From Pseudomonadota bacterium (GTDB lineage Bacteria; Myxococcota_A; UBA9042): a DNA stretch of 64,000 nt. Below are positions 1 through 64,000 of this stretch, piece after piece. The notes under the pieces are model-generated. The model had not been told where the DNA came from. It was given only the letters and a program-made list of their open reading frames with translations, and did not search any database. The position numbers and the translations under genes were made by a program. The stretch spans positions 11,034 to 75,033 of the forward strand of contig JBEARB010000253.1 of the NCBI GenBank assembly GCA_041163625.1, read 5' to 3'. Numbering within the stretch: the first letter of the stretch is position 1; every line of letters begins with the position of its first letter.

Positions 1-3000
1 GGCCGCGGCGCGGGTGGCGACGCGCTCGAGCTCGCACCACGCCTCGGCGCGGTGGCGGGCGCGGCTGCCGCGGTCGGCCGCCAATCGGTAGAGCGGGAGC
101 GCGGCACGGGCGCGGCCCTCGGCGACGGCGACGCGTGCCTCGTAGAGGACCGAGAGGCGGCCGGCGGGCGCGGTCTCTTCGAGCTGTTGCTGGGCGAAGC
201 GCAGATCACGCACCAGCGCGGCACGCTGCGAGGCCGTCAACGGCGCGGTCTTCTCGGCGACGGTCGGCGTGGCCGCAGGCGCCGTGCCGGGCAGCGCGGG
301 CGCGGGCGCCGACCCTGCCGCGGGCAACGCCGGTGCCTCGGCCGTCGAGGGTGGGGTGGCCGCATCTGCAGCAGCGCCGGCGGTCGCCTTCAGCGGGATG
401 CCGTCGAGCTGCACTGCCGGGGCGAGCTCGGACCAGGCCAGCTTGGCCAGGCGCTCGGCAGCGCTGACGTCGTTGGGGGCCAATTCCACCAGGCGGCGGA
501 GCATCGCACGCTGGCCGGCGGCGTCGAGGCTGCCGGACTTGCGGGCCAGCACCAATCGCGTCGCGAGCAGCGTGGCGTTGCGGGGGTCGATGGCGAGCGC
601 CGCGTCGAGATGGGCCTCGGCCTTGCCGCGGGTCTCCGCGTCGGTCGCGAGCGGGCGCGCCGCGGCGATGCGCTGCGCGACGCCGTCGCAGGTGCCGTCG
701 GATGCTGCGATCATCGCCTCGGCGAACGCGGCGGCCTTCTTCGACGCACCGCGCGCGGTGGAGGCCTCCATCGCGAGGTACCACGCGCTGCATTGAAGGA
801 CGCCGGGCGGGGCCGCGCCCGCCTTGGGCTCGACGCCGCGCACCGCCCCGAAGGCGCCGGCGTTGTCGCCTGCGTCGAAGGCCCGCTTCCAGCTCGAGAG
901 CGCCTTGTGTGCCGCGGCAGTCTCGGCCGACGCGGTCGCCGGCAGCTTCTGCGCCACGAGCCTGCCGATCTGCGCCGGCGTAGGCTGGAAATCGCGGTCG
1001 AACCGCTTCAGCTCCTTGCCCAGCCACGCGGCGAATTCGCCGTCGACCGCGGAAGCGCTCTTGCCGTAGACCTGCTGGATCAGCTGCTCGGTCGGCTTGC
1101 CGCTACGGTGCGCCGCGACGAGCTTGCGCAGCTTGTCAAAGCCGTAGGTCGCGTCGAGGAAGCGCACCAACCACATCGCCTGGTAGTAGGCACCGACGAT
1201 GTCTTGCATCGACCGCGCCTGCGAAAACGCGAGGTTGAAGGTCGCGATCGGGCTCAGCTGAGCGTCGCGGGCGCGATCGTAGAGCTGGCGCTCCATCACC
1301 ATGTGGTAGCGCGGGTCGAGCCACGCCGACTCCATCATCGCGAGGCCCTCGGTCAGCCAACGTGGCACGCGCCCCTCGGTCGCCTGAATGTGGAAGACGT
1401 GCGCCATCTCGTGGTGCAGGACCATCTTCCAGTTGAAGGGCGCCTCCATCGGCGAGCGGCTGGTGATCAGGTGGCCGAAGCAGACCGCGTGGGCACCGAG
1501 GCGCGGCAAGCCGACGGTCCGCACGCTGAATTGCTCGGTGGTCGGGAAGATCTCCACCCGCAGCGGCGGCTTGGCCTCCATCGCGTAGCGCTTGGCGAGG
1601 GTGGCGTAGCTCTCCTGCAAGAAGGGCAGCACCGTCCGCTCGAGCGCGCGGCGGTCGCGGCGGTGGACCCGCAATTCGACCGATTTTCCGGGCAGCAGGA
1701 CCATCTGTCGCAGGACGCCGTCGTAGAGCACGTTGAGCAGGTTGGCGGTGCGGACGTTGAAGGGATCGTTTCGGAAGGCCGTCTCGAGATGCTCGAGCGC
1801 CTTGACGTCGTCGGCCACCCGGGACCACGCCAAGCCCAGCTGCGCGTGCGCCTTCCACAGCTCCGGATCACGCTTGAGCGCGGCGAGCAGCTCGGCGCGG
1901 ACCTCGTCGTAGCGATGCGCCTGCTCGAGGTATTGCGCCGCCACCAGATGCGGGATGCCGTCGGTAGGGTCGAGCTTGTGGGCCGTGGCGAGGGTGCGCT
2001 TGGCGGTCTTGGCGTCGTCGAGCAGACGGGCCCACGCGTAGCGGACGGCGAGGTAGTCCGGTGCGGTCGATGCGATCGCGGCCGCCTTGTCGAGCCAGCT
2101 GCCGGCTTCCTCCATCGCCTCGTCGTGGATCGCGACCTCGGCGCGGGCAACCAGCGCGTGTGGCGCCCGGGGCGAGGTCTTCAGCAGCGCGTCGAGCCGC
2201 TTGCGGGCACGGGCGACGTCGTGGTCGCTGTCGAGATCGATGCGCGCCATGCCGACGATCGCGGACTCGTCGTGCGGGTCGAGTTTGAGCACCCGCGAGA
2301 ACGCGGTGTCGGCGTCGCGGAAATTGTACTTGTCCAGGAAGAGCCAGCCCCACACGCGCTCGACCTGCTTGCGCTCGGTCTTCTCGGCGACCGCTTCACT
2401 CGCGTCCGCGAGGACCTGGTTGGCGTCCTTGAAGAAGCCGTTGGCGGCGAGCGACTCCGCGGTCGCGACCATCTCGGCGACCGAGGTGATCTTGCCGGCA
2501 CCGTAGAGGTCGGCGATCGGATCCAAGATCTTGCGCGCCGCCATGTCCTGACCGACGGCGTAGAGCGCCCGGCCGTAGAGCACCCGCAGGGCCAGGTCCT
2601 GCTTGAAGCGAGCGACCGCCTTGGTCAGCAGCTTGACGGCCAGTCGCCGGTCGCCGTCCTCGAGCTCGAGCCGGGCGAGCACGGCGACGCAGGCGGCAGC
2701 GTCGCAGCCGGCGAGCACCTTGCGGGCATCGGCGCGGCGGCCGACGAAGCGCAGCGCTCGGCCGAAATCGGCCATCTCTTCGGGGCTGCGGTCCTTGACG
2801 TTCTCGAGCAGCGCGACGACGGCGTCGTAGCGACCGTGCAGCGCGTGGTCGGCCGCCTCGCGGGAGCGCGCAGTGTCGGTGCGGGGCGTACCGCCGAGCG
2901 TGCCGGCGGCGGCGGGACCGGCCGCGAACGCGAGCGCGGTCGCGACGGCGAGGGTAGCGAGCCGGGAGATCGAGCGGCTCAGAGGCCCTCGGCGATCTTC

Positions 3001-3003
3001 CAC
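1..3003 (-). CDS. Secreted TPR-repeat protein with an HExxH zinc-metalloprotease-like motif. The 3' end runs past the window start; the start codon is inferred as GTG near 3003.
   Basis: My own minus-strand translation (codon phase set by an ATG on the reverse complement of 1423..1425) reads through position 1 with no stop. It gives MEDRRGPLSRSISRLATLAVATALAFAAGPAAAG (signal-peptide-like), then many TPR-like helices and MVLHHEMAHVFH (HExxH) at ~1390-1425. This frame is missing from the supplied ORF track because no stop falls inside the window. The plus-strand ORF 52..3225 is a GC-rich antisense artefact. Confidence 0.55.
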   Translation of the reverse strand, partial: MEDRRGPLSRSISRLATLAVATALAFAAGPAAAGTLGGTPRTDTARSREAADHALHGRYDAVVALLENVKDRSPEEMADFGRALRFVGRRADARKVLAGCDAAACVAVLARLELEDGDRRLAVKLLTKAVARFKQDLALRVLYGRALYAVGQDMAARKILDPIADLYGAGKITSVAEMVATAESLAANGFFKDANQVLADASEAVAEKTERKQVERVWGWLFLDKYNFRDADTAFSRVLKLDPHDESAIVGMARIDLDSDHDVARARKRLDALLKTSPRAPHALVARAEVAIHDEAMEEAGSWLDKAAAIASTAPDYLAVRYAWARLLDDAKTAKRTLATAHKLDPTDGIPHLVAAQYLEQAHRYDEVRAELLAALKRDPELWKAHAQLGLAWSRVADDVKALEHLETAFRNDPFNVRTANLLNVLYDGVLRQMVLLPGKSVELRVHRRDRRALERTVLPFLQESYATLAKRYAMEAKPPLRVEIFPTTEQFSVRTVGLPRLGAHAVCFGHLITSRSPMEAPFNWKMVLHHEMAHVFHIQATEGRVPRWLTEGLAMMESAWLDPRYHMVMERQLYDRARDAQLSPIATFNLAFSQARSMQDIVGAYYQAMWLVRFLDATYGFDKLRKLVAAHRSGKPTEQLIQQVYGKSASAVDGEFAAWLGKELKRFDRDFQPTPAQIGRLVAQKLPATASAETAAAHKALSSWKRAFDAGDNAGAFGAVRGVEPKAGAAPPGVLQCSAWYLAMEASTARGASKKAAAFAEAMIAASDGTCDGVAQRIAAARPLATDAETRGKAEAHLDAALAIDPRNATLLATRLVLARKSGSLDAAGQRAMLRRLVELAPNDVSAAERLAKLAWSELAPAVQLDGIPLKATAGAAADAATPPSTAEAPALPAAGSAPAPALPGTAPAATPTVAEKTAPLTASQRAALVRDLRFAQQQLEETAPAGRLSVLYEARVAVAEGRARAALPLYRLAADRGSRARHRAEAWCELERVATRAAA

Positions 3004-3506
3004 GCCCCGTCCTCCCGGAGCAACTTCATCTGCGCGAAGTCGTTCCACATCTTGTACGACTCGCGGCCGCCTTCGGTGAGCAGCGCGCGCCCGAAATACT
3101 CGTATTGCGCGAGGGCGTTGTCGCCGTCAACCTCGATCGCGAGCAGCTTGATGCGGAACTGCACGCGCTTGACGTTCTCCCGCAGCTTCGGGAGCACGTC
3201 GGCCTGCAGGCGGTCGATGCCGTAGTCGTCCTTGTCGGTGTCGGTGGTGCCGCCGTTCTCGTAGTAGCGCTTGCTGATCAGCTTGCGCAGCGACTCGACG
3301 TTGCGGTCCTCGATCGCGCGGTGGTAGGCCACCAGGACGTTGTAGATCTCGCGGTTCTCGTCGGTCGCCGGGACCTTCTTGCCGACGTCGAGGTAGCCCG
3401 GACCGCAACCGGTGAGCAGGCCGGCCAGCAGCAACGTGCCGACGAGCGCGCGCGTGCCCGCGAAGGGCTGCGCGGCGCGGCGAGGGGTCATCGAACGAAG
3501 CATCAT
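2979..3506 (-). CDS. Small lipoprotein, NTF2-like/SnoaL-like fold (DUF4440-like).
   Basis: C-terminal 175 aa of track ORF 2979..4418(-): MMLRSMTPRRAAQPFAGTRALVGTLLLAGLLTGCGPG is a signal peptide with a lipobox. The rest (…YHRAIEDRNVESL…YEYFGRALL…) is typical of the NTF2-like superfamily. The start ATGATG lies at 3501..3506. Confidence 0.6.
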   Translation of the reverse strand: MMLRSMTPRRAAQPFAGTRALVGTLLLAGLLTGCGPGYLDVGKKVPATDENREIYNVLVAYHRAIEDRNVESLRKLISKRYYENGGTTDTDKDDYGIDRLQADVLPKLRENVKRVQFRIKLLAIEVDGDNALAQYEYFGRALLTEGGRESYKMWNDFAQMKLLREDGAWKIAEGL

Positions 3507-3637
3507 CTCGGCTCCCGGTTGGCTGGGCCCGTGGCCCTCGCGGTGGCGACCACGCCCCGCGTTGTCGTCGTTGCCGCGCGCGCCGTCAACTCTACAGCCA
3601 ACATCGCGGCGTGGCGACGCATTCCCCGCCCGCTCGA

Positions 3638-4387
3638 TCACGGCGGCGTGGTGCCCGGCGCGTGCGTCGGATTGGCGCGGCGTGCCCCTTCGTCCAGGTC
3701 CAGCTCGACCAGTCGATAGGGCGCGACGTCGAGGTGCAGGTGGTCTTCGTGGCCCGGATAGCCGGGCCCGAGCACGACGCGGAAGATCTGCCGCGCGGCC
3801 ACGAGCCGGCGGCCGAGGTCGTGCAGAAACGCGCGGTGCCGGGCGTCTGCGGGGCGATCGCTGCGCCAAGCGCCGCGAATTCGCACCTGGAACGCCCGAC
3901 GCAGCGGCGCCGGCAGCTTGGCCCGCTCGGAGCGTGGCGCGGGGCCGAAGTCGAAACCGGCGACGTCGATGCCGTTGGCCAGGCCGTGCTCCGAGAGCAG
4001 CGTCGGGTAGAGCCGGATGCGCCGGCAGTTGTAGGTCCCGATGTGGCGGATCTGCTTGGGCGCCCGTCCGTAGTGCTCGCGCGCGACTTCGGCGACCAGC
4101 TGCTCGAAGGCGCGCAGATGGGCGACGAAGGGCTCGGCGACCAAGACCGGGCTGTGGTAGCGCACGACGTCGCCGCGGTAGCGCACACGCGGGGTGCGCG
4201 GGCAGCGCGCCGGCCCCTTGGCCGGCATCTCCCGCAGCAAGCTGTCGAGCGGATAGCCACCCGGCCCGAGGTCGTACAGGCCGGTCTCGGGGTCGGGTGT
4301 AGGGGGAGCGGCCATGACGGGCCCGGCAGCGAAGGAGGCCGCCGTCAAGCCCGCGAGGCAGGTCCGAGCCCATCGCTCCGTTTGCAT
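3638..4387 (-). CDS. Secreted extensin-like C-terminal domain protein (COG3921 type).
   Basis: Internal ATG of track ORF 3638..4597(-). MQTERWARTCLAGLTAASFAAGPVMA is a signal peptide. The motifs LSEHGLANGIDVAGFDFG and GHEDHLHLDV are typical of bacterial extensin-family proteins. Confidence 0.6.
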   Translation of the reverse strand: MQTERWARTCLAGLTAASFAAGPVMAAPPTPDPETGLYDLGPGGYPLDSLLREMPAKGPARCPRTPRVRYRGDVVRYHSPVLVAEPFVAHLRAFEQLVAEVAREHYGRAPKQIRHIGTYNCRRIRLYPTLLSEHGLANGIDVAGFDFGPAPRSERAKLPAPLRRAFQVRIRGAWRSDRPADARHRAFLHDLGRRLVAARQIFRVVLGPGYPGHEDHLHLDVAPYRLVELDLDEGARRANPTHAPGTTPP

Positions 4388-4551
4388 CGTCACTCCATCG
4401 GCTTGCGCTCGGAGCCATCGCTGGCAGCGACGCACGAACCAGTCGAACCGTCTCCGCTCAATCGATGCAAGTCTCGTCGATGGCGCGCTATTCCATGCGA
4501 AGCGCCGATTTCTCGATGTTCGAGAGTGGCTGTGCGGGGCCGGTCGAATGC

Positions 4552-4587
4552 AAAAATGCCGAGGGGCCGGAAGAACCGGCCCCTCGG
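4552..4587 (-). terminator. Rho-independent terminator downstream of etfA (minus strand).
   Basis: Perfect 12-bp stem CCGAGGGGCCGG / CCGGCCCCTCGG with a 5-nt loop, at 4559..4587. It is followed on the minus strand by a TTTTT run (A-run on the plus strand, 4552..4556), 20 nt past the etfA stop. Confidence 0.7.
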
Positions 4588-4607
4588 ACGAAGACACGTC
4601 GGGAAGA

Positions 4608-5585
4608 CTAGCCGCGGGCGGCGAGCTTCTCGGCCAGCTCGGGGATCGCCGAGAAGGCGTCGGCCTTCAGCGAGTAATCCGCGATCTTGTGGATCGGCTC
4701 GTCGTCGCGGGTGTTGATCGCGACGATGACCTTGCTGTTCTTCATGCCGGCGAGGTGCTGAATGGCACCCGAGATGGCGACGGCGACGTAGAGCTGCGGC
4801 GCGACCACCTTGCCGGTCTGACCGATCTGGTAGTCGTTGGGCGCGTAGCCGTCGTCGACCGCCGCGCGGCTCGCGCCGATGGCGGCGCCCAGGGCGTCGG
4901 CCAGCGGCTCCATCACCTGCGAGAAGCCCTCGGCCGACTTCAGGCCGCGGCCACCGGCGACGACGACATCGGCCTCGTCCAGGCTCGGCCGATCCGAAGC
5001 GGTCGCGTCGAAGCTGACGAAGCGCGTGCGCGCGGCAGCGGCAGCCGGGTCGGCGGCGAACGCCTCGATGGCCGAGCTACCACCGCTGGCGGCGGCTGCG
5101 TCGAAGGCCGAGCCACGGGCGGTGACGCACCAGACGTCGGTGTCGATGACGACGTCGGCGAGCAGCGCGCCGGCCCACATCGGGCGACGGAAGCCGGGGC
5201 CCTCGCTGGTGTCGACGACCGCGACGACGTCCGACGCCATGCCGGCGCCCAGGCGGGCGGCGACGCGGGGCAGGATGTCCTTGCCGGTGGTCGAAGCGCT
5301 CATGGCGACGACGTCGGCGTCGGCAGCCTGCGCGATGTCGGCGATGACCTTGCCCCAGGTCGGGGCGAGGGGGTACGCGAGGTCGGCGTGATCGGCGACG
5401 TGGATGGTCTCGGCACCGTAGCCGGTCAGCGCGGCGGCGATGTCACCGACCCCGTGGCCGAGGACGGCGATGTCGATCGTGGCGCCCTTCTTGGCGGCCA
5501 GATCGCGGGCCATCTGCAGCGTCGTCAGGGTCGCCTTGCGCACCGTACCGTTGCCGTGCTCGGCAACGACGAGAATCTTGCTCAT
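4608..5585 (-). CDS. etfA: Electron transfer flavoprotein alpha subunit.
   Basis: 325 aa, MSKILVVAEHGNG…; the FAD-binding C-terminal region (…VAPQLYVAVAISGAIQHLAGMK…) is diagnostic of EtfA. Confidence 0.9.
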   Translation of the reverse strand: MSKILVVAEHGNGTVRKATLTTLQMARDLAAKKGATIDIAVLGHGVGDIAAALTGYGAETIHVADHADLAYPLAPTWGKVIADIAQAADADVVAMSASTTGKDILPRVAARLGAGMASDVVAVVDTSEGPGFRRPMWAGALLADVVIDTDVWCVTARGSAFDAAAASGGSSAIEAFAADPAAAAARTRFVSFDATASDRPSLDEADVVVAGGRGLKSAEGFSQVMEPLADALGAAIGASRAAVDDGYAPNDYQIGQTGKVVAPQLYVAVAISGAIQHLAGMKNSKVIVAINTRDDEPIHKIADYSLKADAFSAIPELAEKLAARG

Positions 5586-5615
5586 GTCGTGCTCCTGTAG
5601 CGTGCGCGGGCGCGC

Positions 5616-6371
5616 TTAGATGACGCGGGCCTCGGTGGCCAGCTTGGCGATCAGCTCGTCGACGTCGGCGACGGCGACACCAGCCGAACGACCGGCGGGC
5701 TCGTGCATCGCGACGACGCGGACCTTCGGGTCGAGATCGCCGATGTCGAGATCGTCGGGCTCGTACTCGTCCATCTCCTTCTTCTTGGCCTTCATGATGC
5801 CCGCGAGGCTGGCATAGCGCGGATCGTTCAGGCGCAGGTCGGCCGAGACGATGCAGGGCATGCCGATCGCGAGGGTCTCGAGACCGCCGTCGACCTCGCG
5901 GGTGACGATCGCTTCGTTGCCCTCGAGCTTGATGTCCGAGGCGAACGTGGCCTGCGGCCAGCCGAGCATCTCGGCGAGCAGCTGCGCGACCTGGTTGCTG
6001 TCGCCGTCGACGGCCTGCTTGCCGAGCAGGACGAGCTCGGGCTCCTCCTTCTCGATCACGGCCTTGAGGATGCGGGCGATGCCGTCCGAGTCGAGCTCGG
6101 CTTCTTCGGCCTCCACCCAGATGCCACGGTCGATGCCGCGGGCGAGCGCTCCCTGACGGATGAAGCGCTGCACCTCTTCGTCACCGATGCCGATCGCGAC
6201 GGTCTCGACGTCGTCGCCGGCCTCGGCGAGCTGGAGCGCCGCCTCGATCGCGTTCTCGCAGAACGGGTTGAGGATGAACTCGACGTCGTCGTCGATCCAG
6301 TTGCCGTCGTCGTTGATCACGAGCTTGGCGTTCGGATCGGTGACGCGCTTGGCGGTCACGAGGATCTTCAT
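5616..6371 (-). CDS. etfB: Electron transfer flavoprotein beta subunit.
   Basis: MKILVTAKRVTDPNAKL… is typical of EtfB. Start chosen at the internal ATG 6371 with GGAG 7 nt upstream. The gene sits directly upstream of etfA in the usual etfB-etfA order. Confidence 0.9.
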   Translation of the reverse strand: MKILVTAKRVTDPNAKLVINDDGNWIDDDVEFILNPFCENAIEAALQLAEAGDDVETVAIGIGDEEVQRFIRQGALARGIDRGIWVEAEEAELDSDGIARILKAVIEKEEPELVLLGKQAVDGDSNQVAQLLAEMLGWPQATFASDIKLEGNEAIVTREVDGGLETLAIGMPCIVSADLRLNDPRYASLAGIMKAKKKEMDEYEPDDLDIGDLDPKVRVVAMHEPAGRSAGVAVADVDELIAKLATEARVI

Positions 6372-6483
6372 GCAGCGCTCCCATAGCAAGGAAGGTGAGG
6401 CGGTCGTGCCGAGGAGGGGCGCGACCGGCCGGGAGTAAAGCCATCACGACGCACCGTGTCAATGACGGCGGTCGCGCGTTGGG

Positions 6484-7674
6484 CTACTGGCAGGTCTTCT
6501 TGTCCTTGTCGCACGTCAGGCCCGCGCAGCAATCGGAGGACGCGCCACAGGCCTTGTCCTTGGCATAGCAGGCGGTGCACTCGCCGCCAATCTGCCCCAT
6601 CTTCGGCCGCAGCGTGTAGTCGGGAGGGACGAGCTTTCCGTTGGACTCTTCGGACACGATGTAGCGCCAGTCGGCCGAATCGGTGGCCTTGTAGGCGCTC
6701 ACGCTGGCCTCCCAGGGCTTGCCGTCGTCCTGCACGAAGTCGAGCTTGCCGGCCGAGCGCAGGCGCGGCGTGAAGATCTGCTCGACCGCGGAGTAGCAGG
6801 TCTTGGTATCGGGGTTGCAGACGGTACCGGGCGGCAAGCGCGGATTGCCGCCGCTGTCGGCGTCGGTCGCGTACGAGATCGCGCACTTTTCGGCGACGCA
6901 CTTGGCGTTGGCGGTGCCGAGCGCCTTGGCGCAGTCCTCGTCCTTGCTGCACGGCGCGTCGAGGTCGAAGCGCTGGAACGCAATCCCGTCACAGGCCACG
7001 CTCGGAGCTGCGTCGTACTTCAGGTTCGCCTTCTTGACGGTCGCCGCCTTCTCGGGCGGACAGGCGATCTCCTTCATCTGCGCGTCGAGGCAGATGACGA
7101 GCGTCTGCAGCGAGGCCGTCTCGTTTTCGTAGCCGTCCGTGCCCTCGTGCCAGCCATCCTTGACCTCGAGCGTCACCTTGTAGTGGGAGTTGCGGTCGAT
7201 GAAGTCGGCCTGGAACTCTGCCTTGGTGTAGGAGCTCTTCCACTTGAAGGCCTGCTCGTAGGCAGTACAGCTCGGCTTGTCGGCACCGCCCGCCTTGGTC
7301 TCGTCGTCGCATTGGGTCTTGAGCGCGAGCAGGCGCGCCGTGTCCAGGCCGCGGCAATGCGGGAGCGGCAATCCAGCCGGACAATCGTCGAAGAGCTGCT
7401 TGAACCACTCCACCTGGGTCCCCGTGTCGGGAATCGTCTTTTCCGGTGTGCACGAGAGGCCGGCGAACAGCGAGTCGTAGGATTTTCCGGCCGACAGCGC
7501 CTCGAAGTCGTCCTTGCCGACGTCGCCGTAGAGGCGGAGAGCTTCGAAGTTCTCGACATCGAAGGGCATCAACATCAGGTTGAGGGACGTCAGCCGCGAG
7601 AGTTGACGCAGGTACGGGATCGTCACGAACACCTTCTCCGAGTAGTCGAGCGTCTCTCGATCCAACGTCCGCAT
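6484..7674 (-). CDS. Cys-rich hypothetical protein with a C-terminal knottin-like Cys spacing.
   Basis: Track ORF 6484..7791(-); internal ATG 7674 (MRTLDRETLDY…) preferred. The codon usage looks coding. The C-terminus CTACYAKDKACGASSDCCAGLTCDKDKKTC has spacing C-x6-C-x5-CC-x4-C-x6-C. No signal peptide is seen. Confidence 0.5.
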   Translation of the reverse strand: MRTLDRETLDYSEKVFVTIPYLRQLSRLTSLNLMLMPFDVENFEALRLYGDVGKDDFEALSAGKSYDSLFAGLSCTPEKTIPDTGTQVEWFKQLFDDCPAGLPLPHCRGLDTARLLALKTQCDDETKAGGADKPSCTAYEQAFKWKSSYTKAEFQADFIDRNSHYKVTLEVKDGWHEGTDGYENETASLQTLVICLDAQMKEIACPPEKAATVKKANLKYDAAPSVACDGIAFQRFDLDAPCSKDEDCAKALGTANAKCVAEKCAISYATDADSGGNPRLPPGTVCNPDTKTCYSAVEQIFTPRLRSAGKLDFVQDDGKPWEASVSAYKATDSADWRYIVSEESNGKLVPPDYTLRPKMGQIGGECTACYAKDKACGASSDCCAGLTCDKDKKTCQ

Positions 7675-7892
7675 GGTGTGACCGCAGAACTGGCCTGGCG
7701 TGCTTCGTAGACGACGGGCCGTGCAAAACGCCCGTCGCCGAGACAGATCTGGCACCTCGGCGCGAAACACCTGTTTCGTGATGAGACGCAAGCGCGTTCG
7801 ACAAAATACTTACACTAAAGACCCAGTGCCATTCTGTGCTCGTCGCGAACGTATCGTCATGAAGCAGCGCCCGGTGCGACGCCGGACCGGGA
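7675..7892 (-). promoter_or_regulatory. AT-rich intergenic region; likely promoter for the Cys-rich gene.
   Basis: A local GC drop (…acaaaatacttacactaaagacccagtgccattctgtg…) lies between two minus-strand genes. Confidence 0.3.
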
Positions 7893-10475
7893 TCAGTCGT
7901 TTCGGAACCGCAGCCGCGATCGTCCGAGCAGCGAAGCGTCGAGCCGCGAGGCGCTCACTTCGTTGGCGAGCGGGGCCACATCGGCCTCCGGGAGTGAGCG
8001 ACGACGCATCCGATCGATGAGCGACTGCGCCTCCCGGAAGTTGCCGGCCTTCACGAGGGCCTTGACGCCGATCCGGTACGCCGCCACGTGCTTGGGCTGG
8101 TAGCCCAGGGCGCGTCGGGCGGCGACGTAGGCCTCGTCGTAGGCGCGCGCCTTGAACTGCGCCCGAGCCAACCGCTGCCAATACTCGGCCTGCACATTGG
8201 GCCCCTTGCGGAAGCGCGGGTAGACGCTGCGGATGTAGGCGACTGCTTGATTCGGCTCCAGGGCCTCCAACGCCCCCTCGATCGACCAGATGCAGGAAGT
8301 CAGGTCCTCCGGGTCTTGCTGGCAGACGTCCGCGTACAGGCTGTAGGATTGGTGATGTTTCTTCTGGAATCGCGCAGACATGCCCAGCAGGCGTACGCCG
8401 GCGAGATGCACCGTCGGATCGCCCAGGAGACCTCCGGCGATCAGCGCGGCTTGGGTGAACGCCTGACGCCGAACGAACTGCGCGCCGACGCTCTCTTCGA
8501 TCGCGAAGTGACGACCGGGGTGGGCCGCGCTGAGTTTCTGCGAGAGCGTGAACACGAACATGGGATGGCTTGCGGCGAGCCATCGTCCCACAGCGCCGTT
8601 GACCGTCGACTCGCGCAGCAGCACGCGCTCGATGGTCCGTCGACCAGCCTCGTCGCCGGCGAGCGCACGGATCAACCGCTCGGCCAAGTCGTCCGGACGG
8701 TCGAGGACGGCGAGCGTGGGGTCGGCCGCGTCGCCCCCGGATCGGTGCAGGGAGACGGCGAGGACGAAATTTGCGTGCCGCGACAGGGGCTTCAATGCCA
8801 CCGCCCGGCGCAGCGCCGGCTGGGCCCGCGCGTCGTCGCCCGCCTCGTAGCGGGCGCGACCGAGGCGATACCAGGCATGGTGCGACGCCGCGAATCGCTC
8901 GGACACCAGCCGCTCGAGCGCGTCGGCGTCTCGGCCTCGCATCGCGACGGGGATGTCGAGCTCGCGCGCCTCCCACGTCATCGCCACCGCTCCGCCCGCG
9001 AGCGCGAGCGCCAAGCCAGCCGCTCCGAGCGCGACGGTGCGACTCGGTCGGCGCGGGAGCGGCCACCAGCGCGAAGGCCAGGAGTCGGGTCGGAGCTGCT
9101 CGAGCAGGGTGGCTGCGGCCAGCAGAACGTACAGGCCGGCCGGCAGCTCCAGCGAAAAATCGGCGAAGTCGTGGACCAGCAGGCCAACGATCGCCAACGT
9201 GGCACCGTGGAAGACGCCGTTGTTGCGCCAGGTCCGCAACGGCACGACGAGGACGCGCAGCAGCAGGAGCACGAAGAGGATGGTGAAGGGCAGCCCCTGG
9301 GAGACGATGCGGTCGAGAACGAAATTCTCGACGTACTCGTAGCGCACCTCTTCGAACGGCGGCGTCATCATGACGGAGACCGGCAGCGAACCGGTGCCCT
9401 GGCCGAGCGCCCAACCGTCCCAGAGGTGCGCGCTCAGCTCCGACATGATCGCGAGCTTGCCGTGACCACTCTGCAAGTCGGCCAGCGGCTCGAAGCGCGA
9501 GCGCGGCAGGAACTCCTGCTTCAGGTTCGGCAGGGCCACGATCGACAGCACACAGAGCACCGAAAAGATCTGCAAGAGCAAGCGCACGCGGGCTTGCCGG
9601 TCGAGCGTCTCTTCTTTGACGCGCAGGCTGCTTCGTGGACGCCGGCCGTGCAGCTTGGCCAGGGCCAGGATCAACAACGAGCCGAGCACCCCGCCACGTG
9701 ACGGCACGAACGCGATGGTCAGCCCGAAGAGCAAGACGGCAAAGGTCTGCACCCGCCGGACTGCCGGATCGGTGACCCGATGGTGGTGCCAGAACGCCAA
9801 CATGATGCCCAAGCCAGCCGTCAGGAGCGCCGAGACGTGGTTGGCGTTGACCGGCGCCAAATGACGCAGCAGGCCGCGCAATTCCTCGCCCAAGCCCACC
9901 GTCAGGGGCAATCGCGCCAACAGCCAAATCGCCCCCGCCGCCAGCGTGAGCATCGCCAGCCCACGCAGCGAATGCGCGGCGGCCGAAGCATCCCGCCGCG
10001 AGAACGGCAGCGCCGACGCAGCCAACGCCGTGCCGGAGGCGACCAGATAGACGGCGGACGCGTACGCCGCCTCCCCCGGATGCACCGCCAGCGGCAAGAA
10101 CGACGGAGGCGCCCTCCCGAGCGCTGCCGCAGCGCCATCGGCGACCGTCAACGCGTTGGCGTGCAACAGCCCGATCAATCCCCGCGGTAGGGGCACCAAC
10201 GCAACGAGCGAGAACACGCCCATCAACAGCCAGAGCCAGGCGAGCGGGTTGGCCCGGGCGCTGCGACCTGCACCGGTCACGAGCGTCGCCACCCACGTGA
10301 CGACCCCGAGCCCCCAAAGCAGCGCCAGCGTCGGCGTGTAGACGCCGCCGGTCCAGAAGATGGCGACGACGACCGCTGCGGCGCAGGCCGCGAAGGCGAC
10401 CCGAGCAGCCGCCCGCTGTACGGCGGTCGGTCCCTCGGCGCTGCCTTCGGGGGTCCAGGCGTCCGATGGCGGCAT
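7893..10475 (-). CDS. O-antigen ligase (Wzy_C)-like polytopic membrane protein with a C-terminal TPR domain.
   Basis: 860 aa with about 10 hydrophobic helices, followed by a soluble C-terminal region of TPR-like helices. This architecture is common in myxobacteria. Confidence 0.65.
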   Translation of the reverse strand: MPPSDAWTPEGSAEGPTAVQRAAARVAFAACAAAVVVAIFWTGGVYTPTLALLWGLGVVTWVATLVTGAGRSARANPLAWLWLLMGVFSLVALVPLPRGLIGLLHANALTVADGAAAALGRAPPSFLPLAVHPGEAAYASAVYLVASGTALAASALPFSRRDASAAAHSLRGLAMLTLAAGAIWLLARLPLTVGLGEELRGLLRHLAPVNANHVSALLTAGLGIMLAFWHHHRVTDPAVRRVQTFAVLLFGLTIAFVPSRGGVLGSLLILALAKLHGRRPRSSLRVKEETLDRQARVRLLLQIFSVLCVLSIVALPNLKQEFLPRSRFEPLADLQSGHGKLAIMSELSAHLWDGWALGQGTGSLPVSVMMTPPFEEVRYEYVENFVLDRIVSQGLPFTILFVLLLLRVLVVPLRTWRNNGVFHGATLAIVGLLVHDFADFSLELPAGLYVLLAAATLLEQLRPDSWPSRWWPLPRRPSRTVALGAAGLALALAGGAVAMTWEARELDIPVAMRGRDADALERLVSERFAASHHAWYRLGRARYEAGDDARAQPALRRAVALKPLSRHANFVLAVSLHRSGGDAADPTLAVLDRPDDLAERLIRALAGDEAGRRTIERVLLRESTVNGAVGRWLAASHPMFVFTLSQKLSAAHPGRHFAIEESVGAQFVRRQAFTQAALIAGGLLGDPTVHLAGVRLLGMSARFQKKHHQSYSLYADVCQQDPEDLTSCIWSIEGALEALEPNQAVAYIRSVYPRFRKGPNVQAEYWQRLARAQFKARAYDEAYVAARRALGYQPKHVAAYRIGVKALVKAGNFREAQSLIDRMRRRSLPEADVAPLANEVSASRLDASLLGRSRLRFRND

Positions 10476-10484
10476 GCGAAGGGC

Positions 10485-11129
10485 CTAGTCCGGGACCTTG
10501 CGCCAGTCGGCGAGGAAGCGCTCGAGGCCCAGGTCGGTCATCGGGTGCTTGAACAGCGCCTGCATGGTCGAGAACGGCATGGTGCCGACGTGCGCGCCCA
10601 TCTGCGCGGCCTCGAGGACGTGCAGCGGGTGACGCAGGCTCGCGGCGAGGACCTGGGTCTGGAAGCCGTAGTTCTCGTAGACCTCCAAGATCTCCTGCAC
10701 CAACTGCATGCCGTTGTGGCCGATATCGTCCAGGCGGCCGACGAAGGGCGAGATGTAGGTCGCGCCGGCCTTCGCGGCGAGCAGCGCCTGGTTGGCCGAG
10801 AAGCAGAGCGTCACGTTGGTGCGGATGCCCTCTTCGCGGCACCGCACGACCGCGGCGATGCCGGCCTGGGTCAGCGGGATCTTGACGATCACCTGCGGCC
10901 CCTCGGCCGCGAGTGCACGCGCCTCGGCCATCATTCCAGCGACGTCGGTCGCGGTGACCTCGAGCGAGACCGGGCCCTTGACCAGGGCCAGGATGTCGCG
11001 CTTGACGTCCTCGAAGCGGCGGCCGGTCTTGGCGACCAGGCTCGGGTTGGTGGTCACACCGTCCAGGATGCCCCAGGCGTGCGCCTGTTCGATCTCCGCG
11101 ATGTCGGCGGTGTCCAGAAAGAACTGCAT
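10485..11129 (-). CDS. tal: Transaldolase / fructose-6-phosphate aldolase family protein.
   Basis: 214 aa from the internal ATG 11129: [31 protein letters not shown]…KIPLTQAGI…FVGRLDD, canonical for short transaldolases (Fsa/TalC type). Confidence 0.85.
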
Positions 11130-11202
11130 CGTCGAGCTCCAATCGGCAGCCCCCGCGGTCGCGGGAGCCTTGGGTTGTGCAAACCGCAGCCGACGATCAC
11201 GG

Positions 11203-12504
11203 CTACGGCAGGAATCCGAGCTTCCACGCCGCCGCAGCGCCGCCGAGCAACACGACGACCGCAGCGATCGCGATCCACTTGCCGACGCCGCCACCGCCGG
11301 AGGCCGACTCGCCCCGCACTTCGGGCAAGGTCTCGGGCGCGTCCAAGCGCTCGGCGAGTGGAACGGGTGCGGCGGGCGCGTCGCGGTCCGAGGCCAGATC
11401 TTCGAGCGGGAGATCGGCCAACTTGCCGAGCAGATCACCGATCGGGAGCATCGCACCGCCGCGCGTACCCAGGTCCGTGGGGCCGAGCGGCCGCTGGCCG
11501 ATATGCGGATCGACGCGGCCGGCATGCGCCGCTTCTTCGAACTCCGCACGCAGCACGCTGATCACGTCGAAGGGCACCTCGCCTTCGCCGCCGGCGTCGA
11601 GCCCGCGCATCCACTCGGACATGTCCGTCGCGGTCACACGCAGGTTGTGCTTGAAGAGGAACCCTGCGATCGCCTGCTCGAAGGCGCGCGCGGTCTGGTA
11701 GCGGCGCTTGGGGTTGCGAGCCAACGCCTTGAGCACGATCCGGTCGAGCTCGTCGTCGAGCTCGCTGCGCAAACGCGACGGCTTGTCGACGTCGCCCTTG
11801 CGGACCAACTCGACCGTCTCCATGTCGGTCTTGCCGGCATAGAGCTTCCGCCCGCACAGCATCTCCCAGAGCATGATGCCGGCCGCGTAGACGTCCGCGC
11901 GCAGGTCGACCGGCTTGCCGTCGACGACCTCGGGGCTGAGGTACGCAAACTTGCCCTTGATCACGCCCGCGTCGGTGTGGGTGGCGTGGCTCGCGGCCTT
12001 GGCCAGACCGAAGTCGGTCAGCTTCACCTCACCCTGCTTGGAGATCAGGACGTTGGGCGGGGATACGTCGCGGTGAACGATGCCGAGCGGCTTGTTGTCC
12101 GGACCTTCTTTCTCGTGCGCGTAGGCGAGACCGCGGCAGGTCTCCATGATGATGTAGCAGGCCAAGGGCACCGGGAACGGCTGACCCGAATCGACCACCC
12201 GCTGCATCAACCGGCGCAGGTTCGCGCCGTCGATCAGCTCCATCACCACGAAATACGTGTCGTCTGCTTTGCCGATATCGAAAATCTGAACGATATTCGC
12301 GTGCGTCAGCTGCATCGAGAGCCGCGCCTCGTCCAGGAACATGGAGACGAACTTGGCGTCGGTGCACATCGACGGCAGGATGCGCTTGATCGCGACCGTG
12401 CGTGCGAAGCCGTCGATCGACACGGCCTCACCACGGTAGATCTCAGCCATGCCGCCGGCGTCGATCTTCTCGATGATCCTGTAGCGCTGATGGACGGACG
12501 CCAT
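11203..12504 (-). CDS. Ser/Thr protein kinase with a C-terminal membrane anchor.
   Basis: [18 protein letters not shown] (glycine loop), [16 protein letters not shown] and DFGLAK kinase motifs. C-terminal [19 protein letters not shown] transmembrane segment. Start taken at ATG 12504 (MASVHQRYR…). Confidence 0.8.
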
Positions 12505-12553
12505 GCTTGTTCCCGGTCTCCCCGATACCCCGCCAGCCAGTCCGACCGACTCG

Positions 12554-14272
12554 ATGCACGGCAGAGTATGGAGGAGGGTCGGCGCGTTGGGAAGGGTGCT
12601 AGGCGTGGCATCGGCGAGCCGGTTCGCCCTGGTGGTGAGCGTGGCCATGGCGCTCATTGCAGCCCCCCTGCGGGTCGGCGCCAGCGGCGATCCGCTCGGT
12701 CACGAAGACCGCGCCCGCAGCCTCTATCGCGTCGTCGTCAGCCTGGACGGCGAGGGCCATCCGGTGTTGCCGCTCGCCGTGCTGGAGCAACAGACCGAGG
12801 TGACGGTCGACGCCCCGCGCGGTCTGCGCGTGCTCGGCACCGGCGATGGTGCCGTGGAGATGCGGCTACCGCCGGGCCGCGGCGTCACCGTCCGCGCCGA
12901 AGCCCTCAAGCCGGGTCGGAAGTTGTTCTACGTCGGCCTCGCGCGAGCCCCCTCGGGAGACATGGCGACCCTGCGCGCGGCCCGCAAGCAGTGGACCGAC
13001 GCCGGCCTGAAGGTGCGTCCGCTCACGCTGGGGACCACGTACGCCTTGGCCGGGCGCGTGCTGGACACCCGTCAGACGGTGCTCGCGCTGGACCCACCCG
13101 AGGAGACGCGTGAAGGCGCGGAGCGCCGCGCCGCCGCGCTGGCGAGCGAGCACGGCCGTGACACCTTCGTCCACGTCGTGGTCGATCAGCCGCCGACCGG
13201 GACGCTCATCGTCAGCGCGACGGGCGGGGCCGAGGTCCGCGCCGAGGACGTGCTCTGGTTCGAGGCGCTGCCCGCCGAAGATGGCAGCGCGGTCCCACTC
13301 GAGGTCCGCGGCAAGGGTCGCAAGCTCGAGCTGCCGGGCCGCGTGTACGTCGCGCCGGGCGACGGCGGCGGCTTGGTGGTCGTGAACGAGGCCCGCATCG
13401 AGACCATCCTCGAGGGGGTGGTGGCGTCGGAGATCTTCGCCTCGGCACCGCTCGAGGCGCTGCGCAGCCAGGCAGTGGCCGCCCGCACCGATATGCTCGC
13501 CAAGGTCGGCCTCCGCCACTACGCCGACCCCTTCTCGATCTGCTCGGAGGTCCACTGTCAGGCCTACAAGGGCACCAGCCGCGTGAACCCGCGCATCGCC
13601 GAGGCCGTGCAATCGACCCGCGGGGTCGTCTTGGTCGGTAGCGACGGCCGCCTCGTCGACACGTTCTACTCGGCGAGCACCGGCGGACATTCGGAGAACA
13701 ACGAGAACGCGTGGCGGATGACCGCGCACCCGAACCTGCGCGGTCGCCCCGACCTGCAGCCGGGAGCGCCGAACCCACTCGCCGACGGCCCGACCGAGGC
13801 GGCCGTCAAGGCGCTGCTCGACGGACCGGACCGCTCGTGGGGCGCCGCGTCGGGCCGCAACAAGGCCGCCCTGCGCTGGGAAGTGACGCGCACCGCGACC
13901 GAGCTGCTGCCGTCGCTGAAGAAATACGGCATCCCGAAGCGGATCAAGGCGATGCGCGTGATCGAGCGCGGCGTCTCGGGCCGGATCATCCACATGGCCT
14001 TCACGCTCGAGGACGGCAGCGAGCGCAAGCTGTGGGGCGAGTTGCGCATCCGTCGCGCGCTCAAGGGCCTGCGCTCGTCGTTGATGCTGTTCACGCCGGG
14101 TCCGGCAGGCCCGGACGGCGTGCCGAAGAGCTGGACCTTCCGCGGCGCCGGCTACGGCCACGGCGTCGGCATGGACCAGACCGGCGCGGTCGGTCGCGCG
14201 GCGAAGGGTCAGTCCCATCGCGAGATCCTGGGCCACTACTATCACGGCGCCAGCATCGAGAAGCTCTACTGA
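12554..14272 (+). CDS. SpoIID/LytB domain protein (amidase-enhancer family).
   Basis: MHGRVWRRVGALGRVLGVASASRFALVVSVAMALIAAPL is a signal peptide. The central FYSASTGGHSENNENAW and …GHGVGMDQTGA motifs are typical of the SpoIID/LytB domain. Confidence 0.75.
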   Translation: MHGRVWRRVGALGRVLGVASASRFALVVSVAMALIAAPLRVGASGDPLGHEDRARSLYRVVVSLDGEGHPVLPLAVLEQQTEVTVDAPRGLRVLGTGDGAVEMRLPPGRGVTVRAEALKPGRKLFYVGLARAPSGDMATLRAARKQWTDAGLKVRPLTLGTTYALAGRVLDTRQTVLALDPPEETREGAERRAAALASEHGRDTFVHVVVDQPPTGTLIVSATGGAEVRAEDVLWFEALPAEDGSAVPLEVRGKGRKLELPGRVYVAPGDGGGLVVVNEARIETILEGVVASEIFASAPLEALRSQAVAARTDMLAKVGLRHYADPFSICSEVHCQAYKGTSRVNPRIAEAVQSTRGVVLVGSDGRLVDTFYSASTGGHSENNENAWRMTAHPNLRGRPDLQPGAPNPLADGPTEAAVKALLDGPDRSWGAASGRNKAALRWEVTRTATELLPSLKKYGIPKRIKAMRVIERGVSGRIIHMAFTLEDGSERKLWGELRIRRALKGLRSSLMLFTPGPAGPDGVPKSWTFRGAGYGHGVGMDQTGAVGRAAKGQSHREILGHYYHGASIEKLY

Positions 14273-15054
14273 TGCGCCGCGCCTTCGGACGACCGATTGG
14301 TCCGAAACCCGGACGCCCGCGCACCGGTCGCGCGCTGGTCGCCCTGCTCGCGCTCCTCGCGCTGGGCAGCGGCTGCGCCCGCATCTCGGAGGTCAAGTCG
14401 CTGCGTGTCGCGCCTCGGGAGAAGCCACGCGTGACGACCGAGATGCGCGGCAAGGGCTATCGATTGCGCGGCGAGCGCGACGGCGGCGTGGTGCGGCTCG
14501 AGGTGCTCGAGGAGCAGCGCTGCGTGACGGTCACGCGACAGCATGCGGACGGCTTCGAGCGCACGACGCGGCGTGCCGTCGGTCCGAGCCTGACGATGCA
14601 GTGGGTGATGGGTGGGCTGTTCGCGATCGCGGGCGGCGGCATCGCGGGCTACGCCGCGGCCAATCCGCCGGCAGCCGACGAGACCGGCACGTTCGCGGTC
14701 AAATCCTCGAGCTCGGCGTACCTGCAGGCCGGGATCTTCGGCGCGGTCGGGTTGGGGCTGCTGGTCGGCTCGGCGATCCAGACCGCATCGCTCGGCGTCA
14801 CCGAGCGTCCGCTCGGACACCGCGAGCTGCGGCTCGACGGCGAACTGCGCGCCTGCGGCAGCGGCCCGGCGCGCTCGGGGACGGTGCGGTTGACGCTGGC
14901 GGACGGTACGCAGCTCGAGGCCGAGGTCGACGGCGAGGGCCACGCGGTGGTGACGCTGCCCGAGGATATCGAGGCGCGGCTGGCTCGCGAGGGTCGCCGC
15001 GCCACCGTCGAAGTGCTCGGCGATTGGCGCTCCCAGGCACGGTTGACCCTATGA
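14272..15054 (+). CDS. Lipoprotein, function unknown.
   Basis: MRRAFGRPIGPKPGRPRTGRALVALLALLALGSGCARI carries a lipobox. The ATG overlaps the upstream stop (TGATG). Confidence 0.55.
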   Translation: MRRAFGRPIGPKPGRPRTGRALVALLALLALGSGCARISEVKSLRVAPREKPRVTTEMRGKGYRLRGERDGGVVRLEVLEEQRCVTVTRQHADGFERTTRRAVGPSLTMQWVMGGLFAIAGGGIAGYAAANPPAADETGTFAVKSSSSAYLQAGIFGAVGLGLLVGSAIQTASLGVTERPLGHRELRLDGELRACGSGPARSGTVRLTLADGTQLEAEVDGEGHAVVTLPEDIEARLAREGRRATVEVLGDWRSQARLTL

Positions 15055-16466
15055 CGGTCGGCACTTCGCTGCTGCGAGCGCCCTGGCTCTGGGACGGCGC
15101 GATCTTGCACCGCGACGCGGCGCTCGCGCTCGAGGGCGGACGGGTCCGCTCGCTGCACCTCGGCCGGGACGCACTCGACGTCTGGGGCCGAACACCGGCG
15201 CGGCGCCGCCACGAGTTGCCGCGCCACCTGCTGATGCCGGGCCTGTGCGACGCACACAGCCACGCCTTCCAGCGCATCTTCCGCGGGCATGTGCAGCATC
15301 GCGCGGCGGGCGACTCGTTCTGGGCCTGGCGCCACGCGATGTACGCGGCGGCGACGCGGCTCGGCCCAGGCGGCGTGTACGCCGTGGCGTGCCAAGCCTT
15401 CCTGGAGCTGCTGCGCGCGGGCGTCAGCGCGGTCGGCGAGTTCCACTACCTGCACCACGCACCGAACGGTCAGCCCTACGAGCGGCCAGATCTGCTCGCC
15501 GAGCAGGTCATCGCGGCAGCCCGACGCGTCGGCTTGCGGATCACCTTGCTGCGCGTCGCCTACGCTGCCGCTGGCATCGAGCGCGACGGACGCCCGACAC
15601 CGGCGCTACCCGAGCAACGCCGCTTCCTCGCGCGCTCGCCCGACGACGTGCTCGCGGCCTGCGCGCGCCTGCAGGCCCACCACGCCGCGGACCCAGGGGT
15701 CGTGGTCGGCCTCGCGCCGCATTCGGTGCGCGCGGTGCCGCGGAGCTGGCTGCCCGAGTTCGCGGGCTTCTCGGGCGTGGTGCACGCGCACGTGGCCGAG
15801 CAGCCGGCCGAAGTCCACGCCTGCCACGCCGCGTTCGGTCGCGGACCACTGCAGCTCTTCGCCGACGCCGGCCTGCTGCACGAGCGCTTCTCGGCGGTGC
15901 ACCTGACCCATCCCGAGCCCGGCGACGCAGCCCTGCTGCGGGCGAGCGGCGCGAGCGTCGTGGCCTGCCCATCGACCGAGCTCGACCTGGGCGACGGCTT
16001 CCTGCCGCCGGCGCTGCACACGGCCTGCCGCGTCGCGGTAGGCTCGGACTCCTACGCTGACGTCGACCCGCTCGGCGAGGCACGCGCGCTCGAAGGCCAC
16101 GCCCGCGCCGCACTGGGCCGACGCGTCGTGCTCGGCGACGGCAGCCCGGGCAGCCTCGCCGGCACCGTGCTCGACATGGCCTCGGCCCATGGCCACCGCG
16201 CCATCGGCCAGCCCGGCGGCCGCATCGTCGCCGGCGCTGTCGCCGACCTCTGCGCCGTCGACCTGGACCGCCCCGAAGCCGACGGGATGCCGCCGCTCGA
16301 GGCGGTCGCGCTGCGGGCCCGGCCGGAGTGGGTGAGCGATGTCTGGGTGCAGGGCGTGCGGCGATTGCGGGACGGGCGGCATCCGGACGAAGACGCCATT
16401 CGCGCCGCCTTTCGCGTCGTCTGCGCCGATCCCGCCTTGCCGGCTCACGACGACGCGCTGCATTGA
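15051..16466 (+). CDS. Amidohydrolase-superfamily protein, formimidoylglutamate deiminase (HutF)-like.
   Basis: MTVGTSLL…HLLMPGLCDAHSHAFQRIF (metal-binding HxH motif of HutF/guanine-deaminase-like amidohydrolases). ATGA overlap with the upstream gene. Confidence 0.6.
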   Translation: MTVGTSLLRAPWLWDGAILHRDAALALEGGRVRSLHLGRDALDVWGRTPARRRHELPRHLLMPGLCDAHSHAFQRIFRGHVQHRAAGDSFWAWRHAMYAAATRLGPGGVYAVACQAFLELLRAGVSAVGEFHYLHHAPNGQPYERPDLLAEQVIAAARRVGLRITLLRVAYAAAGIERDGRPTPALPEQRRFLARSPDDVLAACARLQAHHAADPGVVVGLAPHSVRAVPRSWLPEFAGFSGVVHAHVAEQPAEVHACHAAFGRGPLQLFADAGLLHERFSAVHLTHPEPGDAALLRASGASVVACPSTELDLGDGFLPPALHTACRVAVGSDSYADVDPLGEARALEGHARAALGRRVVLGDGSPGSLAGTVLDMASAHGHRAIGQPGGRIVAGAVADLCAVDLDRPEADGMPPLEAVALRARPEWVSDVWVQGVRRLRDGRHPDEDAIRAAFRVVCADPALPAHDDALH

Positions 16467-16559
16467 GCAACGAGTCCTCGGGCCCCTGAGCCGCCGCGAT
16501 GGACAGTGGCTGTTGGCCCGGATCTGCGCGATCCTCCGCCTAGACGGAGGATGCGATCC

Positions 16560-18529
16560 ATGTCCGAACGAGCTCACCATGGCCCGTGGTCGCGGGTCGC
16601 GGTAGACACGGCCGCCGACACGGCGACCACCGACGCCGCAGCCAGTGACACCGCGAGCGGCACCTGCAAGGTCGCCGCCGATTGCCCGACGCCGACCGAG
16701 CCCTGCCTCGCCGCCGCCTGCCAGCCGGGCGTCGGCTGCTTGACGGTCCAACTCCTCGACGGCGCCTACTGCGACCCGGGCGACGATTGCCTGCTCGGCG
16801 GCGTCTGCGCCGTCGGCGTCTGCAAGCCCGGCGCCCCCCGCGACTGCGACGACGGCCAAGCCTGCACCGCCGACGGCTGCACGGACGGCGCCTGCACCCA
16901 CACGCCCGCGCAAGGCACGCCGTGCGACGACGGCGAAGCCTGCACGAAGGGCGATTCGTGCCAAGACGGCGCCTGCACCGGCCCGGACAGCTGCGTGCTC
17001 GGCGTCTGCAAGGGCGCCGCGATCGCCTGCGACGACGGCAACCCCTGCACCGACGACGATTGCGCCGCCGGCAAGGGCTGCACGCACACGCCCAACGCCG
17101 CGCCGTGCAAGGTCGACGTGCCCTGCCAGCCCTTGGGCGTGTGCACCGCCGGTGCCTGCGTCGCGCTACCGGCGCCGCTCTGGCAGGCCACCGTCGACGG
17201 CAAGGACGCCGAGACGCCGCAAGCAGTCGCTGCCGGCGCGGACGGTTCGGCTTGGTTGGTCGGTCGTGCCGTGGCATCGTGCTCGCGTGGCCCTTCGCCG
17301 ACGCCAAGACGCAGGGCGCCGCCGCCCGCGTCGTCGTCCGCGACCCGTGGGGCAACGTCGACTGCGCCACCCAGGGTGCCTGCGCCGGCTAGACCCTGGC
17401 CGACTGCGACGACGGCAACCCGTGCACCTTCGACGGCTGCAGCACCGAGCTCGGCTGCACCCACCAGGTCCACGGCCTCGCCTGCGACGACGGCAACGCC
17501 TGCACCACCGGCGAGGCGTGCACGGGCGGCGTCTGCCAGGGCGGCAAGCTGCAGGGCTGCGACGACGGCAACGTCTGCACCGACGACGCTTGCAACCCGC
17601 AGGTCGGCTGCACCCACGCGGCGAACGCCGCCGCCTGCGATTCGGGCAACTGCACGGTCGGCGACAGCTGCGCGGCGGGTCTGTGCAAGACCACCGGCGC
17701 CTCGCGCTTCGGCACCACCTTCCACGGCCAAGCGGGCGAGGACACCCCCACCGGCGCGGACGTCACGCCCGACGGCGGCGCTGTGATGGTGGGCGCGACG
17801 TACACCAAGCCCGATTCGGACGGCCTGCTGCTCCGCGGCTACGGTGCCGACGCGCGACTGCTCGCGCTGGACGGCGATGGCGACGTGGTCTGGCACGTCG
17901 ACTTCCGGGGCCAGGCCAACAACACGCCCGACTACTTCAACTCCGTGGCGGCGATGCCCGACGGCGGTGCGCTCGGCGTCGGATACACCAGCAACCCGGG
18001 GATTCGGCAGGTCTACGTGGGTCGCGCGAGCTCGAATGGCAAGTCGCTGTGGTCGCGCACCTTCGGCGGGGCAGCCGACGATATCGGACGAGGTGTCACG
18101 GTCCTGGCAAGCGGAGCGTTCACCGTGGTGGCGAGCAGCCTCTCGACGCAACCGGGCAACGGGGACGTGCTCCTGCGCGGCATGGATCCGATGGGCAACA
18201 CGCTCTGGGAGCGCGTACACGGCCTGACGACCGAGGATGTGCCGGCTGCCTTGTTGCGCCGGGCCGACGGCAGCCTGCTCGTGCCGGCCAAGGGGACCAA
18301 GCCCGGCGCGGCCGCCGCAGACGTCGCGGTATGGACTTTCGACGCTTGGGGTTATGGCAGCTGCAAGGACGCCGGAGGATGCGCTGCCATGCCCGCGACC
18401 GGCTGCGACGACACCAACGCCTGTACGGCGGACATCTGCACGCCGACGGGCTGCAGCCACACACCACTCACCGAGGGCGCTCTGTGCAAGCTCGGCAAGA
18501 CGTGCAAGAAGGGTAGCTGCTCGAACTAG
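16560..18529 (+). pseudogene. Disrupted gene for a myxobacterial Cys-rich repeat protein (frameshift plus in-frame TAG).
   Basis: GGAGGA sits 9 nt before ATG 16560. Reading frame 0 is protein-like up to ~17270 (repeats CxDGxxCTxDxCxxGxCxHTP). The coding then continues in another frame from ~17276 (…IVLAWPFADAKTQGAAARVVVRDPWGNVDCATQGACAG) to a TAG at 17390..17392. It continues immediately after the TAG without a start codon (TLADCDDGNPCTFDGC… to 18529). See findings. Confidence 0.5.
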
Positions 18530-18546
18530 CAGCAACAGGAGTCGAG

Positions 18547-21500
18547 ATGACGACCACGCACCGGCGCCACGTGCAGCGCGCCCTCGCCGCGGGCTTTGCG
18601 CTCGCGATCCTCGCTCCTGCACTCGCCGCGGCCCAGGTGCCGTTCCAGCGGGCTCCGGCGGTCCCGGCGTCGCTGGAAGCCTACCGTGGCTGGGCGACGC
18701 ACGGCCTCGAGTCGCTCGGCTGCTCCTGGCTGCAGGACGACAAGATCTGCGTCTGGCCCGGCGCGTTGCACCTCGAGGTCGGTGAGCGGGGTGCTGAATT
18801 CGCGCTGGAGGTCTTCCTCGACCGCCCCAGCCGCGTCGCGCTGCCCGGCGACGCCAAGCGGTTCCCGCAGGACGTACAGGTCGCAGGCGCACCAGCCTTC
18901 GTCGCCCGCGACGAAAGCGGCCTGCCGCAGGTGCTGCTGCTCGCCGGCGTGCACAAGATCACCGGCCGCTTCCCGTACGCCGCGGCCCCCGAGACGCTGC
19001 CGGTACCGACCGCCGTCGGCCGGGTCACCCTGCGCCGCGGCGACGGCGCGGTCGTGCAGCCTCGCCGCGAGGAGGGCCAGGTCTGGCTCGGGCAGGAGGC
19101 GCGGACCGAGGAAGACGACGCCGACAGCCTGACGGTGCGGGTGTTCCGCCGGCTCGACGACGGCGTGCCGATGCGCCTGACCACGCGCCTGGAGGTCCAG
19201 GCCGCCGGTCGCGCCCGCGACGTCGACCTCGGTCGCCTGTTGCCCGACGGCGCACGACCCGTTGCGCTCGAGGGCGGGGGTCTGCCGGCCACGGTGGCGC
19301 AGGACGGCGGGCTGCGCCTGCACGTTCGACCGGGCAGCTTCCGCGTCGAGCTGCGCGCGGTGCTGCCGGACAATCCGCTGGCGGTCGGGGTGCCGGCGCA
19401 CGCCAGCGGCACCGGCATCGAAGAGAGCGAGGCCTGGGTCAGCTTCACCGACGAAGCGCTGCGCAGCGTGGAGCTCTCTGGGCTCACCGCGGTCGATCCG
19501 GCGCGCGCCGGCATCCCCGAGGACTGGCGCGGTGGCTCGTCGTTCCTGGCCCGTCCGGGCGAGACGCTGCAGCTCAAGGTCAGTCGCCGCGGCGAGGAGG
19601 AAGCGCTGCCGAATCGACTGCAGGTGCACCGCTCGCTCTGGCTCGATCTCGATGGCGGCGGATTCACCGCGCGTGACACGATCCGCGGCGATCTGCACCG
19701 CGACTGGCGCATCGACGCCCTCGGCGACGACGCCGGGCAGGAACTCGGGCGCGTCCACGACGGTTCGACCGGCAAGGACGCGCTGATCACGCGCAACCCC
19801 AAGACCGGCCACGACGGCGTCGAACTGCGCAGCGGCAAGGTGCAGTTGACTGCCGAATCGCGGCTGGGTCCGGCGACGACGATGCACGCGGTGGGCTGGG
19901 ATCTCGACGTGGCGCAGCTTCGGACCACGCTGCGCCTGCCGCCCGGCTGGACGCTGCTCGCCGCGCGTGGCGTCGACCGGGCTCCCGGCACCTGGATCGC
20001 CTCGTGGACCCTGCTCGACTTCTTCCTGGTGCTGATGGTCGCGGCGGCAGCGATGAAGCTGTTCGGTGCACCGGCGGGCCTACTCGCGCTGGCCGCGATG
20101 GTGCTCGGCCACGATCAACAGGACGCGCCGTCCTGGCTCTGGCTGCACCTACTCGCCGCCGCGGCACTGCTGCGCGTGCTGCCCGAAGGCTGGCCACGGC
20201 GCGTGGTGGTCTTCTGGCGCGCGGCGGCCGGCGTGCTGTTGCTGGTGGTCCTGGTGCCCTTCGCGATCGGGCAGATCCGACACGGAATCTATCCGCAGGT
20301 CAGCCGCCCCGGCGGCGGGACTGCGTTCGACATCGACAGCGGGTTCGGGGGAAACATCGATCTCGTCAACCGCGAAGCGCAGACCAAGTCTGGCGCCGAT
20401 GAGGCCGTGCCCGCCGCACCGGCCGAGGAGATGGTCCTCGAGGCCGAAGAGGGGGGCGGCGCCGACGCGCGGTACGAGCGCAAGCGCGCGGGCCGCTTGG
20501 CCAAGCCCGGCAAGCTCAAGAGCTACAGCAACCTGGCGCTGCAACAGCAGCAGACGCAGAGCTATCGCAACCTCGTCGACGTCGACCCCAAGGCGGTGGT
20601 GCAGACCGGCCCGGGTGTACCGGATTGGGGCTGGTCGAGCTGGAACCTCTCCTGGTCCGGCCCCGTGGATCGCGGCCACCAGGTCGAGTTGGTGCTGCTT
20701 TCGCCGCGGCTCAACCTGCTGCTGGCGCTGCTCCGCGTGGTGCTGATGGCGGCCCTGGGCATCGTGATGCTGGAGTTGCGTCGGCGGGCCGGAGGGATGC
20801 GGCAGTGGCTGCAGGCCCGCACCGGCCTGTTCGGTGGCGGCGCAGCGCTGCTCGCCGTCCTGACGGTCGGCGCCGCGGCCCTCGCACCGAACACCGCCCG
20901 CGCCGACTTGCCCCCGCCGCCTCCCCCGGCGAGCGCGGCGGTGACGCCGACGCCGTGGCCGCCCGAGACCGTGCTCGAGACGTTGCGCGAGCGCCTGCAG
21001 CAGGCCGAAGCGTGTGACGGGCCCTGCACCACGACCCCGGCGGCGACCCTGGAGCTCGAGGCCGGCGGCGCGCTGCGCTTCGTGGCAGAGGTCTTCGCCC
21101 TGCGCGCCGCGGGCTGGGCCTTGCCGACCGGAGCGCGGATCGACGAGGTGCGAATCGACGGCCAGCCGACCTCGGCGCTGCGTCGAGAGCGCGACGGCGT
21201 GGTCTGGGTGCGGATCCCCGCCGGCCGTCACCGGGTGGTGGCGAGCGGACAGCTGCCGGCGACCTCGGTCGTCACCTTGGCGCTGCACGACGCGAGTCGC
21301 CCGGCCAGGCTGACGGTGCAGGCGAAAGGCTGGCGCGTCGATGGCCTCGGCCCGGACGACGTGCCCGAGTCGAGCCTGCAGCTCGGCCGGATCGGCGAGG
21401 AGCGCGGCAGCCAAGCGGCCGATCCCCTGGCTGCGGCCGATTTGCCGGACTTCTTCGCGGTCGAGCGTCGCTTGCTGCTCGGGTTGCCGTGGACGATCGA

Positions 21501-22902
21501 GACCGTGATCCGCCGTGAGCGGGCCGAGCGGGCGACGCTGCTGAAGGTGCCCTTGGTCGAGGGCGAAGCAGTGATGACCGAAGGCGTACGAGTGGAGTCC
21601 GGCGCAGCGCTGGTGCAGCTCGACCGTGGCGAGCACGAGCGCCGCATCCTCTCGCAGATCGAGGTGCGTCCGGAGATCGCCCTGGTGGCCGCGAAGGGTG
21701 TCGCCTGGACCGAGACCTGGGTCCTCGAATGCTCCCCGATCTGGCGCTGCGAATACCAAGGCATCGCGCCGACGCAGACGGCGGAAGGCGGGCGTCTGCG
21801 CCCGACCTTCCATCCATGGCCCGGCGAGGCGGTGACGCTGAAGGTCGAGCGGCCCGCCGGCGCCGACGGCCAGGCGATGACGGTCGACCGTGTGCAGCTC
21901 GACCTGACGCCCGGCCATCGCCTGCTCGAGGCGTCACTCTCATTGCGGATCCGCGCCTCGCAGGGCGGCGTCCGCAAGCTGACGCTGCCCACGGACGCGA
22001 CCCTGCAGAAGGTCCGGATCGGCGGCAAGGACCGCGCCCTGAGCCTGGACGGCGGCGTGCTGGCGCTGCCGATCGAGCCGGGCCAATCCGACGTCGAGTT
22101 GACCTGGCAGCAGCCGTGGGAACGCTCCCTGCAAGAGGTCGCGCCGCAAATCGACCTCGGTGGACCCGCGGTCAACGTCCGCGTCAGCGTCCATCGCGGC
22201 GAGGACCGCTGGCTGCTCTGGGCCCACGGCCCGGCATGGGGCCCCGCGATCCTGTTCTGGAGTCACCTGCTGGTGTTGCTGCTGCTCGCGACGCTGCTCT
22301 CCCGCCTGCGCGGCCTGCCGCTGCGCCACTTCGAGTGGGTGCTGCTCTGCCTGGGCTTCGCCAACCTGCCGGTCGCGACGGTATTGGTCTTCGTCGGCTG
22401 GTTGGTCGCGCTGAGTTGGCGCCGTCACACCTTCGCCGAGGTCGCCAATCCGGCTCCGTCGAGCCGCGTCGCGATGGGCTTCGACCTGACCCAGCTCGGT
22501 CTGGTCGTGCTGGGCCTGTTCGCGCTCAGCTCACTCTACGCCGCGATCCACGCCAACCTGCTGCTGGACATCGACATGCAGGTCGCCGGCGGCAGCTCGA
22601 ACAACGACTGCCTGACCTGGTACGTCGACCGCACGGCGGGCGCGCTGCCCACGCCGGGAATCCTCAGCCTGCCGCTCTGGGTCTGGCGCGGCGCGATGCT
22701 GCTCTGGAGTCTCTGGCTGGCATCTGCGCTGCTGCGCTGGCTGCCGTGGGCGTTCCAGGCGTTCTCGGCCGGCGGGATGTGGCGCAAGCTCGGTCGCGCG
22801 ACGACCGCACCCTCGACGCCGGCGGCACCGACTCCGTCCGGACCGGCGCGCGACGACCTCCCGCCGCCACCGGCGAGCCCGTCCGCGCCCGACGACACCT
22901 AG
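18547..22902 (+). CDS. Large (1451 aa) secreted/membrane protein, unknown function.
   Basis: CAGGAG lies 7 nt upstream of the ATG. N-terminal signal peptide MTTTHRRHVQRALAAGFALAILAPALAAAQ. Several transmembrane clusters (~470-560, ~690-750, ~1270-1400 aa) and a P/A-rich C-terminal tail. Tightly spaced (17 nt) after the disrupted Cys-rich gene. Confidence 0.7.
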   Translation: MTTTHRRHVQRALAAGFALAILAPALAAAQVPFQRAPAVPASLEAYRGWATHGLESLGCSWLQDDKICVWPGALHLEVGERGAEFALEVFLDRPSRVALPGDAKRFPQDVQVAGAPAFVARDESGLPQVLLLAGVHKITGRFPYAAAPETLPVPTAVGRVTLRRGDGAVVQPRREEGQVWLGQEARTEEDDADSLTVRVFRRLDDGVPMRLTTRLEVQAAGRARDVDLGRLLPDGARPVALEGGGLPATVAQDGGLRLHVRPGSFRVELRAVLPDNPLAVGVPAHASGTGIEESEAWVSFTDEALRSVELSGLTAVDPARAGIPEDWRGGSSFLARPGETLQLKVSRRGEEEALPNRLQVHRSLWLDLDGGGFTARDTIRGDLHRDWRIDALGDDAGQELGRVHDGSTGKDALITRNPKTGHDGVELRSGKVQLTAESRLGPATTMHAVGWDLDVAQLRTTLRLPPGWTLLAARGVDRAPGTWIASWTLLDFFLVLMVAAAAMKLFGAPAGLLALAAMVLGHDQQDAPSWLWLHLLAAAALLRVLPEGWPRRVVVFWRAAAGVLLLVVLVPFAIGQIRHGIYPQVSRPGGGTAFDIDSGFGGNIDLVNREAQTKSGADEAVPAAPAEEMVLEAEEGGGADARYERKRAGRLAKPGKLKSYSNLALQQQQTQSYRNLVDVDPKAVVQTGPGVPDWGWSSWNLSWSGPVDRGHQVELVLLSPRLNLLLALLRVVLMAALGIVMLELRRRAGGMRQWLQARTGLFGGGAALLAVLTVGAAALAPNTARADLPPPPPPASAAVTPTPWPPETVLETLRERLQQAEACDGPCTTTPAATLELEAGGALRFVAEVFALRAAGWALPTGARIDEVRIDGQPTSALRRERDGVVWVRIPAGRHRVVASGQLPATSVVTLALHDASRPARLTVQAKGWRVDGLGPDDVPESSLQLGRIGEERGSQAADPLAAADLPDFFAVERRLLLGLPWTIETVIRRERAERATLLKVPLVEGEAVMTEGVRVESGAALVQLDRGEHERRILSQIEVRPEIALVAAKGVAWTETWVLECSPIWRCEYQGIAPTQTAEGGRLRPTFHPWPGEAVTLKVERPAGADGQAMTVDRVQLDLTPGHRLLEASLSLRIRASQGGVRKLTLPTDATLQKVRIGGKDRALSLDGGVLALPIEPGQSDVELTWQQPWERSLQEVAPQIDLGGPAVNVRVSVHRGEDRWLLWAHGPAWGPAILFWSHLLVLLLLATLLSRLRGLPLRHFEWVLLCLGFANLPVATVLVFVGWLVALSWRRHTFAEVANPAPSSRVAMGFDLTQLGLVVLGLFALSSLYAAIHANLLLDIDMQVAGGSSNNDCLTWYVDRTAGALPTPGILSLPLWVWRGAMLLWSLWLASALLRWLPWAFQAFSAGGMWRKLGRATTAPSTPAAPTPSGPARDDLPPPPASPSAPDDT

Positions 22903-22994
22903 CCCCCTGGTCGCGAGAAGCGCGGTTCTGGCGAACCATCCCCCTCCACGAGCCGCGCCAAGAAATCGCTCTTGGCGACTCCTTGATCGCGTCT

Positions 22995-23306
22995 CTACGC
23001 GTCGCCGGCCGGTCGAGCCGCGCGAAGCCGCCGAAACCAGAGGTAGGCCAAGGGCCCGATGCTGCCGCCGAGGACGGTGAGGACGAGCCACGGCCACAGC
23101 GGCTCGCCGTGGCGCCGCGCGTCGCGTCCGATCCACGTGGTGACCAGTAACATGGCCACGCTGAGATCGGCGAAGAGTTGCACGGTTCCGCTGTCCTGTC
23201 CGATCAGGCGCCACAGCCCGACATAGCCGAACTCGTGGACCGCCAGCGCGCTGAGCGCGCCAAATGCCAGGGTCGCGAGCGTCAGCAACCAGGTCGGCAG
23301 GTGCAT
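22995..23306 (-). CDS. Small 3-TM membrane protein (DUF2834-like).
   Basis: 103 aa with three hydrophobic helices: MHLPTWLLTLATLAFGALSALAV… The frame looks coding. Confidence 0.45.
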   Translation of the reverse strand: MHLPTWLLTLATLAFGALSALAVHEFGYVGLWRLIGQDSGTVQLFADLSVAMLLVTTWIGRDARRHGEPLWPWLVLTVLGGSIGPLAYLWFRRLRAARPAGDA

Positions 23307-23331
23307 CGCGGCGCTCCGGGACGCCGAGGCG

Positions 23332-24975
23332 TCAGTCGTCGCGACCCTCGACCACGGTGGGCACCAACCGCGACGCTGCTTCGCGCAGCAACGCAGCCGC
23401 GGCGGCCGCCGCGTCGTCCCGCTTGGACAGTTCGGCCCGCGCGGCCTTCAAATCGGCCTCGATGGTCGTGACCCGGGCTGCCGCCGCCTCGGCGGAAGCC
23501 TTCGCGGCTTCGAGCGCCTGCTCGGCCGCCTCGGCACGGGTCCGGGCCGAGGCCGCGTCGGCCTCCGCGCCGGCCGTCCGCTCGGCCGCCGCCTTGGCCG
23601 CCGCCTCGGCCTCCGCGAGCTTCGCCTCGGCCGCGCCACCGCTGCCCGCACGCGCTTCGGCAGCTTCCTTCGCGTCGCGCAGCTCGGCGTTTTCGTTCTC
23701 GAGCCGCTCGATATCAGCGAGGGCGGTCTGCAGCTTCCCGATCAGGCTGGTCAGTTCGTGGAGGTTGCTCGTCAACAGCTCGGTGCTCGACGCGTGGCGC
23801 GAGCGCTGCGCCTTGGAAGCCGGCTCGGGCTCGGGCTCCGCTTCGACCGCGACCTCTTCGACCGCGACCTCTTCGACCGCGTCATCCTGCACCGCGACGT
23901 CCTCGACCGCGACGTCCTCGACTTCGAGCTCTTCGACCGCGAGTTCCTCGACCGCGGCGTCGTCGACTTCGAGCTCTTCGACGGCGAGCTCCTCGAGGTC
24001 GTCGAGCGGCAGCGCCTCGGGCAGCACCTCCTCGGCGTCCTCGAGCGCGATCTCCTCGGCGGCCTCGGCCTCGATATCGGTGACGGTGCTGGCCTCGAAG
24101 GGCGCCAACTCGTCGATGGCCTCGATCTCCTCGAGCAGGTCTTCCGTCGCGCCGACCTCGGTGACGTCGAGCGGCTCGACTTCCTCTGCCTCGGCGACGA
24201 TCTCCTCGAGTTCGACCAACTCGACGGGCACCTCGGCCCCGACTTCGTCGAGCTCGACGACGGTCTCGATCTCCTCGACGTCGAGCGCTTCGACCGACCC
24301 GATCTCCTCGAGCTCGTCGAGCGCGAGTTCCTCGATCGGCTCGGCGTCGGGCAGCTCCTCCGGCAGCGCCTCCTCGAGCTCGTCGTCGAGCGCGACCACG
24401 TCGAGCATGACGGTCGAGGTCTCGTCGGGCGAGACGTCTTCGTCGATCTCCTCGATGGCGTCGAACTCGAGCGTCGTCTCGATCGGGGCGGCCGCAGCCG
24501 CGTCGCGGGCAGCCAGGGCGGCCTCGCTGATCTCGGTCGTGAGGGCGCTCACAGCCTCGAGCGGCAGCTCTTCGAGGAGGTCCGAGGTGGCGCCGAGCCC
24601 GTCGTTCTGCTTGGTCAGCGCGTCCTTCACGGCGGCCTCGAGCTCACGCTGCGCGCGGCTCTGCATCACGTAGCCGTCCGCCTTGGCGCGCCCCTCGAGG
24701 TGGCGGGTGACGTCGGAGCGCTGATCGTCGCGGTAGACCACGACGAGCGGCACCGTCCGGTAGCGCGCATCCGCGCGCATCGTCTGCACCAGGGCCAGCG
24801 TCCGCCGAAGGGTCGGACCGAACACCAGCAGCGACACCCCCCCCTCGTCCATCCGGCGCATCGCCTGGTCGAGGGTACGCAGCGAAACCATGTCGAGATC
24901 GTCGGGCAGCGCGCGACGCAGGTGACGCTCGACCATCTTGGTGCCGCCGATCAGAAGGGCGGTGCTCTTGGACAT
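23332..24975 (-). CDS. FrzS-like protein: N-terminal pseudo-receiver domain, acidic repeat linker, C-terminal coiled coil.
   Basis: Internal ATG 24975 with GGAGG 8 nt upstream. MSKSTALLIGGTK…VVVYRDD…GRAKADGYVMQ has a receiver-like fold lacking the canonical phospho-acceptor context. It is followed by ~200 aa of E/D/V/L low complexity and then ~130 aa of heptad-like A/E/K-rich sequence. Length (547 aa) and layout match M. xanthus FrzS. Confidence 0.6.
   Translation of the reverse strand: MSKSTALLIGGTKMVERHLRRALPDDLDMVSLRTLDQAMRRMDEGGVSLLVFGPTLRRTLALVQTMRADARYRTVPLVVVYRDDQRSDVTRHLEGRAKADGYVMQSRAQRELEAAVKDALTKQNDGLGATSDLLEELPLEAVSALTTEISEAALAARDAAAAAPIETTLEFDAIEEIDEDVSPDETSTVMLDVVALDDELEEALPEELPDAEPIEELALDELEEIGSVEALDVEEIETVVELDEVGAEVPVELVELEEIVAEAEEVEPLDVTEVGATEDLLEEIEAIDELAPFEASTVTDIEAEAAEEIALEDAEEVLPEALPLDDLEELAVEELEVDDAAVEELAVEELEVEDVAVEDVAVQDDAVEEVAVEEVAVEAEPEPEPASKAQRSRHASSTELLTSNLHELTSLIGKLQTALADIERLENENAELRDAKEAAEARAGSGGAAEAKLAEAEAAAKAAAERTAGAEADAASARTRAEAAEQALEAAKASAEAAAARVTTIEADLKAARAELSKRDDAAAAAAALLREAASRLVPTVVEGRDD
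23851..24000. repeat. Degenerate 15-bp tandem repeats (~10 copies) encoding the acidic linker of the FrzS-like gene.
   Basis: gacctcttcgaccgc x2, gacgtcctcgaccgc x2, gagctcttcgaccgc, gagttcctcgaccgc, … are directly visible. Confidence 0.8.
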
Positions 24976-25316
24976 CGTGAAGCCTCCGGACGCGTCGACG
25001 CCAACATCGACGGAGTGCCGCATGGGACAAGGCTGCGAAGTGTCGCGCCGCTCTCTGGGAGGGTCAAGTCGCCCCGGCCGAGGGGGGACGCCGAGCGGGG
25101 CCGCGACCGCGCCGTGCCTCACTCGGACGGCCGCATCCGCGTGATCCGCCATTGGCAGCTGGGGGCGCACATGATAGTCTTCCCGCAACGACGGAGGATC
25201 GTGTGCGCCTCCCCCCAACTCCGGGCGCACCGCGGTCTTGCCCGAAGGGGGCACCGGATCTCGCGTCCAACCCATCAGAACGATGGGTGGTCGGATCCGT
25301 CGTGGGAGAACGAACG

Positions 25317-28300
25317 ATGGCAGTCCTCGAGCGCATTCGCACCCTGTTCGGCACCATGCCACGCGGCCTCGGAGCCCTGGCGCTGGTGACCGCGATCGGC
25401 CTGTCGGCCTGTGCAGGCGAGTCCGGGAGCGACGCTGCAAGCGACGGCACCTGTGAGCCCGGCACGAAGGATTGCCTCTGCGCGACGGGCGCGGCGTGCG
25501 GCCCGGGCTTGTCCTGCGTCTCGGGGTCGTGCAAGGCCGGCGAGCAGGGTGCCCTGGGCATGGCCTGCTTCGCCAACATGACCTGCAATCCCGACGAGGA
25601 AGGCCGCGCGATGCTCTGCGTGGGCGGCGTCTGCCAGAAGGCGAGCTGCACGCAGGGCAGCGAGGGTTGCGGCTGTCTCGCCGGCGCGACCTGCGCCGCG
25701 GGGCTGACCTGCGACACCAGCACCGGTGCGGCGCTCTGCCAGAAGGCGGCCTGCGCGGACAACGTCGGCACGCTCGGCTGCGCCTGCGACGCGGACTACG
25801 GCTGCGCGGCGGGCCCGGGCGGTGCGGCGCTGGCGTGTGACGGCAAGCTGTGCATCTCGGCGATCTGCGCGCCGGGCACCGAGAACTGCTTCTGCGGCGA
25901 GAAGGCCACCTGCGCCTCGGGCCTGAACTGCGACGCCGGCACCTTCCGCTGTGTGAAGCCGAGCGGCTGCACCCAGGGCGAGTCGGGCTGTGCCTGCAAG
26001 GGCGACGGCAGCTGCATCGGCGACAAGCTGGTCTGCAACAGCAACGTCTGCGTGGTCGAGAACTGCCCGGCCGGCGAGATCGGCTGCACCTGCAAGGGCG
26101 ACGGCAGCTGCGCCGTCGGCGGCGACGCCCTGCTCGTCTGTCAGTCGGGCAAGTGCCTGCCCAAGGCGGGCTGCGCCGAGGGCACCCCCGGCTGCGCCTG
26201 CACCGCCACCGGCGGCTGCCAGGGTGACGGCTTCATCTGCGACAGCGGCACCAACACCTGCAAGGCGGTCTCCTGTGCCGCCGGCGCGCTGAACTGCGGC
26301 TGCAAGGCCGGCGCCACCTGCGACGCGGGCCTGGTCTGCGCGAACGGTCAGATCTGCGTCGACAACAAGGGCTTCCCCGGCGGTGCCTGCCTCGACGGCG
26401 ATCTCTGCAACGCCGGTGCGAAGTGCGACGGCGGCAAGTGCGCGACCTGCGCGCTCGGCAGCGAGGGCTGCGCCTGCTTCACCGGCGGCGGCTGCTTCGC
26501 CCCGCTGACCTGCCACCTCGGCAGCTGCGTCGCGCCCGGCAACTCGAGCACGACCGTGCCCGCTTCGCTCGACCCGCCGAAGGACGCGCAGTGCTGGACG
26601 CCCTGCAACCAGGGTGTGACCAAGCCCGACGGCACCTTCGTCGCGTGCGGCGCCGACGGCCTACTCCCGGGCTGCGTCGACGACCTGACCTGCGTCAAGG
26701 GCAGCTGCGTGAAGAAGGGCGACACGCCCGGCAAGTGCGAGACCGACCTGGACTGCGCCGAGCACCAGACCTGCTACCTCGCTGACGGCCACTGCTACTC
26801 GAACTGCAACGTCGACATGGACTGCGGCGACGGCGCGAGTTGCTACCGCCACGTCTGCCGCAAGACCTGCGACACCAAGGCGGGCTGCGACAAGGGTCAG
26901 TTCTGCAAGACGATCGACGGAGAGAACGGCTTCTGCATGCCGCTCGCGCCGCCGACCAAGTGCGAGGGTCCGCAGTGCGGTCAGAAGGCCGTCCTCGGTA
27001 GCTTCTCGCTGCAGGAGGACCAACTGAGCCTCTCGGACGCCAACGCGACCGGCCAGATCGTGGTCGACGTCGACAGCGCCTCGGAGACCTCGCTCAAGGT
27101 CCGCAAGGTCCGTCACTCGATGGTCGGCCAGGGCGGCGAAGAGGTGACCTGCGTCGCCGGCAGCAACAACTGCCCCTGCCAGCCCGGTGACGGCAAGGTC
27201 GTGCTCGCCGGTGTCACCTACTACTGCGACACCGCCAAGACCCCGCCGCTGCACTGGCTGAAGATTGGCACCAGCGACAAGCCCCTCGAGAAGGTGCAGT
27301 CGATCGACGTGAAGGTCGGCGCCGGCAAGACCAGCTTCACCCTGCTGCTGAGCACCGAGGGCGCCTCGCCCGCGCCGGCGTGGCAGGGCGTGGTCGAGAT
27401 CAGCCACCCGAACTACGGCGTCGGCGAGGTCTTCCTCTCCTACGCCGTGCGCCCGGACGGCCGCTGGATCGGCACCGCCTACTTCTTCGCCACCTTCGAG
27501 GACGAGGGCTTGGACAAGTGGCTGCTCAACCCGCAGGACTTCAACCTCGTCAAGAACGCGTTCGTGCAGCAGTGGCAGGTCTTCCGCAACCAGCCGATGG
27601 CCAACTACGAGATGATCAACGCGATGATGACCAGCGTCATCGACGAGACCTGGCAGTGGGAGAAGGTCCGCAAGGATTGCAAGAGCTTCGGCGAGAACGC
27701 CGCGTGCATCCCCTACGCCCCGCAGCAGCCCGGCTCGATCGGCGCCACCAGCGGCCTGTACAAGGTCAGCTCGGACTCGCGCACCATCCGGATGCCGAGC
27801 GGCGTCACAGAGCTGCCGCTCTCGTTCAACCTGAAGTCGACCGCCGACCCGACCCTGCTCACCGGCCGCATCACCACGGCCGACAGCTTGCAATACGGCG
27901 GCAACCCGTCGATTGGCGGCATCAAGCTCAAGCAGGATCCCGCCAAGGCCTGCACCGGCGGGCTGTGCGTCATCGGCGTGAGCGACATGAGCATCGACAT
28001 GGCGATCGGTGGTCGCTACGTCTCGAACAGCTCGGACACCACCTGCCAGGACATGCCGGCCGGTGCGTACGGCCACGTCGCGCTGCCGTGGTTGGTGCCG
28101 GGCTTCTTGGTCGGCACCGAGACCGACAACAAGACCAACACCGTCTACCGCTACGAGTGCCGTTCGAAGAAGGTGCCCTTCGGCGACGATCCGGCGCAGA
28201 TGGTCGCGAACATGACCTCGGCGGCCAGCAACCCGATCGCCGACGGCAAGCCGCGCAGCCGCACGCTGACGCTGCTCGACGGCGCGCTCATCAACCAAAC

Positions 28301-36869: not shown

Positions 36870-38446
36870 CGATCTTCCCCCAAGAGCTCGTCGAAGGCGA
36901 CGAGCCAGCGCAGCGAAGCATCGCTGGGGACGCCGGCCGCGTCCATCGCGGCGGCGGCGATCTCGGCGTCGCGGCGGTCGGCGGCGTCGGGCAGCTCGGC
37001 GTCGCCGAGGCCACCGAGGCGCTCGGCGCTGGCTTCGAGGAAGAGCGGCTCGAGATCGGCGGGAAGATGCCGCACGACCGCGCGGACGACCGCCGCCTCG
37101 AGCAGTCGCCGCTCGCGCCGCAGCGCCGCCACCTCGCGGCGGTAGCGCAGGTACGCGACCATCGAGAGCAGCAGCTCGCGCGCGTCGGCGTAGCGCTCCA
37201 CCAAACGGAGCGCCGCCCAGCCCGAGAGCGGCAGCAAGGGCAGCAGCGCCGCGACTTGCCAGAGCGCGAGCGTGAGCGGTGGCTGCGTACCGTACTGCCA
37301 CAGCAGGACGGCGCAGGCGACCCACGTCGCCACGACCAGCGCGAGCCCGACCAGCAGCTTGGTCGTCGCGACCACGTCGCGCCGTGGCGTGGCGAGCCGG
37401 CCGACCAGACCGGCCAGCAGCGCAGCGGGCAAGTGCAGCAGCAGCCCCGGCAACGCGAGCGGCAGCCAGAGCAGCGCGCGGCCCGAGCGTCGCCAGAAGC
37501 GGGCGAGCACCGTCCGGAAGCGCCAATCTTGGGCCAGATCGCGCTCACCGAGGTCGATCGCGTCGAGGCGCTCGCGGAACTGCCGCACCGCATCGAAGAG
37601 CGCGCGCACGTCCGGGCGGTCGCGCACCTGTTCGTAGCCAGCGGCGAAGCGGCGGGCGAGCTCGACGCGCGCTTCGAGCGAGAGGCCCGGTGGTTGGTAG
37701 AGCCGTCGGACGGTCTCGAGCACGCGGAGGGTGTCCCAATCCTCTGCGTTGATGGTCAGCGCGCGCAGGGCGAGGTCGATCTCCTCGGTGAGCGCGCGGC
37801 CGGCGGCCTTGGCGTCGGCGGCGAAGGCTTCGCGGCGGATATCGTCGATCCAGATCGGTGGCCCGTAGCGGACCAGGACGTTGCTTCGAAAGCGCTTGGG
37901 CGCCGAGTAGTTCAGGCCAACAGGTACGATCGGCAACGGCGCGCTTCCGATGGGCGTGGCGAGCGCGAGACGGGCGGCCCCGGTGCGCAGCGGCTGCAGC
38001 TGGGCTTCGTCGTGCGAGAGCCCCTCGGGGAAGATGCCGATGGCACCACCGGCAGCGAGCAGACCGTGCATCGCGGTGAAGGCGGCGCTGTTGTCGACGC
38101 GGACGGGGGCGCTGATGGCGGCGGCGTCGACCTTGCCGTCGGCGGCGATGCGGCGGCGAATCGGGACGGCGCCGACGCCGCGCAAGATCGGCCGCAATCC
38201 GGGATTGTCGAACAGGTCTTCTTTGGCGGCGAAGAGCACCGGGCGCTCGGTCGCAACGATGAGGACCGCCGGATCGAGCAACGAGTTCGGATGGTTGCCG
38301 ACCAGAAGCAGGGGTCCGTCGGGCGGCAAGAGCTCCTCACCGGTGGTGCGTACGCGACGGAAGAAGACGCCGAGTAGCGCGCGGATCAGGGTCCGCAGCG
38401 GACCGTACAGAGGCGCTGCGGGTCGGTGGTCGGGCTGCGCGGGCAT
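36866..38446 (-). CDS. PlsC-family lysophospholipid/glycerol-3-phosphate acyltransferase with a long C-terminal extension.
   Basis: Internal ATG 38446. GNHPNSLLDP (HX4D motif), FPEGLSHD and VPVGLNY acyltransferase blocks. The extra ~250 aa at the C-terminus include two hydrophobic segments. Confidence 0.7.
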   Translation of the reverse strand: MPAQPDHRPAAPLYGPLRTLIRALLGVFFRRVRTTGEELLPPDGPLLLVGNHPNSLLDPAVLIVATERPVLFAAKEDLFDNPGLRPILRGVGAVPIRRRIAADGKVDAAAISAPVRVDNSAAFTAMHGLLAAGGAIGIFPEGLSHDEAQLQPLRTGAARLALATPIGSAPLPIVPVGLNYSAPKRFRSNVLVRYGPPIWIDDIRREAFAADAKAAGRALTEEIDLALRALTINAEDWDTLRVLETVRRLYQPPGLSLEARVELARRFAAGYEQVRDRPDVRALFDAVRQFRERLDAIDLGERDLAQDWRFRTVLARFWRRSGRALLWLPLALPGLLLHLPAALLAGLVGRLATPRRDVVATTKLLVGLALVVATWVACAVLLWQYGTQPPLTLALWQVAALLPLLPLSGWAALRLVERYADARELLLSMVAYLRYRREVAALRRERRLLEAAVVRAVVRHLPADLEPLFLEASAERLGGLGDAELPDAADRRDAEIAAAAMDAAGVPSDASLRWLVAFDELLGEDR

Positions 38447-38656
38447 CGGTCCTTCCCGGACGGGGGTGCGCGCCGAGTGTGCGCGGCCGGGCCGCGTGCT
38501 GACAAGCCGACGCCGTCGCGGGTGGAGCAACCCTACTCTGAATTCGTATGGAATTTTGGCGACTCGCCCGGAAGGCCCCTACGCTGGGGAACAACGCCCA
38601 CGCCCCTTTGCGTGGCAGGATCTGCTGCCGGCGGCGCAGCATTGCTCGGAGGCAAC

Positions 38657-40102
38657 ATGACGCGCACCCCCACCCTGCTGATCGCCTTGCTGGCGGCACT
38701 GGCCCTCACGGCCTGCGGGACCGAAACCACCAACTCCGGCGGCACGACCGACACCGGCGGCAGCGACACGGCCGGCGGCAGCGACACCACCGGCGGCGAC
38801 AGCACCGGCGGCGTGGACAGCACCGGCGACGACAGCACCGGTGGCGACACCACGACGGGCGGCGATGCCTCCGCCGACACGACGCCGCCGGCCAAGCACC
38901 AGAGTTGCCCCGCGCTGGGCGATTGCGTCATCGCCGCGTGCGCGCCGAGCGGCTTCGCCGACGGCTGCTCGACGCAGTGCATCGCGGATTCGTCGCAGGG
39001 CGCGCTCAAGCTCGGCCTGCCGCTGCTCAAGTGCGTGCAGGACAAGTGTCTGCCGGCGTGCAAGGACTCGACCGAGGCGAGCTGTCTCAACGACTGCATG
39101 GGCGAGCAGTGCATCAACGATCTGATCATGTGCATCAGCGACCAGCCCGAGCCGACCGGCACCAAGACGTGCATGGAGGCCGCCGGCTGCTTCGACGATT
39201 GCGAGACCAGCGGCAAGCCGCCGTTCGCGTGCATGGCGGGCTGCGTCGCGCTGACCGACAAGCCGGGCGTCGAGGCGCTCAAGGCCATCGGTCAGTGCAT
39301 GGCGCAGGCCGCGAAGGACGGCAAGGACGGCGAGGAGGCCTGTGCGTCCGAGATGATCGGCTGCGTGACCAGCGGCAAGGCCGGCGACGGCAAGTGCATC
39401 GACTTCTTCGGCTGCCAGAAGGCGTGCGAGGCCGGCGACGAGGGCGAGGACGCGTGCCTGTTCGAGTGCCTGCCGAAGCTGACCAAGGAGGCCCAAGGCC
39501 AGCTGATGGCTGCGGCGTCGTGCTTCGAGGATGCCAGCGAGGACGACACCTGCCCCGCGAAGATGCTGGCGTGCATCGACCCGAGCGGCACCGAGACCTG
39601 CGTGTCGTCGTTCGGCTGCATCGCCGCGTGCACCGAGAAGGCCGGCGAGCTCGAAGATCCGGCACCGTGCATCTTCGGCTGCATCGCCAACACCAGCAAG
39701 ACCGAGGCGCCGCTCGTGGTGTCGTTGATGCAGGCCTGCAACGACGACAACGGGGGCGAGCAGCTGCCGGGCGACGCGACGCCGACCGAGGACGAGGGCC
39801 CGAGCCAGGAGTGCCTCGGTGCCGTGTTCGCCTGCGCCGCTCCGAAGGAGACCGGCGATAGCTGCGACAAGATCATGGTCTGCACGCAGGCGTGCGAGGA
39901 GGGTGACGGCGACGGGCTGGGCTGCGGCCTGAACTGCGCCGCCAAGGGCGCCAAGGCCGAGGTCGAGAAGCTGGTCAAGCTGCTCGGCTGCCAGCAGGAC
40001 TGCAACAAGACCTGCAAGGACAGCACCGACGAGCAGTGCAACGGCAAGTGCATCCTGCAGAACTGCCCGACCGAGGCGGCTGCCTGCGTGCCGAAGGGCT
40101 AG
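38657..40102 (+). CDS. Cys-rich secreted lipoprotein (481 aa), unknown function.
   Basis: GGAGG RBS. MTRTPTLLIALLAALALTACG has a lipobox. Then a T/G/D/S linker and about 60 Cys residues in irregular CxxxC / GCxxxC patterns. Confidence 0.65.
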   Translation: MTRTPTLLIALLAALALTACGTETTNSGGTTDTGGSDTAGGSDTTGGDSTGGVDSTGDDSTGGDTTTGGDASADTTPPAKHQSCPALGDCVIAACAPSGFADGCSTQCIADSSQGALKLGLPLLKCVQDKCLPACKDSTEASCLNDCMGEQCINDLIMCISDQPEPTGTKTCMEAAGCFDDCETSGKPPFACMAGCVALTDKPGVEALKAIGQCMAQAAKDGKDGEEACASEMIGCVTSGKAGDGKCIDFFGCQKACEAGDEGEDACLFECLPKLTKEAQGQLMAAASCFEDASEDDTCPAKMLACIDPSGTETCVSSFGCIAACTEKAGELEDPAPCIFGCIANTSKTEAPLVVSLMQACNDDNGGEQLPGDATPTEDEGPSQECLGAVFACAAPKETGDSCDKIMVCTQACEEGDGDGLGCGLNCAAKGAKAEVEKLVKLLGCQQDCNKTCKDSTDEQCNGKCILQNCPTEAAACVPKG

Positions 40103-40292
40103 CGTTCTCGCGAGGTCACGGCGGCTGCGCGCCGCTGGCGGCCCGACGTTCCTCGACACCCCGCTCACGCCCGACGGCGTGGGCGGGGTGTCCGCTTTTG
40201 GCGTCATGCACATCGCCGCCGTGGCCTTGCACCCCGCCCCCGCGGCGGCGATGCTGCGAGCCGTAGGGCGAACGCGGAGAGGCGGGCAGGCG

Positions 40293-41288
40293 ATGACGGC
40301 CAACGAGGCAACGAGACCGGACCGGCTGCGCCGCGCCGTGGTGCGCACGCTGGCCTACGCCGATCTCTTCGATTTTCCGCTGCGGACCGAGGAGGTCTGG
40401 CGCCAGCTCCTGCTCGAGCCGGCGACGCGGTCGGAGATCGAGTCGCTCCTCTCGGACGCGGATGACGATCCCTTCCTCGCGAGCCGCGTTCGGCAGGTCG
40501 GCGAGTTCTGGACCTTGGCCGACCGCCCCGACCACAGCGCTCAGCGTGGACAGCGCACCGAAGCAGCCGAGCGTCTGATCGCCGAGCACCGCCGCGTGCT
40601 GCAGCTCGCCGCAGCCCTGCCCTGGGTGCGGATGATCGCGTTTTCGGGCGGCACCAGTCGCCGCAACTCGATCCACGACGACGACCTCGACCTCTTCATC
40701 GTCACCGAGCAGGGTCGCACCTGGTCGGTCTTCCTCGGCTTGGTCCTGCTCGCGCGCGCGGCCGGCTGCCGCGACGTGCTCTGCGCCAACTACCTCGTCG
40801 ACCGCGTACACATCGTCGTGCCCGATGGCGGCGACCTCTTCACCGGCCAAGAGCTGCTCGGACTCGAGCCGATCGCGGGTGAGCGGCAGCTACGGCGGAT
40901 GGCGACCGTCAACGATTGGGCACACAAACTGCTGCCCAACGCCAGGCTGCGACCGCGCAACCCGTTGCTCGGTGCGTTCGGCGACGAGGACGGCACGGCG
41001 GCGACCGCCAAGCGTTGGATCGAACGCGCCCTCTTGCCCGCCGGTTGGGCGGTCGAGCGCGTGGCGCGACGCGGCTTGGGCTGGCACCTCGGGCGCAAGA
41101 AGCAAGCGAGCAGCGGACGCGGCGGCGATATGTTGCTGCGGCCCGGCGTGCTGAAGCTGCACCAGAGCGACAACCGAGCTGCCGTGGTGCGCCGCTTCCG
41201 CGAGCGCCTCGACGCGCTCGGCGTGGCGGGCGAAGACCTGGATCGGCTGCTCGAGCCGCGGCGCCGCCGCGCCGGAGGCACCGCATGA
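40293..41288 (+). CDS. Hypothetical protein, possibly a nucleotidyltransferase fold; first gene of the radical SAM operon.
   Basis: Internal ATG 40293 of track ORF 40179..41288. FSGGTSRRNSIHDDDLDLFIV resembles the hG[GS]x9-13DxD motif of Pol-beta-type nucleotidyltransferases. The stop overlaps the next start (ATGA). Confidence 0.45.
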   Translation: MTANEATRPDRLRRAVVRTLAYADLFDFPLRTEEVWRQLLLEPATRSEIESLLSDADDDPFLASRVRQVGEFWTLADRPDHSAQRGQRTEAAERLIAEHRRVLQLAAALPWVRMIAFSGGTSRRNSIHDDDLDLFIVTEQGRTWSVFLGLVLLARAAGCRDVLCANYLVDRVHIVVPDGGDLFTGQELLGLEPIAGERQLRRMATVNDWAHKLLPNARLRPRNPLLGAFGDEDGTAATAKRWIERALLPAGWAVERVARRGLGWHLGRKKQASSGRGGDMLLRPGVLKLHQSDNRAAVVRRFRERLDALGVAGEDLDRLLEPRRRRAGGTA

Positions 41289-42865
41289 CGGCGCCGGCTT
41301 CCTGCGAGCTGCTGTTCGCGCACGCGTATTTCCTGCGCTTCGACCGCAAGCTCTACGAGGCGATGCAGCCCTATCCGCCGATGGGGACGATCGTGGCGGC
41401 GGCGGTGGCGCGGCAAGCCGGCCGAGAGGTCGCGCTCTTCGACGCGATGCTGGCGCAGGACGAGCGCGCCTTCGAGGCGGCGTTGGTCGCGCACAAGCCG
41501 CGGCTGGTCGTGCTCTACGAGGACAACTTCAACTACCTCAGCAAGATGTGCCTGCTGCGGATGCGCGAGGCGGCGCTGGTGATGCTGGCGGCGGCGCGGC
41601 GGCACGGCGTCCGCGCGTGGGTCTGCGGCTCGGACGCGTCGGACCATCCAGGGCTCTACCTCGACGCGGGCGCCGAGCTGGTGCTGGTCGGCGAGGGCGA
41701 CGACACGTTGGCGGACCTGCTCGGGCGAGGCTGGGATCGCGAGCCGCTGGACGTCGACGCGGCGGCGGGCATCGCGGGGCTGGCGCTGCGGCGCGGCGGC
41801 GAGCTGGTGCGGACGCCGCGGCGGGCGACGCTCAAGGCGATCGACACGTTGCCGTGGCCGGCGTGGGATCTGTGCGATCTCGAGCAGTATCGGCGCATCT
41901 GGCGGGAGCGGCACGGGCGCTTCTCGCTGAACTTGGTCAGCACGCGCGGCTGCCCCTACCACTGCAATTGGTGCGCGAAGCCGATCTGGGGCCAACGCTA
42001 CGCGATGCACAGCCCCGAGCACGCGGCGACGATGGCGACGCATCTGCGCGAGAGCTTCGGCGCCGAGCACCTCTGGTGGATGGACGATATCTTCGGCTTG
42101 AAAAAGGGCTGGGTCGGCGCGTTCGGCGAGGCGATGCGGGCGCGCGGCGGCACGCTGCCGTTCAAGGCGCTCTCGCGAGCGGACCTGTTGGTGCGCGAGG
42201 GTGAGGCCGAGGCGTTCGCCGCCGCCGGCGCCGAGATCATCTGGATGGGCGCGGAGTCGGGCAGCCAGGCGGTGCTCGACGCGATGGACAAGGGCACCAA
42301 GGTCGGCGAGATCGAGGACGCCACCGCGCGGTTGCACGCTGCCGGCGTCGAGGTCGCCTACTTCTTGCAGTTCGGCTACCCCGGCGAGACGCGCGCCGAC
42401 ATCGAGGCCACCCGCGCGATGCTGCGTCGCTGCAAGCCCGACGATATCGGCATCTCGGTGAGCTACCCGCTGCCCGGGACCCGCTTTTTCGACCGCGTCG
42501 CGGACCAGCTCGGCGCCAAGCAGAACTGGGTCGACTCCTCCGACCTGGACATGCTCTACGAGGGGCCCTTCCCGACGGCCTTCTATCGGCACCTGCACCG
42601 CGTCGTGCACATGGATTACAAGTCGCGGCGGACGATGTGGCGCTTGCGCGGGCAGACGCCGCGGACGCATCGCCCGAGCGCGCGCGAGCTGGCGCGCGCC
42701 GCCATCGACCGCGCGATGCTGCCGCTGGCCGAGGCGCAGCTCGACCGGCTCGCGGCGCAGCCGCACGAGGGTGTGCGGCCGACCGGCGCGACGATGGACT
42801 TCGACGCCGCCGCAACGCCGAGCGCGCCCGACGGCAGCGCGCAGGCGCCGGGAGCTTCGGCATGA
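41285..42865 (+). CDS. B12-binding domain radical SAM protein.
   Basis: Internal ATG 41285 (MTAPASCELLFAHAYFL…). The N-terminal cobalamin-binding-like Rossmann domain (LVVLYEDNF…WVCGSDAS) precedes CPYHCNWC (CxxxCxxC) and a TIM-barrel radical SAM core (IWMGAESGSQ). Confidence 0.8.
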   Translation: MTAPASCELLFAHAYFLRFDRKLYEAMQPYPPMGTIVAAAVARQAGREVALFDAMLAQDERAFEAALVAHKPRLVVLYEDNFNYLSKMCLLRMREAALVMLAAARRHGVRAWVCGSDASDHPGLYLDAGAELVLVGEGDDTLADLLGRGWDREPLDVDAAAGIAGLALRRGGELVRTPRRATLKAIDTLPWPAWDLCDLEQYRRIWRERHGRFSLNLVSTRGCPYHCNWCAKPIWGQRYAMHSPEHAATMATHLRESFGAEHLWWMDDIFGLKKGWVGAFGEAMRARGGTLPFKALSRADLLVREGEAEAFAAAGAEIIWMGAESGSQAVLDAMDKGTKVGEIEDATARLHAAGVEVAYFLQFGYPGETRADIEATRAMLRRCKPDDIGISVSYPLPGTRFFDRVADQLGAKQNWVDSSDLDMLYEGPFPTAFYRHLHRVVHMDYKSRRTMWRLRGQTPRTHRPSARELARAAIDRAMLPLAEAQLDRLAAQPHEGVRPTGATMDFDAAATPSAPDGSAQAPGASA

Positions 42866-44262
42866 TCGATCTGCTGCTGGCGCACGGCTGGTTCTTGCAC
42901 GAGGACCCGGCCGAGCAGAAGGCGATGCGGCCCTACCCCCCGCTCGGGATGCTTTACGTCGGCGCCTACCTGCGTCAGCAAGGCTTCCGCGTCGCGGCGT
43001 GGGACGGGACCTTCCGCACCCGCGGCGAATTCCTCGGCGCGGTGCTCGCCGCCCGCCCGGCCGTCGTCGGCCTGTACGCCAATATGGTCACGCGGCGGCA
43101 CATCCTGAAGATGGCGGCGGCGGCCAAGCGCGCCGGCTGCCGCGTCGTGGTCGGCGGACCCGATCCCGCCAACTACGCCGACCGCTACCTCGCCCACGGC
43201 ATCGACGCGGTCGTCGTCGGCGAGGGCGAGCTGACGCTGACCGAGCTGATGCCGCTGCTGCTCGACGGCAAGCGCGATTTCTCCCGTATTCCGGGCGTGG
43301 TGTGGCAAGACAGCGACGGCGAAGTCGTCCGCAACATGCCGCGGGCGCAGGTCAAAGACCTCGACAGCCTGCCGAACCCGGCGCGCGACCTGATCGACAT
43401 CGGCGCCTACCTCGACTGTTGGAAGCGCCACCACGGCAGCAGCAGCGTGAACCTGATCACTGCGCGCGGCTGCCCGTTCCACTGCAATTGGTGCAGCCAC
43501 GCGGTCTACGGGCACAGCCACCGCCGCCGGACGCCCGAGCACGTCGCCGACGAGGTGCAAGGGCTGCTCGCGCGCTACCGGCCCGACCAGCTCTGGTACG
43601 CGGACGACGTGTTCACCATCCACAAGAAGTGGCTGCTCAAATACGCCGACGAGCTCGAGCGCCGTGGCCTGCGCGTGCCTTTCGAGACCATCACCCGCGA
43701 GGACCGCCTCGACGACGAGATCATCGCCACCCTCGCCCGCATGGGCGCGCGGCGGATCTGGGTCGGCGCCGAGTCGGGTAGTCAGCGCATCCTCGACGCG
43801 ATGCAGCGCAGCACCGACGCCGAGCGCGTGGTCGAGATGGTGCGCAAGCTCGAGGAAGCCGGCATCGAGACGGGCATGTTCCTGATGCTCGGCTACGAGG
43901 GCGAGGAGCAGGCCGATATCGAGGCCAGCATCGACATGGTCGCGCGCGCCCGCCCCGGCGTCTTCCTGACCACCGTCAGCTACCCCATCGCCGGCACGCC
44001 CTACGCCGCCAAGGTCGAGGACCGCACCTTCGAGGCCCGCGCCTGGGCCGACGGCAGCGACCGCGACCGCCACATCCGCGGCCGGCACTCGATGCGCTGG
44101 TTCGAAGCCGCCAACCGCTGGATGGTGCACGAGGTCGCACGCCGCCAAGCCGTCGCGGTCGGCGTCGGCAGCGGCCGGGACGCCGCAAAGATCGGCTGGC
44201 ACGCCGCACAGAGCGCCCTCGGGCGGTTGGGGATGCGGCGGTTCGACGCGGAGCGGACGTAG
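42862..44262 (+). CDS. B12-binding domain radical SAM protein (paralog of the upstream gene).
   Basis: ATGA overlap start 42862 (MIDLLLAHGWFLHED…). CPFHCNWC; RIWVGAESGSQRILDAM. The overall collinearity with the previous protein is clear. Confidence 0.8.
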   Translation: MIDLLLAHGWFLHEDPAEQKAMRPYPPLGMLYVGAYLRQQGFRVAAWDGTFRTRGEFLGAVLAARPAVVGLYANMVTRRHILKMAAAAKRAGCRVVVGGPDPANYADRYLAHGIDAVVVGEGELTLTELMPLLLDGKRDFSRIPGVVWQDSDGEVVRNMPRAQVKDLDSLPNPARDLIDIGAYLDCWKRHHGSSSVNLITARGCPFHCNWCSHAVYGHSHRRRTPEHVADEVQGLLARYRPDQLWYADDVFTIHKKWLLKYADELERRGLRVPFETITREDRLDDEIIATLARMGARRIWVGAESGSQRILDAMQRSTDAERVVEMVRKLEEAGIETGMFLMLGYEGEEQADIEASIDMVARARPGVFLTTVSYPIAGTPYAAKVEDRTFEARAWADGSDRDRHIRGRHSMRWFEAANRWMVHEVARRQAVAVGVGSGRDAAKIGWHAAQSALGRLGMRRFDAERT

Positions 44263-44278
44263 GGATTGGAGGTAGACT

Positions 44279-44578
44279 GTGGATGACCTGGACGACGATC
44301 CACAGCTTCCAACGCGTCGGCCATGGTGGTCCTGGTCCATTTGGCGCTTCCTGCTCTATGCAGTCACGATCTTGCTCTCCCTGCCGAGCTCGTTGGCCGC
44401 CAACTATGCCGTCGAAGAAGTAGCCGTGGACTTTCAAGTTGGCTGGCTTCTGGATGCATTGGACATGGATCAGTGCCGTGTTCCTCCACCGGGCTGCACG
44501 GTTGACGCCCATCCGAACGATCTCTGCATTCGGCGAGCGTGCGAGCGGTGGTACGGTGCGGACGGCGAGAGCGAGTAG
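44279..44578 (+). CDS. Small (99 aa) low-GC ORF with a hydrophobic segment and a Cys-containing C-terminus, 17 nt downstream of the rSAM pair.
   Basis: GGAGG sits 6 nt before a GTG start. …WWSWSIWRFLLYAVTILLSLP…CRVPPPGCTVDAHPNDLCIRRACERWYGADGESE. GC is clearly below the surrounding sequence. Confidence 0.3.
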   Translation: MDDLDDDPQLPTRRPWWSWSIWRFLLYAVTILLSLPSSLAANYAVEEVAVDFQVGWLLDALDMDQCRVPPPGCTVDAHPNDLCIRRACERWYGADGESE

Positions 44579-44993
44579 CTGCGGCCCGGTGGAGACGCAG
44601 GTTTCAGGGACTCATGCCTCGTGCATTGCGACTGGATGAGGAACCACGAACCAACTCGAGGCGTTCGAGCGACCGACGACGTCGACGATGGCGGGCCACT
44701 CGAGACTGAAGTCTCGAGCTGAATTGAGCGCCCGGCCTTCGCCGGGCTTGCGGGTCAGACATCCCGGCAAGTCCTCTGGCAGCGGCACACTCTGTCCCCT
44801 CCCGCCGCCGTCCAGGCCGAGCCGAAGGCGAAGTGCCCAGGCGGACCGACGCCACCCGCCCATCCAACGCGACCCAAGCCCGGGGGGAGCCCGAGGGGGG
44901 AGCGCAAGCGGCCCCCCCTCGGCCACGGGGGAGGTGCAAGGAGGGGGCAGTCCCCTCCTTGATCCGCCGTCTGCCGAGCAGACTCCACCTCGA

Positions 44994-45602
44994 TCAGTGA
45001 CGCCAATCCGAGCCGACAACATACCGCTCGACCAGCGCAGCATCCCGCACATCGAGCTCCCCAGCCGCGAGCCGCCGCCAAAGCGCAGCACGCGCCCTCC
45101 GCACCGGCGCCTCCCGACCACCGGCCGCGTCGTACAGCCCCTCGACCTCGTCCGCGTCCAACTCCCGCCACCGACCTTCTGCGAGATCACCCAACTCCAC
45201 CGGTCCAATCGCGACGCGGTGCAAGCGCACGAGCTTGAACCCCACATGATTGGCCATCCGCCGAACCTGCCGAAACCGCCCTTCGCGAATCTCGAGACAG
45301 AGCTGGCTCAACCGGGTACCGTCGCGACCGGGCCAGGCGACACCCTCGACGATCCCGCAGCGCGCGGGCTCGGTGGCTTCACCGCTGATCAAGACGCCGT
45401 CGCGCAATCGCTGCAGACGCGGGTCGCCGGCGTCGGGCTCGCCGACGACGGTGAGCAGGTAGCGCTTCCAGACGTGGAACGTCGGGCTGGTGAGCAAGAA
45501 GTCGAGGTCGCCGTCGTCGGTGACGAGCAGGGCGCCCGTCGTCGGCTTGTCGAGGCGACCGACCACGCCGACCAGCCAATCGGAGGGCAGCAAATCGGCC
45601 AC
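44994..45602 (-). CDS. RluE/RsuA-family pseudouridine synthase (GTG start).
   Basis: VGRLDKPTTGALLVTDDGDL (catalytic Asp motif) and GRFRQVRRMANHVGFKLVRLHRVAIG are diagnostic. Its 202-aa length, without an S4 domain, fits RluE. Confidence 0.65.
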   Translation of the reverse strand: MADLLPSDWLVGVVGRLDKPTTGALLVTDDGDLDFLLTSPTFHVWKRYLLTVVGEPDAGDPRLQRLRDGVLISGEATEPARCGIVEGVAWPGRDGTRLSQLCLEIREGRFRQVRRMANHVGFKLVRLHRVAIGPVELGDLAEGRWRELDADEVEGLYDAAGGREAPVRRARAALWRRLAAGELDVRDAALVERYVVGSDWRH

Positions 45603-45639
45603 GCAGCGGCGGCCACGGACCTACGCCGAGACCGGCGGC

Positions 45640-46263
45640 TTCTTGTTCAAGCCCGTCCCGGGCGCGGGACCGACGGCGAACCAAGGCGGCATCGCGACCC
45701 GCAACGGCGCGCACAAAGGCCTGCACATCGTCGGCAACCACTTCGAGGGCATCGTCGGGATGCCGAGCATCAAGCTGCGCAACGGCATCGGCTGGGACGA
45801 CGTGCTCGTCGCCAACAACCGCTTCGCCGTCCGGGCGAACCAGAGCGCGCTCGAGTTCTACGGCAGCAACACGCTGGTCGGCGACGCCGCCTTCGTGTTC
45901 AACAGCGTGCTGCTGCTCGGCGCGGGCCAAGCGGTGAAGGGCTCGCTCGCCGGCGGCACGCTGTCGCTGCGGAACAATGCGGTGCGCTCGCTCGGCAAGG
46001 GCGCGCTGGTCTCTGGCACGCCGCTCGGGCCGCTCGGGCCGAATTGCCTCGAGGCGGTGAGCCCGCCGAGCAGCCCGGCGGCGAACCCGGCAGACGTCGT
46101 CGGCAAGATCGACTTCGTGTCGACGACTGCGCCCTTCGACCTGCACCTGCAGCCGGGCTCGGTGTGTCTGGACAGGGGCCTGCCCATCGCCGGTGTCTCG
46201 GACGACATGGACGGTGAGGTGCGCGCCAATCCGCCCGATATCGGCGCGGACGAGAAGCCCTGA
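45640..46263 (+). pseudogene. C-terminal fragment of a right-handed beta-helix-type secreted protein; lacks an N-terminus and a credible start.
   Basis: Track ORF 45490..46263(+) overlaps the minus-strand pseudouridine synthase gene (44994..45602). Only the part from ~45640 looks protein-like (…IVGNHFEGIVGMPSIKLRNGIGWDDVLVANNRFAV…SLRNNAVRSLG…). There is no signal peptide or RBS. Confidence 0.35.
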
Positions 46264-46267
46264 CGCC

Positions 46268-46891
46268 TCAGATGCGGGCGAGCCAATAGGCGCGGACGTC
46301 GGCGTCGAGCGGCAGCGATTCGAGCAGCGCGCGCGAGGTTCGGGCGCGCACGGCGCGGGCGGCTTCTGCCGGCACCGGCTCGGGTGCGAGCGAGCGACGC
46401 AGGACGGCCTCGAAGAGCGCCGCACCCATCACGATCGACTCGGTCTCGATGGCGCCGGGCAGCACGCGGACCTCGACCGTCGGCTTGCTCGGGTGCTGCG
46501 ACGCCAAGCCGAGCAGGTTCAAATCGCAGAACTTGCTCAAGCCGACGCCGGCGAGCGCCGCGCGTGCCTGCGGCCAATCGAGCTCGACGAATCCGGGCGT
46601 CTCGACGCATTGCCGGAGCGCTGCCGGCCACGCGCCGAGCTGCCGGCAGTTCGGGTTGGTGCCGCTGCGGTCGAGATCGTGCTGCAGCGTCAGGTCGTCG
46701 ACGCAGCTGGCGATCCAGCGGCCGTCTGGGCGCTCGACGCGGAAGGCCAGCGTGAGGTTGTCGAAGACTTCGACGCCGGATGCCTTGCTCGGCTCGGTCT
46801 GGGCGAGGAATCCGCGGCGCACGCGGCCAGCCTGGGCGTGCGCGATGCGCTCGGCGAGGGTGGCGCGAGAGGCACCGCGGGGCGCCATCAA
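46268..46891 (-). CDS. Hypothetical protein (207 aa).
   Basis: Coding-like composition (…FDNLTLAFRVERPDGRWIASCVDDLTLQHDLDRSGTNPNCRQLGAW…). I recognise no family. Confidence 0.4.
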   Translation of the reverse strand: MMAPRGASRATLAERIAHAQAGRVRRGFLAQTEPSKASGVEVFDNLTLAFRVERPDGRWIASCVDDLTLQHDLDRSGTNPNCRQLGAWPAALRQCVETPGFVELDWPQARAALAGVGLSKFCDLNLLGLASQHPSKPTVEVRVLPGAIETESIVMGAALFEAVLRRSLAPEPVPAEAARAVRARTSRALLESLPLDADVRAYWLARI

Positions 46892-46919
46892 CCGGCGGCG
46901 CGGTCGTCGGGCGGCGCGG

Positions 46920-48317
46920 CTACGCCCGCCGCGCGAGGCGTCCGAGCCCGTCGTAGGCGGCGTATTTGTAGAGCTCGCCGAGCGTGGGGAAGTTGAAGAC
47001 CGCGTCGATGAAGGCGTCGATTCGCGCGCCGAGCTGGATCGCCATCATGCCCACGTGCACCAACTCGCTGGCGTTGTGGCCGACGATGTGCACCCCGAGA
47101 AGGCGCCGCGTCTCCGGGCAGAACACCAGCTGCAGCAAGCCGGCGGCGTCGCCTTGCAGGTGGGCCCTGGCGTTGTCGGCGTAGCGCGCGATGCCGACCT
47201 CGAAATCGCGCCCCTGCGCGCGCAAGCCGGCGCAGGTCTCGCCGACCATCGAGACCTCGGGGATCGTGTAGATGCCGTAGGGGAGCAGGCTCGCGACCTC
47301 CTGCTTGTACGGGAAGTCGAAAGCGTGACAGACCGCGACGCGCCCCTGCTCCATCGACGTACTCGCGAGCGCGGGGAAGCCGATGACGTCGCCGACCGCG
47401 TAGATCTGGGCCGTGCCGGTGTGGTAGCGAGCGTCGACGTCGAGCAACCCGCGCCTGTTGGCGGCGAGGCCGACCGTCTCGAGCCCGAGGCCGGCGGTGT
47501 TGCCGCTGCGGCCGGCGGCGTAGAGCAGCTGGTCGAAGCGCTCGCGCCGCTCCCCTCCCGGCCCGTGCAGCACGACGTCGACGCCGGCGTCGTCGGCCTG
47601 CACCGGCCCGAGCCGATGCTCGCGCACGACGTCGATGCCGGCCGCGGCGAAGGCGGCGAGCAGCTCGTCGGTCACCATGTCGTCGAGGAAGCCGAGCACC
47701 CGGTCGCGGGGCTCGACGAGGGTCACGCGCACGCCGAGCGCGGCGAAGATGCTGGCGTATTCGCAGCCGATCACGCCGGCGCCGTAGACCAGCAGCGTCT
47801 CGGGTAGGAGTTCCATCTCGACGACCTCGTCGCTGTCCCAGATGCGCGCGTGGTCGAAGGGGAGCTCGGCGGGACGGAACGGATGCGTGCCGGTCGCGAC
47901 CAACAAGACCTCGCCACGGAGGCGGCGCTCGGGGCCACCGTCGCGGGGCGCGAGGACGACGTGGTTCGGCCCGTCGATGCGGCCGCGACCGAGCAGCAGG
48001 TCGACGCCGTGGCGCGCGAGGTTGCGCTCCATGCGCGCCTGCTCCGCGGCGGTGACGGCGGCCTTGTGGGCGAGCAGGTCGGTGAGGCGGGCGCGCCGGT
48101 CGACGGCGACCTGCACGGCGGAGAGTTCCAGCGCGCGGGCACCGGAGAGGACCAGCGCGGCCTCGCGCAACGATTTGCTGGGTAGCGTACCGGTGTGCAC
48201 GCAGGCGCCGCCGATCGGGCCCGGATCGAGGACGGCGACGCGCTTGCCGAAGAACGCGGCCTGGGCGGCGGCCTTCTCGCCGGCGGGGCCGCAGCCGAGG
48301 ATGATCAGGTCGTACAT
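46920..48317 (-). CDS. sthA: Soluble pyridine nucleotide transhydrogenase (SthA/UdhA).
   Basis: Internal ATG 48317. MYDLIILGCGPAGEKAA (FAD GxGxxG motif), GDVIGFPALASTSMEQGR and NFPTLGELYKYAAYDG (C-terminal signature). Confidence 0.85.
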   Translation of the reverse strand: MYDLIILGCGPAGEKAAAQAAFFGKRVAVLDPGPIGGACVHTGTLPSKSLREAALVLSGARALELSAVQVAVDRRARLTDLLAHKAAVTAAEQARMERNLARHGVDLLLGRGRIDGPNHVVLAPRDGGPERRLRGEVLLVATGTHPFRPAELPFDHARIWDSDEVVEMELLPETLLVYGAGVIGCEYASIFAALGVRVTLVEPRDRVLGFLDDMVTDELLAAFAAAGIDVVREHRLGPVQADDAGVDVVLHGPGGERRERFDQLLYAAGRSGNTAGLGLETVGLAANRRGLLDVDARYHTGTAQIYAVGDVIGFPALASTSMEQGRVAVCHAFDFPYKQEVASLLPYGIYTIPEVSMVGETCAGLRAQGRDFEVGIARYADNARAHLQGDAAGLLQLVFCPETRRLLGVHIVGHNASELVHVGMMAIQLGARIDAFIDAVFNFPTLGELYKYAAYDGLGRLARRA

Positions 48318-48700
48318 GGCGCCTCGAGGCTCGTAGAAGGGCCGCGGCCGCATCGTAGAGGCGCGCCGGCGATGCCGCCAGGGACGACACCGGAAAACCG
48401 GCACGCCCGGCGCGAGACCTTTGACACGTCGGCACGCAAAATCGCAATATGTTCGTGTATGTCGTTTGTGCACGAAGGACTTTGCGATCCCCCCGGTCGC
48501 GTTCGCACCCGTGGAGCGAGCCGTGCGCGACGGACGGTGGACTGCGCTGACGCTGGTGTGCGTCGCGCTGCTGGCGAGCTGCGGACAATCGAACGGCGAT
48601 GCCGGCTCGGACGGCAGCATCGGCGACGGCAACGGCACCAGCGACGCGGTTGGGGACGCAGGCGACGCCCTGGGCACGGCTGCGCGGTGGAGGAGACACG
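48318..48700. promoter_or_regulatory. Divergent promoter region between sthA and the ABC export operon.
   Basis: A local AT-richer stretch (tttgacacgtcggcacgcaaaatcgcaatatgttcgtgtatgtcgtttgtgcacg) lies between divergently oriented genes. Confidence 0.4.
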
Positions 48701-49948
48701 ATGAGACGCGGACTCGCGTTGATGCGAATCGCCCTGCGGAACGTGCTGCGCAACCGCCGCCGCACGCTGATCACCCTGGCGGCGCTGCTGGTCGGCGTCA
48801 GCGTGATGGTCAGCATCCGCGGTGTGCTGAACGGCCTGCAGGGGGCGCTGGTCGACAACGTCGTGCAGGGCCAGACCGGCGCGCTGCAGGTGCACCGCAA
48901 GGGCTACCGCCAGAACGTGCTCGCCTCGCCGCTGACGCTGGACTTCGAGAGCAAGGCGATCGCGGACAAGGTCGCCGCCGTGCCCGGTGTGAGCGCGGTC
49001 GCCCCGCGCATCGCCTTCGGCGGGATGCTCGCGGTCGGCGACGAGACGCTCTTCCTCTTCAACCAGGCCATCGACCCGGCAGCGGAGCTGAAGGTCTGCC
49101 CCAAGCGGGCGGCGGCGATGCACGACGCGGGCAAGTTCTTCGGCGCCGGCGGCGTCGAGCAGGTCGCGGACGCCATCCTCGTCACCGCCGAGCTCGAGAA
49201 GGCGTTGCGCCCGGCGATGGCCAAGACCCAGGACCCCGCCGCCCTGCTCGCACCCGACCGGGACGGCGCGCTGTCTGGCGAAAACGCGACGATCGTGGGC
49301 AAATTGGACCTCTCTGGCCCGGGTGACGGCAAGCTCGCGATGGTCCGCCTCGACGTCGCGCAGCGGCTGCTGAAGATGGAGGGGCGCGTCACCGAGCTCG
49401 CCGTCGCGGTCGACGACCTCGCCCACCTCCAGCAGACCAAGGTGGCGCTGCAGCAGGCGCTCGGCGCCGAGTACGAGGTCCACACCTGGGAGGAGATCGC
49501 CTCCTTCGTGGTCGATATCCGCAACATGCAGAACGCGCTGCTGAGCCTGGTCGCCGGCGTGTTCATGCTGCTGATGCTGCTCGGCGTGGCCAACACGATG
49601 CTGATGAGCGTGCTCGACCGGACGCGCGAGATCGGCACGATGATGGCGGTCGGCGTGCGCCGGCAGACCATCGTGACGCTCTTCCTGCTCGAAGCCGGCT
49701 TCATCGGCGCGCTCGGCGGCAGCCTCGGCGGCGCGATGGGCTGGAGCCTCTCGAGCTGGCTCTCGGCGAAGGGCATCTCGATTCAGCTGCCGACCAGCGA
49801 CGTGCCCTACGTGATCCATCCGCACGTGCCCTTGCACTACCTCGCCGCGGTGGTGGCCATCGCCGCCGCCGGCGCCGTGCTCTTCGCGCTCTACCCCGCT
49901 TGGCGGGCGAGCCGGCTGCGCCCCGCCCTTGCGCTGGCCGGCGGCTAG
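48701..49948 (+). CDS. FtsX-like ABC transporter permease (LolC/E / MacB-type).
   Basis: GGAGGAG RBS. MRRGLALMRIALRNVLRNRRRTLITLAALLVGVSVMV is the canonical start. Four transmembrane segments flank a large periplasmic domain. NTMLMSVLDRTREIGTMMAVG. Confidence 0.8.
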   Translation: MRRGLALMRIALRNVLRNRRRTLITLAALLVGVSVMVSIRGVLNGLQGALVDNVVQGQTGALQVHRKGYRQNVLASPLTLDFESKAIADKVAAVPGVSAVAPRIAFGGMLAVGDETLFLFNQAIDPAAELKVCPKRAAAMHDAGKFFGAGGVEQVADAILVTAELEKALRPAMAKTQDPAALLAPDRDGALSGENATIVGKLDLSGPGDGKLAMVRLDVAQRLLKMEGRVTELAVAVDDLAHLQQTKVALQQALGAEYEVHTWEEIASFVVDIRNMQNALLSLVAGVFMLLMLLGVANTMLMSVLDRTREIGTMMAVGVRRQTIVTLFLLEAGFIGALGGSLGGAMGWSLSSWLSAKGISIQLPTSDVPYVIHPHVPLHYLAAVVAIAAAGAVLFALYPAWRASRLRPALALAGG

Positions 49949-49957
49949 GAGGATTCG

Positions 49958-51184
49958 ATGCTCCGCTACCTCCGCCTCGCCGTCCGCAACGTGCTGCGCA
50001 GCCGCGCGCGCTCGGTGCTGACCATCGGGGCCATCGGCTTCGGCGTGTGGATGACCCTGGTGCTGGGTTCGTTCATCGCCGGCCTGCAGAACGCGCTGAT
50101 CGACGATACGGTCAAGGGTCGCGTCGGTGCGATTCAGATCCATCGCAAGGGCTACGACGACCTGCTCGGCGACGCCCCGCTCGACCTCGACCTGCCGCAA
50201 GACGCCCCGTGGCTCGAGAAGGTCCGCAGGACCCCGGGCGTGGTCGCGGTGGCGCCGCGGATCCGTTTCACCGGCATCCTCACCAACGGCAGCCAGAGCG
50301 CGAACTACGTCGGCGTCGGCGTCGATCCGAAGCTCGACCGCCTCGCGCTGCCGCTCTTCGCCGCCAGCGTGCAGGGCCACATCGTCGGCGACGACCCCGA
50401 GCAGACCGCCGCCGTCGTGGTCGGCGACGAGATGGCCGCCGCGCTCGCCGCCGAGCCCGGCGCCACGCTGACGCTGCAGACCGCGACCGCTTCGGGCCAG
50501 CAGAACGCGATGGACGCCGTCGTCGTCGGTCGCCGCAGCGCCGGCACCCCCTTCGACAACAAGCGTCTGGTCTTCGTGCCGCTCGCGTGGACGCAAGAGC
50601 TGCTCGACATGAAGGGCCGGGTCACCGAGTTCGTCGTCGCCGTGGAAGACCGCGAACAGGTCGGCGCCATCGCGGCGCAGCTGCAGCGCGAGCTCGGCCC
50701 CGACCTGGTCGTCGAGCCTTGGCAGGCGCTGGCCTCGCAGGTCGCCGACGTCGTGCGCGTGCAGCGCCTGGTCCTCGGCGCCATCGGCGCGGTCTTCTTG
50801 ATCATCGCGATCATCGGCGTCGCCAACACGATGCTGATGAGCGTGCTCGAGCGGACGCGCGAGATCGGCACGATGATGGCGCTCGGCGTCCGTCGCGGCA
50901 CCATCACCGTGCTCTTCCTGCTCGAGGGCATGACGCTCGCGGTCTTCGGTGGCGGCCTCGGCGTCGGCCTCGCCATCCTGCTCGCCAAGATCGTCGGCGG
51001 CCTCGGCGGCGTGAGTGGCTCGCCGCCCGGCACCGTCGCCAAGTACGTGATCATCCCCGACCTGCCGCTCTGGCTGATCGCGCCGACGGTGGCGCTGACG
51101 CTGCTCGGCACCCTCGCCGCCGCCGGCTGGCCCGCCTGGCGCGCCTCACGCCTGCGCCCGGTCGAGGCCCTGCGCGCGACCTGA
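49958..51184 (+). CDS. FtsX-like ABC transporter permease (second paralog).
   Basis: MLRYLRLAVRNVLRSRARSVLTIGAIGFGVWM…NTMLMSVLERTREIGTMMALG. Confidence 0.8.
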   Translation: MLRYLRLAVRNVLRSRARSVLTIGAIGFGVWMTLVLGSFIAGLQNALIDDTVKGRVGAIQIHRKGYDDLLGDAPLDLDLPQDAPWLEKVRRTPGVVAVAPRIRFTGILTNGSQSANYVGVGVDPKLDRLALPLFAASVQGHIVGDDPEQTAAVVVGDEMAAALAAEPGATLTLQTATASGQQNAMDAVVVGRRSAGTPFDNKRLVFVPLAWTQELLDMKGRVTEFVVAVEDREQVGAIAAQLQRELGPDLVVEPWQALASQVADVVRVQRLVLGAIGAVFLIIAIIGVANTMLMSVLERTREIGTMMALGVRRGTITVLFLLEGMTLAVFGGGLGVGLAILLAKIVGGLGGVSGSPPGTVAKYVIIPDLPLWLIAPTVALTLLGTLAAAGWPAWRASRLRPVEALRAT

Positions 51185-51221
51185 ACGATCGAACGGGCGG
51201 CCCCGCCCGAAGGAGGAACCG

Positions 51222-52016
51222 ATGCGACGATTCGTCCCCGCCACCCTGAGTGCCCTGGCGCTCGCGCTGGTCGCCGCCGCGGCGACGGCGGCCCCGCCCA
51301 AGGCGCCTGCGCCACAGGCTCCCGCGGCGCCCGCCAAGGCAGACGCCGCGCCCGTCACCGCCGAGGCGCTGCTCGCCGCCTACGACGCCGTGATGGGCCC
51401 GCCCAACTTCGAGGCACAGATCCGCATGGTCGCCTACCGCGACGACGGCACCAACCGCGACTACACGATGAAGGTGCTCAAGAAGGGCGACGAGAAGTTC
51501 CGTATCTGGTTCTCGGCACCCTCGGCGGTGGCGGGCCAGGAGATGTTGCGCGTCGGCGACAACCTCTGGGTCTACATGCCCAACCTCAAACGCGCCGTGC
51601 GCTTGGCGAACCGCGACTCCTTCCAGGGTGGCGACTTCAACAACGCCGACGTCCTGCGCGTGAACTACCAGAAGGACTACAGCGCCCGCATCGACGACGG
51701 CTGCGGCAGCGAGCAGGCGTATTGCGTCGAGCTCACCGCCAAGACCAAGAACGCTTCGTACGACCGCGTGCAGCTCTGGTTGCGGAAATCCGACCGGCAG
51801 CCCGTCGCCGGCGCCTACTACGGCGGCTCGGGCAAGCTGCTGCGCCGCGCCACCTTCCGCGCGCACAAATCGTACGCCGGGCTGGTGCGCCCCGGCGAAA
51901 TCGTGATGCGCAACATGCTCAACAAGAAGCGCTACTCGATCATGGCCTGGGAGTCGATCACCACGCGGGTCGACCCGTCGGCGTCGCGCTTCGTGCTCGA
52001 CGATATGGGGAAATAG
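51222..52016 (+). CDS. Outer-membrane lipoprotein-sorting (LolA-like) periplasmic protein.
   Basis: Signal peptide MRRFVPATLSALALALVAAAATA. …YTMKVLKKGDEKFRIWFSAPSAVAGQEMLRVGDNLWVYMPNLKR is typical of LolA-like / DUF4367 proteins encoded next to FtsX permeases. Confidence 0.65.
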   Translation: MRRFVPATLSALALALVAAAATAAPPKAPAPQAPAAPAKADAAPVTAEALLAAYDAVMGPPNFEAQIRMVAYRDDGTNRDYTMKVLKKGDEKFRIWFSAPSAVAGQEMLRVGDNLWVYMPNLKRAVRLANRDSFQGGDFNNADVLRVNYQKDYSARIDDGCGSEQAYCVELTAKTKNASYDRVQLWLRKSDRQPVAGAYYGGSGKLLRRATFRAHKSYAGLVRPGEIVMRNMLNKKRYSIMAWESITTRVDPSASRFVLDDMGK

Positions 52017-53566
52017 TGCGTTGGGCGCTCGTGCTGCTGCTCGTCTCCGGATCGGCGTGGGCGCAGCCCGCGGACGATTGGGAGCCGCCGCCGCTGGCGC
52101 CGCGTACGTCGGTGCCGACGCCGGGCGCGGCCACGCCGACCGCGACCGACGCGGCACCCGCCCTGCTCGGCGGCGGCGACCGCAGCCTGTTGCAGAAGAA
52201 GGTCGTCGGCTGGGTCGACAGCCGCACCACCGGCGGCTACGCGAGCGTCGCGCACCTGCTGCCCGCCGACGATACGCCGCACCTCTCGAACCTGACCGAG
52301 GCGAACCTGCTGCTGACGCTCGATTGGGGCGATGTCGCCCGCGTCGTCGGCGACCTCTCCTGGGTCTGGGGCCGCGGCGCCTATTTCTACGCCGACGACG
52401 GCAGCGCCGGCCGCCTGCGCATCGCCTCGCACGACGTGCCGGCGGCGCAGTCGGGCACGTTCGTCAGTGAGCTCTACGGGCTGTTCCGCTTCGGCGAGCA
52501 TTGGAACCTGACGCTCGGCAAGAAGCGCGTGGTCTGGGGGACGGGCCTGGCGTGGAACCCGACCGACCTGCTCAACCCGCCCAAAGACCCCACCGATCCG
52601 ACCCAACAGCGCACCGGCTCGTGGCTCGCGCGCGTCGAGGGCCAATACGAGCGCGTCTCGTTCAGCCTGGTCGGCGCGGCCAAGGCGACCGCGCAGCTTG
52701 GCGGCATGCCGAGCCGCTGGCTCTGGAACCCGGCCGACGACACACCCGAATACGTCGTCGGCGCGCGCGTCTACGCCCTGGTCGCCGACACCGACCTCTC
52801 GCTCTTCGGCTTTTTCGGCAACCGCTTCAACGACGTCTTCGAGGACAAGCCGCGCCTGGGCGCCGCCTTCTCGCGCGTGGTCGGCGACAGCTTCGAAGTG
52901 CACGGCGAGGCGTTGCTGCAGCGCGGCTCCTCGCGCCTGTACCTCGACCGCAGCTGCACCGCCGACCTCGCCGCCGCCGCGGGCTGCGTCGCCGCCGGCA
53001 AGGACGTCGCCGCCCACAGCCGGCTCGACGACGAACGGCTGCGCGCCAAGACCTTGGTCGGCTTGCGCTACCAATTCGGCGCGGCGGCGAGCGTCTCGGT
53101 CGAATACCTCTACAACCAAGAGGGCTACGACGCCGGCGAATTCTCGGCCTTCGCGGGCGCGATGGCGCTGCGAAAGTCGGCGGCGCAGGCGGGGCTGACG
53201 CTGCCGGCCGGGGCGCTGCCGGGGATGCCGGGGGCGACCAGCACCGACCAAGGCGGCACGCCGCAGAAGTTCGCCTTCGAGCCGCTGCGCCGGCACTACC
53301 TCTTCGTGACCTACCTGCACCCGCAGCTCGCCGACGACTTCACCATCACCACCGTGCTGCTGCTCGGCCTCGAAGACGGCTCGGGCCAGCTCGCGCCGCA
53401 GCTGACGTGGTCGGCGCGGCAATGGCTCAACCTCTCGGTCGGCGCGTTCGTGACGCTGCCCGGCCTACCCGGCCTCGGCGTGACGACGCGCTACGGCGAG
53501 GTCCGGGAATTCCAGCTTCAACCCAGCGTGTGGCGGGCGTTCTTCGCCGCGCGCGCGTTCTTCTAG
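52016..53566 (+). CDS. Secreted protein, probable outer-membrane beta-barrel.
   Basis: The GTG start overlaps the upstream stop. Signal peptide VRWALVLLLVSGSAWAQ. Alternating amphipathic beta-strand-like segments, with a C-terminal aromatic residue (…AARAFF). Confidence 0.55.
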   Translation: MRWALVLLLVSGSAWAQPADDWEPPPLAPRTSVPTPGAATPTATDAAPALLGGGDRSLLQKKVVGWVDSRTTGGYASVAHLLPADDTPHLSNLTEANLLLTLDWGDVARVVGDLSWVWGRGAYFYADDGSAGRLRIASHDVPAAQSGTFVSELYGLFRFGEHWNLTLGKKRVVWGTGLAWNPTDLLNPPKDPTDPTQQRTGSWLARVEGQYERVSFSLVGAAKATAQLGGMPSRWLWNPADDTPEYVVGARVYALVADTDLSLFGFFGNRFNDVFEDKPRLGAAFSRVVGDSFEVHGEALLQRGSSRLYLDRSCTADLAAAAGCVAAGKDVAAHSRLDDERLRAKTLVGLRYQFGAAASVSVEYLYNQEGYDAGEFSAFAGAMALRKSAAQAGLTLPAGALPGMPGATSTDQGGTPQKFAFEPLRRHYLFVTYLHPQLADDFTITTVLLLGLEDGSGQLAPQLTWSARQWLNLSVGAFVTLPGLPGLGVTTRYGEVREFQLQPSVWRAFFAARAFF

Positions 53567-53575
53567 GAGTCCGCC

Positions 53576-54292
53576 ATGGCCCTCGTCACCCTGCAAGGCA
53601 TCCAGAAGTCCTACGAGCTCGGCAAGACCACCGTCACCGCGCTGCGCGGCGTCGACCTCGAGGTGCAAGCCGGCGAGTTCACCGTGGTGATGGGCCCCTC
53701 GGGCTCGGGCAAGACCACGCTGCTGAACATCATCGGCTGCCTCGACCGGCCGACCGGCGGCAGCTACGTGCTCGACGGCGAGGCCATCGGCGACCGCGAC
53801 TTCAACGACCTGGCCGAGATCCGCAACCGCAAGATCGGCTTCATCTTCCAGAACTTCAACCTGATCCCGGTGCTCTCGGTGCGCGAGAACATCGAATTCC
53901 CGTGCGTGATCCGCGGCGAGGGCGGCGCCGAGCTGAAGGCGCGCGTCGAGGCGATCGCCCGCGACGTCGGGCTCACCGACTTCCTGCACCACAAGCCCGA
54001 CGAGCTCAGCGGCGGTCAGCGGCAGCGCGTCGCCATCGCCCGCGCCCTGGTCACCGGTCCGCAGCTCGTACTCGCGGACGAGCCGACCGCCAACCTCGAC
54101 AGCAAGACCAGCGACCAGATCATCGACCTGATGTTGGCGCTGAACCGCGACAAGGGCGTAACCTTCCTCTTTTCCACCCACGATCCGCGCGTGATGGAGC
54201 ACGCTCGCCGGGTGGTCTCGATTCACGACGGCGTCATCGTCGACGGGACCGCAGCGGCGGCCGCCGACGTCGCCAGGATGCACGCCCGATGA
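53576..54292 (+). CDS. ABC transporter ATP-binding protein (LolD/MacB-type).
   Basis: GPSGSGKTTLLN (Walker A), LSGGQRQRVAIARAL (ABC signature), LVLADEPT (Walker B). Confidence 0.9.
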   Translation: MALVTLQGIQKSYELGKTTVTALRGVDLEVQAGEFTVVMGPSGSGKTTLLNIIGCLDRPTGGSYVLDGEAIGDRDFNDLAEIRNRKIGFIFQNFNLIPVLSVRENIEFPCVIRGEGGAELKARVEAIARDVGLTDFLHHKPDELSGGQRQRVAIARALVTGPQLVLADEPTANLDSKTSDQIIDLMLALNRDKGVTFLFSTHDPRVMEHARRVVSIHDGVIVDGTAAAAADVARMHAR

Positions 54293-54696
54293 GCACCCCT
54301 GCGAACACCGAGGTCCCCGTCGCGCTCCGGCGCTGGTTCGTCGTCCACTTCTGGGCCGACGTACTCTTCGCCCTGCCGCTCTTCCTCGCGCCGCAGGCGA
54401 TGCTCGAGGCGTTCGGCTGGCAGCAGATCGATCCGATCACCGCCCGCCTGGTCGCCGCCGCGCTCTTCGGCATCGGCATCGAGTCCTGGCTCGGGCGCAA
54501 CGCCGACCGCTCGAGCTTCCTGACGATGCTGCAGCTGAAGGTGATCTGGTCGGCGACCGCGACGATCGGCATCGCCTGGTCGCTGCTCGACGGCGCCCAC
54601 GGACGGCCGCCCTTCGCCTGGGCGGTGCTCGCCATCTTCGCCGGCTTCCACGTGCTGTGGTTGAGCTGGCGCATCCGGTTGGGCCGGATGGGTTGA
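54289..54696 (+). CDS. Small 4-TM membrane protein.
   Basis: ATGA overlap with the ATPase gene. 135 aa, hydrophobic (…WFVVHFWADVLFALPLFLAPQ…). Confidence 0.45.
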   Translation: MSTPANTEVPVALRRWFVVHFWADVLFALPLFLAPQAMLEAFGWQQIDPITARLVAAALFGIGIESWLGRNADRSSFLTMLQLKVIWSATATIGIAWSLLDGAHGRPPFAWAVLAIFAGFHVLWLSWRIRLGRMG

Positions 54697-54757
54697 GCGC
54701 CGACGCCCGCGGTCGCATGATCGGTCCGGGGCCGCGACCACGCGGCGGGAGGGTCGG

Positions 54758-56995
54758 ATGAACGAGCGAATCGAGCGCCGCTTCGGGCGCGGGCTGGCCG
54801 TGCTCTTGGCGGCGACGTGCACGTTGGCCGCGGCGGGCTGCAGCGACGACGACGGCAAGGGCAGCGGCAACACGGCCGACACCGCCGGCGCCGACAGCGC
54901 GGGCGACGTGGCCGGCGACGCCGTCGGCGATGCCACCAGCGACGGCAGCGGCGACGGCGACGCGGTCAGCAACGACGCCGCCGATACCGTCGCGATCCCA
55001 CACGTCCTGGAGCTGCAGCCGACCGTCGCCAAGGCCGCGGTCGATCCCTTCGCCGGCGGCGGCACGACCTCGTGCGCGACCTTCCGCGACACCCGCTGCG
55101 AAGGCGGCAAGCAGCAGACCTGCGCCGTCTACGACACCGCCAAGGGCGCGTTTGCCGAGACGGTGCCGGCGCTGGTCGAGCGCGCCTACGACTACGACCG
55201 CTGGTTCGACCGCTTCAGCAGCCCCGACGGCACCGCCGCCGAGCGCGTCTTCCTCGCGCCGATGCCCGCCGAGGCGACCGAGGGCGTCTGGGGCGACCCC
55301 GCCGCGTTCGCGCGCTACGACGGCACCGGCGACGGCGCGATCTGGACCGGCGCGGCGCTGACCTCGGCGGCGATGCGCTACGCCACCACCGGCACCGCCG
55401 CCGACCGCGCCCGCATGGTCGAGATCACCGAGCACCTGCTGCGCCATTTCGACGTGACCGGCGTGCCCGGCTACCTCGCGCGCCATACCTTCCTGCTCGC
55501 GCCCGAGGGCTCGCCGCGCTACGACGCGCATATCGTCGAATACGGCGAGAAATCGGTCTCCGCGCGCGACGTGAAGGTGCGCGCGAGCGAGCTCGGTGTG
55601 CTGCCCGAGGTCTACGCCAAGGGGCTCCCGGACGGAAAGGGCGGCGTCATCGCGGCCGAGCCGATGTGGAACGGCAACCCCTCGATCGACCAATACACCG
55701 GCCCGATGATGGCGTTCCCCATCGTCTACGAGCTCGTCGACGACGCGACGCTGCGCAAGCGCATGGCCGACCACCTCGTCTGCTACCTGAACCGACTCAA
55801 ACGCGTCGAGATCATCCACCTGCAGCAGAACCCGCAGCTGCTCGAGTCGGTGACGGCGTATTTCGGCGGCGGCAACCTGCAGCTCGACCCGGGCGACCTC
55901 GACCCGGCCAAGCTCGACCGTGTCGTCGGCTACTACCTCGACGACCTGAACAGCGCCAACGTCGACACCTACGACCGCAGCTGCCCGAAGGCGCCGGCGA
56001 CCACGCCGACGCTGGTGCTCGACGCCGCCGACCCCGGCTTCCTCGGCGAGATGCTGCTCTTCGCCAACCGCGTCGCCGCCGGCAGCCAGAAGACGCCCAA
56101 CGCCGAGGGCATCGCGCACATGTACGTGCCCAACGTCCGCGGCGGCGACGCCGTGCACATGCTGCACCTCGCGGCGATGGCCTATCGCTTTACCGGCGAC
56201 GAGGTCTACCGCACCTTCTTCTTCGAGACGCTGATCGAGGAACTGCAGGCCATCCCGGTCGCGAATACGACGCAAGCCTTCCAGACGCCCGATTGGTGCA
56301 AGGCCTTCTACGGCGACCACATCACCTACACGACGATGTGGCAGTTCGCGACGATGCTGAAGCCCGGGCCGCTGCTCGACGCGATGATCGACGTGATGCA
56401 CACCGAGGAGTGGGACAAGACCCTCGAGCGCGCGCACAACGCGCAATTCGACGTGATGTACGCCTCGCTGATGCCCGACTCGGATCCACGCGACCGCGAC
56501 CTCGCCATCGCCGACGCCCAAGCCGTGCTCAAAGCCTTCGGCGGCAACGGCGGCGTGCTCTCCGGCCCGCGTCGGACCTACGGGATCGCGCCGCAGAAGG
56601 TGATCGACAACTTCCCCACCGGCACCACCCTCGCCTGCCCGAGCGAGGGCGAGCGCAAGAGCTGCGAGGAAGGCATCAAGGTCTTCGGCATCCAGCTCGC
56701 CGGTGAGTCGATCTCGCACGCCTGCGACGGTCGTCCCGGCGAGTGCAAGATGCAGGACGGCGCCTGCACGCAAGGCATGGCGAGCGAAGGCCTACCGCCG
56801 TCGCTGCGCGCCTACGCCGACTTCGCGTGGCAACGCAGCCCGTACCAGATCGGCGACGGCGGCGATGGCGGGCGCAAGCAATCGCCCGGCATGGACCTGA
56901 GCCAAGCGTTCTGGCTCGCCGCGCATTATGGCTACCTCGCCGAGGCGAAGGGGTTGGTGCTGGCTTGGAAGGATACGGGGACTTGCGACAAGTAG
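54758..56995 (+). CDS. Secreted lipoprotein (745 aa), possibly a glycan-active alpha/alpha-toroid-type enzyme; function unknown.
   Basis: MNERIERRFGRGLAVLLAATCTLAAAGCSDDDG has a lipobox and is followed by the D/G/S/A linker seen in other lipoproteins here. The remaining ~650 aa are a globular domain. Confidence 0.65.
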   Translation: MNERIERRFGRGLAVLLAATCTLAAAGCSDDDGKGSGNTADTAGADSAGDVAGDAVGDATSDGSGDGDAVSNDAADTVAIPHVLELQPTVAKAAVDPFAGGGTTSCATFRDTRCEGGKQQTCAVYDTAKGAFAETVPALVERAYDYDRWFDRFSSPDGTAAERVFLAPMPAEATEGVWGDPAAFARYDGTGDGAIWTGAALTSAAMRYATTGTAADRARMVEITEHLLRHFDVTGVPGYLARHTFLLAPEGSPRYDAHIVEYGEKSVSARDVKVRASELGVLPEVYAKGLPDGKGGVIAAEPMWNGNPSIDQYTGPMMAFPIVYELVDDATLRKRMADHLVCYLNRLKRVEIIHLQQNPQLLESVTAYFGGGNLQLDPGDLDPAKLDRVVGYYLDDLNSANVDTYDRSCPKAPATTPTLVLDAADPGFLGEMLLFANRVAAGSQKTPNAEGIAHMYVPNVRGGDAVHMLHLAAMAYRFTGDEVYRTFFFETLIEELQAIPVANTTQAFQTPDWCKAFYGDHITYTTMWQFATMLKPGPLLDAMIDVMHTEEWDKTLERAHNAQFDVMYASLMPDSDPRDRDLAIADAQAVLKAFGGNGGVLSGPRRTYGIAPQKVIDNFPTGTTLACPSEGERKSCEEGIKVFGIQLAGESISHACDGRPGECKMQDGACTQGMASEGLPPSLRAYADFAWQRSPYQIGDGGDGGRKQSPGMDLSQAFWLAAHYGYLAEAKGLVLAWKDTGTCDK

Positions 56996-57005
56996 GGCTG
57001 AGGCT
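56880..57005. repeat. Left copy of a ~126-bp direct repeat (the 3' end of the 54758..56995 lipoprotein gene).
   Basis: aatcgcccggcatggacctgagccaagcgttctggctcgccgcgca… reappears at 57914..58039 with about 6 mismatches. Confidence 0.85.
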
Positions 57006-57094
57006 GGCGCCGACGTGACGGCGCGGCGGGCGGTGCTGATCCCCCGTGGAGCTCGTGCTAGGCTGCACCGAGGCGTCGATCTCGGAGGTCGGTC

Positions 57095-57343
57095 GTGGAT
57101 GAAACGCGGGAGAACGGAGCGAAGCGGTCCCCGCAACCCGCGGTGGTGGACGGCATCTACTGCTTCGAGATCGAGCCCGGCGTCATCATCGATACGCGGC
57201 CCGGCGCGACACAGGACGAAGACGGGGTCGATATCTCGCTGATCGAGATGATGTTGCAGCTGACGCCGCGCGAGCGGCTCCGCACGGTCGCACAATGGAC
57301 CGCGCTGGCCGAGGCAGGAGGGGTAGCCCGTGGCGACGACTGA
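57095..57343 (+). CDS. Small (82 aa) protein; possible partner (antitoxin-like) of the downstream nucleotidyltransferase.
   Basis: GGAGG upstream. Non-repetitive, protein-like sequence. Its stop overlaps the GTG start of the next gene. Confidence 0.4.
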   Translation: MDETRENGAKRSPQPAVVDGIYCFEIEPGVIIDTRPGATQDEDGVDISLIEMMLQLTPRERLRTVAQWTALAEAGGVARGDD

Positions 57344-57815
57344 CCTCGACCGCTTGCTGACGGCGGTCATCGAGGGCGGCGTGGAGTTCGTGGTCGTCGG
57401 GGCTGCGGCGGCCGTGTTGCAGGGGGCGCCTCTCGGCACCCTCGACCTCGACATCGTTCATGCACGGACGCCAGAGAATGTGCGCCGCCTCAAGACGGTT
57501 CTCGACGAGCTCGGAGCCATCTACCGACATCAGCATGGTCGTCGCTTGGCCGCGCGAGAGGAGATTCTGCTCGGACCCGGGCACAACCTCTTTGCGACAC
57601 GTCTCGGTCCACTGGACGCCCTCGGCGCGCTGGACGGGGCGGATTTCGAGGTCCTGATTCCATTGTCGCGTTGGATCGACTACGGCGGCGCGCCGGTCCG
57701 TGTCCTCGGAATCGAGACCCTGATAGCGATGAAGCGCCGGGCGGGAAGACCGAAAGACTTGCTCGCGATCCCGATATTGGAGCGGATGCTCTCGATGGAG
57801 CTGCCCGACGAGTGA
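57330..57815 (+). CDS. Nucleotidyltransferase-fold protein (MNT/AbiEii-like, toxin-antitoxin-type).
   Basis: GTG start with a GGAGGGG RBS. VVVGAAAAVLQGAPLGTLDLDIV (G-x-n-DxD NTase motif) and C-terminal LIAMKRRAGRPKDLLAI. Confidence 0.55.
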   Translation: MATTDLDRLLTAVIEGGVEFVVVGAAAAVLQGAPLGTLDLDIVHARTPENVRRLKTVLDELGAIYRHQHGRRLAAREEILLGPGHNLFATRLGPLDALGALDGADFEVLIPLSRWIDYGGAPVRVLGIETLIAMKRRAGRPKDLLAIPILERMLSMELPDE

Positions 57816-57913
57816 CAGCGTCGGCACTGGAACTGGCGTGTCAGGACTTGACACTTGACATCTTTGCGGCGCCAAAGGCGTAAAGTATCCGGTCCTGATA
57901 GCGAATTCCAAAG

Positions 57914-58039
57914 AATCGCCCGGCATGGACCTGAGCCAAGCGTTCTGGCTCGCCGCGCACTACGGCTACCTCGCCGAGGCCAAGGGGTTGGTGCTGGCTT
58001 GGAAGGATGCGGGGACTTGCGAGAAGTAGGGCCGAGGCG
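57914..58039. repeat. Right copy of the direct repeat (a diverged duplicate of the lipoprotein gene's 3' end including the stop).
   Basis: It encodes …SPGMDLSQAFWLAAHYGYLAEAKGLVLAWKDAGTCEK*. The differences from the left copy are mostly synonymous or conservative (T->A, D->E). Confidence 0.85.
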
Positions 58040-58139
58040 GGCACGCTAGTAACGAATTCTTGACTTTTGCTGTGTGCTGGTAAAGGATTCGTATCTCGTC
58101 GGCGTCCGTGGGCACGCGACCTTGACCACCGAGTGCGCC

Positions 58140-59318
58140 ATGTCGAATCGAGAGACGGGACGGTACGAGCGCACATCGACTGGCGGTGAGCAGGTTCGCG
58201 CCTTCGTGCCCCACGCGTTGCCTCCTGCTGACCCCGCGATTGTCATCGGGAGCCGACTGGCGGAGCGGGTGCGTGCCGCGGAACAGGCTCTCGTGCGGCT
58301 CGAGTTGGCCGGTGAGATGGTTCCCTCACTCGACTGGTTGATTTACGCCTTCGTGCGCAAGGAGGCGGTGCTTTCCTCCCAGATCGAGGGGACGCAGGCG
58401 ACGCTCATGGACCTCCTCAACTACGAGGCGGAAAGGAGTCCGCCCCTGCCGAACGCGGACGTCGAGGAGGTCTGCAACTACCTCGACGCGCTGACCTTCG
58501 CCCGGGCGCAGCTCAGCGACCCATCGGGGCTGCCACTCTCGATGCGCCTGCTCAACGAGACCCATCGGCGCTTGCTCCAAGGCGTCCGCGGTGAGAACAA
58601 GCTGCCGGGGCAGGTACGCCGAAGCCAGAACTGGATCGGAGGCAGCCGCCCGGGCAACGCGGCCTATGTGCCCCCGCCGCCGAATGCGCTCGCCGACGTG
58701 CTCTCGGCGTTCGAGCGGTACATCCATGCCGACGACGAGCTCCCGCCGGTGGTCCGAGCGGGTCTGCTCCACGTGCAGTTCGAGACGATCCACCCCTACC
58801 TCGACGGAAACGGGCGCATCGGACGCTTGCTCGTGACGCTGCTGCTGGAACATTGGCGCCTGCTCACGCGCCCGCTGCTCTACCTGAGCCTGTTCTTCAA
58901 GCGCCATCGGCAGGAGTACTACCGGCGGCTCGATGCCGTGCGAGTCGACGGTGATTGGGAAGCCTGGCTGGATTTCTTCCTCGATGGCGTGGCGACGATC
59001 GCTGACGAAGCCGTCGCGACCTCACGCGACCTCTTCTCGCTGGTGACCGCCGACCGGCAGCGCGTCATCCACCACACAAGCGTGAACCTGCTCGCCGTGC
59101 AGCTCTTCGAGCGGCTACCGAGTCGGCCCATCGTGAGCACATCTTGGGTCGTCGAAGCGCTGTCGACCACCAAGCCCACCGCCGGCCGTGCCATCGAGGC
59201 GCTCGAAGCCGCCGGCGTCCTCGTCGAGACCACTGGCAAGAAGCGCGACCGCGCCTATGTGTACCAGGCGTACCTCGACCGACTGCGCGCCGGGACCGAG
59301 CTTGGAGATGACGGCTGA
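58140..59318 (+). CDS. Fic family protein (Fic domain plus C-terminal winged helix).
   Basis: HPYLDGNGRIGRLL matches the Fic motif HPFx[DE]GNGR. The ~392-aa length and layout are typical. Confidence 0.8.
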   Translation: MSNRETGRYERTSTGGEQVRAFVPHALPPADPAIVIGSRLAERVRAAEQALVRLELAGEMVPSLDWLIYAFVRKEAVLSSQIEGTQATLMDLLNYEAERSPPLPNADVEEVCNYLDALTFARAQLSDPSGLPLSMRLLNETHRRLLQGVRGENKLPGQVRRSQNWIGGSRPGNAAYVPPPPNALADVLSAFERYIHADDELPPVVRAGLLHVQFETIHPYLDGNGRIGRLLVTLLLEHWRLLTRPLLYLSLFFKRHRQEYYRRLDAVRVDGDWEAWLDFFLDGVATIADEAVATSRDLFSLVTADRQRVIHHTSVNLLAVQLFERLPSRPIVSTSWVVEALSTTKPTAGRAIEALEAAGVLVETTGKKRDRAYVYQAYLDRLRAGTELGDDG

Positions 59319-59561
59319 CCTGACGGCGGAGTCAAAGCACCGAGCCAAGGGCAAAGGTGTTAGGTGCCTGGTCCTGACACCGAATTACTGACACCGTACC
59401 TCAATTCCGCCGCTCGGGTGGATCAGCTTCTACCCGGATGCCGCCGATCACGCGTGGCTCCTTCCGTCAATGATCACGGCCGGTCTGGGATCTTGCGATC
59501 GCCGTGGAAAATTCTCCTTGACTTGGACAATACGGCGGCAGACAGTCCAACTATCGCAACC

Positions 59562-59597
59562 AGCGGCTCCGCAGCAACCAGCGGCTCCGCAGCAACC
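59562..59597. repeat. Perfect 18-bp tandem duplication immediately upstream of ATG 59608.
   Basis: agcggctccgcagcaacc x2, preceded by a partial caacc. Confidence 0.8.
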
Positions 59598-59607
59598 AGG
59601 GGTGCCG

Positions 59608-60402
59608 ATGGCCACGCAACCGAAGCCAATCTTTCTCGCAACCGACGTGGAGCTACAGACCCTACCCGACGGCGCTGCGGTCATCCACTGGGCGCCACGC
59701 GAGACGTGGTCGGCTGGCAACGGTGCCCGGTTCTACACCGTCTACTACCAAGTCCTTCAGAACAGCGACGCGACGAACAACACCGTGCGCGTGCGTCTAC
59801 AGGGTAGCGCAGACGGCAAGAGTTGGGTCAACATGGACGACCTGCCGCTGGAGTTCGACGACATCGACAACGCCACCAACCTTGAGGCCACGACCTACTG
59901 GCCGAGTGAGTTGCTGCGTGCCGCGCCTTTCCTCCGCTGGGGTCTGGAGATCGAGAACGGCGCGGGCAGCTTGGGCACTGCACGCGCAACAGTGGTCGTT
60001 GTGCCGTGGTGGACGGACATGGACATCCTCCGCACCGTGCTCGCGCAGAACCAGGCGCTGGAGACGGCCACCGGCACGACGTACGAACTCGCGAACTCCT
60101 CGCTGAACCTGCTCGGCTTCACCAGCGGTGCGCTGCACGTGCAGACGTCTGGGGTGACCGGGGGGTCGACGACGTTCTCACTCTTGGCGAGCATGGACGA
60201 TCCCGATGATCCCGCGGCGGTCTGGGTGCCGGTTCCCAGTTCGCCGACGCTGGTGCTGGACGCCACGACGACGGCCGGTGCATTGCTGTTCAGTACCCAA
60301 GCGGGCATGTCGTTTCGTGTGGCCTACGTCAACACCGTCACCCTTACGGGCACGCCGGTCGTGGATTGGGTTCGGGTGCTGGCGCGCCGCGTGGGCGGCT
60401 AG
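59608..60402 (+). CDS. Hypothetical beta-rich protein (265 aa); the alternative start at 59470 would add a PQQPAA repeat N-terminus.
   Basis: Track ORF 59470..60402(+). Reduced GC (~60%). No recognisable motif and no signal peptide. Confidence 0.5.
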   Translation: MATQPKPIFLATDVELQTLPDGAAVIHWAPRETWSAGNGARFYTVYYQVLQNSDATNNTVRVRLQGSADGKSWVNMDDLPLEFDDIDNATNLEATTYWPSELLRAAPFLRWGLEIENGAGSLGTARATVVVVPWWTDMDILRTVLAQNQALETATGTTYELANSSLNLLGFTSGALHVQTSGVTGGSTTFSLLASMDDPDDPAAVWVPVPSSPTLVLDATTTAGALLFSTQAGMSFRVAYVNTVTLTGTPVVDWVRVLARRVGG

Positions 60403-60603
60403 GCGGCCTGCCGATGTTCGGTCTACCGCTCGGCATGATGCGTAGTCCGCGCAGTCACAGCGCCGGCACGAGATGTAGAGCGCGTCGTCGGAGGTCCGCC
60501 CGGCCACTGAAGTGGCGGGCTATCTTTGCGCCGTTCGCCCTCGCGGACGGCAACACAGGGCTCAACGTCAACCGCACGCGCTGTCAGTTTGTGGGAGGTC
60601 CGC

Positions 60604-60933
60604 ATGACCACGGAACGTGAACTTCCATCCAGTACCGCCACGAGCGACGTTGGCGGAGAGCCGTGTGAGTTGGAATTGCGGATTCGAGCAGTATTGGGGG
60701 GCGTGAATCCAGGGCTCCATGAAATGGAGGCCCGCGATGCGTTGATGGCGATTCACGAACTCGCAGGCCTCTGCATTGCCGAGAGGCCCGACGAGGTCGG
60801 GCGGATCGCGCCGTGGTTGTCGGAGGTGGTACTCACCGATTTGCAATCCGACATCGAACAGGCGAGCGATTCCACAGTATTACTCGGATTGCAGATCGTC
60901 AAATCGACTCTGCAGGGACGGGAGACAGAATGA
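60604..60933 (+). CDS. Hypothetical small protein (109 aa).
   Basis: GGGAGG sits 6 nt upstream of ATG 60604. The stop overlaps the next start (ATGA). Confidence 0.5.
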   Translation: MTTERELPSSTATSDVGGEPCELELRIRAVLGGVNPGLHEMEARDALMAIHELAGLCIAERPDEVGRIAPWLSEVVLTDLQSDIEQASDSTVLLGLQIVKSTLQGRETE

Positions 60934-62318
60934 TCGAACTTCTTATCAAGGTCATTGCAGCACTACTCAATGGCGTGTCGCGGTACCGATCGTTCGTGTA
61001 CAAATCTGCCAATGGCGCGTCATGGGAAGTTCTGTTTCGCTTTGAGAACGATCCCAGCGACGAGCGATACGGCGGGGGGTTGGCGCTGCTTAGTGCGCGC
61101 TTCGCCCTCAACACCGACACTATGCAACTGTCGAATATTTCTCCCGTCTCATACGTTCAGTTCACCACATCTCGGACCACCTACTTCACCAGGAATGCAG
61201 CTGGTCCGGATTCGGTCTCCGTGGAAAGCCCCCCACTCCTTGATGGAATGGGTAAGCCGTATGGCGGAACCGCAGGCGGGGTGCGGTTGCTGCCGCGGCC
61301 TTGGCTTGTTTCAAACGGCGCAAACCCTAAAGCATTCGCGATGGGCGGCAAAGAGCAGGCCGCAATCGAAGCGTCAATGAAGTCCGACCCCACGACTCGG
61401 CCAGTAGCCAAGGATGTCGTCGCGATCCATGTACTGGTTCCCCAAGACTCGACATCAAACTTTCCGATCGGAACGGTTCAGTTCGATGTTCGTGCCCGCT
61501 TTCAGGCTGCAAACTACCAGTTCGTCTCCGGGTTTCGCTTCTTCGACAATGGCGTCATTGAGCCCTACGTCTCTGCAACCGGAGCGACACTCCCATCAGT
61601 CGATGGGCCCACACTCCCGGTCGATTCGCGGGCGAAGGTTCATCTTCACGACTTCTACCTGTGGTATCTGCTCGACTCCAGTTCAATGGTTGGACCGCAC
61701 ATACGCGCACAAACTATCCGGCTGGACCATGAAGGTGCTCTCCCCTACTTCGTGCACTCTGAGGTAGGCACGTTCAAGACACTAGGCGAGAACCCATGGC
61801 CAATCGTTGAAGATGAGACTATCACTGGCCATCTCGTGGGCCTTCGTCTGCTGAAGAACCTTGATCTCGACTTGCTTCTGAAAGAAGGAGAGGAACTACC
61901 CGGCACCTGGGCTTGGCTCGAACAGGAGAAATGGGGCGTGATCATCGACTGGCAGCACGACGACATGTCGGATGTAAAGGACTACTTGGCCGAATGGTCA
62001 ACCTACACCGATCAGGGGTGGCGTGCGCTACTTCGGGCTGTCAAGTTCGACGGAGACGCGGCCCGATTTATTGCCAAGGTGGCCAATACAACGCACGCAA
62101 TTCAGGTCTCGCCTGGCGATCAAACGGCAACCGGCGCAAAATCTCTTGCCTCGGGCATGGATGTTTTGGGCTGCTTGCGCCTATATCACCTACATCTTCC
62201 TTCCAGACCTGACGCGAACCTTACGCCGCTCCGCAGCGTTTGGTTCGCAATTCGCCCTCGTGTGTGGCCTAAGACGGCGTATTTCGACGCAGTGTACAAG
62301 GATGTGAACAAGCAATAG
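60930..62318 (+). CDS. Hypothetical protein (462 aa), translationally coupled to the previous gene; ~55% GC.
   Basis: Internal ATG 60930 of track ORF 60813..62318, with GGGAG upstream. MIELLIKVIAALLNGVSRYR…; I recognise no family. Confidence 0.55.
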   Translation: MIELLIKVIAALLNGVSRYRSFVYKSANGASWEVLFRFENDPSDERYGGGLALLSARFALNTDTMQLSNISPVSYVQFTTSRTTYFTRNAAGPDSVSVESPPLLDGMGKPYGGTAGGVRLLPRPWLVSNGANPKAFAMGGKEQAAIEASMKSDPTTRPVAKDVVAIHVLVPQDSTSNFPIGTVQFDVRARFQAANYQFVSGFRFFDNGVIEPYVSATGATLPSVDGPTLPVDSRAKVHLHDFYLWYLLDSSSMVGPHIRAQTIRLDHEGALPYFVHSEVGTFKTLGENPWPIVEDETITGHLVGLRLLKNLDLDLLLKEGEELPGTWAWLEQEKWGVIIDWQHDDMSDVKDYLAEWSTYTDQGWRALLRAVKFDGDAARFIAKVANTTHAIQVSPGDQTATGAKSLASGMDVLGCLRLYHLHLPSRPDANLTPLRSVWFAIRPRVWPKTAYFDAVYKDVNKQ

Positions 62319-62338
62319 CAGGGGCCATTGGGGGGCAC

Positions 62339-64000
62339 ATGGCTATCCACTATCGAGTTTCTCCACTTCGAAGCCTCGCAACTATCGCCCTAACTCAGAT
62401 TCTAATTGGGTGTGGCGACGGAGGAGCGGGCGAGAAGGCAACCGCAAACGTAGCTGTGAAATGTGAGTCGGGTAGTGCAAAACTGCTGCGTTCTCAAGCG
62501 ATCCCGACGGCATGTTCCGCCACAGATCGAAAGAATGCGGGAGCGTTGGGTCCTCTCGTTGAGAACGAAGGTCTATGGTACCAAGGGCAGCAATGGTTTC
62601 ATTACCGTCAAGGATGCCGATCCTTCGAGGCCCGCCCGTCGGAGGACACAAGCGAGCTGATTGTCGAAGAGTTCGAGTCCGGGGAACCAAGGATCGTGCG
62701 AAGAGAAGTTGGTCGACTCCCGTTGCAGCGCCGCTCGGTGAAGTTTGCGCCCGGGGCTGGCGCTTCAAGCTACTTCGGCATGGGCTCGTATTCCCTGCCG
62801 GTGGTGATTCGCCTCTCTGCGAACACCGTCCTCCTGCCTCTCTGCCGTGTGTTCGGTTCACATGACGCGCCGAGCAACCGTTTCGACTTCGTCGGCCAAC
62901 AGTTCGTGGTGATTGATCATGGATCGGACCCTCCAGCGCTTCGGGAAGTTAGCGGCAAGGGTCTGGAGTTCGATGGAATTTGTGTGAGCGCCGTCGGCGT
63001 ACGAGACGGAGTCGCATCCGCGCTGTTGGCGATTCAGGTTCACCCGGATACTCCGAGCGCCGAGGCTGCTCCCCCCAGCGGAGGCACGCTGCACGGACTC
63101 CATGTCGATATCGTTCGTGTTGAACGAGCGGGAACGGAATTCGTCGCCAAGCGCTTGGGCGTGTTGCCGCCCGCGTGGAAGGACGTGCGAGCGATTTCGC
63201 GCCGGGGCCAGGAAGCGCTTCTGGTAGGCTACCGTAGCAAGAGTGACGACACGACTGTTGTTGGGCCGGAAGCCAAGTCCATCTCGCTCACATTGAAGTT
63301 CGCTGCGCTCCGATCATCAGGTGACTTGGTTGAGATTGGGGCTGGGTCTGAGGGGACCTGGCAAGTGAATGCATTGATGCGCTGCACAGACCCAGCATGG
63401 TTCTGCGGCTACGAAATAGGTCCAACTTTCGCGGGGTCGGCAGTTGGCAAGGGGAGCCTCAAACTGAACCTCCGCAACGAGCTTCGTGTTCATGCAAGGA
63501 GTGTCCAGGCAGCCTCTGCCGAAGTTGGGCAGGTTAACGAAGGGCATGTTGGCTTCCTGACAAGGGCAGAACAGCAGTTTCCCCAAGGATTTCACGCTTG
63601 GGATGCAGTGACCCCACCTGTGGCGACGGCCGACCCCGGGAAACTTGACGCATGGCTCGAACCCGGTTGCACTAGGACAAATTCCTACTTTTTCCAGCCA
63701 GTCACCTTGCCCTCGGGAGAGCTCCTCCTCTTCGCTGTTGTGCGGGCCAAGCCCGAATCATGCTCCGGCGTGTTTGCCATCCGGATGACTCACCACGGTT
63801 CGATTCGGTGGCTAAAGCGCTTGCCTCTCTCAGCGAGCACGGCCTGGGGCGAAATCCGCTACGTCCCGGAGGTGGACGCATCCGGCTTCGTATGGTGGGG
63901 GCCGACCTCCTTTCTTGCGCCGTTCGCGGTCACCGACCCGGTCGACATTTCCGCATGTGGCGGTCTCGGCTGGGACGGCTGCAGCGACGGCAACGCCTGC
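62339..64000 (+). CDS. Lipoprotein, partial (3' end beyond the window).
   Basis: My own translation from ATG 62339 gives MAIHYRVSPLRSLATIALTQILIGCGDGG (lipobox). The frame is open to the window end and finishes …ACGGLGWDGCSDGNAC. It is not in the ORF track because no stop falls inside the window. Confidence 0.5.
   Translation, partial: MAIHYRVSPLRSLATIALTQILIGCGDGGAGEKATANVAVKCESGSAKLLRSQAIPTACSATDRKNAGALGPLVENEGLWYQGQQWFHYRQGCRSFEARPSEDTSELIVEEFESGEPRIVRREVGRLPLQRRSVKFAPGAGASSYFGMGSYSLPVVIRLSANTVLLPLCRVFGSHDAPSNRFDFVGQQFVVIDHGSDPPALREVSGKGLEFDGICVSAVGVRDGVASALLAIQVHPDTPSAEAAPPSGGTLHGLHVDIVRVERAGTEFVAKRLGVLPPAWKDVRAISRRGQEALLVGYRSKSDDTTVVGPEAKSISLTLKFAALRSSGDLVEIGAGSEGTWQVNALMRCTDPAWFCGYEIGPTFAGSAVGKGSLKLNLRNELRVHARSVQAASAEVGQVNEGHVGFLTRAEQQFPQGFHAWDAVTPPVATADPGKLDAWLEPGCTRTNSYFFQPVTLPSGELLLFAVVRAKPESCSGVFAIRMTHHGSIRWLKRLPLSASTAWGEIRYVPEVDASGFVWWGPTSFLAPFAVTDPVDISACGGLGWDGCSDGNAC

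Follow-up and report, generated by a model that had tools for sequence, protein, structure and literature searches.

Positions 16560–18529 (+ strand) of the DNA analysed here, a stretch of 64,000 nt hereafter referred to as the window, hold a Cys-rich coding sequence that changes reading frame and contains an internal stop codon. This raises the question of whether the locus is a broken gene, an error of sequencing or assembly, a case of programmed recoding, or a remnant that retains some role. The original prediction, made from the sequence alone, was that a frameshift and a nonsense codon had split one gene, which had also lost an internal module. The results presented below indicate that the region is very probably a fixed pseudogene, what is left of a ~1780-codon gene whose Cys-rich product was secreted or lipid-anchored.

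Reading frames and intact orthologs

All reading frames of the 16560–18529 region were examined, and they were found to contain one Dicty_CTDC-repeat coding sequence, which runs in frame 0 up to position ~17270 and in frame 2 beyond it. Frame 0, beginning with the ATG at 16560, is Cys-rich and carries CxDGxxCTxDxC units as far as ...ADGSAWLVGRA/...QAVAAGADGSAWLVGRA (~17270), past which it becomes low-complexity text rich in P, A, R and S, ended by a stop codon at 17786. Frame 2 takes on a protein-like character at position ~17273 (GIVLAWPFADAKTQG.../GIVLAWPFADAKTQGAAARVVVRDPWGNVDCATQGACAG), is interrupted by a TAG codon at 17390–17392, and is then open (TLADCDDGNPCTFDGC...) until a second TAG at 18527–18529. 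The codon position richest in G+C changed from pos%3=2 to pos%3=1 between 17235 and 17280, and the G+C content at this richest (third) position, 0.8–1.0, was maintained across the TAG at 17390. The frame translations and this shift confirmed the frame switch that had been placed at ~17265–17280. The in-frame continuation without a start codon after TAG 17390 was also confirmed, the first ATG, GTG or TTG codons in frame 2 after the internal stop being GTG 17783 and ATG 17786. Both parts of the sequence matched the Pfam family PF00526 (Dicty_CTDC; repeats of ~24 residues) above the gathering cut-off of 27 bits, with scores of 30.5 bits (E=3.2e-7) for the 5′ part and 53.7 bits (E=1.7e-14) for the 3′ part after the TAG. 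The first beta-rich segment, which had been estimated at ~45 aa, spans ~45–50 residues, versus ~220 in the second, and the next gene begins at 18547, 17 nt after the final stop, as had been noted. All the positions given in the original prediction proved to be correct.

Protein searches with the fused translation were swamped by CTDC-repeat proteins, with no ortholog among the results, and the only matches to propeller 2 (see below) were a 247-aa fragment and remote relatives. Scans of JGI metagenome contigs with the N-terminus of the 1451-aa protein encoded by the next gene, or with the conserved C-terminal part of the remnant, yielded no closer relatives, only propeller proteins with 23–39% identity. 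However, when the 1451-aa protein was used to scan one genome per species, a related MAG was identified, HK-STAS-MYXO-50 (L003, JACKFC010000020.1), in which the ortholog is a single ORF of 1780 aa (2623..7965) ending 8 nt upstream of the ortholog of the 1451-aa protein gene. A second, more distant ortholog, also a single ORF (3608..8968, 1786 aa), is present in GCA_964586155.1 (L011, CAZPHC010000001.1). The gene order in L003 and L011 is that of the window: SpoIID, a small gene, an amidohydrolase, the CTDC gene and the gene of ~1450 aa. The orthologs begin with a signal peptide. An N-terminal Cys module comes next, then five 'GC..D.DC...DDGNLCNGT.FC' modules accompanied by CTDC units. Two 7-blade propellers follow, separated by further CTDC repeats, and a terminal CTDC unit closes the protein. 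The signal peptide of L011 ends in a classical lipobox (...AALAVLVGC, with LVGC), and that of L003 reads LTPLLLIAVAM...SHAC (...LTPLLLIAVAMGSHAC). PF00526 matched the ortholog with 57.7 bits over 7 stretches, and the ortholog, like the remnant, terminates with TAG.

The features of the locus, with the four deletions (Del1–Del4) described in the next section, are as follows.

16512–16559, + strand: conserved 5′ region with a Shine-Dalgarno sequence, aligning upstream of the ATG of the L003 ortholog
16560–17270, + strand: 5′ remnant in frame 0 (PF00526 match; alignment with L003), comprising the start codon, leader, N-terminal Cys module, CTDC repeats and the first strand of blade 1 of propeller 1
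16983–16997, + strand: Del1 junction, in frame (alignments to both orthologs)
17268–17280, + strand: Del2 junction, with the change from frame 0 to frame 2 (alignment with L003; anchor distances)
17273–17389, + strand: last blade of propeller 1 and linker, in frame 2 (73% amino acid identity to L003 residues ~1148–1184)
17390–17392, + strand: nonsense codon TAG in frame 2 (alignment to L003, L011, P0110 and P0115)
17393–18529, + strand: 3′ remnant in frame 2 (PF00526, alignment, AlphaFold2 and Foldseek), comprising CTDC repeats, the predicted four-blade rest of propeller 2, a terminal CTDC unit and the native stop TAG at 18527–18529
17546–17551, + strand: Del3 junction, in frame (alignments to both orthologs)
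17834–17839, + strand: Del4 junction, in frame and in blade register (alignments; pLDDT <50 at the junction)
18438, + strand: polymorphic site, TGC/TAC (five assemblies and both orthologs)
18530–18546, + strand: 17-nt spacer with AGGAG (18537–18541), 5 nt before the ATG of the next gene
18547–22902, + strand: intact gene for the 1451-aa protein (conserved; 86% amino acid identity to L003)

Lesions of the remnant and the predicted propeller fold

The translation of the remnant was aligned globally to the L003 ortholog, with 429 identities over 657 aligned positions (65%), and in a three-way alignment with L011. The remnant retains ~655 of the 1780 codons (~37%), in two frames and with an internal stop. 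L003 and the more distant L011 hold every one of the missing segments, and the deletions are therefore derived in the lineage of the remnant rather than being insertions in its relatives; the segments were not present elsewhere in the 64-kb window. Del1 removed ~564 codons of Cys-rich modules (L003 residues ~179–742) that both orthologs have, and its junction lies at TGC-GTG 16992–16997, a TGC-GTx codon pair being found at both L003 breakpoints. Del2 removed blades 1b to 6 of propeller 1, ~306 codons (L003 residues ~842–1147). The anchors flanking it are 35 nt apart in the remnant versus 951 nt in L003, corresponding to a net loss of 916 nt (916 mod 3 = 1, i.e., 3n+1). The frame change and the loss of propeller 1, of which the first strand of blade 1 and blade 7 are left, are thus due to one out-of-frame deletion. 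The TAG at 17390 aligns with AAG (Lys 1185) in L003 and with a lysine in L011 and in P0110 and P0115, two other Dicty_CTDC proteins. Downstream, Del3 (17548/17549) removed one 56-residue CTDC repeat pair, and Del4 (17836/17837) removed 161 codons, equivalent to three of the seven blades of propeller 2, leaving a hybrid blade that begins as blade 1 and ends as blade 4. Del1, Del3 and Del4 are all in frame.

The beta-rich half encoded by 17693–18526 was modelled with AlphaFold2 from six distant homologs (pLDDT 72.8, pTM 0.71), and the predicted structure contains 16 strands in four groups, corresponding to four blades, with confidence falling below 50 exactly at the Del4 junction. Nearly all of the top 50 Foldseek matches in the PDB were beta-propellers, and a few were entries describing only the protein. 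The best match was the CylK propeller (PDB 7roo; E=3.9e-10), with a TM-score of 0.65 when normalised by the query and 0.29 when normalised by the target, as the model spans only a fraction of each PDB target. Counting by eye gave seven blade motifs for each of the two L003 propellers and for P0110. The second beta-rich half is thus predicted to be the four-blade rest of a seven-blade propeller. Sequence profiles for such repeats remained below threshold (PQQ_2, PF13360: 18.3 bits against a cut-off of 27.6; delta-60 repeat, NCBIfam TIGR02608: 18.4 against 76.5), and sequence searches of the PDB with the ortholog propellers gave only marginal matches, to BamB (E=0.07) and designed propellers. 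We found only a passing mention of Dicty_CTDC in bacteria in the literature. The source MAG contains at least one intact CTDC paralog (RIT45_14, P0073).

The single uninterrupted ORFs of the orthologs support the view that one gene was split by a frameshift and a nonsense codon with internal module loss, and the comparison did not reveal two genuinely separate genes. The loss had been attributed to recombination or deletion between tandem modules; deletion is upheld, but recombination between the two tandem halves is not, as blade 1 is joined to blade 7 inside propeller 1. The second half had been described as intact, but three of its seven blades (161 aa) and a 56-aa repeat pair are missing. 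The ~564-codon deletion near 16992 had been overlooked, as had the signal-peptide loss. The original reading is supported, but it understated the damage.

Start region, strain variation and the downstream gene

The Shine-Dalgarno sequence of the remnant, GGAGG at 16546–16550, and its ATG are conserved with L003. A perfect 8-bp inverted repeat (16531–16538/16545–16552; ATCCTCCG ... CGGAGGAT) can pair with this Shine-Dalgarno sequence, and the hairpin is predicted to have an energy of −23.5 kcal/mol (z=−2.3). A similar pairing stem occurs in L003, and none in L011. Scans for promoters and terminators in 16300–18700 found nothing, which is expected at 72% G+C, and an Rfam search of the whole window gave no match. 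The ~100 nt after ATG 16560 are scrambled and 75 nt shorter than in the ortholog. We looked for a signal peptide, a hydrophobic core and a lipobox at the N-terminus of the remnant and found none, the best 11-residue Kyte-Doolittle score being 0.59, versus 2.46 in L003 and 2.60 in L011. A degraded signal peptide in another frame was also considered (PWPVVAGRG vs LAVLVGCG), but the resemblance is too short to be claimed.

Translation from ATG 16560 would yield 237 native residues, with no export signal, and a tail of 171 residues read out of frame, and nothing 3′ of 17392 could start before 17783, inside a blade. Since there is no export signal, the tail is out of frame and the rest has no start codon, a functional product of the remnant seems unlikely. 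A disulfide-rich extracytoplasmic protein would not be expected to work without its signal peptide, with four blades left of one propeller and the other missing.

The locus was also found in other assemblies, located through the identical 1451-aa neighbour on public contigs, which provided four contigs from four other samples: JGI 3300043420 (L001), SRR35180390 (L002), ENA ERZ27257200 (L009) and SRR19514067 (L010). These contigs align to the window without gaps and with 99.68–99.97% identity, differing by 2–29 SNPs each, and represent different strains. Two of the four extend upstream as far as the frameshift and the TAG, L001 (5 mismatches in 8387 nt, gap-free) and L009 (29 mismatches in 8981 nt, gap-free); they have an identical junction sequence at 17255–17290 and the same TAG at 17390, which excludes an error of one assembly; L002 and L010 share Del4. 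The broken frame that had been predicted is therefore genuine, and no intact frame was found. As the sampled strains share the lesions, these predate the divergence of the strains (0.03–0.3%). At position 18438, which falls within the last CTDC repeat, the window reads TGC, coding for the ancestral Cys that both orthologs share, whereas all four other assemblies have TAC (Tyr); this replacement in four of the five assemblies hints at present-day relaxation. At 18413, the window has ACC (Thr) and the four other assemblies GCC (Ala). The strain SNPs comprised 12 sites in the remnant (5N:7S) and 18 in the 1451-aa gene (4N:14S); both their density and their N:S ratio were greater in the remnant, but the counts are too small for significance.

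In pairwise comparisons with L003, the retained blocks had a dN/dS of 0.375, versus 0.165 in the 1451-aa gene. However, with L011 as the outgroup, single-step codon changes gave similar N:S ratios for the remnant branch (17:33) and the intact L003 branch (14:22; Fisher p=0.66), and all 54 cysteines conserved in both orthologs are kept in the remnant. The higher rate would thus be a property of the gene family rather than the result of long neutrality, and the inactivation appears to be recent, confined to a small final part of the branch. The retained blocks are unlike long-neutral DNA in their G+C at the richest codon position, their cysteines, their N:S ratio and their in-frame deletions, which is a counterpoint to the pseudogene reading; such signs of constraint would fit a recent inactivation, and residual function of some fragment would also fit.

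The downstream 1451-aa protein had no Pfam or NCBIfam match. It is 86% identical to its L003 ortholog (7974–12287) and 58% identical to a 1463-aa protein of L011 (9001–13392), and a search returned 114 homologs, mostly from Myxococcota MAGs (e.g., Sandaracinaceae and Polyangiaceae), in a family of ~1300–1600 aa. The gene's dN/dS suggests that it is under purifying selection. In L003 and L011, though not in L013 or L014, the family member comes after a CTDC/propeller lipoprotein gene. A polar effect of the broken gene on the 1451-aa gene had been put forward as possible; the latter is intact and conserved, and its translation need not depend on the remnant, since it has its own AGGAG 5 nt before the ATG. 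In L014 (GCA_947491025.1), a gene call of 2266 aa (19575–21541, − strand) matches both Amidohydro_1 and Dicty_CTDC, and the amidohydrolase and CTDC neighbours may be fused there or mis-called as one gene.

Elsewhere in the window, two large intact Cys-rich lipoprotein genes (25152–31763 and 31777–35550; ~2200 and 1257 aa) have lipobox-type N-termini and different Cys repeat patterns, and G+C drops to 0.64–0.65 there. An ORF of 547–702 aa on the − strand (23332–25440) has a very acidic, repetitive centre rich in E, A, L and V and an A/E-rich, coiled-coil-like C-terminus, and callers differ on its start (547 vs 563 aa). The 60000–64000 segment has a G+C content of ~0.595, versus ~0.70–0.74 elsewhere, loses third-position G+C periodicity from 61111 to 63811 and carries a 501-aa ORF (60813–62318) with no obvious relatives; its composition suggests that it may be a foreign island.

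Alternative explanations and comparison with known systems

Base-call errors, or the collapse of repeat modules in a metagenome assembly, might have broken a gene that is really intact, given that the gene is repetitive, that its source genome is metagenome-assembled and that the Del1 and Del3 junctions sit in repeat units. Such an artefact is nevertheless highly improbable. The window, L001 and L009 come from different samples and strains and share the junction and the TAG despite 5–29 SNPs, L002 and L010 also have Del4, the frameshift comes with a 916-nt loss and no homopolymer slip, the DNA identity between propeller blades is too low for collapse, and the TAG is a substitution. Programmed recoding, by a −1 frameshift near 17270 and the read-through or reassignment of TAG 17390, would instead join the two frames in one 655-residue protein, and the strong codon bias in both frames and the frame running on directly past the TAG are in its favour. 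However, there is no slippery heptamer (X XXY YYZ) in 17200–17300, the orthologs use a single frame and have a Lys codon at the position of the TAG, and TAG terminates 6 of the 15 well-supported genes in the window, including the remnant gene. The product would still have no signal peptide and only a fragment of one propeller, and we therefore consider recoding extremely improbable.

A residual role is less easily dismissed than these two explanations, but we still regard it as unlikely. The remnant could represent a tolerated or selected in-frame downsizing, carry the promoter and leader of the 1451-aa gene, or provide a fragment that is made, such as the 247-aa ORF from ATG 17786, which gene callers annotate as the product of RIT45_3127. 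The three in-frame deletions besides Del2, the lack of a nonsynonymous excess on the remnant branch, the 54 retained cysteines and the conserved 5′ region with its Shine-Dalgarno sequence and ATG are all consistent with such a role. However, a fragment from 17786 would begin inside a blade and have no export signal, a conserved Cys has been lost in most strains, in-register repeat deletions preserve the frame without selection, and recent inactivation explains the substitution data equally well. It is similarly doubtful that the gene died in stages, with a selected in-frame remodelling in blade register from 1780 to ~960 codons preceding a recent knock-out, and that it persists as a 2-kb leader whose start region for transcription and translation feeds the 1451-aa gene.

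We therefore favour a fixed pseudogene, for which syntenic intact homologs, disabling lesions and lesions shared across assemblies were all found. At least six lesions would have accumulated in its lineage: the loss of the signal peptide, Del1 (~564 codons), Del2 (3n+1), the AAG-to-TAG change, Del3 and Del4. The window corresponds to an NCBI MAG with the locus tags RIT45_3127 and RIT45_3128. In this public annotation, the only product at the remnant is RIT45_3127, a 247-aa 'hypothetical protein', and the fragments called in other assemblies are of 37, 247, 326 and 347 aa, the last of these cut by a contig end. These calls are pieces of one dead gene, and the practical value of the result lies in annotation. 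The locus is a well-polarised example of a modular repeat/propeller gene decaying mostly by large deletions with its codon bias still intact, and suggests that the 1451-aa gene can do without an intact copy of its usual upstream partner, but the remnant raises no new biological question.

The closest relatives of the remnant, the L003 and L011 orthologs, share its locus, module order and C-terminus, with 65% amino acid identity between the retained blocks and L003, but they have one open frame, a signal peptide and two complete 7-blade propellers. P0110 (1021 aa) and P0115 (1135 aa), from Myxococcota MAGs, have CxDxNxCTxDxC repeats, as in the remnant, and, like the remnant gene, a propeller followed by DPWGN..C....C..K.LADC and a terminal CTDC unit. 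Unlike the ortholog, they have one propeller rather than two, are only 29–42% identical and are not syntenic. The CylK propeller resembles the beta-rich segment in its four-stranded antiparallel blades, but identity is ~20% and the remnant covers only part of a propeller, and a shared function is not implied. Genes with a programmed −1 frameshift, such as dnaX and the IS3-family transposases, also have one protein-like sequence over two overlapping frames; the remnant differs from them in that it has no slippery site, its orthologs are unshifted and the shift coincides with the 916-nt deletion. Mechanistically, there is nothing new here: the remnant is a bacterial pseudogene of the ordinary kind, from an uncharacterised family of Myxococcota surface proteins. 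It has the disabling lesions relative to intact orthologs, the fixation and the truncated length of other such pseudogenes, and stands out from them only in the number of its large deletions and its still-intact codon bias.

Follow-up and report, generated by a model that had tools for sequence, protein, structure and literature searches.

Class B radical SAM enzymes perform some of the hardest alkylations in biology, and among their many members only a few have a known substrate. The closest structurally solved relatives of the paired enzymes considered here are TsrM, MgmA/QCMT (PDB 9ccb, identified as QCMT in a review), OxsB, CysS and TokK, which share with them an N-terminal B12-binding Rossmann domain and a CxxxCxxC radical SAM core but only 15-21% sequence identity (best sequence E-values, 1e-13 to 2e-16). 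Nothing in the genes around our cassette corresponds to the substrates of these enzymes (tryptophan, MCR glutamine, a nucleotide, carrier-linked aromatics and a carbapenem), and none of the companion genes of the BchE, HpnJ, HpnR, ladderane, ApyD or PhpK pathways is present here.

A nucleotidyltransferase and a B12-radical-SAM enzyme also work together in fosfomycin biosynthesis, where Fom1 carries a cytidylyltransferase domain and the methylase Fom3 acts on a nucleotide-tagged substrate. It is this pairing, taken here as a lead, that our cassette has in common with Fom1/Fom3, but the transferase of Fom1 probably has a different, non-Pol-beta nucleotidyltransferase fold, the cassette has no phosphonate genes, and relatives of its first gene, g1, are widespread without any radical SAM enzyme. 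The minimal nucleotidyltransferases MNT/MntA, together with the aminoglycoside adenylyltransferases AadA/ANT(9), resemble the g1 product in having a G[GS]...DxD motif and a nucleotidyltransferase core followed by a helical domain; they are its top Foldseek and HMM matches, although weak ones (E = 0.04-0.5). What sets g1 apart from them is a winged-helix-like domain added at the N-terminus, the conserved motif C164-x-N166 and the lack of a Pfam family, as well as a family-wide link to GT4 and Wzy_C genes, whereas toxin-antitoxin or resistance links of the MNT/MntA or AadA/ANT(9) type were not seen. Finally, Wzx/Wzy polysaccharide loci and Arn-type polyprenyl-phosphate-sugar modification, which combines a glycosyltransferase and modifying enzymes with a GT-C transferase, come into view through related genomes. 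There, GT4, GT2, PMT_2/GT87, Wzy_C and Wzx genes run co-linear with the cassette, whereas such glycan genes are absent from our window (the whole 64-kb stretch of DNA analysed). We know of no described Wzx/Wzy or Arn-type locus that contains B12-radical-SAM enzymes; searches of a literature library found none, and they returned no description of the cassette.

The cassette itself comprises three plus-strand genes, g1-g2-g3 (40293..44262), linked by two ATGA overlaps and surrounded as follows:

35626..36213, minus strand: GNAT, neighbour
36210..36869, minus strand: alpha/beta hydrolase, neighbour
36866..38446, minus strand: PlsC-type acyltransferase, neighbour
about 38657..40102, plus strand: Cys-rich lipoprotein (g0) with an LTAC lipobox and 51 Cys
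40293..41288, plus strand: g1, 331 aa, predicted Pol-beta-type nucleotidyltransferase-fold protein
41285..41288, plus strand: ATGA overlap of g1 stop and g2 start, from frame translation
41285..42865, plus strand: g2, 526 aa, predicted class B (B12-binding) radical SAM protein with CxxxCxxC and a conserved C-terminal tail
42862..42865, plus strand: ATGA overlap of g2 stop and g3 start, from frame translation
42862..44262, plus strand: g3, 466 aa, predicted class B radical SAM protein with CxxxCxxC, paralog of g2
44279..44578: 99-aa ORF with several Cys, 17 bp downstream of g3

Both junctions read ATGA in the translated frames, as an earlier sequence-only reading of this DNA had proposed, and the g1/g2 overlap suggests translational coupling. 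The same three frames came out of a GC3 frame analysis and of a gene caller based on codon usage, and an identical public contig, on which genes were called independently, also yields products of 331, 526 and 466 aa. We take the three genes to be a single translationally coupled operon. A promoter and terminator scan of positions 39900-45100 and an Rfam scan of the whole window returned no match. The neighbours named in that reading (GNAT, alpha/beta hydrolase, PlsC-type acyltransferase and Cys-rich lipoprotein) do exist. A functional link to g0 or to the PlsC/hydrolase/GNAT operon was considered and rejected, both being kept only in the closest relatives (L001-L003 or L002), and we treat both as neighbours, not as parts of the cassette.

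Both g2 and g3 match the Pfam families B12-binding (PF02310; 34.1 and 61.7 bits, respectively, against a gathering cut-off of 32.1) and Radical_SAM (PF04055; 50.8 and 73.9 bits, both above the gathering score). Each carries a CxxxCxxC motif, CPYHCNWC at residue 223 of g2 (C223/C227/C230) and CPFHCNWC at residue 204 of g3 (C204/C208/C211), and the two are 37% identical over 441 aa (E = 2e-88), which upholds their earlier description as a paralogous B12-radical-SAM pair. The best Foldseek matches of the g3 AF2 model (pLDDT 92.1) are TsrM, MgmA/QCMT, OxsB, CysS and TokK (E = 1e-22 to 1e-18; TM 0.65-0.75), a class B fold comparison that was made with the g3 model and to which g2 is linked by its identity to g3. 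By sequence, both proteins belong to the class B radical SAM enzymes, with cobalamin and [4Fe-4S] as predicted cofactors.

The two genes have separate orthologs, 50-59% identical, in Myxococcota, Chloroflexota, Acidobacteriota and other phyla. In Myxococcota and Chloroflexota loci, identities are 52-58% for g2, 55-59% for g3 and 31-47% for g1, as against 35-40% between the paralogs; g2 and g3 are paralogs of ancient origin, and each has a separate set of orthologs in several phyla. Hundreds of genomes hold g2 orthologs at 50-89% identity; there are at least 575 genome matches, and Chloroflexota account for 64 of the best 80 genome loci. The closest relative of our locus, L002, is 81-96% identical.

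Neither protein reaches the cut-off of the NCBIfam equivalogs for BchE, HpnR, HpnJ, ladderane, ApyD, PhpK or QCMT. The best curated families (BchE, HpnJ, HpnR, ladderane [TIGR04072], ApyD and PhpK) score 54-129 bits against cut-offs of 360-750, with BchE the top match of g2 (95.9 bits; cut-off, 481) and ApyD that of g3 (128.8 bits; cut-off, 750), scores so far below the cut-offs that we place g2 and g3 outside those families. Membership of a characterised clade without partner genes, which the sequence-only reading had set against itself, is contradicted by these scores and by two co-evolving partners, g1 and a class I methyltransferase. We also considered an anti-phage defence system and rejected it; the PADLOC scan gave one match, a generic radical SAM at 28.8 bits in g3.

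The ApyD match of g3 and the Cys-containing ORF that lies just past it speak for RiPP tailoring, in which the radical SAM enzymes would C-methylate a ribosomal peptide, for example the 99-aa product; B12-radical-SAM C-methyltransferases do occur in RiPP pathways. The ApyD score nevertheless falls far short of its cut-off, and the ORF has a GC3 of 0.69, against about 0.9 for real genes in the region, has no Pfam match, is not called as a gene on the identical public contig, has no homologs beyond that contig and is missing from L002 and every other locus compared. No conserved small ORF accompanies the cassette in about 75 loci, where the sole clusters are alternative frames of neighbouring genes, and a leader peptidase, RRE or exporter is absent both among the conserved neighbours and beside the operon in the window. 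The small Cys peptide of the sequence-only reading is thus present as an ORF but looks non-coding and is not conserved, and the RiPP context built on it fell away. We consider RiPP tailoring already largely refuted and very improbable.

The first gene matched no family in Pfam or NCBIfam. Its signature, S118-G119-G120 ... D131-L-D133, has the form hG[GS] x9-13 DxD by which Pol-beta nucleotidyltransferases are recognised, and among 146 diverse family members D133 is kept in all, D131 in 144 and G119 in 132. D170, a candidate third catalytic carboxylate on an adjacent strand, is invariant in 24 close homologs; in the wider family an acid stands at position 170 in some members (D, 52) and at 171 in others (E, 76; D, 23). 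The protein is organised as follows:

aa 8-75: N-terminal winged-helix-like domain
aa 82-200: nucleotidyltransferase core, with G119, N125, D131, D133, C164 and N166
after the core: C-terminal helical domain

The structure model is confident, and the assignment draws on the motif, the model and weak sequence and fold matches to minimal nucleotidyltransferases (Foldseek E about 0.1; HMM E = 0.04-0.5). On this evidence the g1 product is nucleotidyltransferase-like, as first suggested, with a probable Pol-beta fold and a conserved G...DxD signature at the active site. We dismissed the idea that g1 is a rare family: a word-indexed search returned 27 homologs, whereas an exhaustive profile search returned 6416 representatives, and the apparent rarity was an artefact of the word index. 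All 10 multi-domain family members tested are fused to GT4, one of them also to a class I methyltransferase, and distant g1 relatives that lack the radical SAM genes adjoin Wzy_C, GT4 and Bac_transf.

Among 42 related loci that have 5 kb or more of sequence on each side, a methyltransferase occurs in 32, g1 in 28 (directly upstream of g2 in 25), g3 in 23, any glycosyltransferase or Wzy in 25 and Wzy_C in 13. Contiguous g1-g2-g3-MTase-PMT_2-GT4 operons are found in relatives, and many loci join g2-g3-MTase directly to PMT_2 and GT4, some of them without g1. One Chloroflexota cluster reads GT4-Wzy_C-GT4-g1-g2-g3-MTase-MTase, and another reads ...g3-MTase-MTase-rSAM-GT87-PMT-GT4-Wzy_C-GT2. Wzx (Polysacc_synt) is present in 20 loci, an MGAT2-like glycosyltransferase in 8 and GT2 in 7, and when the 142 ORFs flanking the cassette most closely were assigned to Pfam families, 41 were class I methyltransferases, 8 Wzy_C, 5 GT4, 5 GT2 and 3 Wzx. 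The partners that recur across phyla are class I SAM methyltransferases, which usually come next after the cassette, GT4/GT2/GT-C (PMT_2/GT87), Wzy_C and Wzx; GT4 genes are common, so background could explain part of the association. No glycosyltransferase, Wzx/Wzy or SAM methyltransferase genes lie within the window, which, set beside the many related loci where glycosyltransferases occur with Wzy_C, a Wzx flippase or both, suggests that it carries the tailoring core only. The best explanation is a widespread and so far uncharacterised tailoring cassette with g1-g2-g3 as its conserved core. The earlier remark that the substrate is not obvious stands, and we tentatively favour, at somewhat less than even confidence, a radical, probably C-methylating, modification of a glycoconjugate building block.

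The main rival is a lipid target, with the radical SAM enzymes methylating or cross-linking the hydrocarbon of a membrane lipid, glycolipid or polyprenyl carrier and the glycosyltransferases adding only the head group. In the Myxococcales loci L004/L005, L015 and L016, the gene immediately upstream, in the same orientation, is Lipid_desat (PF10520, the family of TMEM189), an HMG-CoA reductase-polyprenyl synthase fusion is found near the cassette in L006/L007 and L010, and the PlsC-type acyltransferase/hydrolase/GNAT operon adjoins it in the window and L002; each of these lipid genes, however, is limited to one narrow clade, and none is kept across phyla. The ladderane-lipid radical SAM family is among the better NCBIfam matches of g2 and g3, but at 84-113 bits against a cut-off of 360 it is far from a hit, as is HpnR at 54-104 bits against 650. 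Lipoglycans, for example phosphatidylinositol mannosides, are likewise made with GT4 plus GT87/PMT_2. The cross-phylum partners are glycan genes and methyltransferases. The lipid context of the sequence-only reading survives as a minority signal, in the three Myxococcales loci with Lipid_desat upstream, and gives way elsewhere to these partners; we judge a lipid target unlikely.

A pathway to a cofactor or soluble small molecule (a methylated quinone, a tetrapyrrole or a metabolite handled through a nucleotide, as in Fom1/Fom3) would make the glycan genes incidental. In the window, L002, L013 and L014, the triad or a lone g2 does stand without glycan genes, and L013 (77%) and L014 (69%), the nearest g2 relatives after L002, have no g1, g3 or glycan genes nearby. 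The companion methyltransferase finds its best NCBIfam matches among CpaM, MenG/UbiE and BchM types and the top radical SAM match is BchE, but all of these scores are far below cut-off. The fosfomycin precedent for pairing a nucleotidyltransferase with a B12-radical-SAM enzyme has to be weighed against the physical fusion of the g1 domain to GT4 enzymes and the contiguity of g2-g3-MTase with PMT_2 and GT4, g1-less loci included. No further genes for making a cofactor or an antibiotic are kept near the cassette, and we hold a soluble product to be distinctly unlikely, more so than a lipid.

Returning to the glycoconjugate reading, we envisage that g2 and g3 would each cleave SAM reductively to a 5'-deoxyadenosyl radical, which would take a hydrogen from an unactivated carbon in a building block derived from a sugar and linked to a nucleotide or polyprenyl phosphate. 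Methylcobalamin would then supply a methyl group, a step proposed on the basis of enzyme class; other reactions are known in class B too, among them cyclisation (BchE) and ring contraction (OxsB, HpnJ). The two paralogs may serve two positions or two successive steps, and g1, using an NTP or NDP-X, may carry out nucleotidylation or phospho-transfer onto the same glycoconjugate together with GT4. The product would be destined for a cell-envelope glycan or glycolipid, and in this genome the locus holds only the three-gene core, with any glycosyltransferase or methyltransferase partners encoded elsewhere. It is possible, though rather doubtful, that g1-g2-g3, with the methyltransferase, amounts to an undescribed pathway in which B12-radical-SAM enzymes add a C-methyl or longer alkyl group to a nucleotide- or polyprenyl-phosphate-linked sugar that GT4/GT-C enzymes place on the envelope. 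In that event, g1 would define a new nucleotidyltransferase-fold domain family partnering GT4, and Chloroflexota would carry the pathway widely, with further occurrences in Myxococcota and Acidobacteriota.

Whatever the target, g2 and g3 represent two well-conserved orthologous groups outside the curated families, found in hundreds of species, mostly uncultured Chloroflexota, with a fixed partner domain absent from Pfam. If they act on an envelope glycoconjugate, this would be a new kind of sugar modification, one that would matter for the structure of the envelope, for phage and immune recognition and possibly for biomarkers; it would also be, to our knowledge, the first case of B12-radical-SAM chemistry in the assembly of bacterial surface glycans. 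If they act on a lipid, the result would be relevant to where the methyl-branched bacterial lipids of sediments come from. In either case, the cassette is a well-defined candidate for reconstitution.

Two further genes recur beside the cassette: 12 loci have one for a PNP_UDP_1 phosphorylase-superfamily protein, and 13 have one for a deaminase-type amidohydrolase. We considered the amidohydrolase as a substitute for g1 in g1-less loci and set this aside; its sub-threshold NCBIfam matches are nucleobase/5'-deoxyadenosine deaminase-type hydrolases, and a role in by-product salvage fits better. Together, the two proteins could dispose of SAM by-products, consistent with a high turnover of radical SAM and methylation chemistry.

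The cassette at the centre of this analysis is a coupled operon of three genes, g1, g2 and g3, in which an NTase-fold partner bearing a conserved catalytic signature (g1) precedes two class B (cobalamin-dependent) radical SAM (rSAM) paralogs (g2 and g3). Raw ORF lists are noisy here because the window has a G+C content of ~70%, and gene frames were chosen by their GC3 profile and with a gene caller based on codon usage, as follows:

40293..41288, + strand: g1, NTase-like protein, 331 aa
41285..42865, + strand: g2, B12-binding rSAM enzyme, 526 aa
42862..44262, + strand: g3, B12-binding rSAM enzyme, 466 aa

The genes lie on one strand and overlap by ATGA at both junctions, as the sequence-only reading had stated, and gene calls on an identical public contig (Logan SRR35180390) match all three product lengths.

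The same reading had described g2 and g3 as paralogous B12-rSAMs, which we confirm: Pfam B12-binding and Radical_SAM both score above gathering in each protein, the CxxxCxxC motif falls at C223/C227/C230 in g2 and C204/C208/C211 in g3, and the two share 37% identity over 441 residues (E = 2e-88). Their nearest solved structures by sequence are QCMT/MgmA (PDB 9ccb; PMC12931638), AprD4, CysS and TokK (E 1e-13 to 2e-16), and the confident model of g3 (pLDDT 92.1) superposes on TsrM, MgmA, OxsB, CysS and TokK with TM 0.65-0.75, at an identity of just 15-21%. That both proteins belong to the class B superfamily is solid. The top NCBIfam families are BchE, ApyD, the ladderane-lipid rSAM, HpnJ, HpnR, QCMT and PhpK, with scores of 54-129 bits against cut-offs of 360-750 bits; judged by these profiles, g2 and g3 fall outside every curated functional family of NCBIfam.

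Relatives are abundant. More than 6500 match g3 at E <= 1e-30, with ~55%-identical sequences in Chloroflexota, Acidobacteriota and Myxococcota, and scanning genomes with an alignment of g2 orthologs yielded at least 575. The best 80 of these are all 50-77% identical; 64 are from Chloroflexota and the rest from Myxococcales, Acidobacteriota, Rhodothermales, Bacteroidota and one cyanobacterium. BLAST identity is 52-58% between g2 and g2-type proteins, 55-59% between g3 and g3-type proteins and 35-40% between types, so that g2 and g3 define two separate orthologous groups whose duplication is older than phylum divergence, or else the pair was co-transferred. The g1-g2-g3 trio is conserved across phyla. 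Two loci labelled "uncultured Enterobacteriaceae" (L013, with ~73% G+C, and L032, identical at 99-100% to the Myxococcota-type locus L006) look misassigned. A tail in g2 outside the Pfam domains (residues ~455-500, window 42647..42784; consensus ...ARAAxDRAxLPxAERxLDRLAAxPHxGV...) is kept in Myxococcota and Chloroflexota orthologs and may be a docking segment.

For g1, neither Pfam nor NCBIfam gives a match. The protein carries a Pol-beta nucleotidyltransferase signature (S118-G119-G120...D131-x-D133), and its PDB sequence matches are minimal NTases only (1wot, E 0.035; profile against MNT, E 0.17). A confident AlphaFold model built with 24 homologs (pLDDT 88.8, pTM 0.87) predicts an NTase core flanked by a winged-helix-like domain at the N terminus and a helical domain at the C terminus, and its top Foldseek matches, MntA and the aminoglycoside adenylyltransferase AadA, reach an E of only ~0.1. 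The earlier label "NTase-like" is reasonable, with weak statistical support. Across 146 diverse family members, D133 is present in all, D131 in 144, C164 in 143, N125 in 135 and G119 in 132, a sequence pattern that suggests a conserved active site. Searching through a word index recovered no more than 27 homologs, most of them from Myxococcales MAGs; an exhaustive profile search gave 6416 representative clusters, of which 2129 have E <= 1e-30. Many members are ~700 aa long, and all ten multi-domain proteins scanned fuse the g1 domain, in either order, to a GT4 glycosyltransferase, one with a class I methyltransferase in addition. Distant relatives that have no rSAM at all neighbour Wzy_C, GT4, Bac_transf and epimerase genes.

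The wider gene context is illustrated by gene orders and by neighbour counts.

Gene orders at related loci
Myxococcota loci (g1 identity 44-47%): g1-g2-g3-class I MTase-(PMT_2)-GT4; Wzy_C convergent
One Chloroflexota locus, longer version: GT4-Wzy_C-GT4-g1-g2-g3-MTase-MTase; opposite strand: another GT4, MTase, B12-rSAM
Another Chloroflexota locus, longer version: g1-rSAM-g2-rSAM ... g3-MTase-MTase-rSAM-GT87-PMT-GT4-Wzy_C-GT2

Genes near g2, counted in the 42 genome loci that extend 5 kb or more to either side of it
Methyltransferase: 32
g1: 28 (directly upstream of g2 in 25)
Any GT or Wzy_C: 25
g3: 23
Wzy_C: 13
Additional B12-rSAMs: 8-11

When the other neighbours were clustered de novo across the full set of genome loci (L013-L092), which is wider than the 42, further families emerged: Polysacc_synt (Wzx; 20 loci), amidohydrolase (13), PNP_UDP_1 (12), MGAT2-like GT (8) and GT2 (7). 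Among the 142 nearest flanking ORFs of 76 loci, a Pfam census counted 41 class I methyltransferases, eight Wzy_C, six amidohydrolases, five GT4, five GT2 and three Wzx; NCBIfam names none of the cassette's partner proteins. The cassette is recurrently co-linear with SAM methyltransferases and glycan-assembly genes.

We tentatively favor, as a plausible reading, a role in glycoconjugate tailoring, in which g2 and g3 would carry out a radical modification, most likely methylcobalamin-dependent C-methylation, of a sugar-derived intermediate linked to a nucleotide or polyprenyl phosphate; g1 would perform nucleotidylation or phospho-transfer on the same glycoconjugate, and the product would be displayed on the envelope. 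That the enzymes serve a soluble cofactor or metabolite pathway seems distinctly improbable, and a function of another kind takes up the remaining probability.

Two partner families may remove by-products of radical SAM and methylation chemistry (5'-deoxyadenosine and SAH). In loci missing g1 (L038, L040, L041, L059, L064, L069, L073, L075, L078 and L085-L087), an amidohydrolase of the deaminase type lies directly upstream (~1 kb) of the g2 ortholog; it resembles, with scores below threshold, hydrolases of the nucleobase and 5'-deoxyadenosine deaminase type. In 12 other loci, the cassette is followed by a PNP_UDP_1 gene, of the phosphorylase superfamily to which MTA/SAH nucleosidases belong.

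The window copy is a stripped-down version that carries little direct information on substrate. It and its closest relative, L002 (81%, 89% and 96% identical in g1, g2 and g3), have the cassette cut down to three genes, and GT, Wzx/Wzy and SAM methyltransferase genes are absent throughout the 64-kb window. The next-closest g2 genes, at L013 and L014, stand without g1 or g3, showing that cassette components can be dispersed in Myxococcota. The immediate surroundings in the window are:

38657..40102, + strand: Cys-rich lipoprotein g0, MTRTPTLLIALLAALALTAC lipobox, 51 Cys
44263..44993: non-coding gap of 731 bp between g3 and a convergent pseudouridine synthase gene
44891-44922 and 44930-44968: two G/C-rich hairpins just downstream of the pseudouridine synthase gene

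The upstream neighbors named in the sequence-only reading are present, with conservation confined to close relatives. The lipoprotein, with a linker rich in Gly/Asp/Thr, cysteines in repeated CxxC-like modules and no Pfam family, is kept only in L001-L003 (~61% identity), and the divergent PlsC-type acyltransferase/hydrolase/GNAT operon upstream of it is common to L002 only. That g2 and g3 modify the lipid moiety of a carrier or glycolipid is a reading supported by PlsC, polyprenyl synthase and Lipid_desat neighbors, each of them clade-restricted, and we consider it rather unlikely. PF10520 Lipid_desat, the sole recurrent lipid gene adjoining the cassette, immediately precedes g1, in the same orientation, at three Myxococcales loci (L004/L005, 9182-9883 in L004 coordinates; L015; L016).

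Downstream, the first part of the gap has a G+C of 0.61 versus 0.71 for the operon, and the gap gave no Rfam match or terminator call. The 99-aa ORF within it, put forward earlier as a candidate Cys peptide, has a GC3 of 0.69 and no homolog beyond the identical contig. With no conserved precursor, the suggested RiPP tailoring by the rSAM pair is very improbable. At the position of this ORF, L002 carries toxin-antitoxin genes immediately after the cassette (14079-15782), and L012 has a toxin-antitoxin pair inside it (8143-8854), so these positions are variable; the types are PIN/MazE at L012 and, at L002, Zeta_toxin/ParD_like together with a PIN gene next to one of 77 aa that Pfam does not match.

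The enzymes come from superfamilies that are already known. Neither Pfam nor NCBIfam covers the two orthologous groups of rSAMs, the family of the g1 domain or the complete cassette, and our literature search found no description of any of them. We regard the cassette as well suited to reconstitution but not as surprising.

A PADLOC scan gave no support for a defence role. Elsewhere in the window, three very large + strand ORFs with extreme GC3 (up to 0.99), at 18547..22902 (1451 aa), 25317..31763 (2148 aa) and 31843..35550 (1235 aa), probably encode giant proteins, either secreted or on the cell surface, in a genome resembling that of a myxobacterium; Pfam finds nothing in the first two and one DUF4215 repeat in the third. 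An apparent Lol/MacB-type cluster at 48719..54292 (+) comprises two FtsX/MacB_PCD permeases, a LolA_like protein, a protein of 516 aa for which Pfam gives no match, and an ABC ATPase. From 56996 to 64000, where a Fic/DOC-family gene (58074..59318) accompanies several ORFs without Pfam matches, G+C falls to ~0.62, reaching 0.60 at the window end, and this segment may be acquired DNA.

Follow-up and report, generated by a model that had tools for sequence, protein, structure and literature searches.

At the 3' end of a lipoprotein gene in an uncultured member of the Myxococcota, three direct copies of the gene's terminal sequence delimit at least two modules of foreign composition, and we attribute this structure, with moderate confidence, to serial att-type integration with tandem accretion of non-autonomous, CIME-like units. 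The arrangement was found in a 64,000-nucleotide stretch of DNA (the window) and its immediate continuation, and runs from the gene body through tail 1, a two-gene cassette, an arm and tail 2 to a SoFic-like Fic gene with 4-5 further ORFs, a second arm, tail 3 and high-GC chromosome. The low-GC island spans ~7.3 kb, in units of 1.0 kb and ~6.3 kb; its GC content of 0.54-0.67, with GC3 down to 0.60, is framed by ~0.71 upstream and 0.74 beyond copy 3. The structure is made up of the following features, of which the last two lie beyond the window end and are given in window-equivalent coordinates.

54758..56995, + strand: target gene for a 745-aa predicted lipoprotein of a conserved Myxococcota family, with its last 38 codons forming the repeated tail
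56880..57008, + strand: copy 1 (attL-like), consisting of a 46-nt core (56880-56925), tail 1 with its stop (56926-56995) and 13 nt downstream
57017..57094, + strand: conserved, promoter/operator-like region upstream of the two-gene module
57095..57343, + strand: 82-aa ORF, putative antitoxin partner, overlapping the next ORF by 14 nt
57330..57815, + strand: 161-aa nucleotidyltransferase-fold protein, putative MenT-like toxin
57816..57913, + strand: arm ('spacer') of low GC (0.54) closing module 1 on the right, of which 57832-57913 recurs before copy 3
57914..58042, + strand: copy 2 (internal att-like), consisting of core, tail 2 and 13 nt, with both flanks confirmed in contigs L083 and L006
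58140..59318, + strand: first gene of module 2, encoding a SoFic-like Fic/DOC protein (Fic_N, Fic and HTH domains)
59343..59390, + strand: degenerate partial arm with inverted repeat I1 and no tail copy, 77% identical over 35 nt to 57873-57907
59608..64000, + strand: rest of the module 2 cargo, at 59608-60402 (264 aa), 60526-60933, 60930-62318 (462 aa) and 62339 onward
64126-64207 (contigs L086 and L087): second arm, preceding copy 3
64208-64315 (L086 3974-4081), same orientation as copies 1 and 2: copy 3, followed by DNA of GC 0.74

Within the window, the repeat is present in two copies only. A repeat finder returned them as one family of 134 nt and 93% identity (56875-57008 and 57909-58042, spacing 1034 nt), and their ungapped alignment extends over 129 nt (56880-57008 vs 57914-58042; 7 mismatches, 94.6% identity, blastn E 3.5e-54), so that an earlier note on this DNA, which had described ~126 bp with ~6 mostly synonymous or conservative differences, was essentially right. 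Copy 1 comprises the final 113 coding nucleotides of the 745-aa gene, its TAG stop and 13 nt downstream, and is the working 3' end of the lipoprotein gene. Three of the mismatches are synonymous (56926 T>C, 56929 T>C and 56947 G>C), two change an amino acid (56975 A>G, Thr>Ala; 56989 C>G, Asp>Glu), and the remaining two, at 56999 and 57005, lie past the stop; the tail of copy 2 is displaced yet intact, ending in ...KDAGTCEK and a stop. The same note had argued against a transposase-made target-site duplication, and we likewise rejected a transposon of this type, because the repeat is long and imperfect, no transposase was found and the cassette ends carry no terminal inverted repeats. The two GAATTC sites that it had listed, at 57903 and 58054, are both present, and form part of a recurring motif, TA(G/A)CGAATTC.

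A third, decayed copy lies ~200 nt beyond the window end, in L086 and L087, which are independent contigs, match the window end at 99.97-100% identity and extend past it. Homology is not limited to the tail (L086 3892-4081 vs window 57832-58020, 91% identity): directly before both copy 2 and copy 3 stands a low-GC arm of ~82 nt, which is not derived from the lipoprotein gene and is ~90% identical between the two sites (91% over 80 nt against L086 3892-3971, E 1e-26; 9/82 mismatches without gaps). It contains tandem TTGACAC/TTGACAT and inverted TGTCAGGAC...GTCCTGATA sequences. The left edge of the homology is sharp, in that the gene body and both arms switch to the repeat at the identical position (CAAGCAATCG...). 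From there, the first 46 nt are identical across all three copies and the flanks differ by ~9% (arm vs arm 9/82, tail 1 vs tail 2 7/83). The chance of all 7 differences between copies 1 and 2 missing these 46 nt is 0.046, and the differences in copy 3 likewise all fall outside them. Decay is graded along the array: tail 1 works, tail 2 remains intact despite 3 synonymous and 2 conservative changes, and tail 3 is degraded, with Y>D, L>V and a frameshift, and has lost the invariant Cys. Together, the three copies, the shared arm and the 46-nt identity argue for att-type serial integration (attL, internal att and attR) over generic homologous cassette exchange. The degenerate arm at 59343..59390, between SoFic (GC 0.667) and the genes of GC 0.60 downstream of it, may be the trace of a former boundary between modules.

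An inverted repeat within the core, GAGCCA-N7-TGGCTC, is not significant by itself (p = 0.057). IMEX, integrative elements that exploit Xer, carry an attachment site that mimics the chromosomal 28-bp dif site; the core described here is intragenic and has no AT-rich centre of the kind that characterises proteobacterial dif, a pattern that may not be that of this lineage.

The target gene matched no family in Pfam or NCBIfam and has 157 homologues, mostly in Myxococcota metagenome-assembled genomes. Residues G732, L735, A736, W737 and C743 of the tail are invariant across this family and are all kept in tail 1, through which the reading frame and conserved residues of the gene are intact. Tail 1 is nevertheless foreign to the body that precedes it: its GC3 of 0.816 is below the minimum of 0.842 among 38-codon windows of the gene body, for which the mean is 0.943, and GCT and ACT codons occur in all tail copies and never in the body. 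These features support the previous proposal that the inserted segment brought its own gene 3' end. Tail duplication was seen in 0 of 76 homologous loci from other species, and the site is therefore not a demonstrated recurrent hotspot. Strain L001, which is 98% identical, has the same left junction.

The cargo of module 1 is conserved elsewhere. In other Myxococcota genomes the two-gene module recurs at 79-82% nucleotide identity in unrelated context, and identity to loci L084 and L085 (82% and 79%) begins at ~57017-57033, about 9 nt past the end of copy 1; confinement of this homology to 57017-57800 argues for a self-contained mobile unit. An equivalent small ORF is located upstream of the nucleotidyltransferase gene in L084, L085 and L088. 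In the window, L084 and L088 the small ORF has 82-91 aa and shares 14 nt with the beginning of the nucleotidyltransferase gene, and in L085 an 82-aa ORF lies just 5' of that gene, separated by a short gap. The nucleotidyltransferase matches Pfam DUF2204 (PF09970) weakly (E 0.0079, 16.3 bits, below the cutoff of 20.3), and searches of NCBIfam and PADLOC gave no match, leaving no curated family above threshold. Its AlphaFold2 model (pLDDT 93.3) retrieved TM1012 (E 8e-7) and MenT1/MenAT1 (E 2.6e-4), then ANT(2'')-Ia and LnuA, in a Foldseek search of the PDB. The protein combines the nucleotidyltransferase fold, a G[GS]-x(9-13)-D-x-[DE] motif and a third carboxylate, as in Pol-beta-type enzymes, and G24, G32, D39, D41 and D96 are invariant in 32 homologues.

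In its layout, the module resembles MenAT1 (Rv0078B/Rv0078A) and TM1012/DUF2204, with a small upstream ORF translationally coupled to a nucleotidyltransferase-fold protein of ~160-190 aa. The likeness extends to the fold (Foldseek TMq 0.6-0.66) and to the G..G...DxD...D catalytic signature, which is kept, whereas sequence identity is only 16-21%, the DUF2204 match stays below its cutoff, and the 82-aa partner is unlike MenA1 (no Pfam match, no PDB sequence match and no detectable homology to MenA1). The two-gene cargo with a nucleotidyltransferase noticed earlier is thus borne out by its conservation in other genomes and by the predicted fold, and the pair may act as a toxin-antitoxin system. 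A MenAT-like operon, as an addictive module, would favour retention of the DNA that carries it. Module 2 starts with the Fic protein (Pfam Fic_N 7e-23, Fic 7e-18; PADLOC SoFic 5e-112), and its 4-5 subsequent ORFs, with GC3 of about 0.6-0.78, gave no match in Pfam, NCBIfam, PADLOC or PHROGs. The last of these encodes 595 aa and runs from 62339 past 64000 to window-equivalent 64126.

How might such modules come to be stacked behind a gene without disrupting it? No integrase, resolvase or transposase domain was detected in the island ORFs (Pfam, NCBIfam, PADLOC and PHROGs), and no recombinase in ~57 kb upstream or the 490 nt available downstream. With no recombinase in either module, the units appear non-autonomous and reliant on an integrase acting in trans. 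Both modules share one plan, opening with a replacement tail (~28 terminal codons, stop and 13 nt), continuing with tightly packed cargo and closing with the conserved ~82-nt arm; a circularised module would present an attP of ~210 nt made up of arm, 46-nt identical core and tail. Site-specific insertion at the gene 3' end would exchange in the element's tail, thereby leaving the gene intact, and would leave the earlier tail farther downstream as a pseudogene remnant. The observed order would result from two insertions of this kind or from the integration of one pre-stacked pair, and the repeats, by recombining with each other, could also allow modules to be lost or rearranged. Neither an empty site nor different cassette content nor a circular junction turned up among the available sequences and contigs; the empty site anticipated earlier, with the lipoprotein gene followed directly by Fic, was found in no available sequence. 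Pattern scans of viral and metagenome contigs, in collections without this organism, gave 0 matches to a related autonomous element with matching att.

Four independent metagenome assemblies contain the window junctions.

L004 (JGI 3300043420): covers 52541-57083
L005 (Logan SRR30352471): covers 56959-57943
L083 (JGI): covers 57089-59935
L006 (Logan SRR35180390): covers 57993-59585

Short-read metagenome contigs do break in or near the repeats, with L004 ending at 57083, L083 starting at 57089 and Logan unitigs terminating within the 46-nt core, as might be expected if a collapsed or chimeric join had been made at repeated sequence. However, the junctions of copy 1 with the cassette, of the cassette with copy 2, of copy 2 with Fic and of the last ORF with the second arm and copy 3 are each contained in at least one independent assembly, carry copy-specific SNPs, and come from three different samples and assemblers. 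An assembly artefact, which the earlier note had named as a potential refutation, is ruled out by this coverage of every junction, and we give it next to no credence. RecA-dependent homologous recombination is a possible, if somewhat unlikely, origin. It might proceed by Campbell-type single crossover of circular or linear DNA with a homologous tail or by double-crossover exchange of modules between strains, and corresponds to the 'cassette exchange' put forward previously. Such a process agrees with the lack of a recombinase gene in or near the island, and repeats that are 129-190 nt long, 91-95% identical and include 46 consecutive identical nucleotides suffice as its substrates. SNPs are also mosaic among the three copies and strain L001: copy 3 has T,T like copy 1 and C,G like copy 2, and L001 has one copy-2 state, the Ala of copies 2 and 3, in its expressed tail. 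Mosaic tail alleles are explained no less well by homologous recombination or gene conversion than by site-specific events. RecA-dependent exchange would nonetheless leave unexplained how the first tail copy reached foreign DNA, why one non-genic 82-nt arm ends two compositionally different modules, and why gene homology stops at the same nucleotide in both arms; it merely shifts the origin of the structure to another strain. Of a single exchange between two repeats, the foreign segment with its own tail is retained, but the three copies delimit at least two stacked modules.

Alternatively, slippage or unequal crossover may have duplicated the gene 3' end locally, with divergence and later insertion of cargo, in which case both copies would be ancestral. 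The repeats are indeed direct, near each other and in one orientation, and the left junction of L001 implies that the structure is not brand new. We regard this as very unlikely, since the differences are uneven (0/46 in the core vs ~9% in the flanks), the least host-like codons sit in the functional copy rather than in the displaced ones, both cargo and arms have a foreign composition, the non-genic arm recurs along with the tail, and one tail alone is present in the nearest species (85% amino-acid identity) and at 75 other loci. The expressed copy has partial silent copies behind it in the same orientation, and the expressed tail of L001 has the Ala state; both would also be compatible with silent donor cassettes of the pilS or vls kind, serving programmed variation of the C-terminus through gene conversion. 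This is hardly plausible, given that tails 1 and 2 differ at only two amino acids, both conservatively, that copy 3 is frameshifted, that unrelated foreign cargo separates the copies and that no recombination-stimulating features were found.

Serial integration with tandem accretion has several precedents. The prophage-type elements e14 and phage 21 insert in the protein-coding 3' end of E. coli icd and supply a replacement end with mainly synonymous or conservative differences; the displaced original end (icdC) survives as a pseudogene fragment on the element's far side, and recombination between copies generates chimeric alleles (PMC13626634). Here too, direct repeats of the target-gene 3' end flank the modules, whereas e14 and phage 21 are 15-40 kb long and encode their own integrase. 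The island has no recombinase domain in its ORFs, hence no integrase of its own beside an att-like site, and its units of 1.0 and ~6.3 kb are stacked, with three tail copies. CIMEs, known with tandem accretion from the ICESt1/ICESt3 family at the 3' end of fda in Streptococcus thermophilus, are integrase-less units that retain att-type repeats (PMC5704250). Similarly, our modules are without integration and transfer genes and lie in tandem at a gene 3' end with an internal att-like copy between them, giving three direct repeats. These are far longer, at 129-190 nt, than the ~27 nt of the ICESt1/ICESt3 family, the cargo abuts the arms in a way more cassette-like than decayed ICE debris, and we know of no related autonomous ICE or IME for the lipoprotein-gene site. 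The 1-kb unit is unusually small for a decayed island. In Dehalococcoides, tandem islands at ssrA are bounded by direct repeats of the target-gene 3' end, 15 of them have no integration module, and a conserved motif precedes each repeat (PMC3146451). The arm described here is likewise a conserved non-target sequence immediately 5' of the repeat, but the Dehalococcoides target is a tmRNA gene, the repeat 20 bp, and many islands carry a serine-integrase module, in contrast to a protein-coding target, a 129-nt repeat including a surrogate coding tail, and no integration module seen.

A promoter-proximal stack of compact, recombinase-less cassettes, with a recombination-site-like end starting at the stop of the last ORF, is also reminiscent of integron arrays. 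We rejected an integron, because no intI-type integrase accompanies the array (~57 kb upstream plus the island) and the attC-like hairpin of the arm is not significant (DNA fold -14.3 kcal/mol, z = -0.85 vs shuffles). Moreover, the repeated unit includes the 3' end of the host gene, which to our knowledge integrons never duplicate. It is conceivable, though unlikely, that arm, core and tail form the site of an undescribed cassette-stacking system of uncultured Myxococcota with a recombinase encoded elsewhere. Compact one-operon cassettes without a recombinase, the stop of their last ORF lying inside the arm, would then be captured successively, each supplying a replacement end for the conserved lipoprotein gene. 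Such a system would be functionally integron-like for defence and toxin-antitoxin genes, with a different site logic.

For annotation, the 34-aa and 79-aa 'genes' predicted on copies 2 and 3 should be treated as displaced pieces of a gene and not as genuine genes. The candidate attP of ~210 nt and the candidate attB could be used to seek the missing recombinase and more cassettes in Myxococcota metagenomes. If serial integration with tandem accretion is correct, the locus would provide a clean natural case, in the little-studied uncultured Myxococcota, of small defence and toxin-antitoxin modules accumulating at one site. The target gene would remain undisrupted throughout, and its displaced ends would stand as a readable record of successive insertions.

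The direct repeat of the lipoprotein gene's 3' end described in the earlier note was recovered by a repeat finder as two copies of 134 nt with 93% identity (56875-57008 and 57909-58042) and by blastn as an ungapped match of 129 nt with 7 mismatches (E 3.5e-54); neither method detected further copies inside the window. Five of the mismatches are coding (three synonymous, Thr>Ala and Asp>Glu), the other two fall past the stop, and the repeated tail includes the family-invariant residues G732, L735, A736, W737 and C743.

Features of the locus (window coordinates)
54758-56995: target gene, a 745-aa ORF with no Pfam domain, from a conserved family found mostly in Myxococcota MAGs
56880-57008: copy 1, the last 113 coding nt of the 745-aa ORF, its TAG stop and 13 nt downstream
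57914-58042: copy 2, an ungapped 129-nt match to copy 1
59343-59390: degenerate half-arm, CAAAGGTGTTAGGTGCCTGGTCCTGACACCGAATTAC, without a tail copy, 3' of the Fic gene
59608-64000: foreign ORFs after Fic, four to five and co-oriented (264 aa, ~109-135 aa, 462 aa and 595 aa)

The repeat itself is thus confirmed, but the number of copies is three rather than two, the third lying just past the window end. Two contigs that match the window, L086 and L087, extend beyond position 64000 and are 99.97-100% identical to its last 3.8-4.1 kb. Positions 3892-4081 of L086 (window-equivalent 64126-64315) are 91% identical to window 57832-58020 and are composed of a low-GC segment of ~82 nt, arm', followed by a third copy of the gene tail. 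Arm' differs at 9 of 82 positions from the corresponding arm before copy 2, and the arm motif reads GGACTTGACACTTGACATC...GGTCCTGATARCGAATTCC, then the core. This core, the first 46 nt (56880-56925 in copy 1), is identical across all three copies, while the arm and the tail's remaining sequence diverge by ~9% between copies. Copy 3 has decayed (Tyr>Asp, Leu>Val and a frameshift, with the invariant Cys and the stop gone). The DNA 3' of it looks like chromosome again, because it has a GC content of 0.74 and a convergent gene. With the third copy and arm' included, the layout therefore becomes gene body, core and tail 1, cassette, arm, core and tail 2, Fic and further genes, arm', core and tail 3, chromosome.

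Every junction, including the copy-specific SNPs, is reproduced in contigs from other samples and assemblers, which for practical purposes excludes an assembly artefact.

Contigs matching the window around the junctions
L004 (JGI 3300043420): 52541-57083, 99.9% identity
L005 (Logan SRR30352471): 56959-57943
L083 (JGI): 57089-59935
L006 (Logan SRR35180390): 57993-59585

The left junction, from copy 1 into the region upstream of the cassette, is also present in L001 (ENA ERZ27275788), a strain with 98% identity to the window, which differs by a 57-bp insertion after window 57030 (L001 3312-3368) that separates tail 1 from the promoter region of the cassette. Within the inserted sequence is a GC-rich hairpin (GCCCGGGAAATCGTTCCCGGGC), and an imperfect direct duplication of ~24 nt flanks the insertion. 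For the same population, the JGI assembly is broken at 57083-57103, with L004 ending at 57083 and L083 starting at 57089; the SNPs that L083 has at 57100 and 57103 hint at strain heterogeneity just before the 82-aa ORF. The copy number of an 18-bp in-frame tandem repeat (PAAPQQ, window ~59520-59560), upstream of or N-terminal in the 59608-60402 ORF region, also differs from that in the otherwise identical L083.

What do the modules carry? The cassette between tail 1 and the arm encodes an 82-aa ORF and a 161-aa protein whose sole Pfam match, DUF2204, is sub-threshold. The latter has hundreds of homologues, many labelled 'predicted nucleotidyltransferase', and a G..G..DxD...D signature that is invariant in the family. 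Its predicted structure is confident (pLDDT 93), and the best PDB matches to it are the putative nucleotidyltransferase TM1012 (E 8e-7) and the MenT1 toxin of MenAT1 (E 2.6e-4), followed by ANT(2'')-Ia and LnuA. An ORF of 82-91 aa immediately upstream of the nucleotidyltransferase is also found in relatives at 90%, 87% and 57% identity; in the window and in two contigs with related modules, L084 and L088, the two ORFs share 14 nt at the nucleotidyltransferase start. Architecture and predicted fold support the description as a TA-like nucleotidyltransferase pair, for which we infer toxin-antitoxin activity. Two other Myxococcota MAGs have loci with 79-82% DNA identity to the module, which in them sits 3' of a fatty-acid desaturase gene. 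Since the homology is restricted to window 57017-57800, the operon occupies the tail 1-arm interval nearly exactly. A candidate second tail duplication at the desaturase gene (L084 and L085) was rejected; L085 has an extra ~1-kb insertion without a duplicated tail. Elsewhere in the window, a low-GC intergenic patch (44270-44760) lies between a radical-SAM and a pseudouridine synthase gene, and a hairpin- or terminator-like segment at 44698-44753 is 89% identical to intergenic positions 1016-1071 of L084, an unrelated MAG contig, with no Rfam match.

The gene 3' of copy 2, the first of the second module, encodes a SoFic-like Fic protein (58140-59318) that has Fic_N, Fic and HTH domains and strongly matches the PADLOC SoFic anti-phage defence model (E 5e-112). 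On alphaproteobacterial plasmids, Fic genes resemble this one distantly at the nucleotide level (65-67%); in plasmid and phage databases, plasmid matches were confined to this gene and phages gave none. The ORFs that follow are a foreign operon adjoining the defence gene. No family was detected for them in Pfam, NCBIfam, PADLOC or PHROGs; the 595-aa ORF is a predicted lipoprotein with weak Cys-rich repeat matches. At the half-arm, GC steps from 0.667 (Fic) to 0.60 (next genes), which suggests that module 2 is itself composite, and the half-arm may mark where two older modules once met.

Base composition sets the inserted DNA apart from the host genes, with GC3 falling from ~0.9 in the latter to ~0.80 in the cassette ORFs, 0.83 in Fic and 0.60-0.78 in the ORFs downstream of it, and with an arm GC of 0.54. 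The tail in current use by the gene has a lower GC3 (0.816) than all 38-codon windows of the gene body (minimum 0.842) and uses GCT, ACT and TTG codons, which the body lacks or seldom uses. This fits a supply of tail 1 by incoming DNA, and the earlier claim that the insert carried its own homologous flank holds. Outside the island, the stretch at 27-32 kb has a GC of 0.63-0.66, below its surroundings.

How might such an array have arisen? Site-specific integration classically leaves foreign DNA between direct repeats of a gene's 3' end: the element brings an end that preserves the gene, and the former end is displaced, as in the model case of icd with e14 and phage 21 (PMC13626634). A three-repeat array whose internal sites are hybrid and whose modules are devoid of integration genes corresponds to 'tandem accretion' and cis-mobilizable elements (PMC5704250). 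A close parallel is found in the Dehalococcoides ssrA arrays: their islands lie in tandem, a conserved non-target motif directly precedes each repeat, and many of the islands lack an integration module (PMC3146451). The non-genic arm in common, the sharp common left edge of homology and the identical core with diverged flanks would fit an attP of ~210 nt (arm, core and tail) common to both modules. Whichever site took the second insertion, each tail is linked to the cargo 3' of it; the nucleotidyltransferase pair would therefore have brought tail 1, and Fic tail 2. The length and divergence of the repeat and the lack of a transposase bear out that it is not a target-site duplication. Of the proposed cassette exchange, the homologous flank stands, but the fuller anatomy suggests that small non-autonomous modules entered the gene's 3' end one after another by att-type integration. 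Simple duplication followed by divergence is disfavoured, because the differences are unevenly distributed and the composition is foreign.

RecA-mediated insertion of the Campbell type, or exchange between strains, remains a serious rival, because no recombinase gene was found in the island, the ~57 kb upstream or the short stretch covered downstream, no empty site was found in collections that lack this organism, the tail is single in homologous loci of other species, the copies show mosaic SNP patterns, and the core's inverted repeat does not by itself reach significance (p = 0.057); rejected as proof of a tyrosine-recombinase site, the latter is kept as a lead. A Pfam search of practically every large ORF in the window showed housekeeping genes and large unknown proteins, and gave no integrase or transposase. 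Among the large ORFs, three very large ones in 18517-35550 (about 1461, 2260 and 1282 aa) are nearly blank in Pfam, with DUF4215 only, and an adjoining ORF has Dicty_CTDC Cys-rich repeats. The lipoprotein profile scan of the genome collection yielded 76 homologous loci of other species, none with a second tail copy or with the empty site that the earlier note had proposed to seek; identity to the nearest species is no more than 85%, and synteny with it is lacking on both sides. When the displaced-tail ORF (the exact 34 aa), the 82-aa ORF, the nucleotidyltransferase and Fic were looked up, every contig obtained was collinear with the window. Likewise, neither alternative cassette content nor an autonomous relative was found, in collections that do not contain this organism. 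Exact patterns of repeat and arm had no matches in metagenome and viral contigs, a null result that is uninformative because this organism is evidently absent from them. What the RecA route leaves unexplained is the origin of the arm-core-tail unit.

An attC or terminator nature of the arm was rejected, as its DNA folds no better than shuffled sequence; simple scans gave no sigma-70 promoter or intrinsic terminator, Rfam gave no match, and the window contains no tRNA or tmRNA as a target. Around the repeat junctions (57838-57910, 58047-58059 and 59369-59392), the motifs TGTCAGGAC / GTCCTGA(T/C)A recur in inverted and direct orientation, alongside tandem TTGACAC TTGACAT and, on either side of copy 2, TA(G/A)CGAATTC, the EcoRI sites noticed earlier. 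These motifs could be protein-binding sites.

A dedicated cassette-stacking system served by a trans-acting recombinase seems to us improbable. Serial att-type integration is a known type of event; new are the target gene and the lineage, and the units are unusually compact and cassette-like.

Follow-up and report, generated by a model that had tools for sequence, protein, structure and literature searches.

Several described systems bear on the locus reported here. The copper amine oxidase (CuAO) TynA of E. coli is encoded in a catabolic context (feaB-tynA-paa), while LodA/AlpP-type lysine oxidases are secreted, H2O2-generating quinoprotein antimicrobials that carry a CTQ cofactor and need the flavoprotein LodB. 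In T6SS auxiliary modules, an adaptor is followed by an effector and then by a periplasmic or lipoprotein immunity protein. In ICESt1, ICESt3 and their integrase-less CIME derivatives, integrated elements have accumulated in tandem at the fda 3' end. SoFic is a published abortive-infection toxin that forms a single-gene anti-phage system (PMC12249575).

Here we analyzed a stretch of 64,000 nucleotides (the window), in which, with high confidence, a composite, horizontally acquired island lies behind a host lipoprotein gene. The island spans ~57.0 kb to ~64.3 kb, ending just beyond the window, and holds three modules: a small ORF (A) with a weakly nucleotidyltransferase-like protein (B), a Fic AMPylase of the SoFic type, and an operon of four genes (D-E-F-G). 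All seven genes lie on the plus strand. The features are as follows:

54758 to 56995, plus strand: host lipoprotein gene, 745 aa, lipobox AAGC, GC3 0.94
56875 to 57008: direct repeat copy 1, marking the island's left border; comprises the authentic 3' terminus of the lipoprotein gene and 13 bp more
57095 to 57343, plus strand: small ORF A, 82 aa, start uncertain; from the ORF list, called as a gene in contig L022
57330 to 57815, plus strand: protein B, 161 aa, possible nucleotidyltransferase fold
57838 to 57908: left arm of the internal repeat, specific to the island and containing palindrome GTGTCAGGACTTGACAC; from alignment, pattern search and inverted-repeat call
57909 to 58042: direct repeat copy 2, a pseudo-3' terminus of the lipoprotein gene at a displaced position
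58140 to 59318, plus strand: SoFic-type Fic protein, 392 aa
59351 to 59380: repeat arm in inverted orientation, 30 nt, with 80% complementarity to 57838-57867
59556 to 59591: perfect 18-bp tandem duplication, GCAACCAGCGGCTCCGCA twice, immediately upstream of the D start codon
59608 to 60402, plus strand: D, 264 aa, tandem jelly-roll protein (TNF/C1q-like)
60390 to 60603: recombination breakpoint and D-E intergenic region, from sliding identity against L003
60604 to 60933, plus strand: E, 109 aa, poorly conserved small protein
60930 to 62318, plus strand: F, 462 aa, stand-alone, highly diverged putative homolog of the CuAO catalytic domain
61242 to 61244, plus strand: F codon D105
61512 to 61517, plus strand: F codons N195-Y196
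61641 to 61649, plus strand: F codons H238xH240
62187 to 62195, plus strand: F codons H420/H422
62211 to 62213, plus strand: F codon D428
62339 to 64000, running off the window, plus strand: G, lipoprotein with LIGC lipobox

GC content falls from 70.0% over positions 1-57000 to 61.9% over 57001-64000. When profiled in 1-kb windows (mean 0.700, sd 0.029), it is mildly low from 57 to 60 kb (0.64-0.655, z -1.6 to -2.1), reaches 0.630 at 60-61 kb (z -2.4) and is strongly low from 61 to 64 kb (0.563, 0.576 and 0.613; z -4.8, -4.3 and -3.0). The original prediction had described a drop from ~70% to ~55-60% over the whole stretch; the drop is there, but the lower level holds for ~60.5-64 kb only. GC3 likewise stands at 0.62-0.65 in E, F and G compared to ~0.8-0.97 in host genes.

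The island begins right after the stop codon of the host lipoprotein gene, which matches no Pfam or NCBIfam family (contig L023 ends shortly past this gene), and its repeats duplicate the last ~115-134 bp of that gene. Copies 1 and 2 were found by repeat search to be 93% identical over 134 nt, and BLAST and alignment located copies in L001, L003 and L005 as well. Copy 2 stands between the A/B module and the Fic and D-E-F-G modules, and a third copy, at window-equivalent positions 64203-64315, follows right after G, is preceded by the same left arm and gives way to DNA of 73.7% GC with GC3 of 0.89. As an inverted arm lies just past Fic, the Fic module is bracketed by inverted arms. More copies of the 18-bp repeat occur upstream of the D homolog in L024. 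In the 97%-identical strain L005, the alignment skips the A/B module (57031-57837). The GC and GC3 deviation, the 3'-end direct repeats, the host-like GC beyond the third copy and the gain, loss or replacement of modules between strains of >96% identity all argue for a horizontally acquired, plastic island, in agreement with the original prediction. Its modules are exchangeable, and copies of the 3' end of the host lipoprotein gene stand between them. As in ICESt1, ICESt3 and the CIMEs, direct repeats that copy the target gene's 3' end mark the module borders, internal copies lie between modules, and the modules hold no recombinase; the repeats here, however, are long, at 115-190 bp, and share 88-95% identity, and, unlike in ICESt1/ICESt3, no integrase or conjugation genes were seen in all available sequence. 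No empty site or excised form of the island was observed.

The first module was expected to encode a small protein and an MNT/AbiEii-like nucleotidyltransferase. Both ORFs are present and overlap by 14 nt, but the enzyme call has sub-threshold Pfam matches only (DUF2204, E 0.008; DUF6036, E 0.1), with no PADLOC or PDB match for B and no family match for A in profile-database searches. The Fic gene, on the other hand, was readily verified: it matches the PADLOC SoFic model PDLC03963 over its full length (E 5e-112) as well as the Pfam Fic_N and Fic domains. Like SoFic, the encoded protein has an intact Fic motif (HPYLDGNGRIGR, 58791-58826) and the N-terminal inhibitory-helix motif SSQIEG (from 58374), whereas it scores below the NCBIfam equivalog cut-off (160 versus 550 bits). 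Its dN/dS against L005 is 0.26, and no AS1-like small gene was found downstream of it. Fic is absent from the loci L009, L013, L015 and L024 and is not a conserved partner of D-E-F-G.

Gene order within D-E-F-G is kept in relatives with 23-31% identity, as expected if synteny were conserved: the four genes lie in the same order, with tight or overlapping spacing, in L003 (F 61% identical), L009 (F 31%) and L013 (F 25-28%), and dN/dS is 0.05-0.33 across all genes (0.16 for E). These findings support the view that the genes are a conserved operon and belong to an undescribed family, and D-E-F-G very probably acts as one four-gene functional unit. The original prediction of a co-transcribed unit therefore stands as to the operon but not as to the gene count, which is four with the lipoprotein rather than three.

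D is the most conserved member. It has no Cys, no signal peptide and two Lys, its predicted structure is confident in one of five AF2 models, and its best structural matches are phage capsid cement/decoration proteins, although such jelly-roll matches are generic: D shares only 5-17% identity with the BPP-1 cement protein, PBSX XepA, SPbeta YomS and BclA. Unlike these proteins, D is a tandem two-domain protein, and it has no sequence-detectable relatives beyond its own tiny family. E carries an N-terminal motif, ERxLP[SD]S, seen in alignments and in L024 and L015, and its homologs range from 73 to 216 aa with long low-complexity regions. The ATGA overlap predicted for the last two genes was confirmed for E and F, recurs between E and the third gene in other loci, and couples the translation of E to that of F. 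Neither signal peptides nor TM segments occur in D, E or F, which have 0-2 Cys. G was confirmed as a lipoprotein from its lipobox; at full length, read from L001, L002 and L005, it has 595 aa (stop at window-equivalent 64126), with at least 12 Cys and a C-terminal Cys-rich Dicty_CTDC-type repeat (28.5 bits).

Comparison of strains revealed that the second part of the operon is replaced as a block. At the nucleotide level, D is 98-100% identical between the window and L003; sliding identity then breaks sharply at ~60390 (from 97-100% to below 60% within ~100 bp), stays at ~50-65% through E-F-G and returns to 98% at the G 3' end, and the N-terminal three quarters of G vary together with F in the identity profile. 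In other loci, a close D homolog and an E-like protein are followed by other proteins: in L015 by a 759-aa beta-helix-like protein and a lipoprotein with an FGE-sulfatase domain, and in L024 by an unrelated protein of 312 aa. Among the cassette genes, GC is lowest in the third gene at all five loci measured. L015 also holds three protein pairs side by side, each combining a large enzyme-like member with a Cys-rich lipoprotein, and transglutaminase-like proteins occur in neighboring pairs of this kind. Since the two F alleles still belong to the same family, the term polymorphic rests on three cargo types and ~10 short contigs. The cassette family is patchily distributed and extremely rare (three representative clusters among 1.84 billion), and no relatives were found in phage, plasmid or viral collections. 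Its surroundings also change: in L009, a Pfam RHH_1 gene precedes a 138-aa ORF that was read as PIN-like and has no Pfam match; L013 has a small upstream ORF that is RHH/BrnA-like by eye, and L015 an IS91-type Y2 transposase. The suggested tie to toxin genes thus did not hold as a specific partnership, the neighbors differing by locus.

While no motif had been assigned to the three proteins, F bears the signature of the CuAO catalytic domain, and we consider it, with good confidence, a remote homolog of that domain. PF01179 is the sole Pfam family matched by all four F members (best member 26.8 bits against a gathering score of 27; window F 12.4 bits), PDB amine oxidases match F at the topaquinone (TPQ) motif, and CuAOs are its top fold matches, with the CuAO-fold Pichia lysyl oxidase among the hits. 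Using hhalign, Y196 was aligned on the TPQ tyrosine of TynA, and profile-profile comparison gave a probability of 90% (E 1.5e-6) with NY and HxH in register. N195, Y196, H238, H240, H420, H422 and D105 are invariant in all four F sequences, while at position 428 the L013 member has Glu and the other three have Asp. Compared to TynA, Hansenula HPAO, Arthrobacter AGAO and human DAO, F matches the catalytic D4 domain, places an Asn-Tyr on the TPQ precursor and has an HxH and a distal His at copper-ligand spacing (Tyr-to-His distances of 42/44 and 224/226 residues, versus 58/60 and 223 in TynA), and its HLHxFY...LD and HxP...D segments resemble CuAO HQHIYNFRLDLD and THVARAEEWP. Unlike CuAOs, it is a 462-aa stand-alone protein that lacks domains D1-D3 and a signal peptide, it reads NYQF or NYLF in place of NY(D/E)(Y/N), with Gln or Leu after the Tyr rather than Asp/Glu, and its gene lies in a mobile four-gene cassette instead of an amine-catabolic operon. 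The canonical catalytic-base Asp has no conserved counterpart in the MAFFT alignment, so F may have changed or lost amine oxidase chemistry; the chance that F is active as a quinone/copper oxidase appears roughly even.

What might such a cassette do? We put some conflict role at about even odds, and tentatively favor, as a somewhat less certain but still leading account, a polymorphic enzyme and lipoprotein conflict module built on a conserved D-E scaffold. F would bind Cu(II), convert Tyr196 to a quinone cofactor and oxidatively deaminate a primary amine, yielding an aldehyde, H2O2 and NH3; candidate substrates are free amines, polyamines and the Lys/diaminopimelate-type side chains of envelope macromolecules. 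D would be the conserved scaffold, and E an adaptor whose N-terminal motif docks on D while its variable remainder holds the cargo, namely the enzyme encoded by the third gene, CuAO-like here and beta-helix-like or of the 312-aa type elsewhere. G, co-varying with F, would be the extracytoplasmic cognate partner, most simply an immunity or neutralizing protein, although it could equally be a helper, receptor or true effector. The cassette would accordingly act as an effector-immunity module and not as a catabolic pathway. This division into effector, adaptor and immunity protein is more doubtful than the conflict role itself. No secretion or delivery genes (VgrG, PAAR, Hcp, Rhs, CdiA, CdiB etc.) or trafficking domains are linked in any locus, leaving the delivery route missing.

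The original prediction had placed a new anti-phage or conflict system in these genes. Anti-phage defense, in which D would sense a phage structural protein and F act as effector through an H2O2/aldehyde burst or polyamine destruction, fits the adjoining SoFic gene, the TA-like or mobile genes beside the cassette in L009, L013 and L015, the patchy and rare distribution, replacement between strains, and the likeness of D to phage cement proteins. We nevertheless judge it unlikely: PADLOC flagged the Fic gene, but D, E, F and G have no PADLOC, DefenseFinder-type, PHROG or NCBIfam match, nor do the L015 neighbors, so an anti-phage role finds no defense-database match; SoFic linkage is confined to the lineage of the window; modules such as a nuclease, NTPase, TIR or SIR2 are absent; and phage, plasmid and viral collections lack relatives that would indicate an arms race. 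An exported, disulfide-rich lipoprotein as obligate fourth gene is also unusual for intracellular Abi, and suggests an envelope or extracellular process instead of classical intracellular defense.

Such a process might be the building of a surface structure, with D as structural subunit, F as lysyl-oxidase-like cross-linker or maturase and G as anchor or assembly factor. The jelly rolls of D do resemble BclA/C1q, Ena pili, exosporium and phage cement proteins; the Pichia lysyl oxidase match, the cross-linking capacity of the neighboring transglutaminase-like proteins and the FGE-sulfatase domain of the L015 fourth gene point the same way, the formylglycine-generating enzyme (FGE) being also a copper-dependent, aldehyde-forming oxidase. 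Yet D offers just two Lys and no Cys, D, E and F carry no export signal, free exchange of the third gene for unrelated proteins is odd for a dedicated maturation enzyme, and extreme rarity and island location sit poorly with a core structural role, making this a little less probable still. Ordinary niche metabolism, with F as a divergent amine oxidase for a nitrogen or carbon source and D, E and G as accessory binders, is improbable. It draws on the homology of F to CuAOs, of which bacterial examples such as TynA are catabolic, and this distant likeness touches the objection, raised with the original prediction, that the proteins might belong to ordinary families; the context is non-metabolic, however, with no linked aldehyde dehydrogenase, transporter or regulator in any locus, F lacks the D2 and D3 domains and signal peptide, non-oxidases replace the third gene behind the same D-E pair, and both the sharp breakpoints of allelic replacement and the small number of clusters speak against it. 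A RiPP-like cassette, with E as a precursor whose leader is read by D, the third-gene enzyme as modifier and G for export or immunity, is very improbable, since the short conserved N-terminal motif, variable remainder and enzyme coupling of E come with a long, low-complexity protein of no recognizable core or cleavage site and with no protease, transporter or known RiPP recognition element, and we know of no CuAO-type or beta-helix-type RiPP tailoring enzyme.

The favored conflict module can be set beside two kinds of known system. Neither D nor E falls into any known adaptor family, unlike the accessory proteins of T6SS-type effector-immunity cassettes, and toxicity and immunity are here predictions from the genes themselves; the layout is nonetheless alike, as accessory genes are followed by a signal-less enzyme and then a lipoprotein, enzyme and lipoprotein co-vary between strains within identical flanks, unrelated enzymes are exchanged behind the same accessory pair, and the whole sits on an island. 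LodA/AlpP differ from F in fold and cofactor and have no sequence relationship to it, but they share with it, in concept, a quinone-cofactor amine oxidase that would serve as an antibacterial or autolytic weapon via H2O2.

Over positions 1-57000, 1-kb windows have a mean GC content of 0.700 (sd 0.029), and the original prediction held that GC falls from 57 kb onwards. The fall is present and comes in two steps: it is mild at 57-60 kb (0.64-0.655; z -1.6 to -2.1) and deep at 61-64 kb, where the successive kilobases have GC contents of 0.563, 0.576 and 0.613 (z -4.8, -4.3 and -3.0). GC3 is 0.94 in the upstream host gene and 0.78-0.83 in B, Fic and D, whereas E, F and G reach only 0.62-0.65. All of the genes originally listed for this stretch were found, all on the + strand, including the ATGA overlap between E (ending at 60933) and F (starting at 60930):

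57095-57343, + strand: A, ORF
57330-57815, + strand: B, ORF
58140-59318, + strand: Fic, ORF of the SoFic family
59608-60402, + strand: D, ORF
60604-60933, + strand: E, ORF
60930-62318, + strand: F, ORF
62339 to beyond the window end, + strand: G, ORF for a lipoprotein with lipobox LIGC

The remainder of the window has the appearance of ordinary chromosome, encoding ETF, a Ser/Thr kinase, SpoIID, LolCE-like permeases, an ABC ATPase, radical SAM genes and a DUF4215 Cys-rich repeat protein. Within it, a 2261-aa ORF at 24981-31763 (GC3 0.94, no Pfam match) coincides with a lower-GC stretch (63-64%, 29-32 kb), and two B12-binding radical SAM ORFs at 40883-44262 have stop-to-stop frames that overlap at 42205-42865.

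Directly 5' of the island lies a 745-aa host lipoprotein gene (54758-56995), the final ~115-134 bp of which are present in three copies:

56875-57008: copy 1, in place at the gene end
57909-58042: copy 2, 93% identical
window-equivalent 64203-64315: copy 3, directly after G, read from the same-strain contig L001, which extends the coordinates past the window end

The repeat is extended in copies 2 and 3 by a left arm of ~75 bp that includes the palindrome GTGTCAGGACTTGACAC, and an inverted copy of this arm is found just 3' of Fic (59351-59380). Past copy 3, GC is back at 73.7% and a gene has a GC3 of 0.89; this host-like DNA, ~500 bp of right flank from L001 alone, therefore sets the island at ~7.3 kb and its right border ~300 bp past the window end. 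Direct repeats on its flanks, each a duplicate of a target gene's 3' end, together with the shift in GC and GC3 and the return to host-like GC, are features of a site-specifically integrated genomic island, and the proposed horizontally acquired island is real. No integrase or recombinase gene was found between 56996 and window-equivalent 64315, no Rfam match in 56500-64000, no convincing promoters or terminators, and no occurrence of the repeat-arm palindrome in viral contigs. The 64-kb window contains no tRNA, so a tRNA-targeted island was rejected. A 97% identical strain (L005) is without the A/B module and has ~125-bp tandem remnants in place: positions 1081-1330 of L005 fill the A/B gap with two ~125-bp tandem units, each with the gene-end remnant GGACTTGCGACAAGTAG and the palindrome CCCGGGAATGAATTCCCGGG.

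The description of A and B as a TA-like cassette remains plausible in its architecture, but the NTase matches of B fall below Pfam thresholds (DUF2204, 16.3 bits, cut-off 20.3; DUF6036, 12.9 bits, cut-off 23.6) and A has no match in Pfam, PADLOC, NCBIfam or PHROG. B, which appears weakly NTase-like, likewise has no match in PADLOC, NCBIfam, PHROG or PDB, and the pair thus lacks the significant NTase TA family or PADLOC match that marks an AbiEii/MNT-type system. Fic matches the PADLOC SoFic model PDLC03963 (E 5.3e-112), with residues 18-383 covering model positions 5-359 of 361. Against the NCBIfam equivalog NF046030 it scores 160.4 bits (cut-off 550), which places it, by similarity, in the same family as the Shewanella SoFic protein and not as its equivalog. 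The catalytic motif HPYLDGNGRIGR at residue 218 fits HxFx(D/E)GNGRxxR and the inhibitory motif SSQIEG at residue 79 fits (S/T)xxxE(G/N), identifying Fic as a predicted SoFic-family AMPylase with both motifs intact.

The three unknown genes had been proposed to form a compact, co-transcribed unit, with conserved synteny as a check. Gene order is conserved, but the unit comprises four genes, G included: D-E-F-G is preserved wherever F occurs, with the genes closely spaced or overlapping. The same order is found in L003/L004 (F 61% identical), L005 (97% identical), L009/L010 (F 31% and D 23-25% identical) and L013 (F 25-28% identical). Comparison of the window with L005 gives dN/dS values of 0.06 (D), 0.16 (E), 0.32 (F) and 0.33 (G), which indicate purifying selection on all cassette genes. 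The family is nevertheless extremely rare: an exhaustive HMMER search of 1.84 billion representatives returned only three clusters of F, F and D each had 3-5 relatives in word-indexed searches, and no relatives of either were found in 185,579 species-representative GTDB genomes. Its known occurrence is confined to a few metagenome contigs and a single MAG ('Pseudomonadota bacterium', 82,215-bp contig, NCBI), where entries RIT45_3155 and RIT45_3157, both annotated as hypothetical, are identical to D and F, respectively; this rarity makes its general importance uncertain. Relatives were also absent from viral contigs, phage records and plasmid records, leaving a prophage or plasmid origin without support. 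One further F copy, P0003/P0012 on a 2039-bp JGI contig, matches at 99% identity for its first 158 residues, after which the reading frame shifts; it is either a pseudogene or an assembly error.

None of the three unknown proteins had been thought to carry an assignable motif, yet F bears the signature of a copper amine oxidase (CuAO): an NY pair, an HxH, a distal His and similarity to PF01179. All four F-family members match PF01179 and no other Pfam family; the best-scoring member, P0007, reaches 26.8 bits (E 3e-6), just under the gathering threshold of 27 bits, and F of the window scores 12.4 bits (E 0.07), also below it. When the F-family profile was searched against the PDB, Hansenula and human amine oxidases were matched at the topaquinone (TPQ) motif. 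Using hhalign, N195-Y196 of F was aligned with the NY of the E. coli CuAO TynA, and comparison of the F-family profile with one built from TynA and a metagenomic CuAO-like protein of contig L014 gave a probability of 90% (E 1.5e-6) with NY and HxH in register. Asn195-Tyr196, aligned with the TPQ Tyr of TynA and HPAO, is invariant and is followed by Gln/Leu and then Phe, the TPQ consensus being Asn-Tyr-(Asp/Glu)-(Tyr/Asn). The four-sequence F alignments are invariant at N195, Y196, H238, H240, H420, H422 and D105, while position D428 is Asp in three of the four members and Glu in that of L013.

The three His expected of a copper site are represented in F by H238xH240 and H420/H422, with the HxH in register by hhalign and all three aligned by MAFFT. 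Their distances from the Tyr (42/44 and 224/226 residues; 58/60 and 223 in TynA) fit those of CuAO copper ligands, and they are putative ligands here. The distal His and the next acidic residue align with TynA H689 and its EEWP motif (MAFFT). In the same type of alignment, the catalytic-base Asp D383 (E. coli numbering) falls opposite non-conserved F residues; the invariant D105 of a D-G-M motif, ~20-25 residues upstream, could serve as its substitute. At 462 aa, F covers the D4 domain and a short N-terminal helix only (Pfam, MAFFT); it lacks D2/D3 domains before the catalytic domain, a signal peptide and any TM segment (max KD19 1.30). Judged from these alignments, F is a diverged CuAO-domain homolog with predicted metal and cofactor residues retained; its catalysis and substrate, considered below, we infer. 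The L014 protein (338-1420, WNFE01152358.1) is another stand-alone CuAO-like protein, with motifs SAKFQCGWYQY, KVHLHNFYFRVDLDIDG and IRAHHEPR, and a cupredoxin-like lipoprotein (YHCTIHSTM) is encoded right after it. This protein bridges the F family and canonical CuAOs, suggesting that further unannotated minimal CuAO-like families exist.

The other cassette genes have no match in Pfam, PADLOC, NCBIfam or PHROGs, and PDB sequence searches with D and G profiles yielded nothing useful. D is predicted to fold into two jelly rolls (pLDDT 78.5, in one of five models). E is poorly conserved except for an N-terminal ERxLP[SD]S-type motif, which is repeated in some homologs. Like its homologs, G is a lipoprotein that bears a Cys-rich repeat of the Dicty_CTDC type. 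Hydrophobic segments are absent from D, E and F, and these three contain 0-2 Cys; G has at least 12 Cys, the number counted in its portion within the window. A perfect 18-bp tandem repeat, GCAACCAGCGGCTCCGCA, abuts the D start codon upstream (59556-59591, two copies) and recurs in L024, a locus with a D homolog, at about 200-280 (~3.5 copies); it may be a variable-number repeat that influences D expression.

Both allele replacement and cargo replacement have occurred in the cassette. The DNA of D in the window is 98-100% identical to that in L003; identity then breaks at about 60390 within ~100 bp to 50-65% over E, F and most of G, and it is regained at the 3' end of G (98%). At L015, a D homolog and an E-like gene are followed by a 759-aa protein, a beta-helix as read by eye from its sequence and with no database match (PDB sequence search included), and an FGE-sulfatase lipoprotein with a Dicty_CTDC repeat. 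At L024, a 78% identical D is followed by an E-like 73-aa protein starting MEERMLPS, which overlaps an unrelated 312-aa protein for which a single-sequence PDB search gave nothing useful; the candidacy of this third-gene protein as a cryptic F relative was rejected (probability 0.07%). The third gene has the lowest GC among cassette genes in all five loci measured.

L015 has further features of its own. Its positions 1308-7876 (JGI Ga0485164_0001694) encode two more pairs in which a transglutaminase-like protein is accompanied by a Cys-rich lipoprotein (733/299 aa and 595/255 aa); both large members are paralogs of each other (BLASTP 1e-16). These pairs adjoin the D-like cassette, with an IS91-type Y2 transposase in between, and one has a 135-aa beta-rich protein upstream, for which homology to the D domain is unsupported (hhalign probability 1.5%). 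FGE-sulfatase domain proteins recur beside the cassette, at L013 5691-6113 (- strand) and in the fourth-gene position at L015 13355-14488. FGE is a copper-dependent, aldehyde-forming oxidase as well, a parallel with the chemistry proposed for F that may or may not be a coincidence.

On the best-supported reading, D-E-F-G would be a conflict-type cassette in which four roles are divided among the genes. D would be a conserved scaffold and E an adaptor that docks through its N-terminal motif and is coupled to the cargo; the third gene would be an interchangeable enzyme, here the Cu/quinone amine oxidase-like F, and G a co-varying exported lipoprotein, the cognate partner of the enzyme, for which immunity is the simplest function. 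What D, E and G do, like the biological purpose of the cassette, we infer. Two hallmarks of effector-immunity loci are present: a putative enzyme without an export signal followed by a lipoprotein partner (F and G, with the same layout in the L015 pairs), and variable genes between conserved flanks or swapped cargo (the L003 profile; L015 and L024). No delivery apparatus or trafficking domain was found in the window, L003, L005, L009, L013, L015 or L024. It is conceivable, if somewhat unlikely, that D and E form the conserved core of an undescribed system presenting or delivering swappable cargos, among them a CuAO-like oxidase and a beta-helix protein, every one matched by its own Cys-rich lipoprotein. 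F would in that case be the first amine oxidase of the copper/quinone type to have been recruited for conflict, acting for instance on polyamines or on envelope amines such as the peptidoglycan Lys/DAP acceptor, or by producing H2O2.

The new anti-phage system originally envisaged is a weaker reading. A PADLOC check of the island matched Fic alone (SoFic), and none of the four D-E-F-G proteins matched a PADLOC-DB v2 family at E<=1, nor did the L015 variant or its neighbours; linkage to SoFic is confined to the window lineage, and the obligate disulfide-rich lipoprotein points toward the envelope. Three further readings are possible but agree less well with the exchange of cargos and the lack of pathway genes: a part in surface structure or cross-linking, simple catabolism of amines, and a RiPP-like function.

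A literature search for amine oxidases in anti-phage systems or among T6SS effectors returned nothing relevant, and we know of no quinone/copper oxidative deamination among bacterial effectors or defence systems. If F is active, this chemistry would be placed inside a mobile conflict-type cassette, and F would represent a minimal branch of the copper amine oxidase superfamily, reduced to a single domain and now annotated as 'hypothetical' (F is RIT45_3157; D, RIT45_3155, carries the same label). The proposed layout of the conflict-type cassette (conserved scaffold, motif-bearing adaptor, swappable enzyme and Cys-rich lipoprotein) makes the idea testable with few constructs.

SoFic is already known, as a published abortive-infection toxin (PMC12249575). 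The island type is also known; the layout resembles the accretion of integrase-less modules at a gene 3' end. Compared with canonical CuAOs, F is without the D1-D3 domains and signal peptide, has NYQF/NYLF in place of NY(D/E)(Y/N) and shows no clear conservation of the catalytic Asp. The D-E-F-G family and its minimal CuAO-like branch are undescribed, yet built from known folds.

Follow-up and report, generated by a model that had tools for sequence, protein, structure and literature searches.

Near the end of the DNA stretch analysed here (64 kb, called the window) lies a compact block of genes, and the question was whether these genes form a system of their own and what such a system might do. 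The first-pass annotation had described a three-gene block without recognisable catalytic motifs. Its genes A, B and C proved to be real ORFs, all on the + strand, but the unit has four genes, with gene D following 20 nt past the stop codon of C (Table 1). A-B-C-D is a four-gene accessory operon, real but very rare.

Operon, island and relatives

Comparison with the divergent allele at the related locus L001 gave dN/dS values of 0.05 for A, 0.30 for B and 0.10 for C, and the ratio was below 1 in all four genes, indicating purifying selection; the ORFs therefore are genuine genes. The start of the block had been set at 59470, which is merely where a longer open frame has its first ATG; sequence upstream of 59608 was not conserved in L018 and L006, and A has 264 rather than the annotated 265 aa. 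The suggested coupling of B and C was borne out, as the TGA stop of B (60931-60933) overlaps the ATG of C (60930-60932) as ATGA. RBS-like purine runs precede B (GGGAGG) and C (GGGAG), in agreement with the annotation, and also A (AGGGG). A GC content of about 55% held for C (0.559) and roughly for B (0.582), but not for A (0.652); the host gene has 0.697.

Table 1. Positions of the operon, its island and the left flank in the window
Feature	Position	Strand	Description
Host lipoprotein gene	54758-56995		745 aa; left flank of the island
Direct repeat copy 1	56875..57008	+	Last ~120 nt and stop of the host lipoprotein gene; left island boundary; repeat search, BLAST of related contigs
TA-like pair	57095..57815	+	Overlapping genes of 82 aa (57095-57343) and 161 aa (57330-57815); ORF calls
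Internal cassette boundary	57838..58042	+	Palindrome, ~55 nt conserved, direct repeat copy 2
SoFic-type Fic/DOC gene	58074..59318	+	PADLOC SoFic E 6e-112; Pfam Fic_N, Fic; NCBIfam SoFic
18-nt tandem repeat	59556..59599	+	GCAACCAGCGGCTCCGCA, 2.4 copies; leader just 5' of A; TRF
Gene A	59608..60402	+	264 aa; ORF call, relatives
Gene B	60604..60933	+	109 aa; ORF call
Gene C	60930..62318	+	462 aa; minimal, highly divergent copper-amine-oxidase-like catalytic domain
Gene D	62339..64000	+	Lipoprotein; cut by the window end

The operon belongs to an island of ~7.3 kb (~57009 to ~64315) that carries only a TA-like pair, SoFic and A-B-C-D. It has inserted where a host lipoprotein gene ends, and direct repeats of the 3' end of this gene bound it; the host is a high-GC bacterial MAG. 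Direct repeat copy 2 (57909-58042) is 93% identical to copy 1 and accompanies the palindrome GTGTCA-GGACT-TGACAC (57838-57854); the same palindrome-plus-repeat was found 3' of D in L003, L001, L022 and L023. No integrase was present in the island or in the 16 kb upstream. An integron cassette array was considered and rejected, as intI is absent and the repeats are copies of the host lipoprotein gene's 3' end rather than attC sites beside intI. The upstream genes in the window are housekeeping and ABC-transporter genes. Rfam gave no match over 56500-64000, a sigma-70 promoter scan found no sites, and a terminator scan found a single site, inside D, which is fewer than expected from shuffles.

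The 161-aa protein of the TA-like pair is nucleotidyltransferase-like, with weak DUF2204/DUF6036 matches. The pair is missing from L003, a locus otherwise 97-98% identical, in which 190 nt of unrelated sequence replace 57031-57837. Judged from the gene call in L003, SoFic probably starts at the ATG at 58140 (392 aa). SoFic is a known Fic-domain AMPylating, single-gene anti-phage defence protein. It is the immediate upstream neighbour of the block, on the same island and strand, and nothing else on the island has had a defence function described (PMC12249575); however, it has no homology to A-D, in L001 a repeat boundary lies between it and A-B-C-D, and it is absent at L006 and L020.

None of the proteins A-D reached a curated threshold in Pfam or NCBIfam, and PHROG gave no significant match (two marginal ones at E 0.02-0.04). 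In PADLOC-DB 2.0, neither A-D nor their L006 counterparts matched at E <= 0.1; the neighbouring SoFic alone did. Single-sequence searches of A-D against Pfam, NCBIfam, PHROGs, PADLOC and the PDB yielded nothing usable save a weak copper amine oxidase match, and tblastn against plasmids with C, D and a 312-aa protein of L018 gave no match.

Roughly 15 billion proteins yielded about five sequence clusters of the C family: four came from 5.8 billion clusters plus 1.84 billion representatives, and one more from a genome scan. One other carrier is labelled Myxococcota, and NCBI labels the source MAG 'Pseudomonadota bacterium'. Linkage of the genes elsewhere, on which the first-pass annotation had staked its proposal, was found in part. 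The order A-B-C-D is kept in three lineages (L001, L003 and L006 types), down to 31% identity of C, and D follows C in all of them (window-type L003, L022 and L023; L001/L002; L006/L007). Even at L006, a deeply divergent locus, C-like and D-like genes follow an A-like gene (E 3e-10 over its N-terminal 70 aa) in unchanged order; an RHH antitoxin-like gene and a 138-aa gene lie upstream. L018, in contrast, has A followed by an unrelated coupled pair of a small and a large gene, and L020 has C without A, B or D. The 312-aa protein of L018 was tried as a relative of C and is not C-like; likewise, the 158-aa neighbour in L020 is not A-like.

Gene C is a remote homologue of copper amine oxidases

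The protein encoded by C is a remote homologue of the catalytic (supersandwich) domain of copper amine oxidases, without their usual N-terminal domains. The earlier statement that no catalytic motif was evident did not hold, since C has a copper-amine-oxidase-type set of cofactor and metal motifs. In canonical copper amine oxidases the Tyr of an Asn-Tyr pair, within the consensus T-x-x-N-Y-(D/E)-(Y/N), becomes the topaquinone (TPQ) cofactor. The copper ligands are an HxH pair about 50 residues past this Tyr and, a further ~160 residues on, a third His, and a catalytic-base Asp lies upstream of the cofactor (D383 in E. coli, D298 in AGAO).

Invariant in the C family were N195-Y196 (within FQAANYQF), H238-L-H240, and H420-L-H422 followed by P..PD; no His other than these four was invariant. 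In the alignments, H238, H240 and H422 are in register with the three copper ligands. The spacing of the motifs is to scale with real copper amine oxidases, HxH following the Tyr after 33-43 residues in the C family versus 49-58 in the canonical enzymes. The third His, in the pattern H-x-(x)-x-x-x-(P/E)-D common to both, comes ~160-184 residues further on and 24-40 residues from the C-terminus. The surroundings of the cofactor Tyr resemble those in copper amine oxidases such as E. coli TynA, Arthrobacter AGAO, Hansenula HPAO-1 and the Pichia lysyl oxidase PPLO, as seen in FQAANYQF..F..nGvIE..v..TG of C and FTAANYEY..F.qdGaI....ltG of HPAO. The family reads Q-A-A-N-Y-(Q/L)-F at this site; both positions past the Tyr thus depart from the consensus, with Q or L for D/E at TPQ+1 and F for Y/N at TPQ+2.

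All five C-family members matched Pfam PF01179 at the TPQ site, over profile positions ~139-183 only. The best was P0004 (26.8 bits, E 3.2e-6); L020 scored 17.2 bits, C of the window 12.4 bits (E 0.072) and P0002 11.8 bits, and none reached the gathering threshold of 27 bits. A profile search of the PDB returned nine weak matches, five of them copper amine oxidases (E ~0.08), all at the TPQ site; the top rank went to an unrelated porin. When four diverse C-family members were compared with eight copper amine oxidases in hhalign, the TPQ segment scored 35.5 (E 2.8e-7, probability 93%), a score reached by 0 of 60 shuffles. The third-His segment scored 19.4, and none of 120 shuffles was as high (maximum 19.1). 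The score of an N-terminal 'DGM..PYG' segment was matched by 1 of 60 shuffles, and the HxH segment alone was not above shuffles. With HMMER, the N- and C-terminal parts of C were not above shuffles against the copper amine oxidase HMM, and similarity was confined to the TPQ segment. AF2 models of C had a pLDDT of 27 with a 3-sequence MSA and of 38 with 4 sequences; both fold searches of the low-confidence model placed copper amine oxidases on top, and a search of a viral fold library returned nothing. Galactose-mutarotase-like supersandwich proteins have no sequence similarity to C and lack the N-Y and His motifs.

C differs from the known enzymes in size and setting. Members of the family have 405-462 aa, compared to 620-760 aa in copper amine oxidases, and no match to Cu_amine_oxidN2/N3 (D2/D3) was found in C; a protein of only 462 aa with its Tyr already at position 196 could not accommodate these domains. 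A catalytic-base Asp could not be identified in C, as none aligned with f-D-x-G-e-Y-G in forced global profile alignments; these are unreliable in this region, and the Asp may still be present. While E. coli tynA adjoins feaB and feaR, C is part of a mobile four-gene operon and not of an amine-catabolism cluster.

C might also have kept the metal site without oxidase chemistry, as a beta-sandwich scaffold or binding protein, and the block would then encode an assembly at the surface or of structural kind, made up of the jelly-roll A, the supersandwich C and the lipoprotein D, that takes no part in redox chemistry. We consider this quite unlikely. It would agree with Q or L at TPQ+1, with the weak discoidin (carbohydrate-binding) matches in relatives of A, and with the failure to align a catalytic-base Asp. 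However, the invariant N-Y and the sole invariant His residues, two HxH, sit exactly at the cofactor and copper-ligand positions, and that they are kept while overall identity is as low as 26-31% speaks for an active site that works.

Genes A, B and D and the mosaic of alleles

The protein encoded by A is acidic (pI 4.4), contains no Cys and has no signal peptide. It probably consists of two tandem jelly-roll, discoidin-like domains; its relatives P0006 and P0007 gave weak F5_F8_type_C matches in Pfam, and its two halves align weakly with each other (E 0.085). The leader repeat is present in about four copies at the homologous locus L018, and its folding was no better than that of shuffles. 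A was also considered as a double-jelly-roll capsid protein, with the island as a virus-like element. This was rejected, as there were no PHROG, phage or viral matches, including tblastn against phages and searches of viral contigs with A, and packaging and replication genes are absent.

B is likewise acidic (pI 4.4) and is the fastest-evolving protein of the block, with 49% identity between alleles. No homologues were detected beyond the A-B-C-D locus type, and no DNA-binding or known antitoxin domain was found in it; a PDB match to a designed repeat protein was discarded as a low-complexity helical artefact. B-C resembles type II toxin-antitoxin and chaperone-effector pairs, in which a small acidic gene overlaps a larger one by ATGA and the pair varies as a unit, but C is far larger than typical toxins, and it is oxidase-like.

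The full length of D, 595 aa, was obtained from L023, whose 4,091 nt shared with the window are 100% identical. D has the lipobox LIGC, 19 Cys and a C-terminal Cys-rich Dicty_CTDC-like module. The lipobox and the Cys residues place it outside the cytoplasm, and D is clearly predicted to be an exported, Cys-rich lipoprotein. As C also has no signal peptide, A and C differ in this from an exported D, and a physical partnership with D is therefore only putative.

Comparison of alleles revealed a sharp recombination breakpoint at the stop codon of A. Nucleotide identity was 97-100% in A, 50-75% in B, C and most of D, and back to 93-100% at the 3' end of D; correspondingly, the N-terminal ~75% of D varies between alleles while the C-terminal ~25% is identical. 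The dS was 0.067 for A versus 1.5-3 for B and C, a more than 20-fold difference, and GC3 was 0.83 in A versus 0.62-0.66 in B, C and D. The mosaic together with the GC shift shows that B-C-D behaves as one exchangeable low-GC allele cassette beside a near-invariant A.

A may thus be a separate, more conserved module, and it is conceivable that the block is not one functional unit at all, with A as an independent conserved gene and B-C-D, or B-C alone, as an unrelated cassette inserting downstream. We regard this as rather unlikely, with an appreciable chance nevertheless. The breakpoint at the stop codon of A, the GC3 difference and the loci with A without B or C (L018) or C without A (L020) all fit such a separation, as does the gap of 201 nt between A and B, which contains a GC-rich hairpin (-22.7 kcal/mol). 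The hairpin, however, folds no more stably than shuffles do (z -1.65) and L001 does not preserve it, and the retention of gene order in the divergent L006 speaks for one unit.

The same mosaic could point to a polymorphic effector-immunity cassette, serving in inter-bacterial antagonism or kin discrimination. C would be a delivered oxidase toxin, B its chaperone or a cytoplasmic immunity protein, D a periplasmic or surface immunity protein or receptor, and A an adaptor to a conserved delivery apparatus. The breakpoint with identity regained at the 3' end of D, the dS gap, the different coupled pair behind the same A in L018 and the location of D outside the cytoplasm are consistent with this. 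On the other hand, the 64 kb window contains no secretion-system genes, A had no match among known adaptor families, D would be very large as an immunity protein, and just two to three alleles are known. Such a cassette seems distinctly improbable to us.

A possible role in conflict

The explanation that we favour, and to which we give about an even chance, is an A-B-C-D accessory operon with a copper-amine-oxidase-like C on an integrase-less island. C would bind copper and oxidise a primary amine, which could be free, a polyamine or a peptidyl lysine; the products would be an aldehyde, H2O2 and ammonia. B, small, acidic and co-translated with C, might act as its chaperone or inhibitor, and the tandem jelly-roll protein A and the surface lipoprotein D may bind or present the target or the trigger. 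To judge solely from the context on the island and from the mosaic of alleles, the biological role would most likely lie in conflict, be it defence against phages or antagonism between bacteria.

In a narrower version, the operon would be a new anti-phage system in which A or D senses infection, B releases C, and the oxidase aborts infection through H2O2 or aldehyde production or through polyamine depletion. The content of the island, the genes preceding L006, the low GC, patchy distribution and allele exchange, and the coupled small-then-large pair with its antitoxin-toxin layout would agree with it. However, A-D had no significant PADLOC or PHROG match, no paper was found in the literature that ties copper amine oxidases to anti-phage activity or defence, and the association with defence comes from two contexts only, L020 having no defence neighbours. 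An exported Cys-rich lipoprotein of 595 aa would also be unusual in abortive infection, and we judge this version unlikely.

The first-pass annotation had considered the block the best candidate for an undescribed system, and confident homology of C to a known enzyme family as evidence to the contrary. Homology to such a family exists, although it is remote and below the Pfam threshold, and in this respect C is not without described relatives; the scores of A-D below curated thresholds, the rarity of the C family and the defence/TA island still agree with the proposal. In its most specific form, A-B-C-D would be a previously undescribed conflict system, with a minimal copper/quinone amine oxidase effector that is checked by a co-translated acidic partner and whose specificity is diversified by swaps of B-C-D beside an invariant A. 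This form is an unlikely one by our own estimate; if true, copper-amine-oxidase chemistry would for the first time be seen at work in the immunity or antagonism of prokaryotes.

The C family is extremely rare and stems from a handful of metagenome contigs, and any function beyond homology we infer. As C has a recognisable enzyme kinship, its chemistry is open to test, although the biological role is only inferred. If active, C would be smaller and more divergent than any other known copper amine oxidase, consisting of the catalytic domain alone and with a cofactor site that departs from the consensus, and would bear on which residues are truly needed for the self-processing of topaquinone. If the operon is a defence or antagonism module, an oxidative, copper-dependent type of effector would join the known repertoire. 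The invariant A with its exchangeable B-C-D, and the integrase-less, repeat-bounded island that accretes cassettes, illustrate the shuffling of accessory modules in Myxococcota-like genomes.

Gene layout and island boundaries

The three open reading frames reported by the first-pass annotation, A, B and C, were found co-oriented on the plus strand, each preceded by a run resembling a ribosome binding site, and the TGA of B shares an ATGA with the ATG of C. However, the block is not limited to three genes, as a fourth co-oriented gene, D, follows C; in L022 and L023, contigs 99.97–100% identical to the window, D encodes 595 aa. The block had also been placed from 59470 onward, which is merely the first ATG of a longer open frame; A begins at 59608, and the sequence upstream of it shows no conservation in related loci. 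In the NCBI annotation, A (RIT45_3155) and C (RIT45_3157) are hypothetical proteins of the "Pseudomonadota bacterium" MAG.

The leader of A contains 2.4 copies of an 18-nt tandem repeat (GCAACCAGCGGCTCCGCA, 59556–59599), of which a related locus, L018, has about four (~200–270). The repeat is in frame with the open upstream frame (PAAPQQ repeats) and is probably untranslated. Its folding was no better than that of shuffled sequences; it is possibly an array bound by a regulator or one prone to slippage.

Coordinates of the island features in the window
Feature	Position	Strand	Length	Remarks
Direct repeat, copy 1	56875–57008		134 nt	3' end of the 745-aa host lipoprotein gene
TA-like pair	within 57031–57837		82 aa and 161 aa	161-aa protein nucleotidyltransferase-like
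Palindrome	57838–57854			GTGTCA-GGACT-TGACAC
Direct repeat, copy 2	57909–58042			93% identical to copy 1
SoFic gene	58074–59318			PADLOC E = 6e-112; anti-phage defence type; upstream of A
Gene A	59608–60402	+	264 aa	AGGGG ahead of start
Gene B	60604–60933	+	109 aa	GGGAGG ahead of start
Gene C	60930–62318	+	462 aa	GGGAG ahead of start
Gene D	from 62339, past window end	+		starts 20 nt after C stop; canonical lipobox LTQILIGC

The GC content of the window is about 70% as far as ~57 kb and 0.56–0.65 thereafter. Measured per gene it is 0.65 in A, 0.58 in B, 0.56 in C and 0.60 in D (adjoining host gene 0.70), so the value of ~55% formerly given for the block holds for C and roughly for B, but not for A.

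The last ~113–134 nt of the host lipoprotein gene are repeated after each cassette, and the repeat is found again after D in L003 (7650–7812), L001 (4418–4627), L022 (3892–4081) and L023, all contigs carrying the same genes. Ahead of the internal and distal copies lie a palindrome, GTGTCA-N5-TGACAC, and some 55 conserved nucleotides. Palindrome and repeat together resemble the att-type boundaries of cassettes that have accreted at a single site; no recombinase or integrase gene was found within the island. As the third repeat copy in L022, which is of the same strain as the window, is truncated and gives way to high-GC host-like DNA, the island spans some 7.3 kb, between about 57009 and about 64315. 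Its content is limited to the TA-like pair, a gene for the Fic-domain anti-phage defence protein SoFic, and A-B-C-D. The start of SoFic is likely the ATG at 58140 (392 aa), as called in L003. The genes upstream of the island (radical SAM/B12, pyridine-nucleotide disulphide oxidoreductase, MacB/FtsX permeases, a LolA-like protein and an ABC ATPase) are housekeeping genes of the host.

The cassettes themselves are variable. In L003, otherwise 97–98% identical, the TA-like cassette (window 57031–57837) is replaced by 190 nt of unrelated sequence (1133–1322), which is strain-level turnover at one site. The cassette order varies as well: in L001 the boundary element comes after D, and SoFic lies beyond it. 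In the distant locus L006, A-B-C-D is preceded (462–1108) by a gene for an RHH (CopG-like) antitoxin, which overlaps a gene for a 138-aa product that appears PIN-like at its N-terminus by eye and has no Pfam match; the two are a second TA-type neighbour for this operon type.

Distribution, selection and allele exchange

C is nearly an orphan. Among 5.8 billion clusters, a word-index search retrieved P0001 (97% identity), P0002 (61%) and a frameshifted fragment, P0003; when 1.84 billion representatives were searched exhaustively with HMMER, P0004 alone was added (31% identity, E = 7e-24). A profile search with the C family found no further members, and scanning one genome per species (185,579 species) yielded one more, in L020, a Myxococcota MAG (26% identity). 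For its first ~154 residues the fragment (P0003/P0011, on a JGI contig of 2039 nt) shares 99% identity with the window protein, after which it runs out of frame; it represents either a pseudogene with a frameshift or a misassembly in a single metagenome.

Among contigs carrying C-family genes, the order A-B-C-D is common to three lineages: the window type (L003, L004, L005, L022, L023), the L001/L002 type and the distant L006/L007 type. In L006, the A-like protein matches A at E = 3e-10 and the D-like protein matches the C-terminus of D at E = 2e-15, while the 152-aa protein in the B position has no detectable similarity to B. Between the window and L001 alleles, dN/dS was 0.05 for A, 0.30 for B, 0.10 for C and 0.32 for D, and all four genes are therefore under purifying selection. 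A-B-C-D is a mobile four-gene operon maintained by selection, in which B and C are translationally coupled and co-vary.

The linkage of the four genes is nevertheless not obligate, and strict linkage of the block was not borne out. L020 has its C-like gene without A, B or D nearby. L018 carries an A homologue (78% identity) and, downstream of it (1162–2318), two unrelated genes coupled by ATGA and encoding 73 and 312 aa, which resemble neither B nor C and gave no family matches; this points to A as a conserved anchor for alternative modules of one small and one large gene. In a further contig, L021 (81–1312), an IS3-family transposase orfA (HTH_Tnp_1, E = 5e-13) interrupts an A-like gene (54% identity) close to the gene's 3' end.

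Comparing L003 (3087–7843, equivalent to window 59566–64000 and beyond) with L001 in 100-nt windows revealed a mosaic. Nucleotide identity is 97–100% in A, right to the stop codon, falls sharply to 50–75% in B, C and about three quarters of D, and returns to 93–100% in the last ~300 nt of D and the boundary repeat. dS was 0.067 for A, 1.46 for B and about 3 (saturated) for C, and GC3 steps from 0.83 in A to 0.66, 0.62 and 0.63 in B, C and D (adjoining host gene 0.94). Together these show that B, C and the N-terminal part of D have been swapped as a unit by recombination in the conserved flanks. Mosaics of this kind typically mark loci that evolve under diversifying or balancing selection.

Protein C and the copper amine oxidase active site

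C had been described as free of catalytic motifs, but three of its motifs, FQAANYQF, VHLHD and YHLHLPSRPD, recall by eye the active site of copper amine oxidases: the site of the topaquinone (TPQ) cofactor, the HxH pair and the third copper histidine. PF01179 (Cu_amine_oxid) is the sole Pfam match of all five C-family members, always at profile positions ~139–183, the TPQ site, with E-values from 3.2e-6 (P0004, 26.8 bits; cutoff 27 bits) to 0.1. A profile search of the PDB gave nine weak matches at E ≤ 10; the best was an unrelated porin (E = 0.061), and five were copper amine oxidase sequences, all at the same TPQ site (Hansenula enzyme, E ~0.08; human diamine oxidase, E = 0.89).

We compared individual segments of the C family to a profile of eight diverse copper amine oxidases (E. 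coli tynA and seven plasmid-record genes, six bacterial and one archaeal) and used column shuffles as controls. The TPQ segment scored 35.5 (E = 2.8e-7, probability 93%; reached by 0/60 shuffles). The C-terminal segment LRLYHLHLPSRPDANLTPLRSVWFAIRP pairs with WMTTGTTHVARAEEWPIMPTEWVHTLLKP, the site of the third copper histidine, at a score of 19.4, which none of 120 shuffles reached (maximum 19.1), and DGMGKPYGG near the N-terminus aligned to GGMIVPYGDPD at 16.1 (1/60). The HxH segment HLHDFYLWYLLD is in register with HQHIYNFRLD and alone is not significant (37/60). HMMER by itself detected the TPQ segment only.

The active-site residues of the catalytic domain are conserved in C: invariants across the family (26–62% identical) include N195, Y196, H238, H240, H420 and H422, and the four His are the only invariant histidines of the family. 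The motifs are spaced in proportion to those of real copper amine oxidases, with 33–43 residues from Tyr to HxH (49–58 in the enzymes), 160–184 from HxH to the third His (about 160) and 24–40 from there to the C-terminus (37–54). An AF2 model from four family sequences without templates was of low confidence (pLDDT 38, pTM 0.46); searched with Foldseek against 350,542 PDB chains, its best 50 matches were all copper amine oxidases (top E = 5e-3, TM 0.27).

C is no canonical member: it scores under the Pfam threshold, lacks the N-terminal D2/D3 domains of these enzymes, and has Q or L, then F, after the Tyr where they have D/E, then Y/N; no catalytic Asp could be aligned in C. We consider it quite probable that C is truly, if very remotely, homologous to the catalytic domain of copper amine oxidases. 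That it makes topaquinone or binds copper is about as likely as not. The proposal of an undescribed system stands in weakened form: none of the described systems corresponds to the block and the family is extremely rare, but C itself falls in the wider copper amine oxidase superfamily.

Proteins A, B and D and the proposed function

A is acidic (pI 4.4), without Cys or signal peptide. Because its relatives give weak F5/8-type-C (discoidin) matches (E = 0.05–0.13) and its two halves, which have a (Q)xSxDG..W pattern in common, align weakly (E = 0.085), a reading as putative tandem jelly-roll binding domains is reasonable. B is small and acidic, and no homologues of B were found. D is an exported lipoprotein with 19 Cys and a C-terminal Cys-rich Dicty_CTDC-like module (28.5 bits in L003), of a kind repeated elsewhere in the window (repeat families D4–D6, D15). 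For the D homologue of L006, repeat-like DG motifs seen by eye suggest a beta-propeller.

Large Cys-rich C-x-D-G-N-x-C-T-x-D-x-C arrays occur in host genes of the window (16770–17611, 25660–26513, 32100–33280), and in L020 the C-like gene lies beside a gene for a 651-aa protein with eight Dicty_CTDC repeats. Such arrays are typical of secreted proteins in Myxococcota-like bacteria; the NCBI label of the host MAG is "Pseudomonadota bacterium" despite them.

In the function we propose, C would be a copper-dependent, probably quinone-dependent oxidase converting a primary amine to aldehyde, H2O2 and NH3, B would serve as its chaperone or inhibitor, and A and D may provide binding or targeting. 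A role of the operon in phage defence appears unlikely, and a role in antagonism, as an effector-immunity cassette, slightly less likely still; the remaining probability falls to another accessory role, a non-catalytic structural role, or A being a functionally separate gene. In the library searched, no paper connects copper amine oxidases to anti-phage function. As a copper amine oxidase relative, C gives the block a concrete, testable biochemical hypothesis.
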